Shown here: positions 1-64,000 of the stretch, piece after piece
How the letters are laid out: the number at the start of each line of letters is the position of its first letter
How positions within the stretch are numbered: the first letter of the stretch is position 1
Source: Tubulanus polymorphus
Lineage: Eukaryota; Animalia; Nemertea
Assembly (NCBI RefSeq): GCF_964204645.1
Contig: NC_134029.1
Coordinates: 4,774,001 to 4,838,000, forward strand
Length of the DNA stretch: 64,000 bases
Direction: 5' to 3'
Notes under the pieces: generated by a model
Database searches by the model: none
Told to the model about the DNA's origin: nothing
Seen by the model: the letters and a program-made list of their open reading frames with translations, nothing else
Translations under genes and position numbers: made by a program

Positions 1-619
1 AGAACTACCGATCAGAAATAAATTCAATACAACTTATGGGCGTATATGTCATATATGAGAACAGTCAGGTGATATTCCCAGGGGTGGTTTGATTAGGGCT
101 TTAGTTAAGATATTAAAAAAAGTCCAATTCAATATTATCTGTGTCAGGTCAGTGACTAATCAGTATTTTGAATTATCGACCCTCTTATCGAATCTCATGA
201 TACAGTTATTTGTTTTTGTCATACCGATAAAGAGATGGGATCATAAAGAAACGGCCTATTTAGATTAATCAGGTTTTGAATTATTGCCCCTCTTGTGGCA
301 AGTGATCTATCAGTGGTCTAGACGACTCGACTCATGCTCAAGGTTACGAGCACCAGAAAAAGTAACAAAATAATCAGCGAAATGAAAAATGACTGTTCTA
401 TTGAAGATGATTCTACATTTGTTAATACGGCAACGCTATTATTCGTCCGAGGTATTTGAATGTTTATTGATTTGTCTGACGGTAGTTTTTGAATAATTAG
501 TGGCATATCTGTGAACTTAAAGCAGTTAAAACGACCGATGAACTTCTTAATAATCAGTATCTGTCTGTTCCTAATTATTTCAACCTTTGTAAGTTAAACT
601 GATATCGATATACGAGTCG

Positions 620-810
620 ACTGCTGTCAAGCCACTCAGAATGGGTTCGAACCTGAGATGACGGGAATGACCCCCAGAATGGCAGGCGAGGATCCACCAG
701 GTGTGCTTCTAGGTAGGTTGGGTCGTCCGCGTTCGATTTCTTCTACATTTCAATAAATAAATCTAAATGAACATTTCTCTTGAATGGAAGAATTGTATAT
801 TTGAGGGTGA
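620..810 (+). repeat. Diverged SINE-like interspersed repeat, copy 1
   Basis: B-box-like GGGTTCGAACC (~643), core GGCAGGCGAGGATCC, then CCGCGTTCGATTTC..CTAC and AATTGTATATTT shared with the copy at ~42400-42635. Boundaries approximate. Confidence 0.6.
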
Positions 811-1696
811 TGTGATAATATATGGATTGAGAGGAGTCTAAAAATCCAGTTCAAAGTTCATTGAGAATTAACTAATTTTGACAACGGATGACCTACTGCT
901 CGTCACGCCATCAGGCGGGATAGCTGCTTTTAATGGGTACCCCATTATTTGAACAGGGAGGTGGGAGATTTATTAATTCGATCAACACTGACTATCCACA
1001 ATTACGAATGCCGTGTATTTTTGATAACTTTTGAGTCAAAAAGTGTTCAGCACTGTTAACTTTTTTGTGAAAGGTGGGCACAAATCAGGGCCAAAAAGTA
1101 GCACTTGACTTGCTACATTAGATCAGATTCAAACGGGTTTCTATACTCCTCTATTCCGCATCTTTCGAAATTCTAAGTCAATTACCACACGTTTTCATAG
1201 ATATAACTTTATTAATATCTGTTCATAATTTATTAAATTATCCGTAAAATGTACAATTATCATCATGACAACAGTGAATCTACACATATATATCTCAACT
1301 AACACGAGACGAAGAGATGCTCAATAATGACCGTTCAAGACATCGACTGATGGAAATATATCTACAGGAAAGCTGACTGTGAGGGAGCATTCATCAAATA
1401 CAAACACAAACTGTAGCTATATTGAAGAAGCTAAAAGCGAGTGACCAGTGAAAACAGCTTGGTAGCTATTTACATATTAAGTTCAAGGCCAATCATTTGC
1501 ATGTATTTCTTGTAACATTGTTTCTAGTGATGCAAGATGGTCTTGCCATTTATCTTATGTTTCAGTGCGTACAGTACAGTAACGTACAGTAGTTTAGAGA
1601 AAATACGTAGATGAAACACAATAACAACAAAAGGCATCTTTGTAATTCCACAGTTGTGTACATAAATAAAGAGTATCTAAGTAGAAGTCTATCATA

Positions 1697-1840
1697 AAGT
1701 GGAACCTCGTTACAACGATCTTCGGTGGACCAGAAAATACATGTATCCAGTATGATATAATTGAAATATTCCAATTTGGGACAAAATTCTAGGCTCGTAA
1801 AAACCGATAAATCTGAGAACGTTTCAACGAGGTTCCACTG
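1697..1840. mobile_element. pogo/Tigger-like (Tc1/mariner) MITE in the probable TMEM33 3' UTR
   Basis: TIRs AGTGGAACCTCGTT / AACGAGGTTCCACTG, flanked by TA at 1695-1696 and 1841-1842. Confidence 0.7.
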
Positions 1841-3047
1841 TACGTTAAGGTAGGACTGTCTAAATTTCATCATTTTTGCACATGCACTTAAAGAATGCTC
1901 CCTTACAGGTCCATATTGTCAGCACTCGGATTGTTATTTAATCTCTGGTTGGTAATTAGGATTATAAGCCGCGCTTGGCTGGCTCAAAATGACCTGCATT
2001 ATTTCTCAACATAGAAGTTGTTAAATATTGAAATCGATTTTTAAGCCACGAGTAACAACAAAATGTGATCATTAAAACAGTTGGAGAGACGATTTTTAAA
2101 CTTTTGATAAGAATCTATGCTCTTCGAAATGATTCAAACAGATGGAACATTGATAAAACCTGCGGAAACTCGGCAAAATACTCATTAAATGAAACAAATA
2201 TTACAAATGTTTTCCTTTTTTACGAATGGCAGTGACACATTAACATTCATTCCAGTCCATTATAAAGATGTAAAATATCATCAATGCAGATACACAACGC
2301 GTACACAGAACTTCCAACTATTCATTTTTGAAAATCTTGTTTGATTCTATCATTAAATACAGTAGACACCTCCTTACTTGGTAATACCAACTTGGTATTT
2401 TACAATAATATACATCGTTAACGCGGTAAAATATTTATGGTCCAAACTAACCGACAGCGAGGCCGGATTTACGGCAATAATCAAGTACAATGGAACCTTC
2501 AGAACACATGAAACTTGTGTTCGTTAAGTGATAGTTTGTTAGATCCAGTATGAAATCAATAGAATTATCTCAACCCGAGACAAATTCTAAGTTCGCTATA
2601 TCCGATAATTCGTTACACGGTGAACCTCGCCCACCTCGGACAAACCGGGACCGACAAAATTGGTCCAAGTTAAGCGTAAGTCCGTGTTTAGTATCGGAAA
2701 ATACGCAAAGAAATCATAGGAGACAAGTAGTAATTTATCGGTTAACTACCGTGTATTTCATTTGACATCAAACAAAATAGTTAAACCTATAAAGTACTAC
2801 TCATCTTTTTTTCTTTATTCTATACCCAGTTCATACATACTCTATGAATCTTCTCATAAAGAAATCAGAAAATGATTTCATTTCAGTTTAGCTTGGCCAT
2901 GTCTTATAAGTAAGGCAAGGTGTACTGTGTAATGAGATTCCACAGTTAATTTACACATTCGGAAATCGCTTATTCACAATAATACACATACACAAAATGA
3001 AAAAAAGTCTGAATTGTTTGGTACCGATACAGTTTTCAATGATTAGT

Positions 3048-5215
3048 TTACTGCTGCTGTGGTTCGATTTGTGGCGCTAGTTTTGAAATGACATCAATCG
3101 ATTTACGTAAAAGATTTCTGACTATTCCCGGGCAATTCGGATTCATTACTACTTGTTCCGCTTTTATGCGCAGTTCGCCGAATATTTGTCTGAAAAATAA
3201 ATAGCAACATTAAGAGGGAGAGTTGATGAAAATAAAACGTGCATGGATCGTCAGGTCGGCAAATTAGGAGCAGTTCCACAGTCATTCCAAAAGTTTGTTT
3301 TATTCAGATCATGTACTTTTAAATCAGAAATAAGGCCCAAGGGGTCAAATTCGAATTTCTCAAACCAGATTTAGTTGATTGGTCTGAAACTATTCGCGCT
3401 AAGCAGGTTCTATCGTAAGTAGAAGTAGTTTGGTTAAGTACCTGCTATATGGATTACGTCTTGATGAGTATCTCAGTGTAAGGAATCTATAGTAGACGAA
3501 TGGCATAAGTATACTAGTTTTACCCCTGAAATCGAAATATAATAGCACATATCAGCAAAAATACATAAAGAGGATACAGTTTTTTGGCAGTTCTTTTTCA
3601 TAAAAATTCCAACTTCAATGAAATTCCGATCAAATTATGCAAAATACACACCCGATTAACATGAAAACAATGCCGGGCATCAGAAGAATTTCAGTTATAG
3701 CGATAAATCGTAAAACGGCTTGTTGATTCAACTGTAATTTCGCCATTAGGTTTCTAACCGGTGGCAGCGAGTTGGGTCCAATTTGCTGCAATACAAAAAC
3801 GCACAAACAATGAATATTTGATAATCTCTATGAGTAACTTTACTAAACCCACACGATGGAAACTTACGTTCAAAAGTTTTATGGTGAATGAAGCAGAATG
3901 AAGAACAGCGAACAGGAATAGAGGAATTAATACAACTGGTTAATACATCATTAAGGAAATTCAAATAATGAGATACATTTTAGTTCAAATTCAAAACACA
4001 AATCAGTTTATTATAACTATTGGCCCTTATTTCGATACATTTTTCGAGGAAGAAGGAACTTTTTGTTGGTTTGCTTTCATCCAATAAACCAATTTACATT
4101 AAATGTGTGATATTATGGAATGATCCACTGTATTTGAACTGAATCAGAGTTCTTTAAGTCCAAGGAATCCAAAATTCCCTAATATTACGACCCCTGATTG
4201 AATGATAGGATATCCTCAGTGGGGGCTGTTTCTTTTCAAAAGGTTCCTTGCTTTTTTTGTCACCAGCAAGAAGCCTAAAATTAAAATATCTGATTTTCAA
4301 GAATACCCCGAATTGAAAAAACCCTGTTATAACTGCTTACTGGATAAGTTTTATTTTACAAATCAGGGCCAGTTGCTCAAAAGTTGGTTAGAGCTAACCA
4401 GTGGATAGTTGACATAGTGACAATGAGTTCATTGTAACTATGGTATTTATTCGACGGTTATCTAGACTTTTACCAATTTTTGAGCGACTGGCTTCCGAAT
4501 ACCAAATAAAATAGTATTCAATGCTAGCAAACAATTCCAAAATCTCTAGATAAAAGGATACGAGTGACGGGAAAACTGTTGAGAAATATCAACGAAAAGA
4601 ATAAATAATGACAGCTGTCCTCGGCGAGCATTCGAGCTAAAAAATCACGACTCAGTTGGAACTGTGGTAAACGTTGATGCATTCGTAGTGCGCTCGTCGC
4701 CGCATTACTGATCAACGCTTTCTGGTACAGACCTACCGGGTTCGATCTGAAATCAGACATATATACACTGCTTCAATCTGCATAGCCCCTCGGATACAAT
4801 ACAAGACGATAGAACTTTCGAATTCAGAATTTGAAAAATTGCTGATTTGCACCTGGTCTGGTTCTATAAAATATTCAAGATGTTTAAAAGTGAAATTCAT
4901 ACTTACGAGAAAAATGGAAATAAAAATCCGATGGAACAAATAACCGTGAATATTCTCGTCATCCACAGAGCGGCATCGATCTTATTCTGAGAGATATAAC
5001 CCTAGAAAAATAAAATGTTGATATCGCATTTTTTCCTGATCTGTAAGACAACTTAATAGTTTCAATGCTAGCGATGAACCCGATGTTGTAGGTCTAAGGG
5101 TTCCGTAAATTAGACGACTTACGATTATTCCAGGTCCTGATGATGTTTGCGGCTGCGGTCTCGCCGAACCATTGTTTCCTTCGGCAGTATTCTCTTGAGT
5201 TTCAGAGTCGGCCAT
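3048..5215 (-). CDS. TMEM33: Transmembrane protein 33 (TMEM33/Krueppel-homolog 2 family); coding exons 5215-5123, 5001-4907, 4746-4562, 3935-3868, 3785-3652, 3525-3442, 3189-3048
   Basis: All junctions are GT-AG and in phase. Translation includes GYISQNKIDAALWMTRIFTV, YQKALISNAATSALRMHQRLPQFQLSR..EDSCHYL, LRFIAITEILLMP, PFVYYRFLTLRYSSRRNPYSR, matching recalled TMEM33 motifs. Stop TAA at 3050-3048. Confidence 0.96.
3936..4561 (-). other. U12-type (minor spliceosome) GT-AG intron of TMEM33
   Basis: Donor GTATCCTTTT (4561-4552). Branch site TTTCCTTAAT (3959-3950) lies just upstream of the CAG acceptor, with no polypyrimidine tract. Confidence 0.9.
4363..4492. mobile_element. PIF/Harbinger-like MITE inside the U12 intron
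   Basis: Imperfect TIRs GCCAGTTGCTCAAAA / TTTTGAGCGACTGGC; CAG immediately to the left. Confidence 0.55.
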
Positions 5216-5381
5216 ATCGTACTTTTTAATTCGACAGGTACAGAAACAAAACTGCATAAAGGAAAAGAAATCTATTCTGATTTACTGCAAAACCACCAGT
5301 CGGAACACAGAGACACATTATCAACAACCCCAGCCCAGAGACAGAGGGCCAGGAACTGTATTATCCCAGGGCCAGGCCAAG

Positions 5382-6530
5382 CACAGGGGCTCGTTACGAT
5401 AGCTGGGGGTCCAAAATCAAAGATTTGACCCAGTATCCTAGGTACCACCTATAAAAAAAGAAAAGGGAGCTAACATTTTGACATACAAGAATTGATCTTC
5501 TCATTTCAACCCCTCATAACTTCGTAACCGATCGACCGATTTACACGAAATTAGATTCGTTTCATTCCCAAGAGGTGACTTTTTTGTTTGAGACCTTCCC
5601 CGATGAAATCGGACCGGAGACGCCCGAGAAATCAAATCCGAAAAAATGGGTCAAAATATCCAAAGCCGGAATTACTAGGACGGCTTGAAGTGCTCGATTT
5701 CCGCCGAAAAACGATGATTTGACGCGGTTCCCGGATGTTAATCACCACATATCATACATCGCTGGAAAGCTTATGAACTGACCTTATTGAAAAATGCGTT
5801 TATTTGATAATCCGTTCCGAAACCGGCGACAAGCGAGGTGATAATACGCACCGAACCGATAAATACGCACTTTAAGCGTCACTGAACCGCCATTGAGGGT
5901 GTGACGTCACGGGCTCTGAGGACTGATAAATTCGCGATACGTGATTGGTCGACTGAATATGTTAATTATCTAGCGTTGCATGCTGGGATTTCTCATGATG
6001 TCACGCAGTTAATGGCGGCCGGAATACACTTGGAAATCGTATTTATCGCATCAATCTGGATTATCAGCTCGCCAGTCGCGGGTATCGGAACGGATTATCA
6101 AATAAACGCGTCTTTCAATAAGGTCAGTTCATAAGCTTTCCAGCGATGTATGATATGTGAAGATTAATGCCCGGGAACCGCGTCAACTCATCGTTTCTCG
6201 TCGGGAATCGACTGCTCCGAGACGTCCTAGTAATTCCGGCTTTGGCTATTTTGACTCGTTTTTTCGGGTTTGAGTCATGATTTCTCGGGTGTCTCTTATC
6301 CGATTTTGTCGCGAAAGGTCTCAAACGAAAAAGTAACCTCTTAGGAATGAAACGAAACCAATTTCGTGCGAATCGGTCGATGGGTTACGAAATTATGAGC
6401 GATTGAAATGAGAAGGTCAATTCTAATATGTCAAAATGTTAGCTCCCTTTTCTTTTTTTATAGGTGGTACCTAGGATACTGGGTCAAATCTTTGATTTTG
6501 GACCCCCAGCTATCGTAACGAGCCCCTGTG
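5382..6530. mobile_element. Non-autonomous P-element-like foldback DNA transposon
   Basis: Termini CACAGGGG...CCCCTGTG. The outer ~104 bp are a perfect inverted repeat and imperfect arms extend ~500 bp. 8-bp TSD AGGCCAAG at 5374-5381 and 6531-6538. No transposase ORF. Confidence 0.88.
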
Positions 6531-7021
6531 AGGCCAAGCCCATCGCCGGCCCTGCTGTATCAGACTTCCCGACACAGCAATGCTATGGCCAACTCCTTAC
6601 ACATCAGTAACCTAAAAACTGCATAGGTGCAGCAATTGGAAGGCGCAGAATATTAGTGACCGTCAGCAAAATGAAAGTAATGTGATAGGAATAAACACAG
6701 ACTAGCCGTCAACCGGGTTTACGCGTGAAATTCGATCAAATTTGCGCAGATTCGAACATCAAATCACAAAAGTACTAGTTTAATTACTTGAAACAATCTA
6801 TCGGGAAGGTTTGGCTGTAAAAAAACCAGCGTTCAATCGTATTTACAGCCGTAAATTAACAGAGATTAATCTAGAACAACTTACTGCGTCACCCCTGTGC
6901 AGGAATCAATTCAATTCAACTTGTTTGTTGAACACAAAAATGAGTAATACAATTCAAAATAGATTTTATTGTTTCAAATCGTAAAAACAAACTGGCTTTT
7001 TTTACGAAGGACTGAACTGGA

Positions 7022-7300
7022 CAATTCAATTCAATTCAATAACTTTATTGATCCTTAATGTTACATAACATCATCGGTAGCAGAAGTACAATAAAGCAAT
7101 ACACAGTACAAAAATATAGAAAGTGTAATACAAAAAACAAACAAACAAAAAATCGAGCACAAGAAGAGACCGGTAGGGTATACATACAATACAATTGCCT
7201 CATCCTCGCTTGCCAGGGTCCGACGACCTAGCCGAATCAAAGAGCTTCGGCGGGAGAGACGGTCAGGCGAGGATGAGAGGTTAACCGCAGCATCCAAATT
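7022..7300 (-). mobile_element. 3' fragment of a non-LTR retroposon (L2/CR1-like or a derived SINE)
   Basis: The minus strand ends in AATAAA followed by an (ATTGA)n tail, and has a GC-rich stem-loop at 7199-7277. Confidence 0.45.
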
Positions 7301-7720
7301 GTAACAAATAAGAGTTTACGGTATGGAAGATTTACATAGGAAAAAATGATGAATGATGAATAACTATGTTTGATTAAATCAAAATAACTCGTGGGCCCCG
7401 AATCCATTTCTAGTGGGAGTCATATATCCTACATGCTGATACGATATGATCAACACATATAGATATCTTCACGGAGAATCTTACGTAACCGATATGTCGA
7501 TAGAGTTAATATCAGAATCGAAGAGAACTTTTCTGTACAGTCGTGAGGAAAGCATGACTTGTAATCGGTTAGACATGCCAAACGAGGGTTTTTATAACGG
7601 CACTTTCCCATCTCTCGCGTTGTGTGCAGTACACGCCGCGTGTCGCGCGTATTTCGACTAAAATGACGACAAATCCACTCTACTTGGTGTGGAGCCGCCA
7701 GCAATCACTTGATCAAAATC

Positions 7721-8815
7721 ATGGTGGCTGACGCATCGACAAATGATAGCTGGGTCGAGGAATACTGGCCGGCTGTTCTACAGAACCATTATTCCAAAGT
7801 CGATTATCTACCGACGTGGACGGTTTGGTTGAAGCTTATATTCGTACCGATAATCGTAATTACAGGGATTATCTGTAATTCGCTATCGTTTGCTGTTATG
7901 GTATCGCAATCACTCAGGAAACAGACTTTCAGCCGGTATCTGGCGGCGATCGCCATATCCGACACGGGCGTTTTACTAATCCGTACACTAGCCTGGGCAA
8001 ATTTCGTTTCGGAACGTTTTTACGGGTATCTTTTGGTGACGATCGAAGGTAAGGCATCTTGTGTTGCGTCACATTTACTGTGCTTTACTATAGAGACTAT
8101 GTCGGCGTGGCTGACAGCAACAGTGACTATAGAAAGAGTCATTGTCGTGTGTTTTCCGTTTCTAAGTCGGCAAATATGTTCGACGAAACTGTTTTACGTG
8201 ATAACGCCTTGCCTAGTCATGGGCATCGTCCTATTGCATGGGTATTTCCCGTTGACGTTGACTTATTTGCCCGCCAGGCGACTCTGCGTGCACCAGAGAT
8301 CCCTGGCGCACGTGGCCGAACTATGTTACGGACTGATTAACGAGTACATTCCAGCTTGCATCATAATCACGTGCAACGCTACGATTCTGTATAAACTAAA
8401 CCGGAAAACTAACATCCCAGAGTTAGACCACTCAAAATCGGCAAATGGCAATAAAATCACTCAGCGCAAACGACAGATAACGCTGATGTTATGCTTATTG
8501 ACGATGGCGTTTTTAATATTTACACTTCCTCCGTGGATAATGAGCGCCATATTGGATTATGGAGTCCAAATCGACCCGAACATTCAACTTCCGTTACACG
8601 AGTTTTTTGAGATCATGTATCACTTCAATTACGCGTGTAATTTCTTTTTCTACGTTATTTCCGGTGAACAAGTGCGTCCAGTAGTGAAACGGCTCTGCTG
8701 CGGAGGTCAGCCAGAGTCGAGACCGGGCTGTGATAGTTCTTCTCTGGGAGACGCGAGATGGCAGAAGAACACGGCCAGCAACAGAATAAATACGACTAAC
8801 CTTACTAGATACTGA
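7721..8815 (+). CDS. Intronless class A (rhodopsin-like) GPCR, FMRFamide/peptide-receptor-like orphan
   Basis: 364-aa ORF from ATG 7721 with 7 hydrophobic segments. TM1 GIICNSLS, TM2 LAAIAISD, TM3 SAWLT..TIERV, Cys in TM3 and ECL2, TM7 NYACNFFFY, N-terminal NDS sequon. Confidence 0.92.
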   Translation: MVADASTNDSWVEEYWPAVLQNHYSKVDYLPTWTVWLKLIFVPIIVITGIICNSLSFAVMVSQSLRKQTFSRYLAAIAISDTGVLLIRTLAWANFVSERFYGYLLVTIEGKASCVASHLLCFTIETMSAWLTATVTIERVIVVCFPFLSRQICSTKLFYVITPCLVMGIVLLHGYFPLTLTYLPARRLCVHQRSLAHVAELCYGLINEYIPACIIITCNATILYKLNRKTNIPELDHSKSANGNKITQRKRQITLMLCLLTMAFLIFTLPPWIMSAILDYGVQIDPNIQLPLHEFFEIMYHFNYACNFFFYVISGEQVRPVVKRLCCGGQPESRPGCDSSSLGDARWQKNTASNRINTTNLTRY

Positions 8816-11080
8816 ATAGCATTTCAAAGAAACGAAGCAACCCACGTGTACAAGGAAAATGTAAAACAATGAGGTATTACATTTCCCAGATCAAAAGAGG
8901 GATATCATCGAGATATGTTGGATTGGATGGATGTTTTTTTTTCAAGTTGGCGCTTCGTGTAAAAGAGACGTGTACCTGTCACGCAACGTATTGGTCCATA
9001 GGGAAACATACTAATCAGCGACGAGCGTTGTTGCTGGTTTAAGGGCCTCTCAGACTTTACCTGTGTTGATGTTGGCGATATGGCGGTGATATGTTCTTAT
9101 TTAGAACCACGTGCAATTAGAGATCTCATTCAAATATTTTATGGAATATTTAAGAAACCGATGACTGATGATATTAGGACGATATAGAGGAACTTCAAAC
9201 TGATATCGAAATGTGAATCAATTCCGTGTGAGAATATATTATTATGTCTTGGTTGAACTCTTTTTCTTTTATTTATGGTTCTAGGATGGTTTTAATAGCT
9301 AATGTTGATTTCATATGCGGTTTAAAATGTCAGTGTTTGTCTCCTGGGAGTAATTAGTGCGCATCTGAGAAACCATTAGGCTATAACGACGGAGTCGTGA
9401 CTCGTTTGATTCTCAGCCATTTAGCCGTACTGTATTTCGATACCGGGCAATTATCTTCATAATTTATATTTATTTCCAATTCTAAACCTCACTCGCGAAC
9501 ATCGAGCGTGATCTCGACGTAAACATGATAAACACTAACGAAGCGAAAAAAATAGAATCAGTGCACTTGCAAAAGCTGACGACGCGCAGATGTTTATGAA
9601 CGATCCCCACAATTCGTTATATTACGTATATTTATAAATCCAACGGTTTCGGAACCAATCCAAATTTCATTCTTAGAAACAGTAATGACGAAATGATGAT
9701 TTGAAAATCATATTACTTGGCTTTAGTTTTGCATAGTCAGATGACTGCTTAATGTATGAAAGTGTCCGTAAATCTTAGTGTTTTATGTGGCACCTTAGTG
9801 TCCGACATTCCTTCATTAATGTCAGATTGAAAAATATAAGATACCACATATAATGGTATCCTTCATTAACATCTAAACTGTGAATACATCAGTTTATCCG
9901 CCATCGTAGATAGATGTTGCTAATAATCTATTCGTTAGCGATCAGAAATCGCCAACTGTGCGGCGGCTAAAAATCTAACGAAATTTACAAACCAAATAAA
10001 CAACAGGGACTATCCCTATTTTAAGATCAAAAGCCTGAATCGTGAATGATCAATAGGTCGAACATTGTATCAAATATCTTTACAAAAATCAACGAGATTC
10101 AAATAAGTCATCTTTACATCGTTTATTAAGAGATTCTGATGAAACACGCAAGATTCTGGTATTTGGTATCCGACAATATTTGAACGCATACTGCAATAAG
10201 TGTAACGATATTTATTACACGTGCCCCTCGTGTCACAGACGGTATCGCGTTGATAAAACGAGTCCTGTATATCAATAACCGGGAATGTACCTCTCATTTA
10301 TCTGTAGCTCGACTGGTCGTAGTTTTCAAGTTGTGTATACGATCAGGTGATAACTCGGGACAGCTAGGATGACATGTTAAGATATTATTACGACGATAAA
10401 TCACGCGACGGATTTACCAAGCAGTTCAGTTAACCGAATTGCTTCATCGAAGTACGTGTAACTTTTGCGTAGTCAGATGACAGCGCAAAGTATGGAAGCG
10501 TACGAGCTCAGTAAATCTTTGCGTTTTATCTGGCAGTTTGGTGTCCGAAAGACAAACGACACTTGAGCCTCTGTATCTATTCTGACTAAGTACCGGTACC
10601 ATTTTCGTTCGGCTATTCCGGATTTTCTTCCAGGCTTCAGGACCGCTACAACGTGACGAATACTAATGTTCTTATTGCACTTACTACGATTCGATAAATA
10701 ACGCTATCATAACTCAAACGTGTTGTTCGTTATCGCAAATAAATCTTAGCAGTAACGACATCGGAGAGGCCAATCCAACCCTGACAGACGCGAGGCTTGT
10801 GAACAGTTGAAAGTATCACATATACCCATTAATGTCTGTAAGAAAAAGTTCTTTATTACTTAAAGCACAGGGCATTCATCATTATCGATTCTTTAATTTT
10901 GTTGTCGATACATTTATTTGAGTCGGGGAAGGCTTTGTACAATGTACAAATTGTTCTCGTAGTTTATGTTGATTAAATAGTGAACCGTAACTTAATTCAA
11001 TATTAGCTGAAATTATCACGATAAATAAACTTCACAACATGTATGTATAAATACAAAGAGACGAACAGTACTTTATATAG

Positions 11081-11171
11081 GTTAACTAGTTTATTAGACG
11101 CACGAGCTTTCGCTACTAGTTATATCTACATACACGTAGCGAAAGCTCGTGCGTCTAATAAACTAGTTAAC
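11081..11171. repeat. Perfect 36-bp inverted repeat with a 19-nt loop (miniature foldback/MITE)
   Basis: GTTAACTAGTTTATTAGACGCACGAGCTTTCGCTAC (11081-11116) is the exact reverse complement of 11136-11171. Confidence 0.85.
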
Positions 11172-12456
11172 ATTTAAAGTGACGTTCGTCTCGTTATGTT
11201 TATTCTACACCAGGATAACAAGACTCCTGCACGTATCTTCTCAACATGTATGTATATTACCACAAATGTGCATCGCATGCAAAACATGTGAAACGTTGTA
11301 TGTTTGGAGAGTGCACATGTCATTCGAAGTGCTATGTAAATCTCATATTCGCAGTTACGAACACTAATACAAAATCGCTCATGTGCTGGGGAAAGTACCG
11401 GCTAACTCAAAACCAACTGAATAAGAAATGTCTAACCGTTTTCCATAAACGGATGTTCCGGTGCACGGATTTTGGTTTTACTTTTGTTACAGATTGGATC
11501 GATTTTTTTCCGTTGAAGGTTTTGTTTATTCAGTTTTTGTTGTGCGCTTCCCCTGGTAAATTGCAAGGGAGAGATATAGATCGGCACGAACGAAGGCATG
11601 TCATCTGGAAGTGGTATCGTTTATAGACAGGACGCCGAGTGGAGTGTATTCCTCTAGCTCTGGATATCAGGGGAATGCATTGGATGTGTTCAGGTCCATT
11701 TCATTAGCACAAGGGAAACCATTTCGCACGAATCTCATAACATTAAACGTCTTCATCACCAAACCAGTGACCTAACTGATCTCATCTGATATTCTAATAA
11801 TGGTTTATTCCTAATGTCCGATTTTATCGACACCAGATAAAAAAATCCATCCAACAAGAGTGAAATAGTGGCGTTTCCTCTACCACAAAAAAAAAACGTA
11901 CGATATGATGTAATAGTTAAAACAACTGGATGTATGTATATGTATATATAACAATATTTACACAAAATCATTAACCATTTATTTTGATATTACATATTCA
12001 ATAACTATGCATATAAACTTTGAAAATTCAACTTGATTTTTGTAATGGAATATAATCGTTTGCCTACTACCGGGAGTTTTATCAACAACGCTTTACAATT
12101 GCGTAGTATCTTTATCATCGGTATTTGCAAGAACGTGAGTGTCATTGGAATCGAAATGCGAAGTAACATTCGCACAGCGTCATTCTACAAGCAGCAGTTG
12201 CTTACAAGTGTATTTTCTTATCGGCTTTTGATTCTATACTGAAAAGGCTCCGTTTAATCCTTGCACCTTCTAATGCATAGCCATCTTATCAAAACGTAGT
12301 AGGGATGACGAGTGGGAAACTTAGGTTAATTGAAGAATTCTCGAATACACGACCAACCAGCCTGCCGCCTACTAACTGCATCCATTTACTGAGTCCGTTT
12401 TAGAAAATCAAACACGTAGAAGCACCATTATTTCACTATCTGACGTACTAAAGTAC

Positions 12457-15400
12457 TCAATAAAAAGCAGATTCTTGTAATTTCGTATTGTAAATAAGCT
12501 CTTTCTGCACCGTTGCCAGTTTGTACGCCTCCCAGTTCAGCTGGTCTTGTAATTTCTGTTGGAGACTTTCTTGTGTGGGATATGGCTGGATCTGTAAGTG
12601 TGAAGAGACAATAAAGTCGGTTAAGCGCGTGGGTAGAATGTCAAATGTTGCAATTGCACTGGAAATCAAAACGGAATGTACGCAATGAAGTGAATCCGGA
12701 AACTTGGATTCAAGTATCAACGGTGGTGCGTGATGAATTCGCATTTCTGACGAACCAATTTATATGTAAATGCGATAGGAATGATACTAGATTTTTACAC
12801 GAATGCTGGATTAATGAGCACATCTCACCGGCAAGCGGTTAATGCCATAAATGCTCGCAAGGGGAAGTCTCGAGAGCCACTGTTCTGTAGCATCACCGTG
12901 TCCTTATGCGTGGGAAGTCATATTAATATCGTCGGAGCAATTCTACCCATTAATCTTCATTTAATCCCTGATTTCCACAAATCGAATACGTACACTTTGT
13001 CGCAATCGTTTGTGGTGACCTTCGTTTAAATGCTGCATAAAGAACTTTTTACTGATGAGAACACATTCGGCACCGTCGGATACCAGTATCATACTCATTG
13101 TATCGTGCATCATACTGAACGCAATCGGTACCATACCCTGAAAGAAGCATAGAAAAAAAGATATCAAATCTAATTCCGGTTTTCCGGTCAATATTGTAGC
13201 ACTAAGTTACAGTCTTGGGGTGATATCCAGTGAATACATTTTGAAGCGAGTGCGATTCTTGAATAGCACGCCGGTAATAATGGAATAGATTTGACAATCA
13301 CGGGTTTTAGTTGTCATCTGATTACGGTAATATACATCCTGATCTACATTCACGCATAATCATACGCGATCATACGCGTATTGTGTTTATTTTCTTCTTT
13401 CTAATTTCCGTCATGTTTGGATGAATGCAAGATTCCAGGCGTTCGCCTGATGGAAATTATAGATGCAGTGAACTGATATGAACTATAGCAAGAAAAGAGT
13501 CAATGAACGAACGTGTCGAACTCGGCTTACTTGGCAATGGCTACGAAGGTAACTCTAACACCGCGGGACACCAACGTTATTACGATTCATTAAAAACTGA
13601 TGGTTCGTTTTAGCCAATGTGAGATCATTAAAGCTCGCTTCGCCGCTTGTTGTCACCGATAAATCGTTATACGATGCACTCTTTATACTCAAAAATTATC
13701 AGAGTACGAAACTCTTGCTGCAAACGTGAATGGTGTTCGTTAAATATTCATTGCCGTCGCAAAATGAAATTTAAGATTTGGTGGAAGTCAATACGGAGCT
13801 ATCCTTTTCGTTTAAGGAAACACGATATATCTGATCATAGGCAGATTAATGAAAGGAAGACAGAGAAATGGAAAGCTTCAGGCGCAGTCACTGTATACAT
13901 CGAAAATAACGCAATCCGGACGGAAGTTTGACGCAGCTGTTGTTACAGAAGAAGGCTGTCACTATATGGAAATTAGTGAAAAAATGGGCGCGAGGAAATA
14001 GTTGCCAACGCACGAAGACTTTACACTTAAAATCTAGACGGGGTCATAGACCGCAAAATAATCCCCGGCCAATAATTCCTCGTGTTAAAGATGAAATACT
14101 GCGCTTAGTTTGGATAATTATGATTTCATATCTATCTTTATCGAAGATTTAGGGATTCATTCCGAAATCAGAAGATGATCTCCGCACGAACCTGTCAGTT
14201 CATCGAGTCATATCAAATTGCATTGATTTGTATTAACAAGAAACTGTAGTAATAACTTACAAACGTGTCCTTGGGTCCCAGTTTTTGTACTTGTATGTAT
14301 ACTTTCTGATTTGGCTTTGGTTTCGGAGCTGATGGTTTCAATTTTGCGTCGGCGAAATTCACTTTCTTCTCTCCAGGCTTTAAAAAAAACAAACAAACAC
14401 AGACTCAGTGTTTAAGCGGATTAATAGTTTAAGGAATTTACAAACCCCGCATCGGAAAAGTGACTTCGTTTTTACGTGAATCGGAGCGTACCTTAGTGTT
14501 TTCGTCTTTGTGCTTTTCTTCGAATAGTTTATTTATGATTTGTTTATGGTCGTCTTTGGTGACGTTCTTTGCTGAAAAAGTGAACGGAAATCGATGTAAA
14601 AGTTTTGGGAGACACGCGATACCAGTGCACGTACATGCCATTGGATCATCTTAATGCTACCTTTTTCAAAATGAATCGTAAATAGATATTTTGTGTCTTG
14701 CATTGTGATAATAACCAAATGTGATATGATAAGCGTATAACATCGACTTATTTCAACGAATAATGTGTCATTGTGAGCTGTGTGTATGTTTTGGATATTC
14801 CTGATAGCGATAGCGGCAGTAACAGCATGACGTCACAGTGACATCATACGGTGACCTTGAAAAACGTACAATAGGAGCTGTTCACCGATATACGTGTGGG
14901 ACAAAGCTGAGTTAAATGATTTGAGTATTGCGATACCACAGGGAAGCTAAATGACTGGACCGAAAATTACCCAATCTCAGTGGAGACCGAATTAAGATTC
15001 TGGCCAATGCGCAAGAGAATGCGAAAGCAATGAAGCAACATCCGTAAATAGAACAGTAAAAAAGCAGCTGGTAACCTGTATTACCCGGGAGGATTTAAGC
15101 TGACATTTCTAAACTATCAAGCAGATAGGTATTAGACTAATACCTTCGTTTTGTCTGTTAATGACGGGTAATTGATTACGGTTAGGTTGAGTTATGATAC
15201 CGCGTTTAGGAACGGTTATCACGGCTGCATTTTTCATCTGTTTACGCCGCGGAGACACTTGCGCCGATCCTGCAATTGTAGTAGTTTGTTTGGGGGGAGA
15301 TTAATACAGCTCCAGCGAATGCGTATCATTTTGTCATGTGATATCTGAGACAAAAGTCAAACCAACGAGTTACGCGGATATTTATGAATTGTATGCCTGC

Positions 15401-18400
15401 CGGGCAAACCCAAACGATGGGTATCATCCATCGCTGGGAAGCGAAGCAACCACGGGATGATAAAACATTAATCAAGTCAACCTTGAACGATGCTATGAGA
15501 TTTGTGATGAAGAATTGATCAATTTCTCCCGTTTACCATTAGTGCATTCTTGTTGGCAAAACGCTAGTTTACGAATGATATTCAACTTCTTTTAGATTGA
15601 TGAACTCTACGTGAGTTGTTGACTCAGCGGAATAGCTGCACTTTTTTTACCTTTATTCGCCCGCAAATCAGGTGAAGTCGCTATCATCGGCACGTTAGCT
15701 CGGGCTGGTTCAAGAGCCTTTAAAACACGACAGGAACCAGTCTTGATGACGTATATCCATTCTGCAGCGTTGCTGTCTCTGCACATTATCACCCCTCGCC
15801 TAAACAGAACAAGTACCAATTAGCCGTTCAGAATCAATTTTTAAATCATGCGTGTATTGCCACGGCTTATGATATTCTATATCCGATTCTGGAATATGAT
15901 ATCTGATAAAACAGGGTTTAATGTACTGTGCGTTTATATAGTTCATTCCTCTGTGTCTTGTCATTCAACCAGATGATGTCTGTAAGGCGTTTTAATAAAT
16001 TTCATCTAAATCTGATCAAAATCTTTCGCAAACAATTCTATCGCGGGACGTTTTCATTCATCAACGATTTACACGAATTAAAATGTTTTATTCGACCAAT
16101 GCAACATCTCATACCTAAAATACGTAAATAGACATGTTTTTGGATCCTCGTAGGGTAGTTGATCGGTCGGCCATCCTTCCAGTAAATCTACGGTTCTCAG
16201 GAACTGTATGTGCTCGGGTTCGACGTCTTTATCGACGTGCATGAAAATATCGACGAAATCGTCCCGGCCGACGGCCAACAATTCGACGTCATCTTTACAC
16301 GTCACAGTGGCGTTACGCGTACCTCCGTACATCAACGCTAGTTCCTAAATCGGGGTGAGAAATAAAATGATATAATGACTATGATCAATAACCGATATGA
16401 TTTCATCGCAAAACGAACGTACAGACGTTATTCAAGTTACGTCACAATAGATCATAATGTCCGTCAACTGAACTAAAACGTGACGGTTGACGGCCATTTG
16501 ACGGCCGATATGATGTAAATAACAATTGAGTATACACGTTAGGTCTGTGGATAAGGTCTATACTAAAATCCCGCAATAAAAAAATGTGTTTCTTTTTTTA
16601 CACGTTTAGGTTCTTATTCTCACTGAGTCGTGGGGATTCAACAAACTTGTTTACGGAAGAAGAAATTAATATTTCAGCTCTTTTCGTAGATGTCGAGAAG
16701 TCCACACGGATTTCTCTTGAAACATTCATGCAATGACTAGACAGCAGGTTTAGGCACGTGATATTTTTAAAACAACTAAAACGCTTTCGTCGCTAAAACG
16801 TTTCCCGGTGAACGAGCTGTAGCCGACAGCTCCGTCACGCGTTCCGTCGCAGAAAGAGGATTAATTTTTCGGAATTTATAATCGGGACGTTATTCATATT
16901 TCACACCATCCACATAATCTTGCTCGATGTAATCTCCGAAGGTTGCTTTTCTTTTTTAATAACCCGTCGTGATGCAGCCGTTTTGTAGGATGAGATTTGA
17001 AGAAAACCTCTTTTTATCTATTTATGAAATCAGATATTTGAAAATTTAACTTTAGTTTTTTACAGATTTTCTGCATATCTGATTCAGACACGTAATCAAC
17101 CCTCTTGGCTCATCAATGAAGTTCCATTACCTAATGGCATTTCTAATGTGGGGGGAGGGGGCGTAGTTATACGTTATACGTGATACGGCCCACATTTACA
17201 GTTTTCAGTCAAATATTTATCTAAGTTTTAAATCGAAATTTCAATGGTGAGATATCCGTTCAACTTACTCCAAAACTGTTGCCCTTTTTCAAGAATGCGA
17301 CCGTGTTTTGAAACGATTCGCCTGTTTTCGGATTCGTTGTCAAAATCGTAACGACAGCTGAAAACGAAACGATAATAGATTCGTTAACGATTCATTCAAT
17401 ATTGTCACGTCACGCAGTAACTGGCGAGAATGTTCGTCTCGCGGTCGCTCTTTATTCACCTGTTCCTGAGAGTATGAAATAAAAATTGTCGGCATAATGA
17501 CCTTGTCTGATGATAACCCTTTTAGCTTCGAAACTGAAAACGAAAACAAATGATTTAAAAGGATAATTTCCGAGAAAGCGAGTTTATATTCTGATTTGGA
17601 GATCATTTACGGACACAGAAAAGAGGCTGACAATAATTTAGAAAATCTAAGTCCGATATTTGAATATCTTTGACAGGTAAGCGATGATATGTTACTTTAC
17701 GTCAATTGTTGAAACTCATGAGATTTCGTTCTTGACGATACTTACTGTTCATACCAACCACGTCTGACTAAAGATTGCTGCATTTTTATTGGAAACTCGC
17801 CGAAAGCTTCGACGGCTTGATTGAGCGACACCAGAGCCGTGTGGAGCTGGTCTTCCGTTCGTTCTTTCGGATCCATCGACATGATCGTTTTCGCCTCGTG
17901 ACTGATTTGCAACTGTGAAGACGACGAATGAAACACTGACAATCAACATCTATCAATTAACACGAACATTTTTTTCTGATTAGATTTTCATTAGAATGAT
18001 GATTTGCAGGGTTGCCAACCTCTGAAAATGCTACTAATGTAACGAATTGAATTTTTCCAGTAACATTTCATAGAAATATGAAAGAAAATGTCAAAATAAA
18101 TCAGTAATCAACAGTAAGACACTTAGTAACATATTTCATATTTTTGTATGCATCAAACGAATCATATCAGTAATTCTTGTTATAAAATAGTAACGACAAC
18201 TGAAAATCAGGAACAGTTGGCAGCTCTGGATTTAGTAAACATGTTAATTGTGAATGAGCTGGTAAAAATATAGACAGCAAGTTATGAAAAGAAACGTTAG
18301 ATTCAGTCAACATCTGTCGCCATCTGCCATAGCGCACAAATATTACCATAACGGAGAATTCGCTTTTAAATCGATCATCCATTACCTAGCCGTTCGGTTC

Positions 18401-21400
18401 ATTAATGAATGCTGATCGTTTTTATTTTCAAAGTGTTTTTACCTCTTTGCAAGCTTTGAAATGAGCAGGGTCGAATTCTAGGTCATCCCCGTAAACCGTT
18501 CGCTGATTTATCTCATCCTGAAGTTGACTGAATGACATCAACTTCGCCTCCTGCCGTTTATTTTCTCGCCTAAGAACGAAAAAAAGCAAAAGCAGTAGAT
18601 GAACATCACGTTTAAACTTACTTATCTATACATACTTGAAGTTAAATGGAATGTATAATGTTTACCTGGTTGAGCTGATGGCGACTAAAATAATGTGGAT
18701 CAATTTTGCGGCTCTTCTAAATCTGACCAACGGCTACAAAATATGAAATGAAATCAAGATAACGATTTGTTGTTGATTCCAATCTCTGACGGCTCTTCTA
18801 GTTCGAAAGCTGAAACTTATTCATATCAAATTGATAATCAAGAGCTCAAGTCAAAATCCCTATTTGACTACCTCGACAACTGTTAACTTATGGAACGACG
18901 GTCGTCGATGTCTACGGAATAAACGATGCACGCGTAACGAAGGGAAACTATTCATATTGAGTCGATGTTTGTACTTCACGATATATTTCTTGTCGTTGTC
19001 CTTTGTCGAAGGTCTTATGTCGTGGCATCGGTTGAAGTCGTACGACTGATAGACGACAGTCTGACGTCTCTCGATCGGACTTATCGGCGGGAAGAAACTG
19101 GACGGCGAATCGCCAGGCATATCACGAAAAAAAATCGTTTCACCGAAATCGAATACGTATTAGAAAGGTTGTTACCAGCCTCAAATCGTCAATACTGTTA
19201 TTCTAGAAATGAGGCGATGGTTATAAATTCTGATTTTCCAACATTCAGATTCGTTCAACGGTAGAAGTATAGCACATGATACTCCTATAATCCAAGGTAA
19301 TAGTTTATGAAGGAAAAGCTGTTGTTGAATCCGGTGCGGTTGAATTTCAGCCCCACATGAAATGACTAAATTCTAATCGAGGAACTCTCACGATGTTAAG
19401 TGTAGGGTAATTCCGAATCAGTGTCTACCTGATTTAGTGAACATATCGTTTTATGCGATACCGCGAGAAATGAATGATTCAGAAATGAATTTCTCACGAA
19501 TAAAGCCATAAATATCGGTAAGTTTTAATCCATTTGTAAACACACGTTGCAATTAAATCTATTTTCTATTGCCTTATAGGGGTAAATGATATTCATGATG
19601 GCTAAATTGCTTCAAGACACAATACGTTTTATTCGATCATTTAACGTGACAGAGGACGAACAATTGTATTGGAAAATTACAGGGTTTTGTGTTGTTTAAG
19701 TTCAGCCATCTGGAAATACATGAAAGTCAAAGAGTACGTCACTGTCGGTTTTATGGCTCTGGGAAAATTCAGTTTATCGCCGTTGAAATGCGGCGTTGTT
19801 TGGAGCGAAGAAAGAATGGATGGAAGAAACCACGTAGACGCAGCACCGATCTGAACCGTCCTCGTTCGATCGACTCACCTGTATTGATGACCTGCGTTTG
19901 CTTTGATTTTTGTCCGATGAATCGTTATGATCGTGATCATCCACCAAATCCGTATCGTCGCCGCCGACGCCGACGACGTTACGGCGCACTTGACTGCGTC
20001 TCGATCGACGTCGTGACGTATCCATCGAACTGCGTCTCTGGCGAGCGAGTAACGTCCATAGTTCCATCGATCTGCTGTGACCGGAAGCGGCAGCGGCTGC
20101 AGCAGCTGCAGCGCCTACTACCGAGCCTCGACGACTGCCAGGTCGGTTCGCCGGATTAATATTAAACTGGACGCTGGATCTACGACCGCTAGAAACGGCC
20201 GGTGGAGTGACCGTACTCATTCTACGTTCTCGAGGCACTTCCTCTGGTGAGCACTCTATCTGATTATCGGGTCCATTTTCTTCCTTAACAGGTTCGAATA
20301 AATCGAGTTCTTCTAATTTATTGAACAGTGTTAACAGTAACTGATCTCCCTGTTGTTTTCTGGCTCGTTGCTTATCGAGGGGAGCCGAATGGATGTACCT
20401 CGTCAATCCGTATTTGCTCTTCGATTTAGCGTAGTGATCTTCATATTCTTCGAGGATCCTGTGAATATACCTAGCTTTGTATCCTTCGTTCGATTTTCGT
20501 AATTTGTTCTCGTTGTTGACGGTAATGATCGGTTTGAAAAGTTTATCTCCGCGTTTTACGCTGTACTCCGCCTGTTCCCGTCGCGTCCGCAAGGCCTGTC
20601 CGTCGGCGCAATAGAATATCCGATGCCTTTTTCCGAGGCGATCGCTCGAAGTCATGAGCTTATCATCCATAGTTCAATATCAGGTTTGACGTATAGAAAT
20701 ATTACTTTTCTCGCTTCTTCGAAACTGCCCTAGCTGAAATATCTATGCGAGCATGAATTCGTCAACTCAGCAGCGCGAAAATCATGTTTAGTTAGGATTA
20801 AAAGTTCCGAATGAGAGTTTAAAATGAAGCTAATGCGGCAATTAGTTGATCTCGTTTACGGTATCTGAAACCGTTTTGATAATATCAGTATCAACCACAC
20901 TGATTCAACAGTCACCGTTTATTGGTTCCTTTGAGTGCGACTTGCAGCAGGTTTCTTTATTACATTTCTATGAATTTTTTTTCACCCTAATAATAGCACC
21001 TGTTTTTCTGTCGAAATCGTTACTTCTATATACATGACAGCTATGTTGATTTATTCGCTAGTAATAAAGTCTACGTCTCCATTTACAACGGACAAAAAGC
21101 CAAGACGAGTGTATGATATATGAGTATTTAGATTTTCAATTACAATATCGAGTTCATTTGTATTTAGAATATACGATAATAAAGTTCTCTTGGAATACAG
21201 TTCTTTATATGAAAGCTAATGCTTTCTCTATTTATAGCCATTAGAGACTAGGCATTGTTGAAGATAGAAATCTGGCTTAATAATATTCATTGAAAATAGC
21301 ACATTTTCCACCGAACTTCATTCTGGTGCTATTTATAAATTTGCTCATTTAAGAATTTCATTTCACTTAGATTCGATTGAAGCTGAAAATGGCGGTTTTA

Positions 21401-24400
21401 TGAGGTGTAATCGAGTCTGAATTAGAATTTTCGTTTACGTCATCGTCTGAATAACCAATAAACAATCCACGCCTGGGGAAAAGGAATTTATGAGCGTGGT
21501 TTCGAGGAATGTTTGGACTATTCTATGAACGTTTCCAAGTGGCGTCGTTTTATAGTTTTTGTCTAATCCTAATACAAAGCGTTGTGAGCCCTAGCATGCA
21601 CACTTCTCTGGTCGACAAAAATGAAGTACACACTTGAATTAATAAAACGGAACAGTAACATTAGACTGAACAGGTGGTTTAGTTCCATATTATTAGTTCA
21701 TAATAGTGTTTACTGCAAGCAAAACGATTATTCTGAATACATAGCAAGGTCTCCAATCATTATTACGACTTGACGTTCCCCATAAAGTGATTAAGAAACC
21801 ATTAGCGCGCTGTGAACAATATTTCCAGAGCTTGGTTAGATTCCCTTGCTCCTAACTTACCCAGTTGTTGTTATCGTAGTGATATCCCGATGCGAATGAT
21901 GTCCTGCGACTCAGCACGCCTGCTGTTTGACTTCTGGACCCGATGTTATCACCCACCTCGATGACGCCGATCCGTCTGCCCCTCCGTCGTGGGGTAACAG
22001 CAGACGATGGCCCAGTCAGCGAGCCGCGTGGGTATCTGGCCGTCACATTCCTGTTCTGTTTATTCTCGTCAATGATATTCCTCGAATGCATTCTCAACAG
22101 TTTCTTCAACTCACCACTTCGGCCTTTACCTCGACGTGGGGAAGGGGTCGCGGTCGATGGCTGTTCATCCTCTTCGCAAAGCTTTCTATCCGCTTCGTAC
22201 GGCGAGTGAGCAATTGTAGCTCGCTTTACCTTCGTTTCTTTCTCTGATAAGTCCAAACGATGGGCTTCTTTAGCTGCCGGACCTATTTTAGCCTTCCAGC
22301 TGTTGATGACGATTTTCTTCCTCGCCATACCGGATTGAACCTTACTTCCATCGTCGTTTAAGGCGTCGTCAATCGTCTTCTGTTGAAATACTTCCGAATA
22401 GCGACGTTGTAGATACTTGCCGCTGGTCGGTGACAATGCTCTTACCGGTACTGGATCGTTGAGAACCCGTATTAGAAACTGTCCTTTCGTATAGTTTTTC
22501 AGCACGCTCCATTTTTCGTTAGCCCTCGTCGCCTCCGCACTAGAATTGTTGTTCACAGTTTTAGCGTTTATATTTTTGACGGATGGAGCCAGCGAAAGGG
22601 TTGCCTCCTCCTGAGTATTGGCTAGAAACTCTTGGGCTTTTCTCTCAAGAGCGAAATCCATCGTGTATTGGCAGATATCAAATACAATTATACAGAAATT
22701 CCAAACCGTCAATAGGATTACGCAAGAATCCACTGACAGTTAAGAAAACGCTCTTCCAGCCCCTAGTCCTTCTAGTTCGACATACTAAAACTGATCAGAA
22801 CCGTAGATGCCTTTACGGCACATATTTCGTAATCGAAACTATACCTTCGCCGGTTGTTCGTGAGTTGATTCGAGCTGGTTTAATTAGTCATAAAATCCGA
22901 ATTTTATTACCACGCACGGGTAATTGCGTTATCAATTATTAATCAAACATCATACAGGTATATGTTATATGTATGTGATATGATATGATATTATGATCCA
23001 CACAGTTTCAAGCGCTGAAATTCTAATCATCATTTTCCCGCTCTGCTGTATTCTGTATTCTAATATTGTCTGGAGTGGTGGAAATTGCGTCCGCTCGAAA
23101 GTTGTGTCCGTCACTCGCGTCCCCCGCTGACAGGACACGACCGCTATGGGACACCGGAGAAAGTGCGCGCCTCGTAGCCGCTCCAACACTCATGCACACG
23201 CTGGCGAAAACCAAATTGTCTGATAGCTAGAATCCGGATGAATTTCTTTCGTACTCTCTCTTACGAAACCTTTTAAGTAAAGAATTTCATCTGTCGAAGC
23301 TCAAAAACGACGTTGGCGTTTCCGCGGGTTTTCGTTTAATGATCTAAATGCGTGTAAGTTATAGCCGTACAATGTAAGCTTTTATGTCGGAATCATGCAG
23401 GATTAACAGTGACGACGAGGGGTCAGTTAGGGATTAAGTCACGGTTATTAATCCCGATTCAAAGCGCTAATCTCGCTGGCCTCAACCACGGCATAATAAG
23501 ACGGCAATTGCAGACGTCGACCAATTAATTTGATAATACGCAGTGACGAGCATTTGACACTGTAAACAAACACTAGTGATACACGATACACGACACGAGC
23601 AACGTCGAATTCAAAGATATATGAAATAAATAAGAAAATCAACAACGCAGGGAAAAAGTGCTTTCGTGTGCGAATGTGTATTTTAAGATTATAGTTCAAT
23701 GCGCTTGTTTTGTGTTCGTAATGAGGACAACCCTGAGCGCCCAGAGGCGTCGACAAGATTTAATTGAAACCGCTTGCAGTGTTTTCCAGTACTACCCACA
23801 GAGACAGTGTCGTAATATTTGAAACGCGATAAAAATATTTTCAACGAGACGTAATACTTGTAAACTGCATTACCTTGTATTACGACGATCTGTTGTTAAC
23901 TATGAATACGAAATTGTAAGCTTAAACCTATTTCGTCTATTTAAAGATCTAGACTCTTACGTCATAAGTTATTCGTACGTAGACTTTTTGATTACGTATT
24001 CAATTCAAGTAAATATAATCGTATTTAGCGTTTACATTTCGCTTGATCTATTTTATAGCGCTCTTAGATATTCTTATGTTGATTCCTACGTAAGAAATTC
24101 GACTTTATTGCACCAGACTCGAATCGTTTATTCCAGGATCTTTATGTATATCAGTAGTGAATATATAGACAGTTTCATGGGCACCCGCGTAATGAAATAA
24201 TCATTACCTTTACGGGTAAAACGTGATCGTCCCCGGACACGACGATGTAATAATGTCTGACAGTCGTTTATTCCGACTCGGCCAACCCGGAATAAACGTC
24301 GAAAATCCAACAGGGCTAGTCTTTAGAAACCAAGATCTGAACGTTGAAAAGCAAAACAAACAAACAAACAAACCGAGAAGTTCATTCCGACTTAGCTAAC

Positions 24401-27400
24401 TCGGAATAAACCTCGATCTTTTTCTACAAATATATCCACAGGACGCTTACGTAGATTGTACGCCATCGGATGCATTGGTCCTTATATTACTTAAACTAAA
24501 CATACAATGCCTGCCACCGAATATCTTTATGGCCACATTTTCTCATGCGTTTAAAAGCGGTGTTAATTTACCTGAAATCCTCGAGAAATATTCCGGTGTT
24601 TTTGTTTATCGAGGGTAAAATTTCTGAACTGCGCGACAACTTTCTTTCTCTGAGATGCGGCGTATAAACTCAATCCGTGATTCGTCGTTGGTCGCCTTCT
24701 CTGCGCGCCTGTTCTAGCATGTTTCATAGATTCGGGATTCTGATGACGGTCCGCTCTGGCAGACGAGTTATTCCGCGACTCCTCGCTCCGGTACACGGAA
24801 TAAAGTCGATAACGTTCCTTTTTTGAATTTCCAGTTGTTCGAACCGACGGCAGTTGTTGCGTCTTCTCGCGAGCCTTGGCCGCCCATTTCAGCCCGATAC
24901 CCTTCGCTTGTATAACGCTGGCCAGTATATCCCTTGACTCCTCGTAGGAGTCCTCTTGAAATTCATCATTAAAATCCATAATGACTTCTCACTTCTATTT
25001 ACCTGCCCGTTTTTAAATTGCGGTCTATTTTGAAGCGGAATATGATTATTTCCTAGCAATTACAGCGTCATAACGCGATGTTTGAACTCTTCTGGAGAGA
25101 AATAATCGCGAATTAATCTTTCGTGTGCGTGCAAAATGTCATTTTCTCAATTACGGTGTTAGACGTGTGGTTACGGAATTCGCCACGAAATTTCCTACAC
25201 TTATGTATGTATGTATAGGCTTGCTGACTTTAAGAACAGTCAATGCTGTCTTTCTAAGCGATAATCACTTAATCCGTAGATCCTCAAGTTGACGCAACGT
25301 AAGCGTTTATAGCCTGTAGCCTGTATCGGTAATTATTCCAAGATCTCGATAGGGAAAAATACAATTTTCATACACTGCAATAAACTAATAGGTGAAAAGA
25401 ATGAATCTATTTCTTCCCCACTTAGTATTCATTTGGTCTACGCACGGACTACCTCGTAGCCCTATGAAGAAAAGTCCACGATGCGTGTATGGCGTGGCCA
25501 CTTAGAAAGCGCCTTACATTTTATAAAAGCACGTAAAGTGATCTAAAAATGACACGTAATTCCCGCTGGGGGTATGTATAGAAGGAGTCACAGGAAAGCT
25601 TCACTGATATTATTTTGAATAGGCCTACCAACAAATAAATGATTCGTCTTAAGTATTACTTATATATTTGAAAATGTTTTTCAAAAAAGACATGCACACA
25701 TTATTACTAGACCCAGGAACAGATGTATCGTAAGTTTGATTCGAATAAACTAGAATTTCAAATTGGTTTATGAAAATTGAGCCAGAATTCCAATTCATGG
25801 GACCGGGTCCTGGGGGATACTAACCGGTATATGGACAATGTGACGTTCTTTATCTTCGATGTGATGAGTGGCCGCAGCCAGAAGCCTTCGTCTCCACGCC
25901 CCTAATTTTGGTAACCTGACCGCTCCGTCTCCCTTGTCATTTCGATTTTTAAGCCTGAAAATATATTGAAACATGGCGCTTAGACATTATATAACAAACA
26001 AATCAACTAGAAAGTTTATTGACCCCCTTGCAGAAAAATAACACATAGAATTATATTATTGACAATATTATATGATATTGGTAATACATGGTAATATGAT
26101 ATATATACATCAATGAAATTATTTTGAATTTGAATATATCGACAATTGAATTGAATTGACCGGGAACCAGTCAAGCCCCAATGCTTATGACGTAGGGCAG
26201 ATTCCACTCAAATGACAATATCAAAAGACACGAAAATTCATCAAATAGAAAAAAAAATCATGGAATATATTCAATTACAAAATGAACGCCAAAGTTCACA
26301 AATGTAATTCTCATTTTAAAACGGGATATCACATTTAAATACTGATGACGTAGAATATTCATCGACTCACGGAGAACCCCCTTAAATAACTTATAGTAGT
26401 TATCAATGTATATAAACATTATTGTGACGGTTTTGACGTCGTCATACTTAATGATTGGAACATAGTTAAATTCAGTGAGATAGATTTAACTCGGGACCAA
26501 GTTGCAAAGAGAGGTTGGAGTAAAATATGGTCTTAAATCTAAAACTGGTCTTAAGTTGTTGTACCTTCCCGATGGACAAACACATGTCTAAATCTAAGCC
26601 TTGGCAATGTAGAATAGAATATATTTCATTGCTCACAAAAGTATATTTCTTAGAGCAAAAAGACAATACAACATGAATGTCAATACAATACAATATCAAT
26701 ACAATATCAGGACAATATCAGAGGCAAAATTATGTTGTATTTTGGATAGGTGATAGCCTAGATAGAACTGGCTCCTGGGGCTGGTTCCTTAGTTGAGACT
26801 TAAGTCCGAAAAAGGTCTTCAACCTTAAGACTTGTCTCAAGTTGTTAGATTGGTTATAGAAGTAAGATGGTCGTAAATTGGTCTTAAGTCTAAGCCATGA
26901 CTATGGAACTTGGCCCTGGTTCTTGATAATTCCCTGCAATAAAAAAACAGATCCGGATCCTGGCTGTTTGTGTAGAAAATTCACTTTATCAATATACAAT
27001 AAATAACATTTTATTCTTAGTATATCTTATATCATCTTTTATCCGGTTCTTAGATTATTTTTTCATCACGTATATGAAGAATATCATATTTCGTTTTGAT
27101 CGACGTGTCGTGCTATACGGTTTTAGTTTGTCAAATCAAAGCAATAGATTCCATATCAAACCACTCGTTGAGAAAGACGAGACCTGATTCACTTACGCTT
27201 TTATTCTAGAATACCAGTTACTATTATCTCTCCGCAATTTACTATTAACAGACTTTCCTTTCAGAAATCTGAGCTTTTATGCGGCGAGGTCTATTTTTGA
27301 CACAATCTCTACGAACGGTTAGTGTTTTTAATGTCGTGGCTTAATCGCTATTCAACGCGTATTACATTATCAAATATACGAGAATTAAAAGTGAATCTTT

Positions 27401-30400
27401 AAATCACGGCGTAAATTTCTAGCAGTGCGTTATTTCTGTTTTCACGCTGTGTAATTGAATCATATATAGGTACGACAGGACAAGATTTGGCTCCCGCAAC
27501 CCTACTGTGGCAATCGAGTATTCCACTTGTGGCAAGTGAGGATCCAACATGTTCGCGAGTTGGTGATAGGGCTCAACTTTTTTCTAAGCTCCAATAAAGA
27601 TAGGACAAAACGAATAGGAAAACGAACGTTTGAAATAATAAAATCAGGTCTAAAATAATTTACTACTAAAATCACTATTACCTTTCTTTAAAAGCCGCGG
27701 CGCCTTTTATCACGCCCCACCTGGGGGTTAACTCAGCCCCGCCACCGACAGGGGGCAGTGCGAACGTCACAGAAGGTCGCCTGCCCAGCCTCTGTTCGCC
27801 ATCTTTTTGTTTAACGATTCCTAAAACTTTGCCCAACATTCCCCACTTGGATCGATGGGATAATCCAACATCTAAACCTCCGCCGATTTTAGCGAACGAT
27901 TGATTAGCTTGTAAACGAATCAGCTTCTTGCGTAAAAGTTCGATTTTCGGCGTCGCCGTCGATGTTGCCGTCGAACTTTTCCGAGATTTCGGCGATTTTG
28001 ACACGATCGATACTTCGCTGCTCTCCGCCGAACTTTTAGTCTCACCGAGCGTCAAAGCACGAATTTCGAACTGTTGTCTATGATGAGATAGCATGATCGC
28101 TAGATTTATGGTTTTCTTATACACAAAAAAATCGGTCGAAAAAAATGTCTCCTTTGTTTAAATCACATTAAGTAATTGAAAAGCCTGGGAAAGTTACCTT
28201 TTACGCGCGCACCCTGATGTCTTATGCGAAATAGTGTACATTCTCGCTTGGAAAATCATGGTTAGTATTGACTTTGAGGGTCTTGCTGAGAAGTCTTTAT
28301 CATTGAAGTACTTATTAGCTTCACACAGGGACAAAAAATTGGGTTCGGTTTTTCTATTATCGAGGAAGAAAAGACCCACACGTAACAAGAATTGCCCGTT
28401 GTCATCTAATCTCAATAAAAGCTGAAACGATTCTTCGAAAAAAAGAGCTTAACACGTACGGCTGAGTTTTCTACAATACCATGTTAGTTTCGCGAATGTG
28501 TCAACAACACCAGAAATATCACAGCAGCGAATATCATATTTCAAATATCGCAAATCACGATGATCTTGATTTAAGTCCATCAATAGGTTCCATGTATACC
28601 GGTAGATCCACAGTGATGTAGCCCTCGGCTGGACTCGAAGTCGTGCCGAGCAGTAGCGCTATACCATAATGATTGTTACTACTCTCTGCTACATTTGCCC
28701 AGACTAAATAGCGTCGCCCGGAAATCATAAGAAACACTATTCAGTCTTGTCACGGGCTAAGTAACTGCAGTTAGCAGTTTCCGCTCGTGCCAAAGTATAT
28801 TTTCAAAAAGCTCATTGTATACGCTAAGTGGTCGACCATGTTTTCACGGTTTCGCGTACTTTCTTAGCCTACTCGTAGAGGACGGTACTGGTCTAGATTT
28901 AGAAACCCCATTAATGGCATCTAACCTTTAAACGCATTTTAGCTACTTTATGGGCGACTGATTCTGAAAAGCGTCACAACGGACTTCAAACACGAAAAAG
29001 GCCTATAATAAAAAAAGTCAACATCGTAGATATTCTTGTCGAAAAGACACGTGTATACGCATATTCGTTTCTGGAATAGCCGTGGTGCGTATCGGAACAG
29101 GAGAAAATGAAGATTTTCAACTCTTGTTTATAAGAAAAACCACAAACACCGAACAACCTACACTTTGAAAACCTACAGCAAAAACTATAAACATTTAACA
29201 TCTGCAAAACACGATATGCTTGAGATATTCTTTTTAATCTAAGTTCAGTTAAATTTCGACATAGATTCGGCGCCGCTTAAGACATGTTCGAGGTTTCTTA
29301 TTCCCCATTCTGCGTGGATGTGGTTAGATAAGAACAGTTCAAGTTACCTTGAGGTGTCAGAAGGCCGTCGACCATCTCCTTGCGATCGAATAGCTGAACA
29401 AACTTTCGGCGAAACGAATGTCAAAGCAAAACTACCTTCATTTTTTAACATCATAACAGTATCCGATTTTCAGCGAACTCTGTGTGGTCCGGCTAATCAG
29501 GAATACAAGTATATCCGATAGTATTTCATATGATCATTTATATCACCTGCAGATATTTCACAAAACACAGACAGCCTTATTATCCTTGTTTTATCCAAGG
29601 TTTTTAGAAGAGTCCTATAATTTCACTCGCAACAGATCACCTATAGTAATTTCTGCTTGAAGCGAAATGATTCTTCTAATATCAAAGCGTACGCTTTAAA
29701 TAAACATGAACAATACTTCATTAATCCTAAAATCGCCAATGTCTCGAACTCTTTATAGCCCGGGGAAAAGGTGAATTGTCCCATGAAAAACGGCTGTTAA
29801 TTCGCGCAATTATAAAGCTTAATAGGTCGTTAAACTATGCCCCCTGCCAGACAGACCCATGGGGAAGCCTTTCTTATATGAACGTGTAGTCCGCACTCTG
29901 TTAGCTTAATCAATCTTATCAAAGCGAATTTTTTCAACTCGTAGTAAAAAATCCCCTATTAAGAGGTCTAACCGAAATAAAGAGATTTGATTAGACTTTT
30001 TATTCAAGTTTTATCGTGGTAAGGATGTGTATTAAGCTGTTTGGTAATAGTGTAAATGTATATTGCGATAGAAAACGCTAAATTATCTCTTAAATCTTTT
30101 AGCATAGGTATATTTTAGCGCCTATATCGTACGATCTATATAGCTTGTCTTTAAACCGGGCGTAGGTCGGCCTTATGGGACGCGACGACTACGGATTATT
30201 GAGTCAGTACAGTACCAGTCCTACCTGCTGTCTGAACCCGGGTCGCCATCGGCTTCATTATCACGTGACTCTTTCCTCCTGAACCTGGTATGCGTAGAAA
30301 TGCGTGAATTCACTTCGCTCTCGGGACCCGAGGATATCAACGCGTCAGCTCGGTTATCACGCCCCCTTGCGGCAGCCGCTGCTTTCACGGCGTCAACCAG

Positions 30401-31921
30401 CTCACTGAGGCGTCTTTGATGCAACCGCTTGTTATTCTTCACGCGTAGTTTCTCCTTGCTATCCTCGCTCGATGCCGACTGTTCCTTGCTTAGCACCACG
30501 GGCAGGGAACTGACTTCGCGCGAAGCCTCCGGTCCCAAAAATTGTCTATCCACTTTCGGCACTGGTAGTGGTGGTATCGGAGACAGATCTCGAGTCCTCA
30601 TTTGCGATAGGAATTGGTTGTGATTTGGTACGTTGAATACGGGTTGTTGTATCGTCTGTACACCGATCGGAACTATAGAAGCTAGTTGCGTATATGCCGG
30701 TTTTAATAAAGCGAATCCTTCGTTCGTCGAGTCGTTATTGAACACCGAGTCCTTGCGAGGTACATCCATATTGTTTCAAGGTTCCAAATGACGAATGTAG
30801 TCAATAAAAAACTCGTGATTATATTCTGATGAACCCTTAATCGCTATGGTCGTCACTGCGATATTACGATCGGGATCATAGTTCCCAGCGTTATTATTAT
30901 GCCTGCCATATCTTACATAATAGTAGAGAATATAATTGTCCTTTTTCGGCGAGATAAGATAGAAATATTTGCTGAAAACCTATCCGGTATAGCAACAATA
31001 GAAGAAAAGATATTGATGATATCTACGAAATCTTCTCGATATTTTCAGGACTGTCTCCTTTCAGGGGGCACAGCAGGGAACCGTAAAATACCTAAGCCGA
31101 CTGAATATAAGATTGTTTAGATTGTACCTTTGCTGTTACCTTCTTTTTGTTGGACTATGTGTCAATGATAATAAATAACCTTCGAAAACGTATATCAGTT
31201 TATTCATTAGAGGGGTGCTTAATCTTCGGCACTGTGTCAGTCATTCTTTCAACGCTTGAATATTGTTTTATTATAAGTCATATGTCATAATGTCGAATGT
31301 CTTTTTATCGTGCGTGAAAAACAGGTGGCATTGAAATTTGCGATAAAGAAGTTCGATTGTAAAAAGGAAGGCAGCACCAGTTCGCCTATAGAACCTATAG
31401 ATTCGATCACAAATAAAACGATTGTGTTGTGCCACAAACGCTGCCAAATTTGATTCATCGCGCATACTTAATTTTCATTCACTGCTTCCAAAATTCAATG
31501 AAAAATACACATCAAGTTTGAGCTCGTCTAGAGATTTAAATACCTGTTTGCAGAGTATAGTGTATCGAGGATCTTCGGTAATTTGTCATCCGTACATTGT
31601 AGATATTGTACCTGTTGAGACGTCAAAATGCCCGATATTGTGCTACGCCTTTGGACAATCCGTATGACTGAGAAAAATGAAATAGAAACAAATCTGTTAT
31701 ACCAGGAACGTGAGGAAGCAAATTAGAAAATCGACTCTAACGGTTCCAGAAATCTTGACCAAGTTTACAGTTGGTTAAATCTAGCTGTGACTTCGAGATT
31801 TAGTCTAGAACCGTGGAACCAGCCGACGAATATCATTAACTAGATAAATTTGTTTTCATTCATATCGGGATAGCATGCTGATAGAATACAAATTGAGAAA
31901 ATTATCATTACCTGGGAACAT
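12457..31921 (-). CDS. Cyclic nucleotide-binding domain-containing protein (CNBD2-like), most upstream isoform ~563 aa; exons 31921-31912, 29393-29348, 25954-25825, 18733-18666, 18569-18443, 17912-17746, 17533-17460, 17357-17269, 16344-16115, 15799-15651, 15269-15144, 14571-14492, 14377-14261, 13137-12994, 12591-12457
   Basis: 15 GT-AG exons join in frame (1692 nt). cNMP-domain motifs VIIRQGHYADNFYFILSG, LKKGNSFGELALMYGGTRNATV, EWIYVIKTGSC, LVSDGAECVLISKKFF, and C-terminal PYPTQESLQQKLQDQLNW. The 12 shared exons are much more certain than the three 5' exons. Confidence 0.85.
18007..18228. mobile_element. hAT-like MITE in a CNBD intron
   Basis: TIRs CAGGGTTGCCAAC / GTTGGCAGCTCTG; near-identical 6-bp flanks GATTTG / GATTTA. 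Confidence 0.6.
18872..19120 (-). CDS. Possible CNBD alternative first coding exon F (MPGDSPSS...)
   Basis: ATG-initiated ORF with RRPS; the phase 0 donor GAG|GTAGTC is weak. Confidence 0.35.
19879..20670 (-). CDS. CNBD alternative first coding exon E (MDDKLMTS..., phase 0 donor)
   Basis: TGA ACT ATG start context; 264 open codons ending at the consensus donor CAG|GTGAGT in phase 0; many RRxS motifs and a poly-Ala run. Confidence 0.75.
21861..22661 (-). CDS. CNBD alternative first coding exon D (MDFALERK..., phase 0 donor)
   Basis: 267 open codons ending at TGG|GTAAGT in phase 0. Confidence 0.72.
24572..24979 (-). CDS. CNBD alternative first coding exon C (MDFNDEFQ..., phase 0 donor)
   Basis: In-frame TGA four codons before the ATG; ends at CAG|GTAAAT in phase 0, fitting the acceptor at 18733. 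Confidence 0.68.
26778..26915. mobile_element. PIF/Harbinger-like MITE
   Basis: Termini GGGCTGGTTCC / GGAACTTGGCC with a CTG TSD on both sides. Related fragments at ~26490-26560 and ~31740-31825. Confidence 0.6.
27480..27580 (+). repeat. Diverged SINE-like repeat, copy 2 (partial)
   Basis: CCCGCA..CTGTGGCAATCGAGTATTCCAC..GGCAAGTGAGGATCC aligns with 42448-42500. Confidence 0.6.
27682..28094 (-). CDS. CNBD alternative first coding exon B (MLSHHRQQ..., phase 2 donor)
   Basis: ORF ends at AG|GTAATA in phase 2, fitting the acceptor at 25954; contains RRPS. Confidence 0.6.
30225..30769 (-). CDS. CNBD alternative first coding exon A (MDVPRKDS..., phase 2 donor)
   Basis: In-frame TGA shortly before the ATG; open for 181 codons; AG|GTAGGA donor in phase 2 fits the acceptor at 25954. 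Confidence 0.65.
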
Positions 31922-32078
31922 TTTAGCAGCTCCTGCGTCCTGCGCGGTTATTTCACTGATACTGTTCTTTGTACTCTGTCGTAGTTCCCTATCGTGTTCG
32001 TCGGTTAATTACCTGAAATTCCATCTTTGTATTCGAATTTTCTCATCAAACACATCCCCGGAACTGTAATAGAACACA

Positions 32079-32141
32079 CCGGAAGTCGACAATGTGGCGG
32101 GAAATTGTATTTAGAGCGTTGCCATGGTTTCTAACCGGAAG
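32079..32141. promoter_or_regulatory. Putative CNBD core promoter: RFX X-box-like site with ETS-like sites
   Basis: GTTGCCATGGTTTC at 32118-32131 (one perfect half-site), CCGGAAGT at 32079 and CCGGAAG at 32135, about 200 bp upstream of the first ATG. Confidence 0.5.
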
Positions 32142-34064
32142 ATACAAGACAAACACTGCGCGGAATTTCATATGTTTGCGAAACATATTGAATTATCCGA
32201 TTAGCGATTTATTTTCTGATTGATTCATTCCTGGAAATGTGTTATGGAAATGCATAATTTGCATGAGGATGATCGCGGGTATACTCTACTGATTCGCCAT
32301 CTGTCGGTTAAATCGAATGAAATTCATCGTGCCGTTGGTTAATATAATTTGATTAATCAAAGTTATACCGCCGTCTTTACGGAGATCACTCGTAAACCCT
32401 CGACGTGATGGATATAGATTTGATGCTCTTATCGTAATTAGTACCTAATACGATTAATTAACAGATAATCGACTGATCCCTAGAGGGCGCTTCACGAGTT
32501 TAGACATTCAATTGCTCGCTTACGAACTCATTAGTGCGTAAACACTTAGCCCCCGGTCTGTGGCCCTTTCCTCGACGATAATCTAATAAATCACCGATAA
32601 TTCAGAAGTGATTTCTCTCTAACGATTTGTAGTTGATCGTATTGAATACGGTTACGCGCTGTATTTCACTGTCGCTGAGGACAGTGTCGTTTCAAAGCTG
32701 ATCCGTGTATTATAGAGTAACCAAAATGTCAAGTTATGCGTATCTTCGGCCCCAGAGTAGCACTACATCATTAAGTAGAGGACTTATGTTCTATTCCGAT
32801 CTAATCTAGAAGCTTTTACATCGTTTCGTAGTAGTAGTCCTTGCTCACACGCGAATCCAATTGAAGGTCGCCGATCACCTCTTCGTGGTGGGTAGGTCAG
32901 CGGTCACCTTGGAGTTACTCCAAGCTGTCACCAAGGCCACGTCATTTTCAATCCTCCCCTCCTGAGCGCAGAGACAATGTCAGAATAGGTTCAAAATAAC
33001 TGTCAAAATACACTAATAATTTCATGTAATTTTTTCACCCTTAACCCGCTTAGCTTCGAAACCCCGATTTCATTTAATCATGCAAGGTATCATAAGCTAG
33101 TTGTTACGCAATTGCACCTTTGTCAGAATATCATACGTAGGTCTTCGTACGTAATTCAAGCAAAAATGCTGATTTTGAAAATAACGATATACTTATAAAT
33201 CAAAAATCTTATCGACTCAGTGACCGTGCGATCAGTTTTGCAATTATATCTTGGAATTTAGATTGTACGGAAAACCCCGATTATGGCGCGTGGCAGCTGT
33301 TCCCGCGTACGGAGAGAGAAATGTGATTTTTCTGTACCGATCACCGTTCGACGAACGTCACTTTGTTTTTGAATAGATTTCGACGATATGAAAAACCGGT
33401 TTAAAGGGATATAAAACTGTTATCGAAGCGTCAACAGCTGCCGTCATTTTATGCGATTAATATACACGGTAGAAAAATAGATGAAATTTCGACTTGTTCG
33501 CGTTCGAAAGAAGCAACCGCATTTGCGTAATACACATCAGAGGTTGCACGGTGCAGCGAGGGAGCAAAAATGTCATTTCGTCAAGTCATACATTTGTAAA
33601 TCCGATAGCTTCGGTTCGAGGTGATATTGTTGGAAAGAGTAGACTTTTTACGAATTTTAGAAGCGAATTGAAACGAAAATAACTGACACGCAGAAATACT
33701 GGACGCGTTCATGTGCTGGTGGTGATTTAATATTCAAGGCTGATATAAAATACGTTCGCTTCATTAGATGCGGATAAGATTAAATTAACGTTTTATTCGT
33801 TTGGGAGTGAATTGGAATTTTATGGTTTTTGACCAAATCGGTTTCAGACGTGTATCATAAATTACTCTATTGCGTATTGCTGCTTATTGAGATAAAACGA
33901 GGCTCGTTTTGCATCGGCACAATTGCATTCGATTGCTCCCGATCGGAGCGAGCTGGCACTGCTGCAACTGTTCAAAAAATGTCAATCAGGTCACGCAGCC
34001 ATAAGCATCAGTTACGCAGTGACCACACCATATTGGGCGGTCAAACACTGGTATTACACATTAA

Positions 34065-34688
34065 AGGGGAATTGCAATGAACAATTTTTTGTATATATAT
34101 CTGTTAGAAACCTTTATAAATACATTTTCAAAACAGCAGAAAAACATTTCATCTAATACTTTATCCAAAAAAGAGTGTTTTGTAGAGTGCCTGGCCGCCG
34201 CCGTTTCTCCACGTAGCAGACGCTTTTCTCTCTCGGCTGTGACGTATTTCGGCCCACTGCGATACGTGTTACTGCTGCTAATTATAGTGTTTTCACCAAT
34301 AATAGTTCTAAACTGCAGCATAATGCCACATCAGCAATTATTTGGATATGTTTCACACAGTGACTGGATAAATAAAAGTAAAGACCCCACTGGCAGCCCA
34401 GCAGGAGTATTTTAATCGCAATTTTCAACTGAGATCTTCGATGAGTGTATCTATTTGTGTACACACTGGAGTGTGTGATGGGCCGGGATAGGTCATCTGT
34501 TTGCATGCCTCACTTTGGAATTCAAATATGGCGGCTCTCATCTGCCGTAAAATCTGATGATAACAGTATAAAAATTTTTTGTATACAAGTTAATAAGGAA
34601 GAATTGAAAATTTCAACTAGCATTATGCTAAACAACAACAGGAGTAGAAATGAATGGCCAATTATAATTTTTTGACTGCAGTTCCCCT
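34065..34688. mobile_element. Kolobok-like non-autonomous DNA transposon
   Basis: TIRs AGGGGAATTGCA / TGCAGTTCCCCT with TTAA TSD at 34061-34064 and 34689-34692. Confidence 0.72.
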
Positions 34689-37600
34689 TTAACGAGGTCC
34701 ATGCTCTCTTACTGGTGTCATACAAAATAAACCTTTTGCGCAGCCTAATCGGTTAGGTGTAAAATATTATATCCGTATCATTATCACCCCAGAATCCGTA
34801 CATCACTGCAACATCGGTTCCTAAAGCTTGACTCATTTAGATACGTGTTCATTCTTTATCTTTAAAGACTACGTTCATTTTTGTGCATTCATCACGGAAA
34901 CAATTAAGCGGAATGATTTTTCTTCGTAAATATCCTTCAGTTAGATACATTTCCTTTTCTTCTGACCTTTATATCATACGTAGTCTTCAGCTAGAAGGCG
35001 CCTGTCGCATGTCTTGTCTTTAAACGCATAAATACAATATATGGATTAACGTTGCTTTAAGGCTGGAAAGAAGAAAACCGTATATTTTTACAGCAGTTCG
35101 TGCGCCTTTGGTTATTTGTCGGCAAAAGAATACTTTTCACGATTTCTTTCACAAAATCTTACCGCCTAGATTTCACGGGTGAAGATTCAACATCACTCTC
35201 ATGAGCACAATGAACTAATGGCTCGGAACCTGCAGGTTAAATATGACGTACGACTTTTCTATCCCTCAAGTTATGATTTTGCTGGGCCATACTCCGTCCA
35301 GCATTTTTCTAAAAATCCTAAGGCCATTTTTATGGCATAAACGACAAATAGATCTATTAGAACACCATTTTCCACCGCGATTGTTTTTATGTGTGATGTT
35401 AAAAGATGATGTCGGCAGTGGAAAAAGATAATAAATGTTTATTTTCATTTTCATATCCATTCAAATGAGGTGGTGGTGGGAAAAAATAAAATTGAAATTT
35501 ATACCTAGAATCGGAAATTTCAGCGGCGGTTCCGTACTCAAACCAATGATAAAAAATGACCTAACGGTAACAAGAACCAGTTCCACAATTATAAACTAGA
35601 TTTCTGAAATACTAAAAGGGAACATAACAATTAAACTGTAAATGTGATTGAATAAGTTTTCGCAATTTCAAATCGGTCAATCCGATCAAACTCTATTCAA
35701 TTTAGGAACTTGGGCTTCGATTTTCATATATATCGATTATACCGAATGCGCCGATATGGCTGTACGCGAAGTAGCACCAACAGAACCACTGATCGGATAC
35801 ATGATATTACCAGATGCCTACTTGGCCTGGATCGAGAATGCGCCACGGTCGCTCGATTATCCACGTATTTCATGTAATTATCGCCTATTCGTGCCGAGAT
35901 TACGCGCTTTTCACGCTTTAGGATTGTAGTTTTCGCGTGAAAATCCGTCGACCTTCTTCGAATGTCGATCTTTTAATGTTCAGCTTACTTACGTAATCGG
36001 CGCGAGTGTATTCGCCCGTACTCGTTTTTGCAGGAGCGCCAGTTCGTGTTCGAATCCCGTTATTGTTTCGTTCGCTTCGCTTCCGAGACCGCTACGGTTT
36101 TGTAAAATTTAGTATATATCCTTCGCGTAGTATTTTCTTTTGATATTTCACACGTTTTTCTTCAAACGCATCACATTCGAACAAGCAGCAAATAAATACA
36201 TACATACGATTGTTCGGGATATTTTCGATACGCACGGAGTGGACTGCGCATATTCTACAGACTACCGGATAGATAGATACATCCAGAGGCCGAAGGTAAG
36301 ATTATAGCGATAGTTATAACTATTCCATCGAAACATATCGCTAGATAATTTGTTTAGATATTCAAAACGCATCTGATTCTTTTTTTGTATCAAATTGATG
36401 ATGGAATTTTTTTTTAATGGTTACGAATATCATTGATTCAGTCAATGCTTTGATGCACCACGCAGCCATATTAGTATAAAATCGTGGAAATAATTCCACA
36501 TGAAATATTTTTCGTTTTCTTTTAAGGTTTATTAACTGATTGTTTGTTAACAGAGACTTTATCAATTCCACGCAATCATTGTAGCCGACAACTCGGTGCA
36601 TTAGTGGCATTGACCCTCACGGCTGTCTTCAGTTGTCGACATTGTTTCATTAAATCTAATTTCTTTGTAATGGCACCTTTATTGGATTTGCGTATAATTT
36701 CCGTCGCAAACGCGCGCTCCATCCACTAAATGTGAAACGCCAACACAAATGAAGGGGTTTGATTTTTTTCGTAGAACAGCGATCTAAAACCTCAGACCCA
36801 ATTCAATATTGTCGATCCTGACGCCAGTGTCATAGTTCTCAGATAAAATAACTCAAGATTAAACCTTGATTGTCCGTTTTATATCGGCTGGGTTCTGGGA
36901 TTTAAGAAAAAAGTATTTCATTGAAATAACGTGTAAATATGAGCTTAACATCCGATCATAATATGCTGTTCATTCATATGATTTCCGAATATTCAAATAT
37001 GGACAAACGTATATATCAATAATCAATATCTAAAACTCTTCATCTATACGTATATAAACTATGTGTTATGATAATAACAAGAGGTGTTCAAAACAAAGCC
37101 ACCAGGACACGTAAACCGATAACCTTGACCTCGTTTCAGATATGAAGATACAAAATCTGATAATATACAGATAATGAGCAATCTTAAATTCTTTTTGCGC
37201 TGAAAAGATGTGACATGAATTCATATTCATCGTTGAAGGGCATTATATAGAGGACGTGTGATATTTGGCGTTGATAAAGTGAAGTATGCAAGTCACATCG
37301 GGTTAATCATTGTCAAAGGACAGATTCGTTATTACTCCTTTGTCTTATATACATATGTTTCTCGCGTGATATCACTTGCGTCGTATTCAACTCCGCCGCG
37401 CTGAAATGTTACCTTCCAACCGTAATTGAGGACGAGTTTGCGTGTCTCATCCATAAAATGTGTCCTCTATTATCCGCGATGACGGGCCTCCAGGGCTCTG
37501 AAATCATTTCAGAAATATTGCCTTAATGCTTTATAAAGAGATAAAATTGATTGCAACGCATGAAATATTTAGTGCCGTAACGACATCACAGATATGTTTT

Positions 37601-40600
37601 ATAGAGACGGGGTGTTTATCCTTGCCCCACTCCATGAGTCATTGGACCAGCTTTATAGAACACTTCCAATCAAAGATGGAGTCCTCTGAATTCCCCTTAT
37701 GACATCATCTGATTGCCTAAAATGAGCTTCCAGAAAACGTGGTTGAAATTACTGTAGCTGTAACCGATAATTAGATATTTCAAAATGGATTAGAATTGCG
37801 ATCTTTTGGCGCGCGTTTAGATTGTCCGGTCCTTGATTTCACATTCATCACTGTTCTCAGTTGTTGCGTTCGAAAAACCCGATAATCACCTGCGAAAATC
37901 TGCGTTTCATTTCCTTTAAAATGATTTAAAAGTTACATTTTTCAAGCAAGGCACTGCAGAGCTAATTGATATTCAATCAAAACTTATGTTTCAAAAAGAG
38001 CGAAAATTATCGCAACAATGGGGACCTCGAGGGACGACGACAAAATGGCACCTAGAAGCTAGAAATTTGTTATTGTTGTCGTAAAGGTTTAGAAGACAGC
38101 CATGTTTTATAGGGTTTCAGAACAAATAATTCAGCAATTTGAAGCTGTCAAGGAGGGCTCTAGAAAATCATTTTCCGTGATAGGAAACGCTATTCGTTTC
38201 GTATTTTTTATAAGTCTATTTCAGCGGCGTTTATACTTGAGAATTGCACAGTAAACATCTCGTTTTACTGCAATGTTTGTATTTGTTTCTCGTACGAAAC
38301 CGAATCGCTGGACGATGTAATTTTCAGCTTCACCGATCAACCGCACACAAAGCCGCATCAGACATCGCTGCTGCTGATAACGCGTTTCGAAAACATCCAT
38401 TTTACGCCGATTAACAAGCATAAAAGAATGATGAAAATAGGGTCAAAAATCGTTTGAAAATCAGAAACAAAAAATGGATTTCCATTCAGGTTTTTTCACG
38501 ATATTTGATTAAGAAGTTTTTCGTTGTAAAAAAAAAACGTCGACATCTTGAAAAGTAGTATATTGCGATGTTAATGAATTATCCATCGCTGATTTCTGAA
38601 TTATCGATTTTAGTTTATGTTCCTTTGTGGAACTTTGAAAAGAAATTTACAAATTTTTGTATTGCTCTTAATTCATCTAGTTTTACAGTGGTATATAATC
38701 ATTAGTTTTTCGCCAAGCCCACAACATAACAAATTCCAAATGTATATTGCCTGTCTAAAAGCTGTGTAGTTTCAGCCAATATTTTTGATTCATTCATCGG
38801 AATCGTGAATGCGGATTATATAGGTACGTTTTCATATCGAAAAACCACTTGCTGAAAAAGATAACCATGTAGCGTTTCATGAGCTTAGGGCAAGTTGGCA
38901 AAGTCTTGGCAGCTGTTTTCTGTTATTTTGATGTAATTTTTACCAATGGTATTGAATCAAAACCAGCTACACGGGTTAACAACGCGCTCGAAAGTATTTT
39001 CAAAACGGAGGAGCTTAGACCCATCATTCCCTTATCGCAGAGCTTTCGATTAGCCGCGCAGCGATCCGGGCGCCGGCATATTTTCATGTTTTTTTTATGG
39101 ATTGACGTTCGCTGATAAAGTGACACAAAATATAATCGAACGAACGCTCGGTATAAGGACGATGTGTATGATGATGTATGGGTCACTTATTGGTCAGAGA
39201 TGACCACAAATATAGCGCTGGACACTCAGTCACTCATAGAAGCGAATAGTTCAGAACGCTCGCATCATCAGTAGTTATGCACAAGATCGCTAATTCAGTT
39301 GTTTAGCATAGCATATAGGTTGAATGATTGCAGGAATTCGAAACCAATGAAAAAAAACTCATATCGTTGTTCACCATGGATTATGCCTGGAAAGCTGGTG
39401 CTATTATTTCAATCTTTATTATTCAGCAGCGCGAATATCTGAATTTTCTATAAGCGTCTGTCGGCGGGATCTCATATCTGGACATCTCGCAAAATAGACA
39501 AGCAAATCGGAATTCGATTCTGGGTTTTGTCGTTTTAAATCGGTTAAGTTGATCTACGTCAAAGCATAGAATTTAAATTTGAATAGAAGCAAATATCATT
39601 ATGTATACAGTACAATTCTTCAAAATTTCAAATCTTGTTTGTAATTTGCTTGAAAGCGATACCGCTCTATCAATAGACAGGCATAACCATCAGGGCTATC
39701 AATTTCGGGTGTAGGACAAGTCGTTCGAAAGAAAGCTATGCATTCTAAATTTTAAGAATCGGCAGAAGGGTACTTCAGATGAACGACCTGCTAGAAAATC
39801 GGCTTCTTGACGGCAGCACCATCGATTCTACTAGCCGCCCACACAAAAATCGCTCTCATCCGGTGATAAGATTTAGTTCATTTCAAATCAATTGAGCTCC
39901 AGAGACCTGTAGCTTCAGTTTCAACCACGTCACCTCTTCGCCGAGGAGCACATTGCTACCATTCCAATGTAAATTAAAGTCACTGCAGTCTATCTACAAC
40001 GGGCCCGAAAATGTTGTAATCTAACAGCTGCCGCGCCGAGGACTTTACTGAAATCAAACAGAAATCTAATTTCCGCGCATTGACATTATGTTCACTTGTG
40101 TACAGTGTTGAAAGTGATACAATAATTGATTGAAACTAACTAAAGCTGGTTATACACACTTCTCGTCAGCATCAATAAAAATCCTACAACCAGACTCAAT
40201 ATTTCAGACTAACGTTTACAGCTATATCTTATTGAGATTCATTTGACATTTGAAATAGCATTCCTGGGCATAACTAGTTCGACTTACTGGACCCTCGTTT
40301 CCTAGACAGCATTATCGACCTTTTACTCAATCAATTTCTGATCGAATGAATTCGTATTGAACGCTTTTTTTTCTCCATTCGCTCAATTCTCTATTCAAAT
40401 GAACAATTTTTAATCCTTATTACGTTTTGATTAATCTTTGTAAAGTCTTCGAATAAAACCTGTTTCAAGTCGACGTGTATTAATCCGTTGTTTCCAGATC
40501 GACTGCCGATTTCCCAAAACGTCAAATCAATCAAAGGTTAAATGAAGATAGGGGAAGTCGCTCCGTGTAATGCACCGATGGGCCTTTTTCGATCGAATAC

Positions 40601-42399
40601 AAAAAAAAACCGATTGTCGGAGATAACACCGGTTTGCGTGTGTCGTGGCTGGGGGGCTGAAAATGACATCAGATTGTAATAACGTCGTGATATATAAATC
40701 CTCAGTTGATTACCTAGTTTTATCGGTATCTGTAATTGTGATAAACCGATCACAGAGTTTCCACTGCGCCAACGACAGTGTACAATCAATGTCGCTACCG
40801 TTATATAAACAACTCGTATATCCGCCTAAATCGCCGACCGAATCCGTAAAAACACGAATATAGGATTTAGATGAAATAAGATTTTTCGATTTTTGCTACG
40901 CGTCAGTGTTGAGACATTTGTAATCGATCGTTTCGTCGCATAGACTCTAGACCAGGATTTTGAAAAAAATATTGTTCTTCATCATTATCTATGTATAGGG
41001 GTGAATTCCGACTGTTTTGGTCGCTATTTTCTGATTCGTGAAGACCATCGCAAAAACTACAAAAAAACAACGAATTTGGGTCAATACGAATAGAAAACGA
41101 ATTCTCTGAACGCCGATGACGTGATAGCTGCTGTAGACGTTGATATTAACTGTGACAGTGTGGCGGTTGTCAATTATAAAAGCAACTCGCTGATGATTTT
41201 GCGAGTGTCGTCTGCAGCGATTGAAAGCAGTTCAATCTATGAGAATGTTTGAAGAGGCGCAAAATTGCTCGCCGTTCGCACTCGTCCATTTAAAGTGACG
41301 CGAAGTTGTCGCGAAATTATGCACAACTGCAAATTAACGAGCCGAACCCGCCCGAAAGAAATCACGTTGAGAAACTTGTCGGACAGCAACTTTTCCATCC
41401 AGACTTTTGATGTAGGAATCGTGGAATTGAAGATTGTTTGACCTTACGAATGTTAATCAAGGCATTGAATAATATCGTTCTGGTATGATGATTCTTAGCC
41501 ATTCGGGATTCAGGAAGTGTCGTCCATCAACGTTGAATTCATTATTTCAACCCAATATTTGCTACAATATTGCGAAGTTGTCTAATCATAATCTATGGCC
41601 TATGTTCTATTCTTCGTCGCTTATCTGAATCCAGATTCAGATAAATGATATTGTAAGTTTAATTGTTTGAAGTTTCGCAAATTAAAGTCAAATTTCGCTC
41701 TTTATAATATTAGAATTCCAAAACATTCTAAGGCCTTTTCAATCATTATTGTAGCGCGAAGTTTTTGAAGAAAAAAATTCGAATGGAACAGGGAGGAAAA
41801 TTGTTTTTTGTTGTTTGTTTTTTGATCCACATAAATCTGGGAAGGACTTTAGAAATTAGTGAAAATTAATACAAATGATAGGAGGAAATTAGTTCGGAAA
41901 TTAAGACGGAAATATCGAGGAATTCTTTTTTTGTTATGACGAAAACAAGCCGGATGACTAGACTTAGACAGAGCATTTTTAGTTTGGTGTTTTTTTTCTC
42001 AATTCTGGGCAGGGGATCCGTACTGAAAAATTCAAAAAGTAATTAAAGAGGCCTGTGTAGAATGTTGTTAGTGCGCAGTCAAAGATCAGCCTCGGATATG
42101 AAAGAAACGAACTATAAATGGACATGGCTTTGTTCAAAGTACGGGTTTGGAGTTCGCCATCCGTTCATCGCGCTCACGGCTGGTAGTCGTGATCGCTGCA
42201 TCCGGCGAAACGCGCCGCCAAAATGACGCGTAAAATACCGCAGTGAAAACAATAAGTGACGTGTCAGAAATTTCTCATTAACGCATATTGCTCGTATTAT
42301 ACCTAGCGGCTACTGATGACAGGGGCTGAGACTAATGAGTCATTCGTAGCGGAGGAAAACATCGTTAAGACGCCTTATTAATTACGTGTGAACAGGTCA

Positions 42400-42635
42400 A
42401 GGTCAGGACTTCGAATTCAAACCCGTCTAGGCGCATACATTGGGACACCCGCACCGCTTCTGTGGCAATCGAGGATTCCACGTACGGCAGGCGAGGATCC
42501 GCCAGATTCGCTAGTAGTTAAACGGTCTTCCGCGTGCGATTTCCTCTACTTTTCACTTCAAACTGAATGAACTTCAATTATTCATGAAAACTATACCGAT
42601 ATCTGAGTAGAAAATGAATTAATTGTATATTTAGT
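42400..42635 (+). repeat. Diverged SINE-like repeat, copy 3
   Basis: Shares GGCAGGCGAGGATCC, CCGCGTGCGATTTCCTCTAC and AATTGTATATTT with copy 1. Confidence 0.6.
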
Positions 42636-44917
42636 AGGTTTTGTATATTTACTATGGCCGAGTATTCATCACGCCATCTGGTGGGATAGTTGGTGTTGCG
42701 AGTTCCCAAATCAAATTCGCTTTATTGACCACTTTAAGTTTACAACGAACAAATCAGCGGAAACGTGTCAATAGAATACAAGATTCTCACAATCTCTTGT
42801 CGATCCTTCTATTCGTTAATACGACTGCGATTAAGCGCTCATATACTAGCGGTATTATATATAAGACAGTGTTGCGAACGATATAATCAATTTACATGAC
42901 ATTTATGCAACATTTATCAGGCCAAAGTTTATTGATCATTTGACTAAATTTACCATCGAGTATTATGGTCGTCGCATTGACCAACGCTAAGATAACTGGT
43001 AAATTACGTATCTACTGTGTGTGATTCTATATTATATATGTCATTCTGCCCTGACAGACGTCCATTCTTCGCGTGTAACTTAGGAATATATATATGTATA
43101 TCTATACTGCCACGCAGAAAAAAATAACTTACATCATCCGTCACTGAGATAAATGTTGATATCATTCGTTCCACAATTTTGAGTTGCATTCAACTCAGTC
43201 TTTGGTTCATTTTCAACTTCTTGATATTTGTGAATTGAACATTTGACCAAATAGAGTTAGCTAACGCACATTTCTAGCATTGGATCCGAGCTTTTAATTG
43301 AAATTAGATACGACATATAAAGGAATAAGTTAACTACACGTCTTTAATCTTGTTTACCTCAGTAGAACCGATATATAGAGGCAAAATGATTAATAACCGT
43401 ATATTCTATATATATCACGGCTGAAAAGATTGGTTTTGTCGAGAGCAGATCTCGAGACGCCGATGACTGCTGAAGTGGCTATATATAAATACATGATTCC
43501 TATCACGGGGAATGTCATATCCGGATAGAAAATAATGCTGTAGAGAATCCTATGCAGGCGTCACATTACTAGAGGCCTTAGAAGTTTAGCTCGGCTTAGT
43601 TAAGTGCGATGCGCGGATAACACAATCAGGAATAACGACTGGAAGACAACCTTCCCACGAGGCGGATTTTTGTCTGTTTCGAAAACGTAGTTATTATCAT
43701 ACTCAATTATAGATTATAGATTAGGCTTTCTCACCGAAAATAACTTTTTATTGTTTTTTTTTCTCATCGCGTGGTTGGGAGAAAGTGTGGCGGATTTGCA
43801 AACTATCTATTGCATTAAGAGACAGGTGATATAAATATAAGATCACGTATGGCTTCGATATCCGATTTGATTGAAGCCACCGTCATCATGTTTGTATCTA
43901 ACCGACCGAACATGATATTTGCTTCTGTCGATGCCGGCGTAAACTAGTCATTTTACTTTCTTGTTACCGGCGATATGTACATCTTTCCCACTGACAAGCA
44001 CATGACTGATTGAAGTACAGTGACCTTCTGACCATCGTTCCTCGTCGTTATCATAATATTCCGATGTATTCATTGTTTTTTGTTCCGTTTTCCGTTCGGT
44101 CCCTGTCACAAAAAAGAAGGTCGACGCGATGTTTATTCATAAGATAAAGTAGTCTGCATACATCGGAATGACATCCTTCCGCGAACTGACAAACGATACA
44201 TGCCGACGGAGAGACACTGTATTCGAGAAGAACCAGTGTAGGCTAAATGAACTTGAATATGCCAATATCTTCTAAGCTATTTTGAGTTTTGTTTGTTCCC
44301 ACCCAGGGATAGTATTGATGGATAGTTCGCGTGCATTGGCTGATCTAATTCGTTCATCGATTTGTAAAAAAAAAATTGTATATCAATCTTGTATTTTTAT
44401 TCGGGCTTTATATCACTCCAATCCGACAATAGTGTAGACAATATTGTCGATTTATGAACGGCAAGAAATAAGACATTTCAACGTACGCGCATACATCATT
44501 TTCGGTATAGCTCTGTCTTGTCACCTTAACATACGCGTTTCTCTGAGCGTCAGCGCCGATGTTTATCTAAATCTGACGTCGGTTTTTATACAAATATGGC
44601 TTTAAAATATTTTCTCTCTTTTTCTCTGGAGGCGCTAGCAGATTATATGACTGCGGGCTGACACTGCTGCATAAACAAATAAACTATACGACGACTCAAT
44701 ATAGAAAATATAACTCGGTGACGTCGTCGGTGTTTGTCACCTAGGTGATTTTTCAACGCGTGGTTTCTGCAAGAATGAACGACATAGATCTTAAACCAAG
44801 TGAAAAACAATTCGAAATCCACATTCGATATTTATTTTCGTTCGTTGGATGAGAAAATGACAAATTTTCGTATGAGAAATCGTTTAAATGTATTTTGTTT
44901 TATGTATTTGCAGCGAA

Positions 44918-47900
44918 ATGAAGGTGCGGTTGGTAATCGAGCGAATTTTTGGAGTGATCTGCACCGCATATCTGGTGTATTGTCAAAGTTATCATGGTAA
45001 GTCGGATATAACCAAAATGATCCCATCATTATCATCCCATAGCCAGCTGTCGTGGAACACAACGTCCTCTAAATGCGGGTCCCTCGGAATGCTAAAAATC
45101 AATTATCAGGCTGATAATTTTGAGAATTAGAATGAGATTTGTATTGTTGGAATCTAGGACTTTCATGAATCCAATAAATATGGCAACATGTGTCTTGTCT
45201 GATATTGACAACGTGACTCGAGCAAATCACTCATATCCGCTAGGGTAACTATATCCCAAACACATCGCGTACTAATATCCGTTCTATCATCTAGATTTTA
45301 ATCATTCTGAAATAAAATCTGCCGATTTTCAGATCGTGGCCACTATATAAGTTCCCCCTGTAGAGACTTAAGAAATACATTTTAACTTTAGTCGATTGAG
45401 AATAAGGCTAAACAGGTTTGCCTGATTTTTAGCTTTTACTAAACACAGTTTGACGAATAGAAGTGACTCGAAATGCCTTACCTAGAGGACTCCTACGAAT
45501 CACGGGTAGACATTTTCTATTTCCATTTCAATAACTAGTATTACGATTACAAACCATTTACTTATAAGATGTCGATATTCAATTCTAATATAAATCAGAA
45601 AAGTGATTTTAGATTAATCTTCGCACACTATGTGCATCAGCTTTTTCGGTTTTCGTGTAGTAATTATTTATCGGGAAATATTCGCGAACCTTTGTACCGT
45701 TTTTATCGGTTGTGTATAATCTATAGCGATTCACAGTTGGCAATGATGTGAACGCATTGACCGTACAGGCCCCCGTCAACAGCTGTTACTGATATAGATC
45801 TCCAATCGCTTCTTTTCTTTTTGAGATTATTGAAAACCACGCATTCTCTTTCTAGTACAAAAATAAGCCGCCTTCTATGTATTCGTCGATTGCTAGATCG
45901 ATGCCCATATATTCATCTTCAATGTTTAGAAAAAAAAAATTTGCAAGACCTATATTGCTTGTACATACGGTTTGAAACGACGGTTTATGCGAATATGGAT
46001 TTTGACATAGAAACATGACTCGCGTTCGACCTTAAACTTGTCCAGTTAGAAAACGATTTTTTTGACTGAATAAACTGATTAAAAAAACTACGTATTAATT
46101 TAGCACAATCAAAGAGGAAATAGGTAACTACAAAAAGAACTCACGAATGTCCGAATGAATGAAAATCAAATAAAACTTGAAGAAGTAATTTTCAGGTCGT
46201 TTTGACCAGGATGTGGACCCAAGCCGTAAGTAGATATAATATGTGCTTGCATGACGCTCTCCGGATAACCTTATACTAAAGACCCCGGCTTTCACTGGCT
46301 GCTTATTTCCCCTTTGTTTGCAATTGAATCATTTCAAATACCTAGAATCTTCTATGCAAAAAGGATTTATGATTGAATTGAGTAATGTGTTTGGATGTAA
46401 CGTGTTCGGATCGGCTTCCAAATGAAGGCATTCTGAGCATGAGCTTGTTACTGCGACGGCAATCATTTTACCAGACAGATTGTCAGATTTCCACCAATTA
46501 AAATGATATGGCGTGCATGTCAAATTACTGAGAATCTATCGTTCGTCATTACAGCTTTTCTTGGTCTTGTATTTGTGTTTGCTAAATGTATATGCGTGTA
46601 ATTTGTGTGCTTTTAAAAACTATCGCTCACGACATCACCGCTGTGTACCGCTTCTGACACCCAAATCCCGGCGCAGTTTTATTGTGAGAACATTCCATAT
46701 TATTCTTATCCAAAGTTAACGGGATTTATTCATTCATCACTATCAACACATCCCGTATATGCCTGTGCTTGAACCCGGTTCACTGTTGTGAATAATCTCT
46801 CTAAGAGTAAGATTTGGTTCACTTTCGATTATTTTCAACTCATATACCGCTTATACTCTGATCTTGCACGTAATTCTAATACCCCCAGTATAAACCAGTG
46901 CAAAAAGATTTTTTGAAATGACTAACAACGAACAGTTTTAAGTTAGTTTTAGCACGTGATTTCCGTGCGTATTGCGTATAGCCTTTTGTTTGTATCGCAT
47001 CAAACAATCACCTGGGTAAACTATTCTATTTCATGCGCACCTGAGCCACAGGCTTTAGAGCGAAAACATCAGAAAAATCGCGAAATATTTAGTGCCGAGT
47101 TTAAAGACAAACTATAATGAAATTCCATATCGTACAAACAGTGAAATAAGATTCATGCGCATTCATGGTTTAGAATGAAAATATGTCTGTTTAACGAATG
47201 ATGTTGATTTAGAATAGACACATTAAAATCTATATGCCTTTTTGAGCATTTTCAATTCCCCGTGCATATTGCATGGAACAAATCTAATTCACGTCACTCA
47301 AGCTTGTTCTCGTATTGCTAACGTAATTTGCACGATTTACGCGATAAGTGGGATTTCGAATTGGTTTTTGATGAAACGAAACTATTTGAACCCGCGTAAC
47401 AATCCGATTCAACTGATGATATTCGTCGAAATCTGATTTATCAAATGCGTCGTTGTTCGGGCGAATGAAAATATTATATTTCTATACGCGCTATCTCGAA
47501 GTATCAAAAACGTCAAATCGCTCGAAGATTTATCACCTCCATTTTTACGTGTACCTTACACTTTCTACGCATTGCGTACGATTCTAAATGACAATCTATC
47601 ACAATCTTCCAATCATTAGAACAGCCGTTTCGTGGATAGCTGATAAATCTGAAGCCGCCCGCGTTCACGCACGCAGATGATGAAATTGCTATTGTTTGTG
47701 CCTGGCACATATTATTCGATCGAATATGACCAACCCGCGAACGAATGGAAGCCAGAACCCTTGGCGAATAATGGCTACTTTAGTTGTAACGCCATTTGAC
47801 GCGCTGCTAACTAGGGGAGAGGGCTCTTATTGCCAATCACTGGCATTTGATGTCACAAGCGTAAAAATATAAAATGCCCACCTAGCCTGCAGGAGGTCGG

Positions 47901-50900
47901 TCTACTCATGTTAGAAGACAATTTGCTCGTTATTCGTTTCGTTCAGTTGTGATTTAAGATCATGATTATAACAACGTACGGAACCTTATATCCCAAATTT
48001 CCACCTTGAACTAAACTAAAAATAAGAAATGAAATACGGTACACCATTGCGTTAACACTACACATTGAAATTATGCTTATACTTAAAGCGAAGAAATCTA
48101 CAAAAAGACATTTTCAAGAATGTCATAAGAAAATTTTAATTTCAAAATCAGATTTTGAAAATGGCTCATAGATTTGAGTCCAAACGTCAGACTCACTCCT
48201 AGTTTTTTTCATCTTATCATGGGTTTTTCGCTTTATCGATATCAGAAGTCACTTGTCTATGCAAACGAAAATGCTTAGATCGAACGTCGAAAGCGCGTGA
48301 ATCGCGAACGAGAATCGGCGATATGCATAAATTACTCGGTACTCGCTCAATCATAGAACCAATAACAGGTCATAACAGACAATAAAACCCTGATCGATAT
48401 ACGTTCGATTATCGATCGCGAATTGTCACACGCCAATAAGGTTAACGTCTCTATACAGCACCCGATGTAGGAAATAAGCCGTGAAATTACTTAATCAGCA
48501 CCGCGTGAATTTATACATCAATTTTCGATGAGAAATTGCACGAGTTTCTTTTACTCCCGTCGCCCTGTGAATTGTAAGCCTAATTGTACATTACTTAGCG
48601 ATTTGTTCAATATCGGTTGGTCGTTATTGAAACGGCCAGGGGATCCCGCTAAAGATTCATTCGAGGTTTGCATGCCCCAGAGTGATTACAGCACATGTAG
48701 AAACTAAAATAGTAAAAGTCACGATGGCCTCAAAAGAGAGTCCGTTGGGTTGAGTCTTTTGATTTCAATTCTTTGACCAATAGATTTCGTTTTTAGTCTG
48801 TCCTATATTTACCTATTCTCAATTCAATTAAATTTCAAATTATTTCATAAGAAAATATGACATAAAATGCATGAATATACAGTAATCCATTTTGAAGAAA
48901 ATCATTTACAAAAAAAGAACAAAGTTGACGGAGAAAGGCTCTCTTATGAGGGCCAAGCCAAATTGCCGCTACTACAAGCAAGCACAGTGAGTCTGAGCAT
49001 GGACGTATAAATCTAGTTTATACGTCCATGGTCTGAGTGAAGCGATTCTAATATCATAGATACGTATACAGTACGTCTAATCTAACGTGCGCCCTTACAC
49101 GGGTCTATTCGTTTTGAAAAAGTCGCTTTCAATAGATTAGCGACTGATTTAATTGATAGGGATTTATGGACAGTGTTCAGCGGTAGGCCTAAGCTTCTAT
49201 ACTCGCCTATACGGAAAGAAAAACCGACACGCCGCAACGCTCACCGATCACTGTCGGATTAAATCGAAGACATTCTCTCCCTTCGTCTGCGCTTGTCAAC
49301 GAGTTAATTAATTAACAACCTGCTTATGCAGGGCACACACTGCGGCGCAAATAAAAACCGACGATTAAATTCGCATTATAACATCGCTTTCAGCGTTCAG
49401 GGATTATTACGCTTGTAAATGACGAGCGCGTGCACGTCAGGCAGGCGTTCTATGATAGATACACAGATAAATAAGAGGAAAAAAGTATCCCACGCTCAAT
49501 GCCTATGTGAATTATAATACTTTTTTACTGCGTAATAAAACTGTGACATTTAACGTCCCATCCCTCGGCAAATTGAAATGAAATGGATGTACATGTACTT
49601 TCATAGCTGCAGCACTGTCATCCCGTGCAATGCTTTCCTAATTCGGAGCGAGATTACCCGCTTCTTGTGCCCGTGTTTGTCGTACATCTGGCCTCCATCA
49701 ACATTCAGCCCTTCATAAAAATGTATTTTGCCATGGTATGGTTTAATTACTTATCAACGGAAATCAAAGCTTTGACAAAGTTCACCCAAGCGCAGTAATG
49801 AAGGTAAACATATTTTGGCCGAAGAACTATGAATTATGGACACAGGATAGTGTTCATCGTTTTGGAATAGCTCGTCGCTCGGCAATCGTCGCTATGACCT
49901 CGATGTTAATTACTATAACGTGCTTACACTTACACTTACAATTTCAAATGGCATGCAGTACAATGTCAAGAGTTCAATTTAAACTGCCAAGAACAGAACC
50001 GTCCATATTAAATCATTACAACTATTCCATTTCAAGCAATTCATAATTCTAAGTCAGGGTTGGACACTAATTCATAATTCATAGATAATTGTCCATATCA
50101 CTATAATAAGTAAGTAGATAAGAATTTAAAAGAAAATTGAAAATAGACGAAGAACTTGTTACAAAAAAAATAAGGAAAAAGGAAAAATGGGAGAAATTCA
50201 GGCCATATAAGGATGAAATTGATATCGGAAATTTGTGAATGGTTAATGAATACATATTTACGGTTGAAATATGATTACACAGCGTGTTGCGTTCTCTCGC
50301 TCGCTCGGGAAACGACGCACGGCTGGCGGCGGCTGAAAGCAGCTCGCGCCGCAATAACACACGGAGCGGGTCTAAAGACACAGGCGGCAGTACTGAGGCG
50401 TCTCAACCAGTAATCACTATCGCATCACAATCACAACATCAGAAGTTCTTCAGTTAACAACTCCACTCGATGTGATGAATAGAGTGCGCGATACGCAAAA
50501 TTTATCGCGTTGAAAATCGTCGTCGTTTTTCATTCGCTAAGTATTTGCGTATGCCATTTTGAATCTTCGCTTTCACCGGAAGTGATGACTTCCACTGGCG
50601 CGGGCGAACATGCCTCCTCGTCGTAAAGATCTTTCGATACGTCTGAAAATCTTCATCGTCATTTTCAAATTACGCAAAATCTTCAAACACGTTTATCGCA
50701 GACGGTTTCTATCGAAGAAATAGAGACGGGACAAATCCGAAAAACCGCGATAAAAAAGGAAATTTGATACGAGAAAAATAACAACAAAAGACGAAAAAGG
50801 AATATGGATTTCTTTGTAGAATTATAATATGATAACGCGTTTTTATACAGGAATATGTTAGATTTGAAAAAAAAACAATTTCGGAATACATCATTGTCGG

Positions 50901-51456
50901 AATTTAAAATGTTTTAACGCTTGATTTTGGATTACGTTATTATTTAGAATATCATTTATTTCATTTACGCGCTTGAATATCTAAACGACTGAATATTCAT
51001 GAATTATTATCCATCATGTTAGCCGTGTATTTAGTTTTGCTAATACTTCTCAACGGGTCCAGTCTGTTCGGCGCTTATATACCGGACGAGCAGCGACTGA
51101 TGTCGATGTTGTTCAGAAATTACGAACCGGCGTCCAGGCCGGTTTACAACGCCTCCAGTACCGTGCTCATCAAATTCGGAATTACCATGACGCAAATCTC
51201 AGATATGGTAAGTCGATGTATAGTCGTTTACGTGTTGTTGTTTCTCTTCGTTTCAGAAATCGAAAAACACAAACCGAACGAAAGTCCGTCGGTTCATAAG
51301 CACCACGCCGTTAAACGGAAACATAAGATCCCCGACGAGCAGAGATTGCTGATGCGTGTGCTGAGAAACTACGATACGGCGGCGAGACCGGTTTATAACG
51401 CTAGCGATACGGTGCGGGTCCGTTTCGGACTCACTATGACCCAAATAGCTGATATG
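44918..51456 (+). CDS. Nicotinic acetylcholine receptor subunit, isoform 1, 5' part: signal-peptide exon 44918-44996 spliced to 51257-51456; remaining exons not found in this window
   Basis: MKVRLVIERIFGVICTAYLVYCQSYH ends at G|GTAAGT (phase 1) and joins the phase 1 acceptor TTTCAG|AA at 51257, giving ...IPDEQRLLMRVLRNYDTAARPVYNASDTVRVRFGLTMTQIADM, the N-terminal helix and first strand of a Cys-loop receptor. Confidence 0.8.
48998..49030. mobile_element. 33-bp P-element-type remnant (excision footprint)
   Basis: CATGGACGTATAAA-TCTAG-TTTATACGTCCATG, flanked by the 7-bp direct repeat GTCTGAG (48991-48997, 49031-49037). Confidence 0.75.
51016..51207 (+). CDS. Nicotinic acetylcholine receptor subunit, isoform 2 first coding exon (own signal peptide)
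   Basis: MLAVYLVLLILLNGSSLFG signal peptide followed by AYIPDEQRLMSMLFRNYEPASRPVYNASSTVLIKFGITMTQISDM, ending at ATG|GTAAGT in phase 0. Confidence 0.85.
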
Positions 51457-52524
51457 GTATGTTAATCTAGAAAAAACGAAAACAAAGTTTCAGTTCCCCG
51501 GGCATTTTGATCATGTAATACGCGTGACGTCACTTGTGACGACAGCGCAGTGACGTCAACATCGGGGTCCTTTTTATCGGGGAATTTACTATTTCTAATC
51601 TTCCGTACTCGTGATCAAGGTTACATAAACTAATTTCTTATCGAGCGTATGACCGGTTTAGTTCAACTTCGATATCGAAGTATTTCACACGAGTGATTTT
51701 TAAAATACTGAAAATATTTTTCATGTGAAATATCGACTGTCTTGTAGTGTTTTTGCACATCACGTGACTATCATTTCAACGGCGAAGATGAAGCGTTGAA
51801 CTCTGGACTCTCAAGGCCAGGGTTAAACGGTAATCCCTTAAGCGGAAATGACTTCATCTTTTTTAATTTAAAAGTCAATTAAAAACTGTGTAATCAAGCT
51901 TAAAAACGGTAGGACGCACGCTATCAGACAGTTCATTAAAACGTCAACCGGTGACAGACTTAAGATCATATCATTCGGCATCGGATCGTATCAGTGTTTA
52001 TTAAATTCGAAATCCGATTGCTTTGAATTTCAAATGGTGGCTGCATTGGAAGTTTCTAGATTTCCACGAAGCGCCCGCTAGAAAATCAACCCTCTTCCCA
52101 ATAGCAGAATTTTAGGGTTAGAAAAAAACAAGAGCAAATTACAAAAAGTCGTTTCTGATCAGGTATTACATAAGGCTTTTCAGTAGCACGTCATTGCATC
52201 TTCCGGTCCCGTGACGACCGGATTTAGGAGACTTCTAAGTCGCTTCCAGTGGGCGCCTATCGACTATCTGCTTAGAAAGGCAGCAGCAGCAACAGCAGCA
52301 GCAAAAGTATTCATCAAAATGGATTATAGTCGTTTCCACGCAAATGCCCTTTTTCATAATGCGTCGTTATTTCGGTCGTTATTTTGAATATTGAGAAGTA
52401 GTATGTCGTCTGTACGCCTGGTGAATTCCAACTCTCTGATGATCGTCGGCGTTTAATAAATGACCGCGCTCCCCATTTTCTGCCGCAACAGAAACCATTT
52501 CGAGACGCGCTCACTCACAACCGA

Positions 52525-53176
52525 TGTTGGGAGAGTTCTCGGTCCAACACCACGGGGTTTCGGGCTCACTCCACTGACAGGCGATGGGAGTGAGGAAGCG
52601 AGCGAGGAGGACTGTATAGGTTCTCGGACAGAAGCAAAGCAAAGGCCGGGCAGAAGCAGAAGCCAGGCGGGTCGACAAGGCAGAAGCAAAGCCAGGCGGG
52701 TCACCAGACAGAAGCAAATTTAGCGAGTCGGCCAGAGTCACGTTCCCTGGTTGAAGCAGCAAGGCAGAGTCGTCGTCCTGTCCCTTGAAGCAGCCGTTCC
52801 TTTCGTCATGAAATGACTAACTTTAAGACTTTCTTCAGACTATAGCGATTTATTTAGCGGAGAGATGTGTACAGTCAGGCTTGCATAGATGAACTGATTT
52901 TACAGGATATTTGTTGCGGCTTTTATACAAAATCAGGCTGGGAACTAATTATGATTACAATCTGTTGAGAATGTTACAAACTGTCAAAATGTTACTATAA
53001 AAAGGATTAAAATATACAAACGAGAGAACAGGCACAGTCTTAAACTAGTTAGAAACAAAATAATACACGTGTTATAGATTATGAAACGCGAGTTCACACG
53101 GGATCTCGGTGGTAACCAGGTCCACGCGCACTATAGCCATCTGGCTTTGATATAAACTGTTGTAACGGTTACAACA
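52525..53176 (-). repeat. 3' LTR (652 bp)
   Basis: TGTTGGGAGA...GGTTACAACA; adjacent polypurine tract GGCGCGGGAGGA on the minus strand (53188-53177). Confidence 0.95.
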
Positions 53177-53338
53177 TCCTCCCGCGCCAAAGTCCGGTAT
53201 AGTCCAAATACGGTAAATCACGAAAATACACGAACACGCGTAATTGTTCTTTCACGAAAACATTGATAATCGGCGGCGAATAGATGATCGGTCCAACATC
53301 GAGAGTTCGCAATAAGATGTCGGCGTGTCGCAAACAGT

Positions 53339-56300
53339 TCAGGCATCGAGTCGACAAACTTTCGTCGCCGGTCGCCTGTAGACTCCGCTTGTCGTCTTGA
53401 GTTCCACTGAGCGGACATGTCCATCGCTTCCGGGATGGACATTGATGATACGTCCGAGCGGCCACTGACCACGTGGCAGGTTGTCATCGGCGAGTAGTAC
53501 CACATCGTCGATTTGTAGGTCTCGGCTTGCGGTCTTCCATTTGGTTCGCTGGACAAGTGTCGGCAGATATTCCCGCGTCCAGCGAGCCCAGTACTGATTA
53601 GTGAGTGCCTGGGCCTGTCGCCATCGTTTTCTGGCGTTCAAATCATCAGCATCAAACACTCCGGGTGGTAGGTTCGGGTTCGTCTTGCCGAGTAGAAAAT
53701 GGCTCGGTGTTATCGCCTCCGGTTCGTCGTGGCTGGAGTTGACGTACGTCAGTGGCCTCGAATTCACGACGGCTTCGACTTCGGTAAACACGGTGTGCAG
53801 CACTTCATCGGTGACAATTTGTTTTCCCAGGACAACTTTCAAGTTTCTTTTAACGGACTGGACCAGACGTTCCCAAACTCCACCCATATGGCTAGCGGCA
53901 GGTGGGTTGAAATACCACTGGATGTGATCTTGTGACGTTGCATCGGCGATTTTCGTCTGGTTCAGCTTCGTCAACTGGTCTCGAAGTTCCTTCTCGCCAC
54001 CAGTAAAATTGGTCCCATTGTCCGAGTAGATTCTCTTTGGTTTTCCGCGTCTAGCGATGAATCGCCTAAGTGCCATTATGAAGCTGTCCGTGTCTAATGA
54101 GTACGCAACTTCCAAGTGCACAGCTCTGGTGGCCAGACACGTTACCAGCAGCCCGTATCTTTTCTCCGTCTTACGGAACTTTCTCACTTGGAGCGGTCCG
54201 AAGTAGTCGATACCGACACTGCTGAACGGGCTCGCGGTGTCGAATCTGGCAGCAGGTAGGTCGGCCATTATCGGCGGCTGTGGCTTCGCTCTTCTTTTAA
54301 TGCAGTAGGCGCATCGGCGAACGAGTTTCTTCACGGTCGAACGACATTCGGGGATCCAGAACTTCTGCCGGATTTCGTTCATCGTTACTGCTAGACCACC
54401 GTGGAACATCGGCGGCTGTGGCTTCGCTCTTCTTTTAATGCAGTAGGCGCATCGGCGAACGAGTTTCTTCACGGTCGAACGACATTCGGGGATCCAGAAC
54501 TTCTGCCGGATTTCGTTCATCGTTACTGCTAGACCACCGTGGAACATTTGGTGGTGATAGTGGTGGATGATTAGTCTCGTCACTTCGTGGTTCTTCGGCA
54601 GCAGTATCGGATGTTTCGCGGCTTCTGCGATCGGTGCGTTTTTTAAGCGACCACCAACTCTCAAGACACCGTTCTCATCAAGCTTCGGAGTTAGCGGCAG
54701 TATCTTGCTAGTTCTCGAGATTGGTCGGTGGCTTCGTAAATCAGCTATTTCCTCGCCGTACGCTGCTTCTTGTGCCGCTTTGAAAATCAGCATTTCCGCC
54801 TCTTCGAGCTCTGAAACTTTCAGCGGCTCGGTGTTCGCGACGTCTCGCTTCATCAGGATTGACTTAGCCCTGACTACTGTCGCGACGACTCGTTTGTATT
54901 TCATCCACGAGGACCATCTAGCAGGGTCTGGAAGCGTGGTTGACACTTCTGCGACGGACAGTGTGTTGACTTTCTTAACTTCGGGATCGTCTTGCAGCAT
55001 TGAGTCGACTAGCTTCGACTTCGGCCAGTTTGTGTCATCAAGTTTGAGGAATTCAGGTCCTTCTAGCCAGACGCTGGACTTGAGTTCTGTGACGGTGGCA
55101 CCTCTCGACACGATGTCAGCTGGGTTCAGACTTCCTGGGATGTGTCGCCATTGGTTTGGATGCGAGGAGTCGTGGATTTCAGCTACCCGATTGGCGATGA
55201 AGATGTGGAATCGTTTCGTTTCATTTGCGATATACTTCAGCACAATTTCGCTGTCCGACCAGAATATCGTCTCATCGATTACATAGCTGATTTCTTTGCG
55301 AATGGTGTCGGCTAGTCTCACGGCCAGGACTGCTGCTTGCATCTCTAACCTAACTATTGATAGTTTCTTCAGCGGGGCGACGCGACATCTGCTCATGACG
55401 AATGCGACTCGGACGTTGCCATCAGCGTGTTGCGTGCGAAGGTAAGCCACGGCACCGAAGGCTTTATCGGATGCGTCACAGAAGACATGTAGTTGTCGCC
55501 CGGTCGACGGCACATCTGGTGCTCGGTAACATCTCGGAATTTTCAGCATCTCAAGTTTGATCAATTCTTCGAGCCAGATCTGCCAATTTTCTAGGTCCCC
55601 ACCAGTTAGTTCATCGTTCCAGTCGAGTTTTTGACACCAAAGACGTTGCATCAGGATTTTCGCCTTAACTGTGAATGGTGCAGCAATGCCAAACGGGTCA
55701 AAAACTGATGAAACTTTGCTTAGCACTCCCCGTTTGGTAGCCGGCGTCATTGCTTCTCGGACCTTGAAACCAATCGTGTCTGACTCTGGATCCCATATCA
55801 CCCCGAGGGTACGTTCAGCGGGTAGCTGGTCGGCCATCAAATCGATCGACTGGCAGCTGACTTCGGATGGTGGTAATGCTTGCAGGACTTCACGACTGTT
55901 GCTCGTCCATTTCGTCAGTCTGAATCCACCACGTTTCACCAGCATCGTTACATCTTTTGCGCGTTGAATAGCTTTGGCGGTCGAATTTTCGGACTTCAGA
56001 AAATCGTCCATGTAGAAATGTTTTCTAATGGCTGCGGCGGTTTCTGCGTCTACTTCTGATTCATTGTCTTCTGCTGTCTTTCTTAAGACGTAATTCGCCA
56101 TGGCTGGAGAACACCGGGCGCCGAAGATTGTGACTTGCATTTCGTAGACGTCTGGCGGTCTCGTGGTATCTAAGTCTCTCCACAGAAAACTGAGGGCTGG
56201 TCGGTCCTCTTCTCGAACTTTTACTTGGTGATACATCTGCTCGATATCGGCCGTTATAGCAATCGGCTCTTCTCTGAATCTTAGCAGGATTCCTGGTAGG

Positions 56301-59212
56301 CTTTGGAGCAGATCTGGGCCGGTTATGAGTTGGTTATTCAGTGACACTCCCTGGTAAGTGGCAGCAGCGTCAAATACTACTCTGATCTTCTTCTTGTTTG
56401 GGTTTACGACGGCGTGATGCGGCAAATACCATCTCTTCTTCTGGTTAGAGGCAGCTTCAAGTGGCGTAAGTTTACGGGCGTAGCCATCGGCGATGTAAGC
56501 TGCGAATGTCTGCTTATATGCTTCTGCTTTCGCCGGGTCACGAATCAAGGACTTCTCGGTCGTTTCTAATCGGCGGTAGGCCATAGGGCGATTATTCGGT
56601 AACTGCACGTCGTCGTTCTTCCACAGCAGGCTCGTCTCGTATCTGTCACCGAGACATCTCGTTCTCTCTCGCAGGATCTTATCGGCTCTGATATCTTCTC
56701 GGGATTCGGCTACGGGCTTGTCGTACTTCGTTCCGAAAGACTCCGTTGACCACCATGCATCAAGCGTCTCGTGGATATTATCGGTCGACTTCCCGAGGCA
56801 CAATACGTTTCTTTCAGTCGTCTGTTCGGTATTCGCCATATTGCCGGTAACGGACCAGCCAAAATCGGTTCTTACGGCAATCGGTCGGCCGGGCCCTGCT
56901 GTTCTGACTTCGTGCTGGATGATGGCTTCGATGACGTTGGCTCCCAGCAGAACTTCTACTTGCCCGGATGACGTTTCTGGTATACAAATGTCACCGAAGT
57001 AATTTTCAATTATCGTTTTCTTTATCTTCGGCATCGAAACGTTCAATCTGGGTACAGCCCATGCCTCGTTGACTTCTATGACGTTGTTGACGGCTTCGGG
57101 TCCGAGCGGTTTGATTTTCATCTTAAATTTAAGCGTCTTGTACCGTTCACCGTCATTTTCGACATTGCTCAACTTCAGAAATTTTCTCTCGCCGCTGATA
57201 CCGAGTCGATCAACAAGTCTGCTACAGCACAGTGACGTTTGTGCGCCTGAGTCGAGTAGCGCATAGGTATCTTGGTGCTGACCTCCGTCGCCATAAAGTC
57301 TGACTGGAACGACTTGCAGTATGGCGTTTGACACGTTATGCTTCTGGCGGCTAGTAGTGTTGATTTCGGCTTCAGTCTCGTAGTATTCTTGGTTGTTGAC
57401 GGATGATTCATCTGATAGACACACTGCAGCGACTTCTCTCTTCGGGTACACTCGTTGACTCCCGTGTAGCAGGGGGTGATGTTTCCCCTTGCAGTTTGGC
57501 TGGGTACACGTTTTCTTGCCAGGACAGAATCTCACACGATGACCTTCTCCCAAGCAGCAGAAACATCTCTTTGACACTGCAATGTACGCTGATCTCTCGT
57601 TGACAGACTTCAGCTTAAACGTTCGACATACAGCGAGCTTATGGTCTTCGTTGCAGAGTGGACATTTAGCTTGATTCTGGGTCGTGAACATCGATCTAGT
57701 ATTCGGTCGTGGTCGGTCGAAACTTCGAGTTTCTCTTGTTTCAGTCCGCGTGGCTGGACAGTTCAATGATATCTTCACTTGCTGCGTCAACCATCTACTC
57801 AAGTCAGACAGGTTTGGGCGGCGTGGTTCAATCTCAAATACTTTCTTGCCCCATTCACGGTTGAGTTCTGGCGGTAGCTTCATTACGATTCGGCGAAGAT
57901 TCTCTACGCTTGCTAGGTCACCCTGATAGCCGAGATTCTCAAGGGTCGTCACGGCACAGTGAAGGCTAGCTTGAAATCTTTCGAGCGGTCCTGCATCACA
58001 ATTCTTCAGCGGGGGCTGTGTGAAAACTTTCTTGAGGCACGCTTTCACGACGTCTTCTTCTCGGCCGAATCTTTCTTCGAGTGATCTCAGAGCTTGGTGA
58101 TATAGTCGACCTTCGTACATCATACCGGCAATCGTCTGCTGTGCGACACCGGTCACGGCTGACTGCAAGTGCGTGATTTTCTCTGTGTTTGTAAGATCTG
58201 GTTGGTCGTCGATCAGCGCCTTAAACAAACCATACCATTTCGGCCAATCGCTTGGATCACCGTCAAACTTGTGCAAATGTATCTTCGGTACGGACTTTGA
58301 GAATAGATGGTTCGATCTTCTGCTTTGATTGGTTGGTTGGTTTCGGTTCGGCTGATATTCGGGTTGATACGACATGGACCAGTCAGGCGGCGGTATAACG
58401 GGCTGCATCGGCGGCAGAGTTCTATCGGGCTGTGACATCGGCAGGATTCTATCGGGCTGCGACATCGGCATGATTCTATCGGTCTGCGACATCGGCAGGA
58501 TTCTGTCGGGCTGCGACATCGGCAGGATTCTATCGGGCTGCGACATCGGCAGGATTCTATCGAGCTGCGACATCGGCAGGATTCTATCGGGCTGCGACAT
58601 CGGCAGGATTCTATCGGGCTGCGACATCGGCAGGATTCTATCGGGCCGCGGCATAGGCAGGATTTCGTCGTCGAAGTCACGTAGGCGATCAGCGTTTAAG
58701 ACATCTGCGTCTTGGAGGCTGGCTTCTAGCGCGGCGGCGTCGGCTTCGTCTTGAGCCTGGGCTAGCTTGGCTTGACGAGTGAGTTCATCTTGTTGACGTT
58801 CTATTTCGAGGCGACGTCTCAGTTGTTTTACTTCAAGGGCCTTCTTCTGCGCACGTACGGTGGTTGCTCGTGACGCCGCTGACGAGGCCTTTGACATGAC
58901 GGATGAGGCGTCGTCAGCTCTTGACTGCAGATAGGTCTTAATGCTAGCGACCATCTGTGTGTGCGTCTCTTCGATTTCGGTGACGTATTTCTCTGCGGCG
59001 GCTGTCTCAGTTTCATCGTTGAGGCTATCGACGTACGTGTCGTTGGCTATCGCGACATTTTCTAAGGCGTCTGCTAACTTCTGGACCAGCGACACCAACT
59101 GGGTTCGGCTGCCTCGAACTTCGATCAGCGTGGTCACTTGGTTGCAGATCCGGGTAAACGTTGCTTTTTTGCAGCCTCTGGTGGTCTTCAGTTTTCTGCT
59201 TTCTTCGGTCAT
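53339..59212 (-). CDS. BEL/Pao Gag-Pol polyprotein (1957 aa)
   Basis: Gag with three Cys/His knuckles (CPLC..H..C, CFCC..H..C, C..C..HHPLLH), protease LLDSGA, RT FYMDD, RNase H FCDAS, integrase DYFGP/SDNGTNF/WERLV, in PR-RT-RH-IN order. Confidence 0.97.
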   Translation of the reverse strand: MTEESRKLKTTRGCKKATFTRICNQVTTLIEVRGSRTQLVSLVQKLADALENVAIANDTYVDSLNDETETAAAEKYVTEIEETHTQMVASIKTYLQSRADDASSVMSKASSAASRATTVRAQKKALEVKQLRRRLEIERQQDELTRQAKLAQAQDEADAAALEASLQDADVLNADRLRDFDDEILPMPRPDRILPMSQPDRILPMSQPDRILPMSQLDRILPMSQPDRILPMSQPDRILPMSQTDRIMPMSQPDRILPMSQPDRTLPPMQPVIPPPDWSMSYQPEYQPNRNQPTNQSRRSNHLFSKSVPKIHLHKFDGDPSDWPKWYGLFKALIDDQPDLTNTEKITHLQSAVTGVAQQTIAGMMYEGRLYHQALRSLEERFGREEDVVKACLKKVFTQPPLKNCDAGPLERFQASLHCAVTTLENLGYQGDLASVENLRRIVMKLPPELNREWGKKVFEIEPRRPNLSDLSRWLTQQVKISLNCPATRTETRETRSFDRPRPNTRSMFTTQNQAKCPLCNEDHKLAVCRTFKLKSVNERSAYIAVSKRCFCCLGEGHRVRFCPGKKTCTQPNCKGKHHPLLHGSQRVYPKREVAAVCLSDESSVNNQEYYETEAEINTTSRQKHNVSNAILQVVPVRLYGDGGQHQDTYALLDSGAQTSLCCSRLVDRLGISGERKFLKLSNVENDGERYKTLKFKMKIKPLGPEAVNNVIEVNEAWAVPRLNVSMPKIKKTIIENYFGDICIPETSSGQVEVLLGANVIEAIIQHEVRTAGPGRPIAVRTDFGWSVTGNMANTEQTTERNVLCLGKSTDNIHETLDAWWSTESFGTKYDKPVAESREDIRADKILRERTRCLGDRYETSLLWKNDDVQLPNNRPMAYRRLETTEKSLIRDPAKAEAYKQTFAAYIADGYARKLTPLEAASNQKKRWYLPHHAVVNPNKKKIRVVFDAAATYQGVSLNNQLITGPDLLQSLPGILLRFREEPIAITADIEQMYHQVKVREEDRPALSFLWRDLDTTRPPDVYEMQVTIFGARCSPAMANYVLRKTAEDNESEVDAETAAAIRKHFYMDDFLKSENSTAKAIQRAKDVTMLVKRGGFRLTKWTSNSREVLQALPPSEVSCQSIDLMADQLPAERTLGVIWDPESDTIGFKVREAMTPATKRGVLSKVSSVFDPFGIAAPFTVKAKILMQRLWCQKLDWNDELTGGDLENWQIWLEELIKLEMLKIPRCYRAPDVPSTGRQLHVFCDASDKAFGAVAYLRTQHADGNVRVAFVMSRCRVAPLKKLSIVRLEMQAAVLAVRLADTIRKEISYVIDETIFWSDSEIVLKYIANETKRFHIFIANRVAEIHDSSHPNQWRHIPGSLNPADIVSRGATVTELKSSVWLEGPEFLKLDDTNWPKSKLVDSMLQDDPEVKKVNTLSVAEVSTTLPDPARWSSWMKYKRVVATVVRAKSILMKRDVANTEPLKVSELEEAEMLIFKAAQEAAYGEEIADLRSHRPISRTSKILPLTPKLDENGVLRVGGRLKNAPIAEAAKHPILLPKNHEVTRLIIHHYHHQMFHGGLAVTMNEIRQKFWIPECRSTVKKLVRRCAYCIKRRAKPQPPMFHGGLAVTMNEIRQKFWIPECRSTVKKLVRRCAYCIKRRAKPQPPIMADLPAARFDTASPFSSVGIDYFGPLQVRKFRKTEKRYGLLVTCLATRAVHLEVAYSLDTDSFIMALRRFIARRGKPKRIYSDNGTNFTGGEKELRDQLTKLNQTKIADATSQDHIQWYFNPPAASHMGGVWERLVQSVKRNLKVVLGKQIVTDEVLHTVFTEVEAVVNSRPLTYVNSSHDEPEAITPSHFLLGKTNPNLPPGVFDADDLNARKRWRQAQALTNQYWARWTREYLPTLVQRTKWKTASRDLQIDDVVLLADDNLPRGQWPLGRIINVHPGSDGHVRSVELKTTSGVYRRPATKVCRLDA
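54272..54547 (-). repeat. Exact 138-bp in-frame tandem duplication in the integrase zinc-binding region
   Basis: 54272-54409 equals 54410-54547; MFHGGLAVTMNEIRQKFWIPECRSTVKKLVRRCAYCIKRRAKPQPP appears twice. Confidence 0.95.
58400..58663 (-). repeat. 27-bp coding minisatellite in gag (about 9 copies plus a partial, ILPMSQPDR)
   Basis: Unit GCGACATCGGCAGGATTCTATCGGGCT repeated on the + strand with single-base variants. Confidence 0.95.
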
Positions 59213-59226
59213 CTTCGTTGTCTTCT

Positions 59227-59244
59227 ATCCGGTTCGAGGGACCA
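59227..59244 (-). promoter_or_regulatory. Primer binding site, probably tRNA-Tyr
   Basis: TGGTCCCTCGAACCGGAT, 5 nt inside the 5' LTR; resembles the tRNA-Tyr PBS TGGTCCTTCGAGCCGG common in BEL/Pao elements. Confidence 0.75.
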
Positions 59245-59249
59245 GTTAA

Positions 59250-59901
59250 TGTTGGGAGAGTTCTCGGTCCAACACCACGGGGTTTCGGGCTCACTCCACT
59301 GACAGGCGATGGGAGTGAGGAAGCGAGCGAGGAGGACTGTATAGGTTCTCGGACAGAAGCAAAGCAAAGGCCGGGCAGAAGCAGAAGCCAGGCGGGTCGA
59401 CAAGGCAGAAGCAAAGCCAGGCGGGTCACCAGACAGAAGCAAATTTAGCGAGTCGGCCAGAGTCACGTTCCCTGGTTGAAGCAGCAAGGCAGAGTCGTCG
59501 TCCTGTCCCTTGAAGCAGCCGTTCCTTTCGTCATGAAATGACTAACTTTAAGACTTTCTTCAGACTATAGCGATTTATTTAGCGGAGAGATGTGTACAGT
59601 CAGGCTTGCATAGATGAACTGATTTTACAGGATATTTGTTGCGGCTTTTATACAAAATCAGGCTGGGAACTAATTATGATTACAATCTGTTGAGAATGTT
59701 ACAAACTGTCAAAATGTTACTATAAAAAGGATTAAAATATACAAACGAGAGAACAGGCACAGTCTTAAACTAGTTAGAAACAAAATAATACACGTGTTAT
59801 AGATTATGAAACGCGAGTTCACACGGGATCTCGGTGGTAACCAGGTCCACGCGCACTATAGCCATCTGGCTTTGATATAAACTGTTGTAACGGTTACAAC
59901 A
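59250..59901 (-). repeat. 5' LTR (652 bp)
   Basis: No differences from the 3' LTR seen by eye. Confidence 0.95.
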
Positions 59902-62900
59902 ACCGATGTTTAATCTTTGGAAATAATTTTCTACAATTACGGCTGAGAAAATTGGATATTTGAAGAGCTTTGCTCTCCTTGGGCGAGTTTTCCCATTAAC
60001 CAATTTTGATGAAGAGTCGTTCCCTGTATCTGAAAGCGAGTGTGTTGCAGTGGTTGAACGGGGGAAGGCGAATGAAAATGAAATCAAACCATGTAGTAGG
60101 TTTCAAGCTAGAATATCACTAGTTAAACAGCAAATAGTGTGAGATTTACAGAGCTCTGTCAGACTCTCCTTGAAATATCATTGTTATGTTTAAGTATTTT
60201 CCGTACAATATGATACATGATACATTATACAATATTATAATGAATGATCAATTATTTTGAAATGACATCGTACGGTTCCGAGGAATCCACTAGCCGACAT
60301 GCTGTACACAGAATTAAGACATTGAAGCCTGTATATACATAACTAAGATAGCAAAATAATTCTCAGAGAAGTCAAAGCGCACGTTTTTTTTATACTATCG
60401 TCACTTCTAACGGAAAATCATTTTTTCCATCGAAATTCCTGTCCCGCGGGCGTCGCTTTCATCAGAGCTGATAACATTTTGTTATTAGACGAATATGTTC
60501 TGTCGGTTCACACGTCGCCCCGTCGAAAAAAAAGTGAAAAAAAATGTTTGAAATAATTTGATACTTTAGAGTTTAGAGTTAACTCGCGCACGCGTGTAGT
60601 GTATATTGATATCTCTCTACGAGAGAGGCGCACGTTTATAGAGATTCTGAATCCAGCCTCCAGCTATGAGCGCGGCAGCATTCAAACTGCGGTGATCTTA
60701 TCGTAAATCTGCTTCCGATTTCATAATATATTTTAATCTAGTTGATTCTCTACCTGACGATCACTCAGTTATACGATATCGCTGTGAATTCAATCCGCGC
60801 TCATAGAACGAAATTCGATTAATCAAATATCGTGGTTATGGTCTATACCCGGAAATTCTTCAGAGTCGGCCTTCAAATTCATCTTGAGTCATTTTTAGGT
60901 TTCCTGTTGCTGCTTTACTCCACAGGGTGGGTTCGAACTACTTTTGGCCACAGTTTTTTATCATGTCGCACTGTTGCACATTTAAGAAACGAACTTTACA
61001 TAATTGAGAACTAGAGATTCACGCGGTTAGAATGTTGCCAAAGATGTCGCAATTCATCTAAGGACCGGTGAAATGTGCGAGAACAGGCGTCATATACAAT
61101 TTTCACAATCGAAGAACAAAATGTCCCGAACAAAATGTTGGCTAGCAACTGAAAACGATTCATCGAAGAGTATCAGACAAACAAACTTGGGCGAATTAAG
61201 AAAAACCTTCTTCGTTTTACACTCCACTCTCTTTTCTTTTTTTAGTGAAATCATAGACCCTGGGAGAGACTGACAAATGTGACGCTTAAAATGAACCTCT
61301 AATTACACTGTCTGCCCTGCACCCTCTGCGGATATCTCGGTGTAAATTGCCTGTAATTTGTTTTATCAGTCGAGTGAATTCTCCTGTTAGGTTAACCACC
61401 ACAGGGATTAGTTTATATATCAGCAGATGCGAGGTGAACTTTTCAAATCACCGCATCTGAAGCCGTTTACACCGTCACATAGCTAATGGTACATTCGAAT
61501 CCGAATTCTTCAGCGGTCACTGCAGCATTAGGCATTATATAAAATCTAATTCTGGCTGATGTCAATATAAAGTATAGTAATTCAAAATTGGTAAACTTGA
61601 ATGAATTCTTTGATAATTGGGTAAACAGTTCAGAGTGATTTAAACGTCCACCCCGGAGGTCACGTACGCCAGTAGGAAATGCGGTAAATGTAAGAACCAT
61701 CTCCGACGATCGGACCACGACTTCATCAGACATTTCCATGTATGAAAATTCGTTCACGTATGATTGCTATTATTGTCGCACCAATCAGATCCCGTTAGCA
61801 GACGTCTGTTCGTTTAAAGAATCGATCGACGTGATTAAAAATCGAAATGAAAATTGATAAGGTCTTGATGTGTCGCCGAGTGAGTTCTTCACCGGCGGAA
61901 TCGGAAGAGCGCGTCATGTTTTCCTGTCTTTTATCGGCCGGTTTCAATCTAACTCAACAGCGTAGTGAACGTTATTCCATCACTGAACACCATAATCATC
62001 TCACAACTTGCAGACGGGGAAAGATGCACACTTCAGTTTCGTTGTGCAATAATTTTCATCTCACTTCAGCTCGGACGAAGTAGAGATTCTTCACATTTTT
62101 TTTCTGCGTGTGCGATTACATGGAAACGATATATCGACGTATTATTAGCCAAATTAGTTACCGAACGATCTATTTTTGGTAACGCGTCAGCGTCAGTCTG
62201 ATGTCCATATCGCCCATTCTCATCGCAAACATACAGAAGTCTGGATAGGTCCTTTTTTAATCATTCGGAGTACGAATTTTTTAGGAAAAAAATTGGAGGG
62301 ATAAGAAAAGAGAAAATTCATTGTTTTATATGATTTTATTGGTAGAATTCTGGATGGTTTTCTATCACAGCTGTTAGTTTGAAAAAAAAGACATTCGAGT
62401 CAGCTGGAAGGACGTCGAGTAGAAAATATCGCACTTTACTGGACATTGAAAACAGTTTCATGGAAAAATGGTACTTCGTCAACAGCCACGATGTTGAAAT
62501 TCCATTGAACAAGCTTTTGAGAGATCGACATTTTCTGATTTCCTACTGGGAGATTTTCCATTATTCATCACCACATCCTCCACGCTTTAGGGGTGTTCAT
62601 TCAACAATCCAGCGTTGAATAAGAATCAGGCTCCGTTTTGAAATGCATCTAAATTATAATGACCCCGACTGAAATTTCGTTGATTTCCGACTGAACCAGA
62701 ACCACCACGCGATGGTGCTAGAAATTCCTAACACGTCTTCGATTCGAATTTCGAACGTCATCGTCAACTATTACAATCTGAAGTCAATTTGATGTTCATG
62801 GTTTTCCATATGAACAACAATTTCAGGCTATTGAATGCGCGGGGATGCGGCATTAGCGTGATAGTCAAGTGAATGCCAAACTATTCGATCAATTTTATAG

Positions 62901-64000
62901 CAATGCATATTTCTAATTAAAAAGGAATTGAGGTTATTTATCTACGGATATCGGGATACTACACAATAAGCATCTAATTAATGTACACCGAGGGAGGGAG
63001 AGATGCCGAGGCCAGAGGGTGACTTTGTACTATGAGGAGGTCGGGAGAAACTAAGGTATTCGAGGTTGTATTACGCCTTCGTAATTGATGCTAGTAATTC
63101 GAGTATTATCAAAGGGACACTTCTTAGTATTTCGTTTACTAAAATATTGGATCATCGTGATGTACATAAGTATACAATTATGAATGGAAACCACCGAGCG
63201 ATATCCGACCGTCAACACTAAGGACCAATATCTGGAACATCCATTTGTGTTTACTTGTCTACTGCTGGTTGCGAGACTTTCCATACATAGCGACGAGAGA
63301 TTTCGCAATACGGTCGTTTCAAAATTTCGGGATCTGTCGGGTAAATAATCAGGTTCCCTTTATGCATGACTGCCGCACAACCTCTGTAGGTCCCAGCTGA
63401 AACGAAGAAAACCTAGATAACTAAATTCTTTTTGCGAAAAAAAAACACGACATTAGTTCCGTCACGTTTGGTGCAATTATGTATAGATGATCAGATGAAA
63501 GTTGCAGAAGACCAAGCGATGAGTGCGTGATATATTGAATAATTTCTCGTTTCTCAGAACTGACAGAGCTTCACTGATCCTGCGATCATGGTTAGTTTGT
63601 CTTTACTTTCATCCGCGCATATATACGCATATACGGTGCTGATACTAGCGAACCAGCACAGTTTGGATGTTTAAGGATTAGCCTAGTCTCTTACGCTATG
63701 GCGATTTCTATCAAACATCTTCGCCACAAATCCCCAGTTAACTAACCTTGTACAGTAGAGTGGACAGTTATTGGGAGGACTGACGCTTTCGGTTCATCTT
63801 GTCTGTTTGCTGATGTACTTTTAAAGCGAAAATGATTGTTGTTTGTCGGCCGTGGTATTTTTCGCCAATATTGCGCGGGATTAAGTTCCGAACGAGGATG
63901 AAAAGACAGACTAGTTCAAGGGTTCGCAGATATACTACGAAGATAGCTCTTTGCTGTTATCAAATGCCTGTCTGGGCTCTAGAATGGGTTGTCCTTGTGG

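What the first reader, a model, noticed from the sequence alone, without database searches (positions are those of the whole stretch)
18666..32140. CNBD gene with a tandem array of variable first exons spliced to a constant cyclic-nucleotide-binding region
Seen: upstream of the shared exon 18733-18666 (phase 0 acceptor) lie five or six large ATG-initiated ORFs on the same strand, each ending at a GT donor. C, D, E (and weakly F) end in phase 0 and fit the shared exon directly. A and B end in phase 2 and fit a 130-nt bridging exon (25954-25825, phase 2 to 0). A, C and E have in-frame stops just before the ATG, so they cannot be internal coding exons. A further start MFP (31921-31912) plus a 46-nt exon (29393-29348) also feeds the bridging exon. 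Inference: 6-7 different, apparently unrelated N-termini on one constant ~500-aa CNBD body, resembling the variable/constant promoter-choice layout known from clustered protocadherins, UGT1A and PDE4. I do not know of this being described for CNBD2-like genes.
Basis: partly seen in the sequence, partly recalled or inferred. Interest (0 to 1): 0.85.

Follow-up and report, generated by a model that had tools for sequence, protein, structure and literature searches.

The report
cAMP-binding gene with swappable N-termini
A ribbon-worm gene attaches at least four, and probably six, unrelated protein starts to one shared cyclic-nucleotide-binding body, likely by using separate promoters, and related genes from sea anemones to clams and acorn worms switch their starts at the same point, which would give one cAMP sensor different addresses in different cells.

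Summary
Six ATG exons (A-F, 83-267 codons) lie upstream of a 12-exon, 501-aa body with tandem CNBDs; only the first keeps the cAMP-binding motif. Spliced RNA contigs join E and F separately to the shared exon, and A to the bridging exon. RefSeq's automatic models (LOC141905196, Tubulanus polymorphus) already hold A, D (shortened), E and F. B and C rest on sequence alone; MFP plus the 46-nt exon is unsupported. A-F are unrelated to each other, so this is the PDE4/plectin layout, not duplicated protocadherin/UGT1 cassettes. Isoforms diverge at the same P-x-x-R-F-R helix in 19 of 30 multi-protein species sets (nemerteans, molluscs, hemichordates, amphioxus, anthozoans). The exons themselves are shared only within a class or phylum. 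A sister paralogue has one N-terminus in three matched genomes. The N-termini are basic and carry PKA-type R[RK]xS/T sites at 2.8 times chance. Separate promoters, targeting and ciliary function are inferred, not shown. I found no paper describing this. A new member of a known kind.

The parts
30225..30769 (-). First coding exon A (181 codons, phase 2 donor), spliced to the bridging exon
   Evidence: Joint 30225>25954 in X4, depth 4.6, 35 letters on the short side; the model equals RefSeq X2, 726 aa
27682..28094 (-). Candidate first coding exon B (137 codons, phase 2 donor), would use the bridging exon
   Evidence: Open frame, donor score 8.3, GC 0.50 against 0.37 in the flanks, 2 of 2 listed variants synonymous; no RNA joint, no RefSeq protein, no real homologue
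25825..25954 (-). Bridging exon (130 nt, phase 2 to 0) for A and probably B
   Evidence: Acceptor used in X4; in RefSeq X2; its joint to 18733 was not listed or 12
24572..24979 (-). Candidate first coding exon C (136 codons, phase 0 donor)
   Evidence: Open frame, stop 3 codons upstream, donor score 9.7, GC 0.48 against 0.38-0.40; no RNA joint, no RefSeq protein
21861..22661 (-). First coding exon D (267 codons, phase 0 donor); the start may be the internal Met at 22091
   Evidence: RefSeq X5 equals the D model from residue 191 on; 3 of 3 listed variants, all upstream of 22091, are non-synonymous; no joint listed in X4
19879..20670 (-). First coding exon E (264 codons, phase 0 donor)
   Evidence: Joint 19879>18733, depth 29.3; the contig runs unspliced to 20886; equals RefSeq X1, and X3 without exon 15269-15144
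18872..19120 (-). First coding exon F (83 codons, phase 0 donor)
   Evidence: Joint 18872>18733, depth 15.8; the contig runs to 19262 and has a frame-keeping 3-nt insertion; equals RefSeq X4
18666..18733 (-). First constant exon, encoding the basic amphipathic helix that begins PLVRFRR; the conserved switch point
12455..18569 (-). Eleven further constant exons to the stop: CNBD-A with intact FGE...R cassette, and a degenerate CNBD-B split by a low-confidence insertion
   Evidence: 11 of 11 constant introns joined at GT-AG in X4; Pfam PF00027 E 1.7e-21; fold model and PKA-R matches; motifs
29348..29393 (-).
   Evidence: The frame fits but the acceptor scores 3.5; no joint, no RefSeq protein
32118..32131 (-). 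RFX X-box-like site (consensus recalled), possible ciliary-type promoter element
   Evidence: One of two sites with at most 2 mismatches to the 14-base consensus in the window; a half-site also lies at 30988, 0.2 kb before A. Weak.

Best explanation
One gene joins at least four, probably six, unrelated first coding exons one at a time to a shared 501-aa tandem-CNBD body, likely from separate promoters, so that a predicted cAMP-binding protein would carry a different basic, probably PKA-phosphorylated targeting tail in different cells. Shown: the exon layout; the separate joints of E and F to the shared exon and of A to the bridge; the lack of similarity among A-F; the intact FGE...R cassette in CNBD-A only; the same switch point in relatives from several phyla. 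Inferred: each exon has its own promoter; the tails are disordered address or anchoring segments; PKA phosphorylates them, giving cAMP a second input; the protein works in motile cilia or sperm; exons are gained and lost by lineage while the acceptor in front of the PLVRFRR helix stays fixed.
For: RNA joints. RefSeq proteins equal to the models. Stops just before the ATGs of A, C and E. The E and F contigs run 216 and 142 nt upstream of the ATG without a joint, and E reads through its best upstream acceptor at 20864. No blastp match among A-F. Same divergence point in 19 of 30 species sets, 17 of 28 without two sets that mix annotations. The two-tier form with a bridge also occurs in Lineus and Argopecten. 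One bivalve N-terminus is kept across oyster, scallop and pearl oyster. The paralogue has one N-terminus in Argopecten, Lineus and Mercenaria, where the orthologue has 4, 3 and 4. R[RK]x[ST]: 69 against 25 expected in 46 N-termini (maximum 40 in 500 shuffles); six other spacings 1.1-1.6-fold; 16 against 3.1 in A-F; no excess in the bodies, 9 against 10.5. Net positive charge in 36 of 41. Genes named cnbd2 mark the telotroch in a hemichordate (PMC13554239) and correlate with ciliogenesis in an echiuran (PMC10380512).
Against: No transcription start data; contigs cannot show starts. The E and F joints have 28 (+2) letters on the short side, under the tool's 31-letter rule; I read this as the overlap at an assembly-graph branch, which is inference. 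RefSeq may rest on the same reads, so it is not independent. B and C have no transcript evidence. All three listed variants in the 5' part of D change residues. 9 of 30 sets show one N-terminus, including all four vertebrate sets, and in 2 more the variation lies one exon upstream. The sets were chosen for having two or more proteins; single-protein orthologues (Lingula, Haliotis, Liolophura, Patiria, turtles) were not counted. No shared upstream motif in A-F. The PKA-motif excess has no proteome-wide control for disordered regions. The papers' cnbd2 genes may be other paralogues. cAMP binding was not tested.
Confidence: 0.6

Rival explanations
1. One promoter near 32100 makes a non-coding leader that is spliced to one of A-F, so the choice is by splicing and not by promoter.
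For: Promoter-like X-box site at 32131; acceptor-like sites 123-353 nt before A, B, D and E.
Against: The E contig passes its acceptor-like site unspliced, and the F contig shows no upstream joint. 20 of 40 background windows hold an equally good acceptor. No joint from 31-36 kb was listed.
Confidence: 0.1
2. The alternative starts are real, but what is selected is the promoters. The tails are near-neutral, low-complexity sequence that any new first exon may add, and the fixed switch point is simply the old intron before the first conserved exon.
For: No homology between phyla apart from one marginal hit (E 0.008) among 54 N-termini; lengths from 7 to 439 aa; non-synonymous variants in D; any new first exon must splice to the next acceptor.
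Against: Open frames of 130-270 codons are kept; exon types are conserved across bivalve orders, across two acorn worms and between Nematostella and a coral; the PKA-motif excess is spacing-specific; the paralogue has not gathered such exons.
Confidence: 0.25
3. A protocadherin/UGT1-type cassette array made by tandem duplication of one variable exon.
For: Tandem large single exons upstream of constant exons, with matching phases.
Against: No protein similarity among A-F; no DNA repeat among them; two phase classes; lengths differ threefold; no shared upstream motif.
Confidence: 0.03
4. The ORFs are independent single-exon genes, chance ORFs, or consecutive exons of one mRNA.
For: Still formally open for B and C, which lack RNA joints.
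Against: E and F each join the same acceptor, and A joins the bridge; upstream in-frame stops; chance test.
Confidence: 0.02

Closest known systems
PDE4 genes (isoform-specific N-terminal regions from alternative promoters)
   Same: cAMP-pathway gene, many unrelated N-termini on a constant core; in PDE4D5 the unique N-terminal region binds a scaffold protein (passages and a reference title of PMC7460819).
   Different: The core here is a putative cAMP receptor with no catalytic domain found; promoters and partners are not shown; the switch point is traceable from anthozoans to bilaterians.
Genes with multiple variable first exons (PCDH, UGT1, GCNT2, plectin, NOS1, GR; PMC1885805)
   Same: Tandem first exons each spliced to common constant exons.
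   Different: Unlike PCDH, UGT1 and GCNT2, the exons are not similar to each other and encode no Pfam domain; there is a second tier through a bridging exon.
CRIS/CNBD2 of mouse (PMC3854790)
   Same: Soluble CNBD protein with the FGE motif and the phosphate-binding Arg; relatives are auto-named 'CNBD2-like'.
   Different: Orthology is untested and doubtful: the vertebrate members of this clade are 'CNBD2-like' LOC genes of amphibians, turtles, crocodilians, platypus and basal fish, and no therian protein was among the 65 hits. The paper reports CRIS as lacking in molluscs and has no passage on splice or N-terminal isoforms.
PKA regulatory subunits and Epac2 (nearest solved structures)
   Same: Tandem CNBD fold; the helix before CNBD-A aligns to Epac2, E 1.7e-23.
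   Different: About 12-24% identity in the fold matches; the second CNBD lacks the Glu and Arg and is split by an insertion; no GEF or kinase domain.

Membership tests
Multiple-variable-first-exon genes (broad class) | Two or more upstream exons each spliced separately to the same constant exon | tested here: met
   E and F to 18733 in X4; RefSeq X1-X5
Multiple-variable-first-exon genes (broad class) | Each variable exon has its own promoter | tested here: inconclusive
   Contigs are unspliced upstream of E and F but cannot show starts
Multiple-variable-first-exon genes (broad class) | Tissue- or cell-specific use | not testable with these tools
   One spliced run from one sample
Protocadherin/UGT1-type cassette cluster | Variable exons are similar paralogues of near-equal length and the same frame | tested here: not met
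   No blastp match, 83-267 codons, two phases; definition from PMC1885805
Protocadherin/UGT1-type cassette cluster | Conserved motif upstream of each variable exon | tested here: not met
   No 8-mer in 4 or more of 6 upstream regions; control mean 1.68. A crude test.
Cyclic-nucleotide-binding proteins (PF00027) | CNBD above the Pfam cutoff with FGE motif and phosphate-binding Arg | tested here: met
   76.4 bits against cutoff 27.5; FGELALMYGGTRNAT; residues defined in PMC3854790
Cyclic-nucleotide-binding proteins (PF00027) | Measured binding of cAMP or cGMP | not testable with these tools
   Needs a binding assay
CRIS/CNBD2 orthologues | Groups with mammalian CNBD2 in a tree | not tested
   No mammalian CNBD2 was retrieved, so none is in the tree

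The most novel reading that the evidence does not exclude
An unstudied cAMP receptor of motile cilia has kept, since the cnidarian-bilaterian split, a fixed docking exon onto which each lineage builds its own set of unrelated, PKA-switchable basic tails. Promoter choice gives each cilium type (epidermal, ciliary band, sperm, sensory) its own version: the layout is conserved while the exons are replaced.
Probability: 0.25. Interest if true: 0.72.

Novelty: new member of a known kind. Interest (0 to 1): 0.5.

Why it matters
It offers a clean case of a gene layout kept across animal phyla while the variable exons turn over, with a sister paralogue as a built-in control. If the tails are addresses, it gives a testable route by which one cAMP sensor tunes different cilia or sperm in marine invertebrates. 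The mechanism itself, alternative first exons, is well known.

Tried and rejected
No whole genome was held, so there is no genome-wide baseline for multi-first-exon genes and no DNA of relatives; intron phases in other species are inferred from where isoform proteins diverge. The run search listed no holder on record as RNA; I read X4 as RNA from its spliced joints. X4 shows no cover over B, C, the 46-nt exon or MFP, little over D, and none at 31121-33524; run X5 laid nothing. These blanks are not evidence of absence. The HMMER search with exon B returned 3 hits. The best is a tandem-repeat protein whose score sums 17 weak stretches; I rejected all three, the third without fetching it. Exon B resembles Lineus X3 weakly (shuffle p 0.018), but E scores better against the same sequence (p 0.006), over 28 comparisons: not accepted as homology. 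The two bridging exons share a VRLP(K/R)L word (p 0.012): a hint only. Pfam found nothing in A-F apart from a sub-cutoff DUF1764 match in C. The Atlas search gave only unnamed cNMP-binding clusters. Three look-ups of earlier findings returned nothing. The careful tree did not finish; the quick tree is used. A calmodulin-binding role for the PLVRFRR helix is a recalled resemblance and was not tested. No complex prediction was run.
Full report
Observation. On the minus strand I rebuilt a 12-exon constant region from 18733 to the stop at 12455. All introns are GT-AG and it encodes 501 aa. Upstream lie six ATG-initiated exons ending at donors. A (30769-30225) and B (28094-27682) are in phase 2, matching a 130-nt bridge (25954-25825). 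C (24979-24572), D (22661-21861), E (20670-19879) and F (19120-18872) are in phase 0, matching the shared exon directly. In-frame stops precede the ATGs of A, C and E by 2, 3 and 1 codons. The exons are 47-52% GC against 34-42% in their flanks. Five exons of 130 codons or more were found, against a mean of 0.013 in 300 Markov simulations and none on the other strand. At 80 codons the contrast is weaker: 6 against 0.28, with 3 on the other strand. The test is generous, because the donor matrix included A, E and F and the simulation has uniform composition.

Transcript evidence. The run search gave five runs, none on record as RNA. Laid on 12300-32250, X4 joined 11 of 11 constant introns at GT-AG, while X2 and X3 of the same sample joined none, so I read X4 as RNA. 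Laid again at 96% likeness, X4 gave four joints: one constant intron, 18872>18733 (F, depth 15.8), 19879>18733 (E, 29.3) and 30225>25954 (A to bridge, 4.6). The E and F joints have 28 (+2) letters on the short side, below the tool's 31-letter rule; this is what a branch in an assembly graph would leave, but that is my inference. The E contig continues unspliced 216 nt above its ATG, through its best acceptor-like site, and the F contig 142 nt. No joint was listed for B, C, D, the 46-nt exon or bridge-to-shared exon.

Annotation. A search with the largest constant exon hit RefSeq LOC141905196 of Tubulanus polymorphus at 100%. Four of its five proteins equal my models: X1 = E, X2 = A plus bridge, X3 = E without exon 15269-15144, X4 = F. 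The fifth, X5, equals D from the internal Met at 22091. So four N-termini are already in automatic annotation, possibly from the same reads. B and C are not. Among the variants listed (a cut table), 2 of 2 in B, 2 of 3 in E and 3 of 3 in a constant exon are synonymous, but 3 of 3 in the 5' part of D are not. The full length of D is therefore less sure.

The protein. Pfam finds one cNMP-binding domain. The AlphaFold model of the F isoform (mean pLDDT 57.9, pTM 0.42) has residues 1-91 below 50, a confident first CNBD, and a second beta domain split by a low-confidence insertion. It matches the tandem CNBDs of PKA regulatory subunits, and by sequence Epac2 is nearest. CNBD-A has FGE and the Arg that PMC3854790 shows is needed for cAMP sensing in mouse CRIS; CNBD-B has neither, in this protein or in the relatives whose second motif was printed.

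The variable exons. A-F show no blastp similarity to each other, no DNA repeats and no Pfam domain. They are basic, and so are relatives' N-termini (net positive in 36 of 41). The PKA-type pattern R[RK]x[ST] (consensus recalled) occurs 16 times in A-F against 3.1 expected, at least once in each exon. It occurs 69 times against 25 in 46 N-termini, while six other spacings are at 1.1-1.6 times expectation. Constant bodies show no excess. There is no control from other disordered proteins.

Relatives. I compared isoform proteins in 30 species sets (a paralogue pair and a cross-species pair were left out of the count). In 19 they diverge exactly before the P-x-x-[RK]-F-[RK] helix. These are Tubulanus 4, Lineus 3 in two tiers, Ostrea 4, Argopecten 4 in two tiers, three Mytilus species 3-4, Mercenaria 4, Dreissena 2, Biomphalaria 3, Glandiceps 3, Ptychodera 3, three Branchiostoma sets 2 (two of them mix independent annotations), Nematostella 3 and three corals 2. 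In Acanthaster and Rhopilema four starts diverge one exon further up. Nine show one N-terminus: Babylonia, Clavelina, Oculina, Anneissia, one Branchiostoma hybrid, three frogs and alligator. The sets were picked for having several proteins, and many orthologues have one RefSeq protein only. Exon types are shared within groups (oyster, scallop and pearl oyster; two acorn worms; Nematostella and a coral), but among 54 N-termini only one marginal match (E 0.008) crosses groups. A Mytilus duplicate gene carries the bivalve X1-type tail that was absent from the isoforms I fetched of its main gene, a hint that isoform roles can be split between duplicates.

Phylogeny and control. The quick tree of 52 bodies (SH-aLRT only, midpoint root) has a 36-row bilaterian clade (98) and a separate paralogue clade (100). 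The cnidarian genes cannot be assigned to either without a root. In Argopecten, Lineus and Mercenaria the paralogue has a single protein, judged from cluster size and the lack of an isoform label, where the orthologue has 4, 3 and 4 N-termini. The Mizuhopecten paralogue varies only by an N-terminal extension; a Littorina paralogue labelled X2 was not examined. The vertebrate members are LOC genes of amphibians, turtles, crocodilians, platypus and basal fish; no therian, bird or lizard protein was among 65 hits of a word-limited search. Orthology with CRIS/CNBD2 is untested.

Mechanism. Most likely (0.6), separate promoters choose one first exon. It is spliced directly or through the bridge to the fixed acceptor, giving a cAMP-binding body a cell-specific basic tail that sets location or partners and is modified by PKA. 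The layout and joints are shown; promoters, targeting, phosphorylation and a ciliary role are inferred. The ciliary link rests on genes named cnbd2 in PMC13554239 and PMC10380512, which may be other paralogues, and on weak X-box-like sites. The main rival (0.25) is that only the promoters matter and the tails are near neutral. A single leader with splice choice is less likely (0.1).

Literature. I read passages and section 6 of PMC3854790 and passages of PMC13554239, PMC10380512, PMC1885805 and PMC7460819. Other papers were seen as search listings only, and no supplements were read. Eight searches showed no paper on alternative N-termini in CNBD2-like genes; the library lacks most subscription journals.

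Verdict. It is a new member of a known kind (PDE4/plectin-like alternative first coding exons), made more interesting by a switch point shared from anthozoans to bilaterians with turnover of the exons. Interest 0.5.

Noticed in passing
window 51017-51458 (+): A Cys-loop ligand-gated channel gene has two similar tandem copies of its first ligand-binding-domain segment (about 51070-51207 with a signal peptide in the same exon, and 51259-51458 behind its own acceptor), both ending at a donor in the same phase: likely alternative duplicated N-terminal exons. Both match PF02931 weakly.
   Followed up: partly
window 52524-59901: BEL/Pao-type LTR retrotransposon on the minus strand with one 1961-codon open frame and two 653-nt LTRs that are identical, so a recent insertion; it lies just downstream of the channel exons.
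   Followed up: partly
window 7721-8815 (+): Intronless 364-aa seven-transmembrane receptor, Pfam Srw/Srx matches.
   Followed up: no
window 15144-15269 (-): A 126-nt constant exon in the CNBD-B insertion is skipped in RefSeq isoform X3 and included in run X4.
   Followed up: partly
window 22998-23829: Run X4 has contigs here (537 nt at depth 10.1; 180 nt at depth 4.6) with no joint, between exons C and D; could be a long 5' leader of D or a separate transcript.
   Followed up: no
proteins P0139, P0237-P0271: This CNBD clade is present in amphibians, turtles, crocodilians, platypus and basal ray-finned fish, but no therian mammal, bird or lizard protein was retrieved; possible lineage losses of an unnamed cAMP-binding gene.
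   Followed up: no
window 26000-27600 and 18050-18200: High-copy interspersed repeats inside the introns, with depths in the hundreds to thousands.
   Followed up: no
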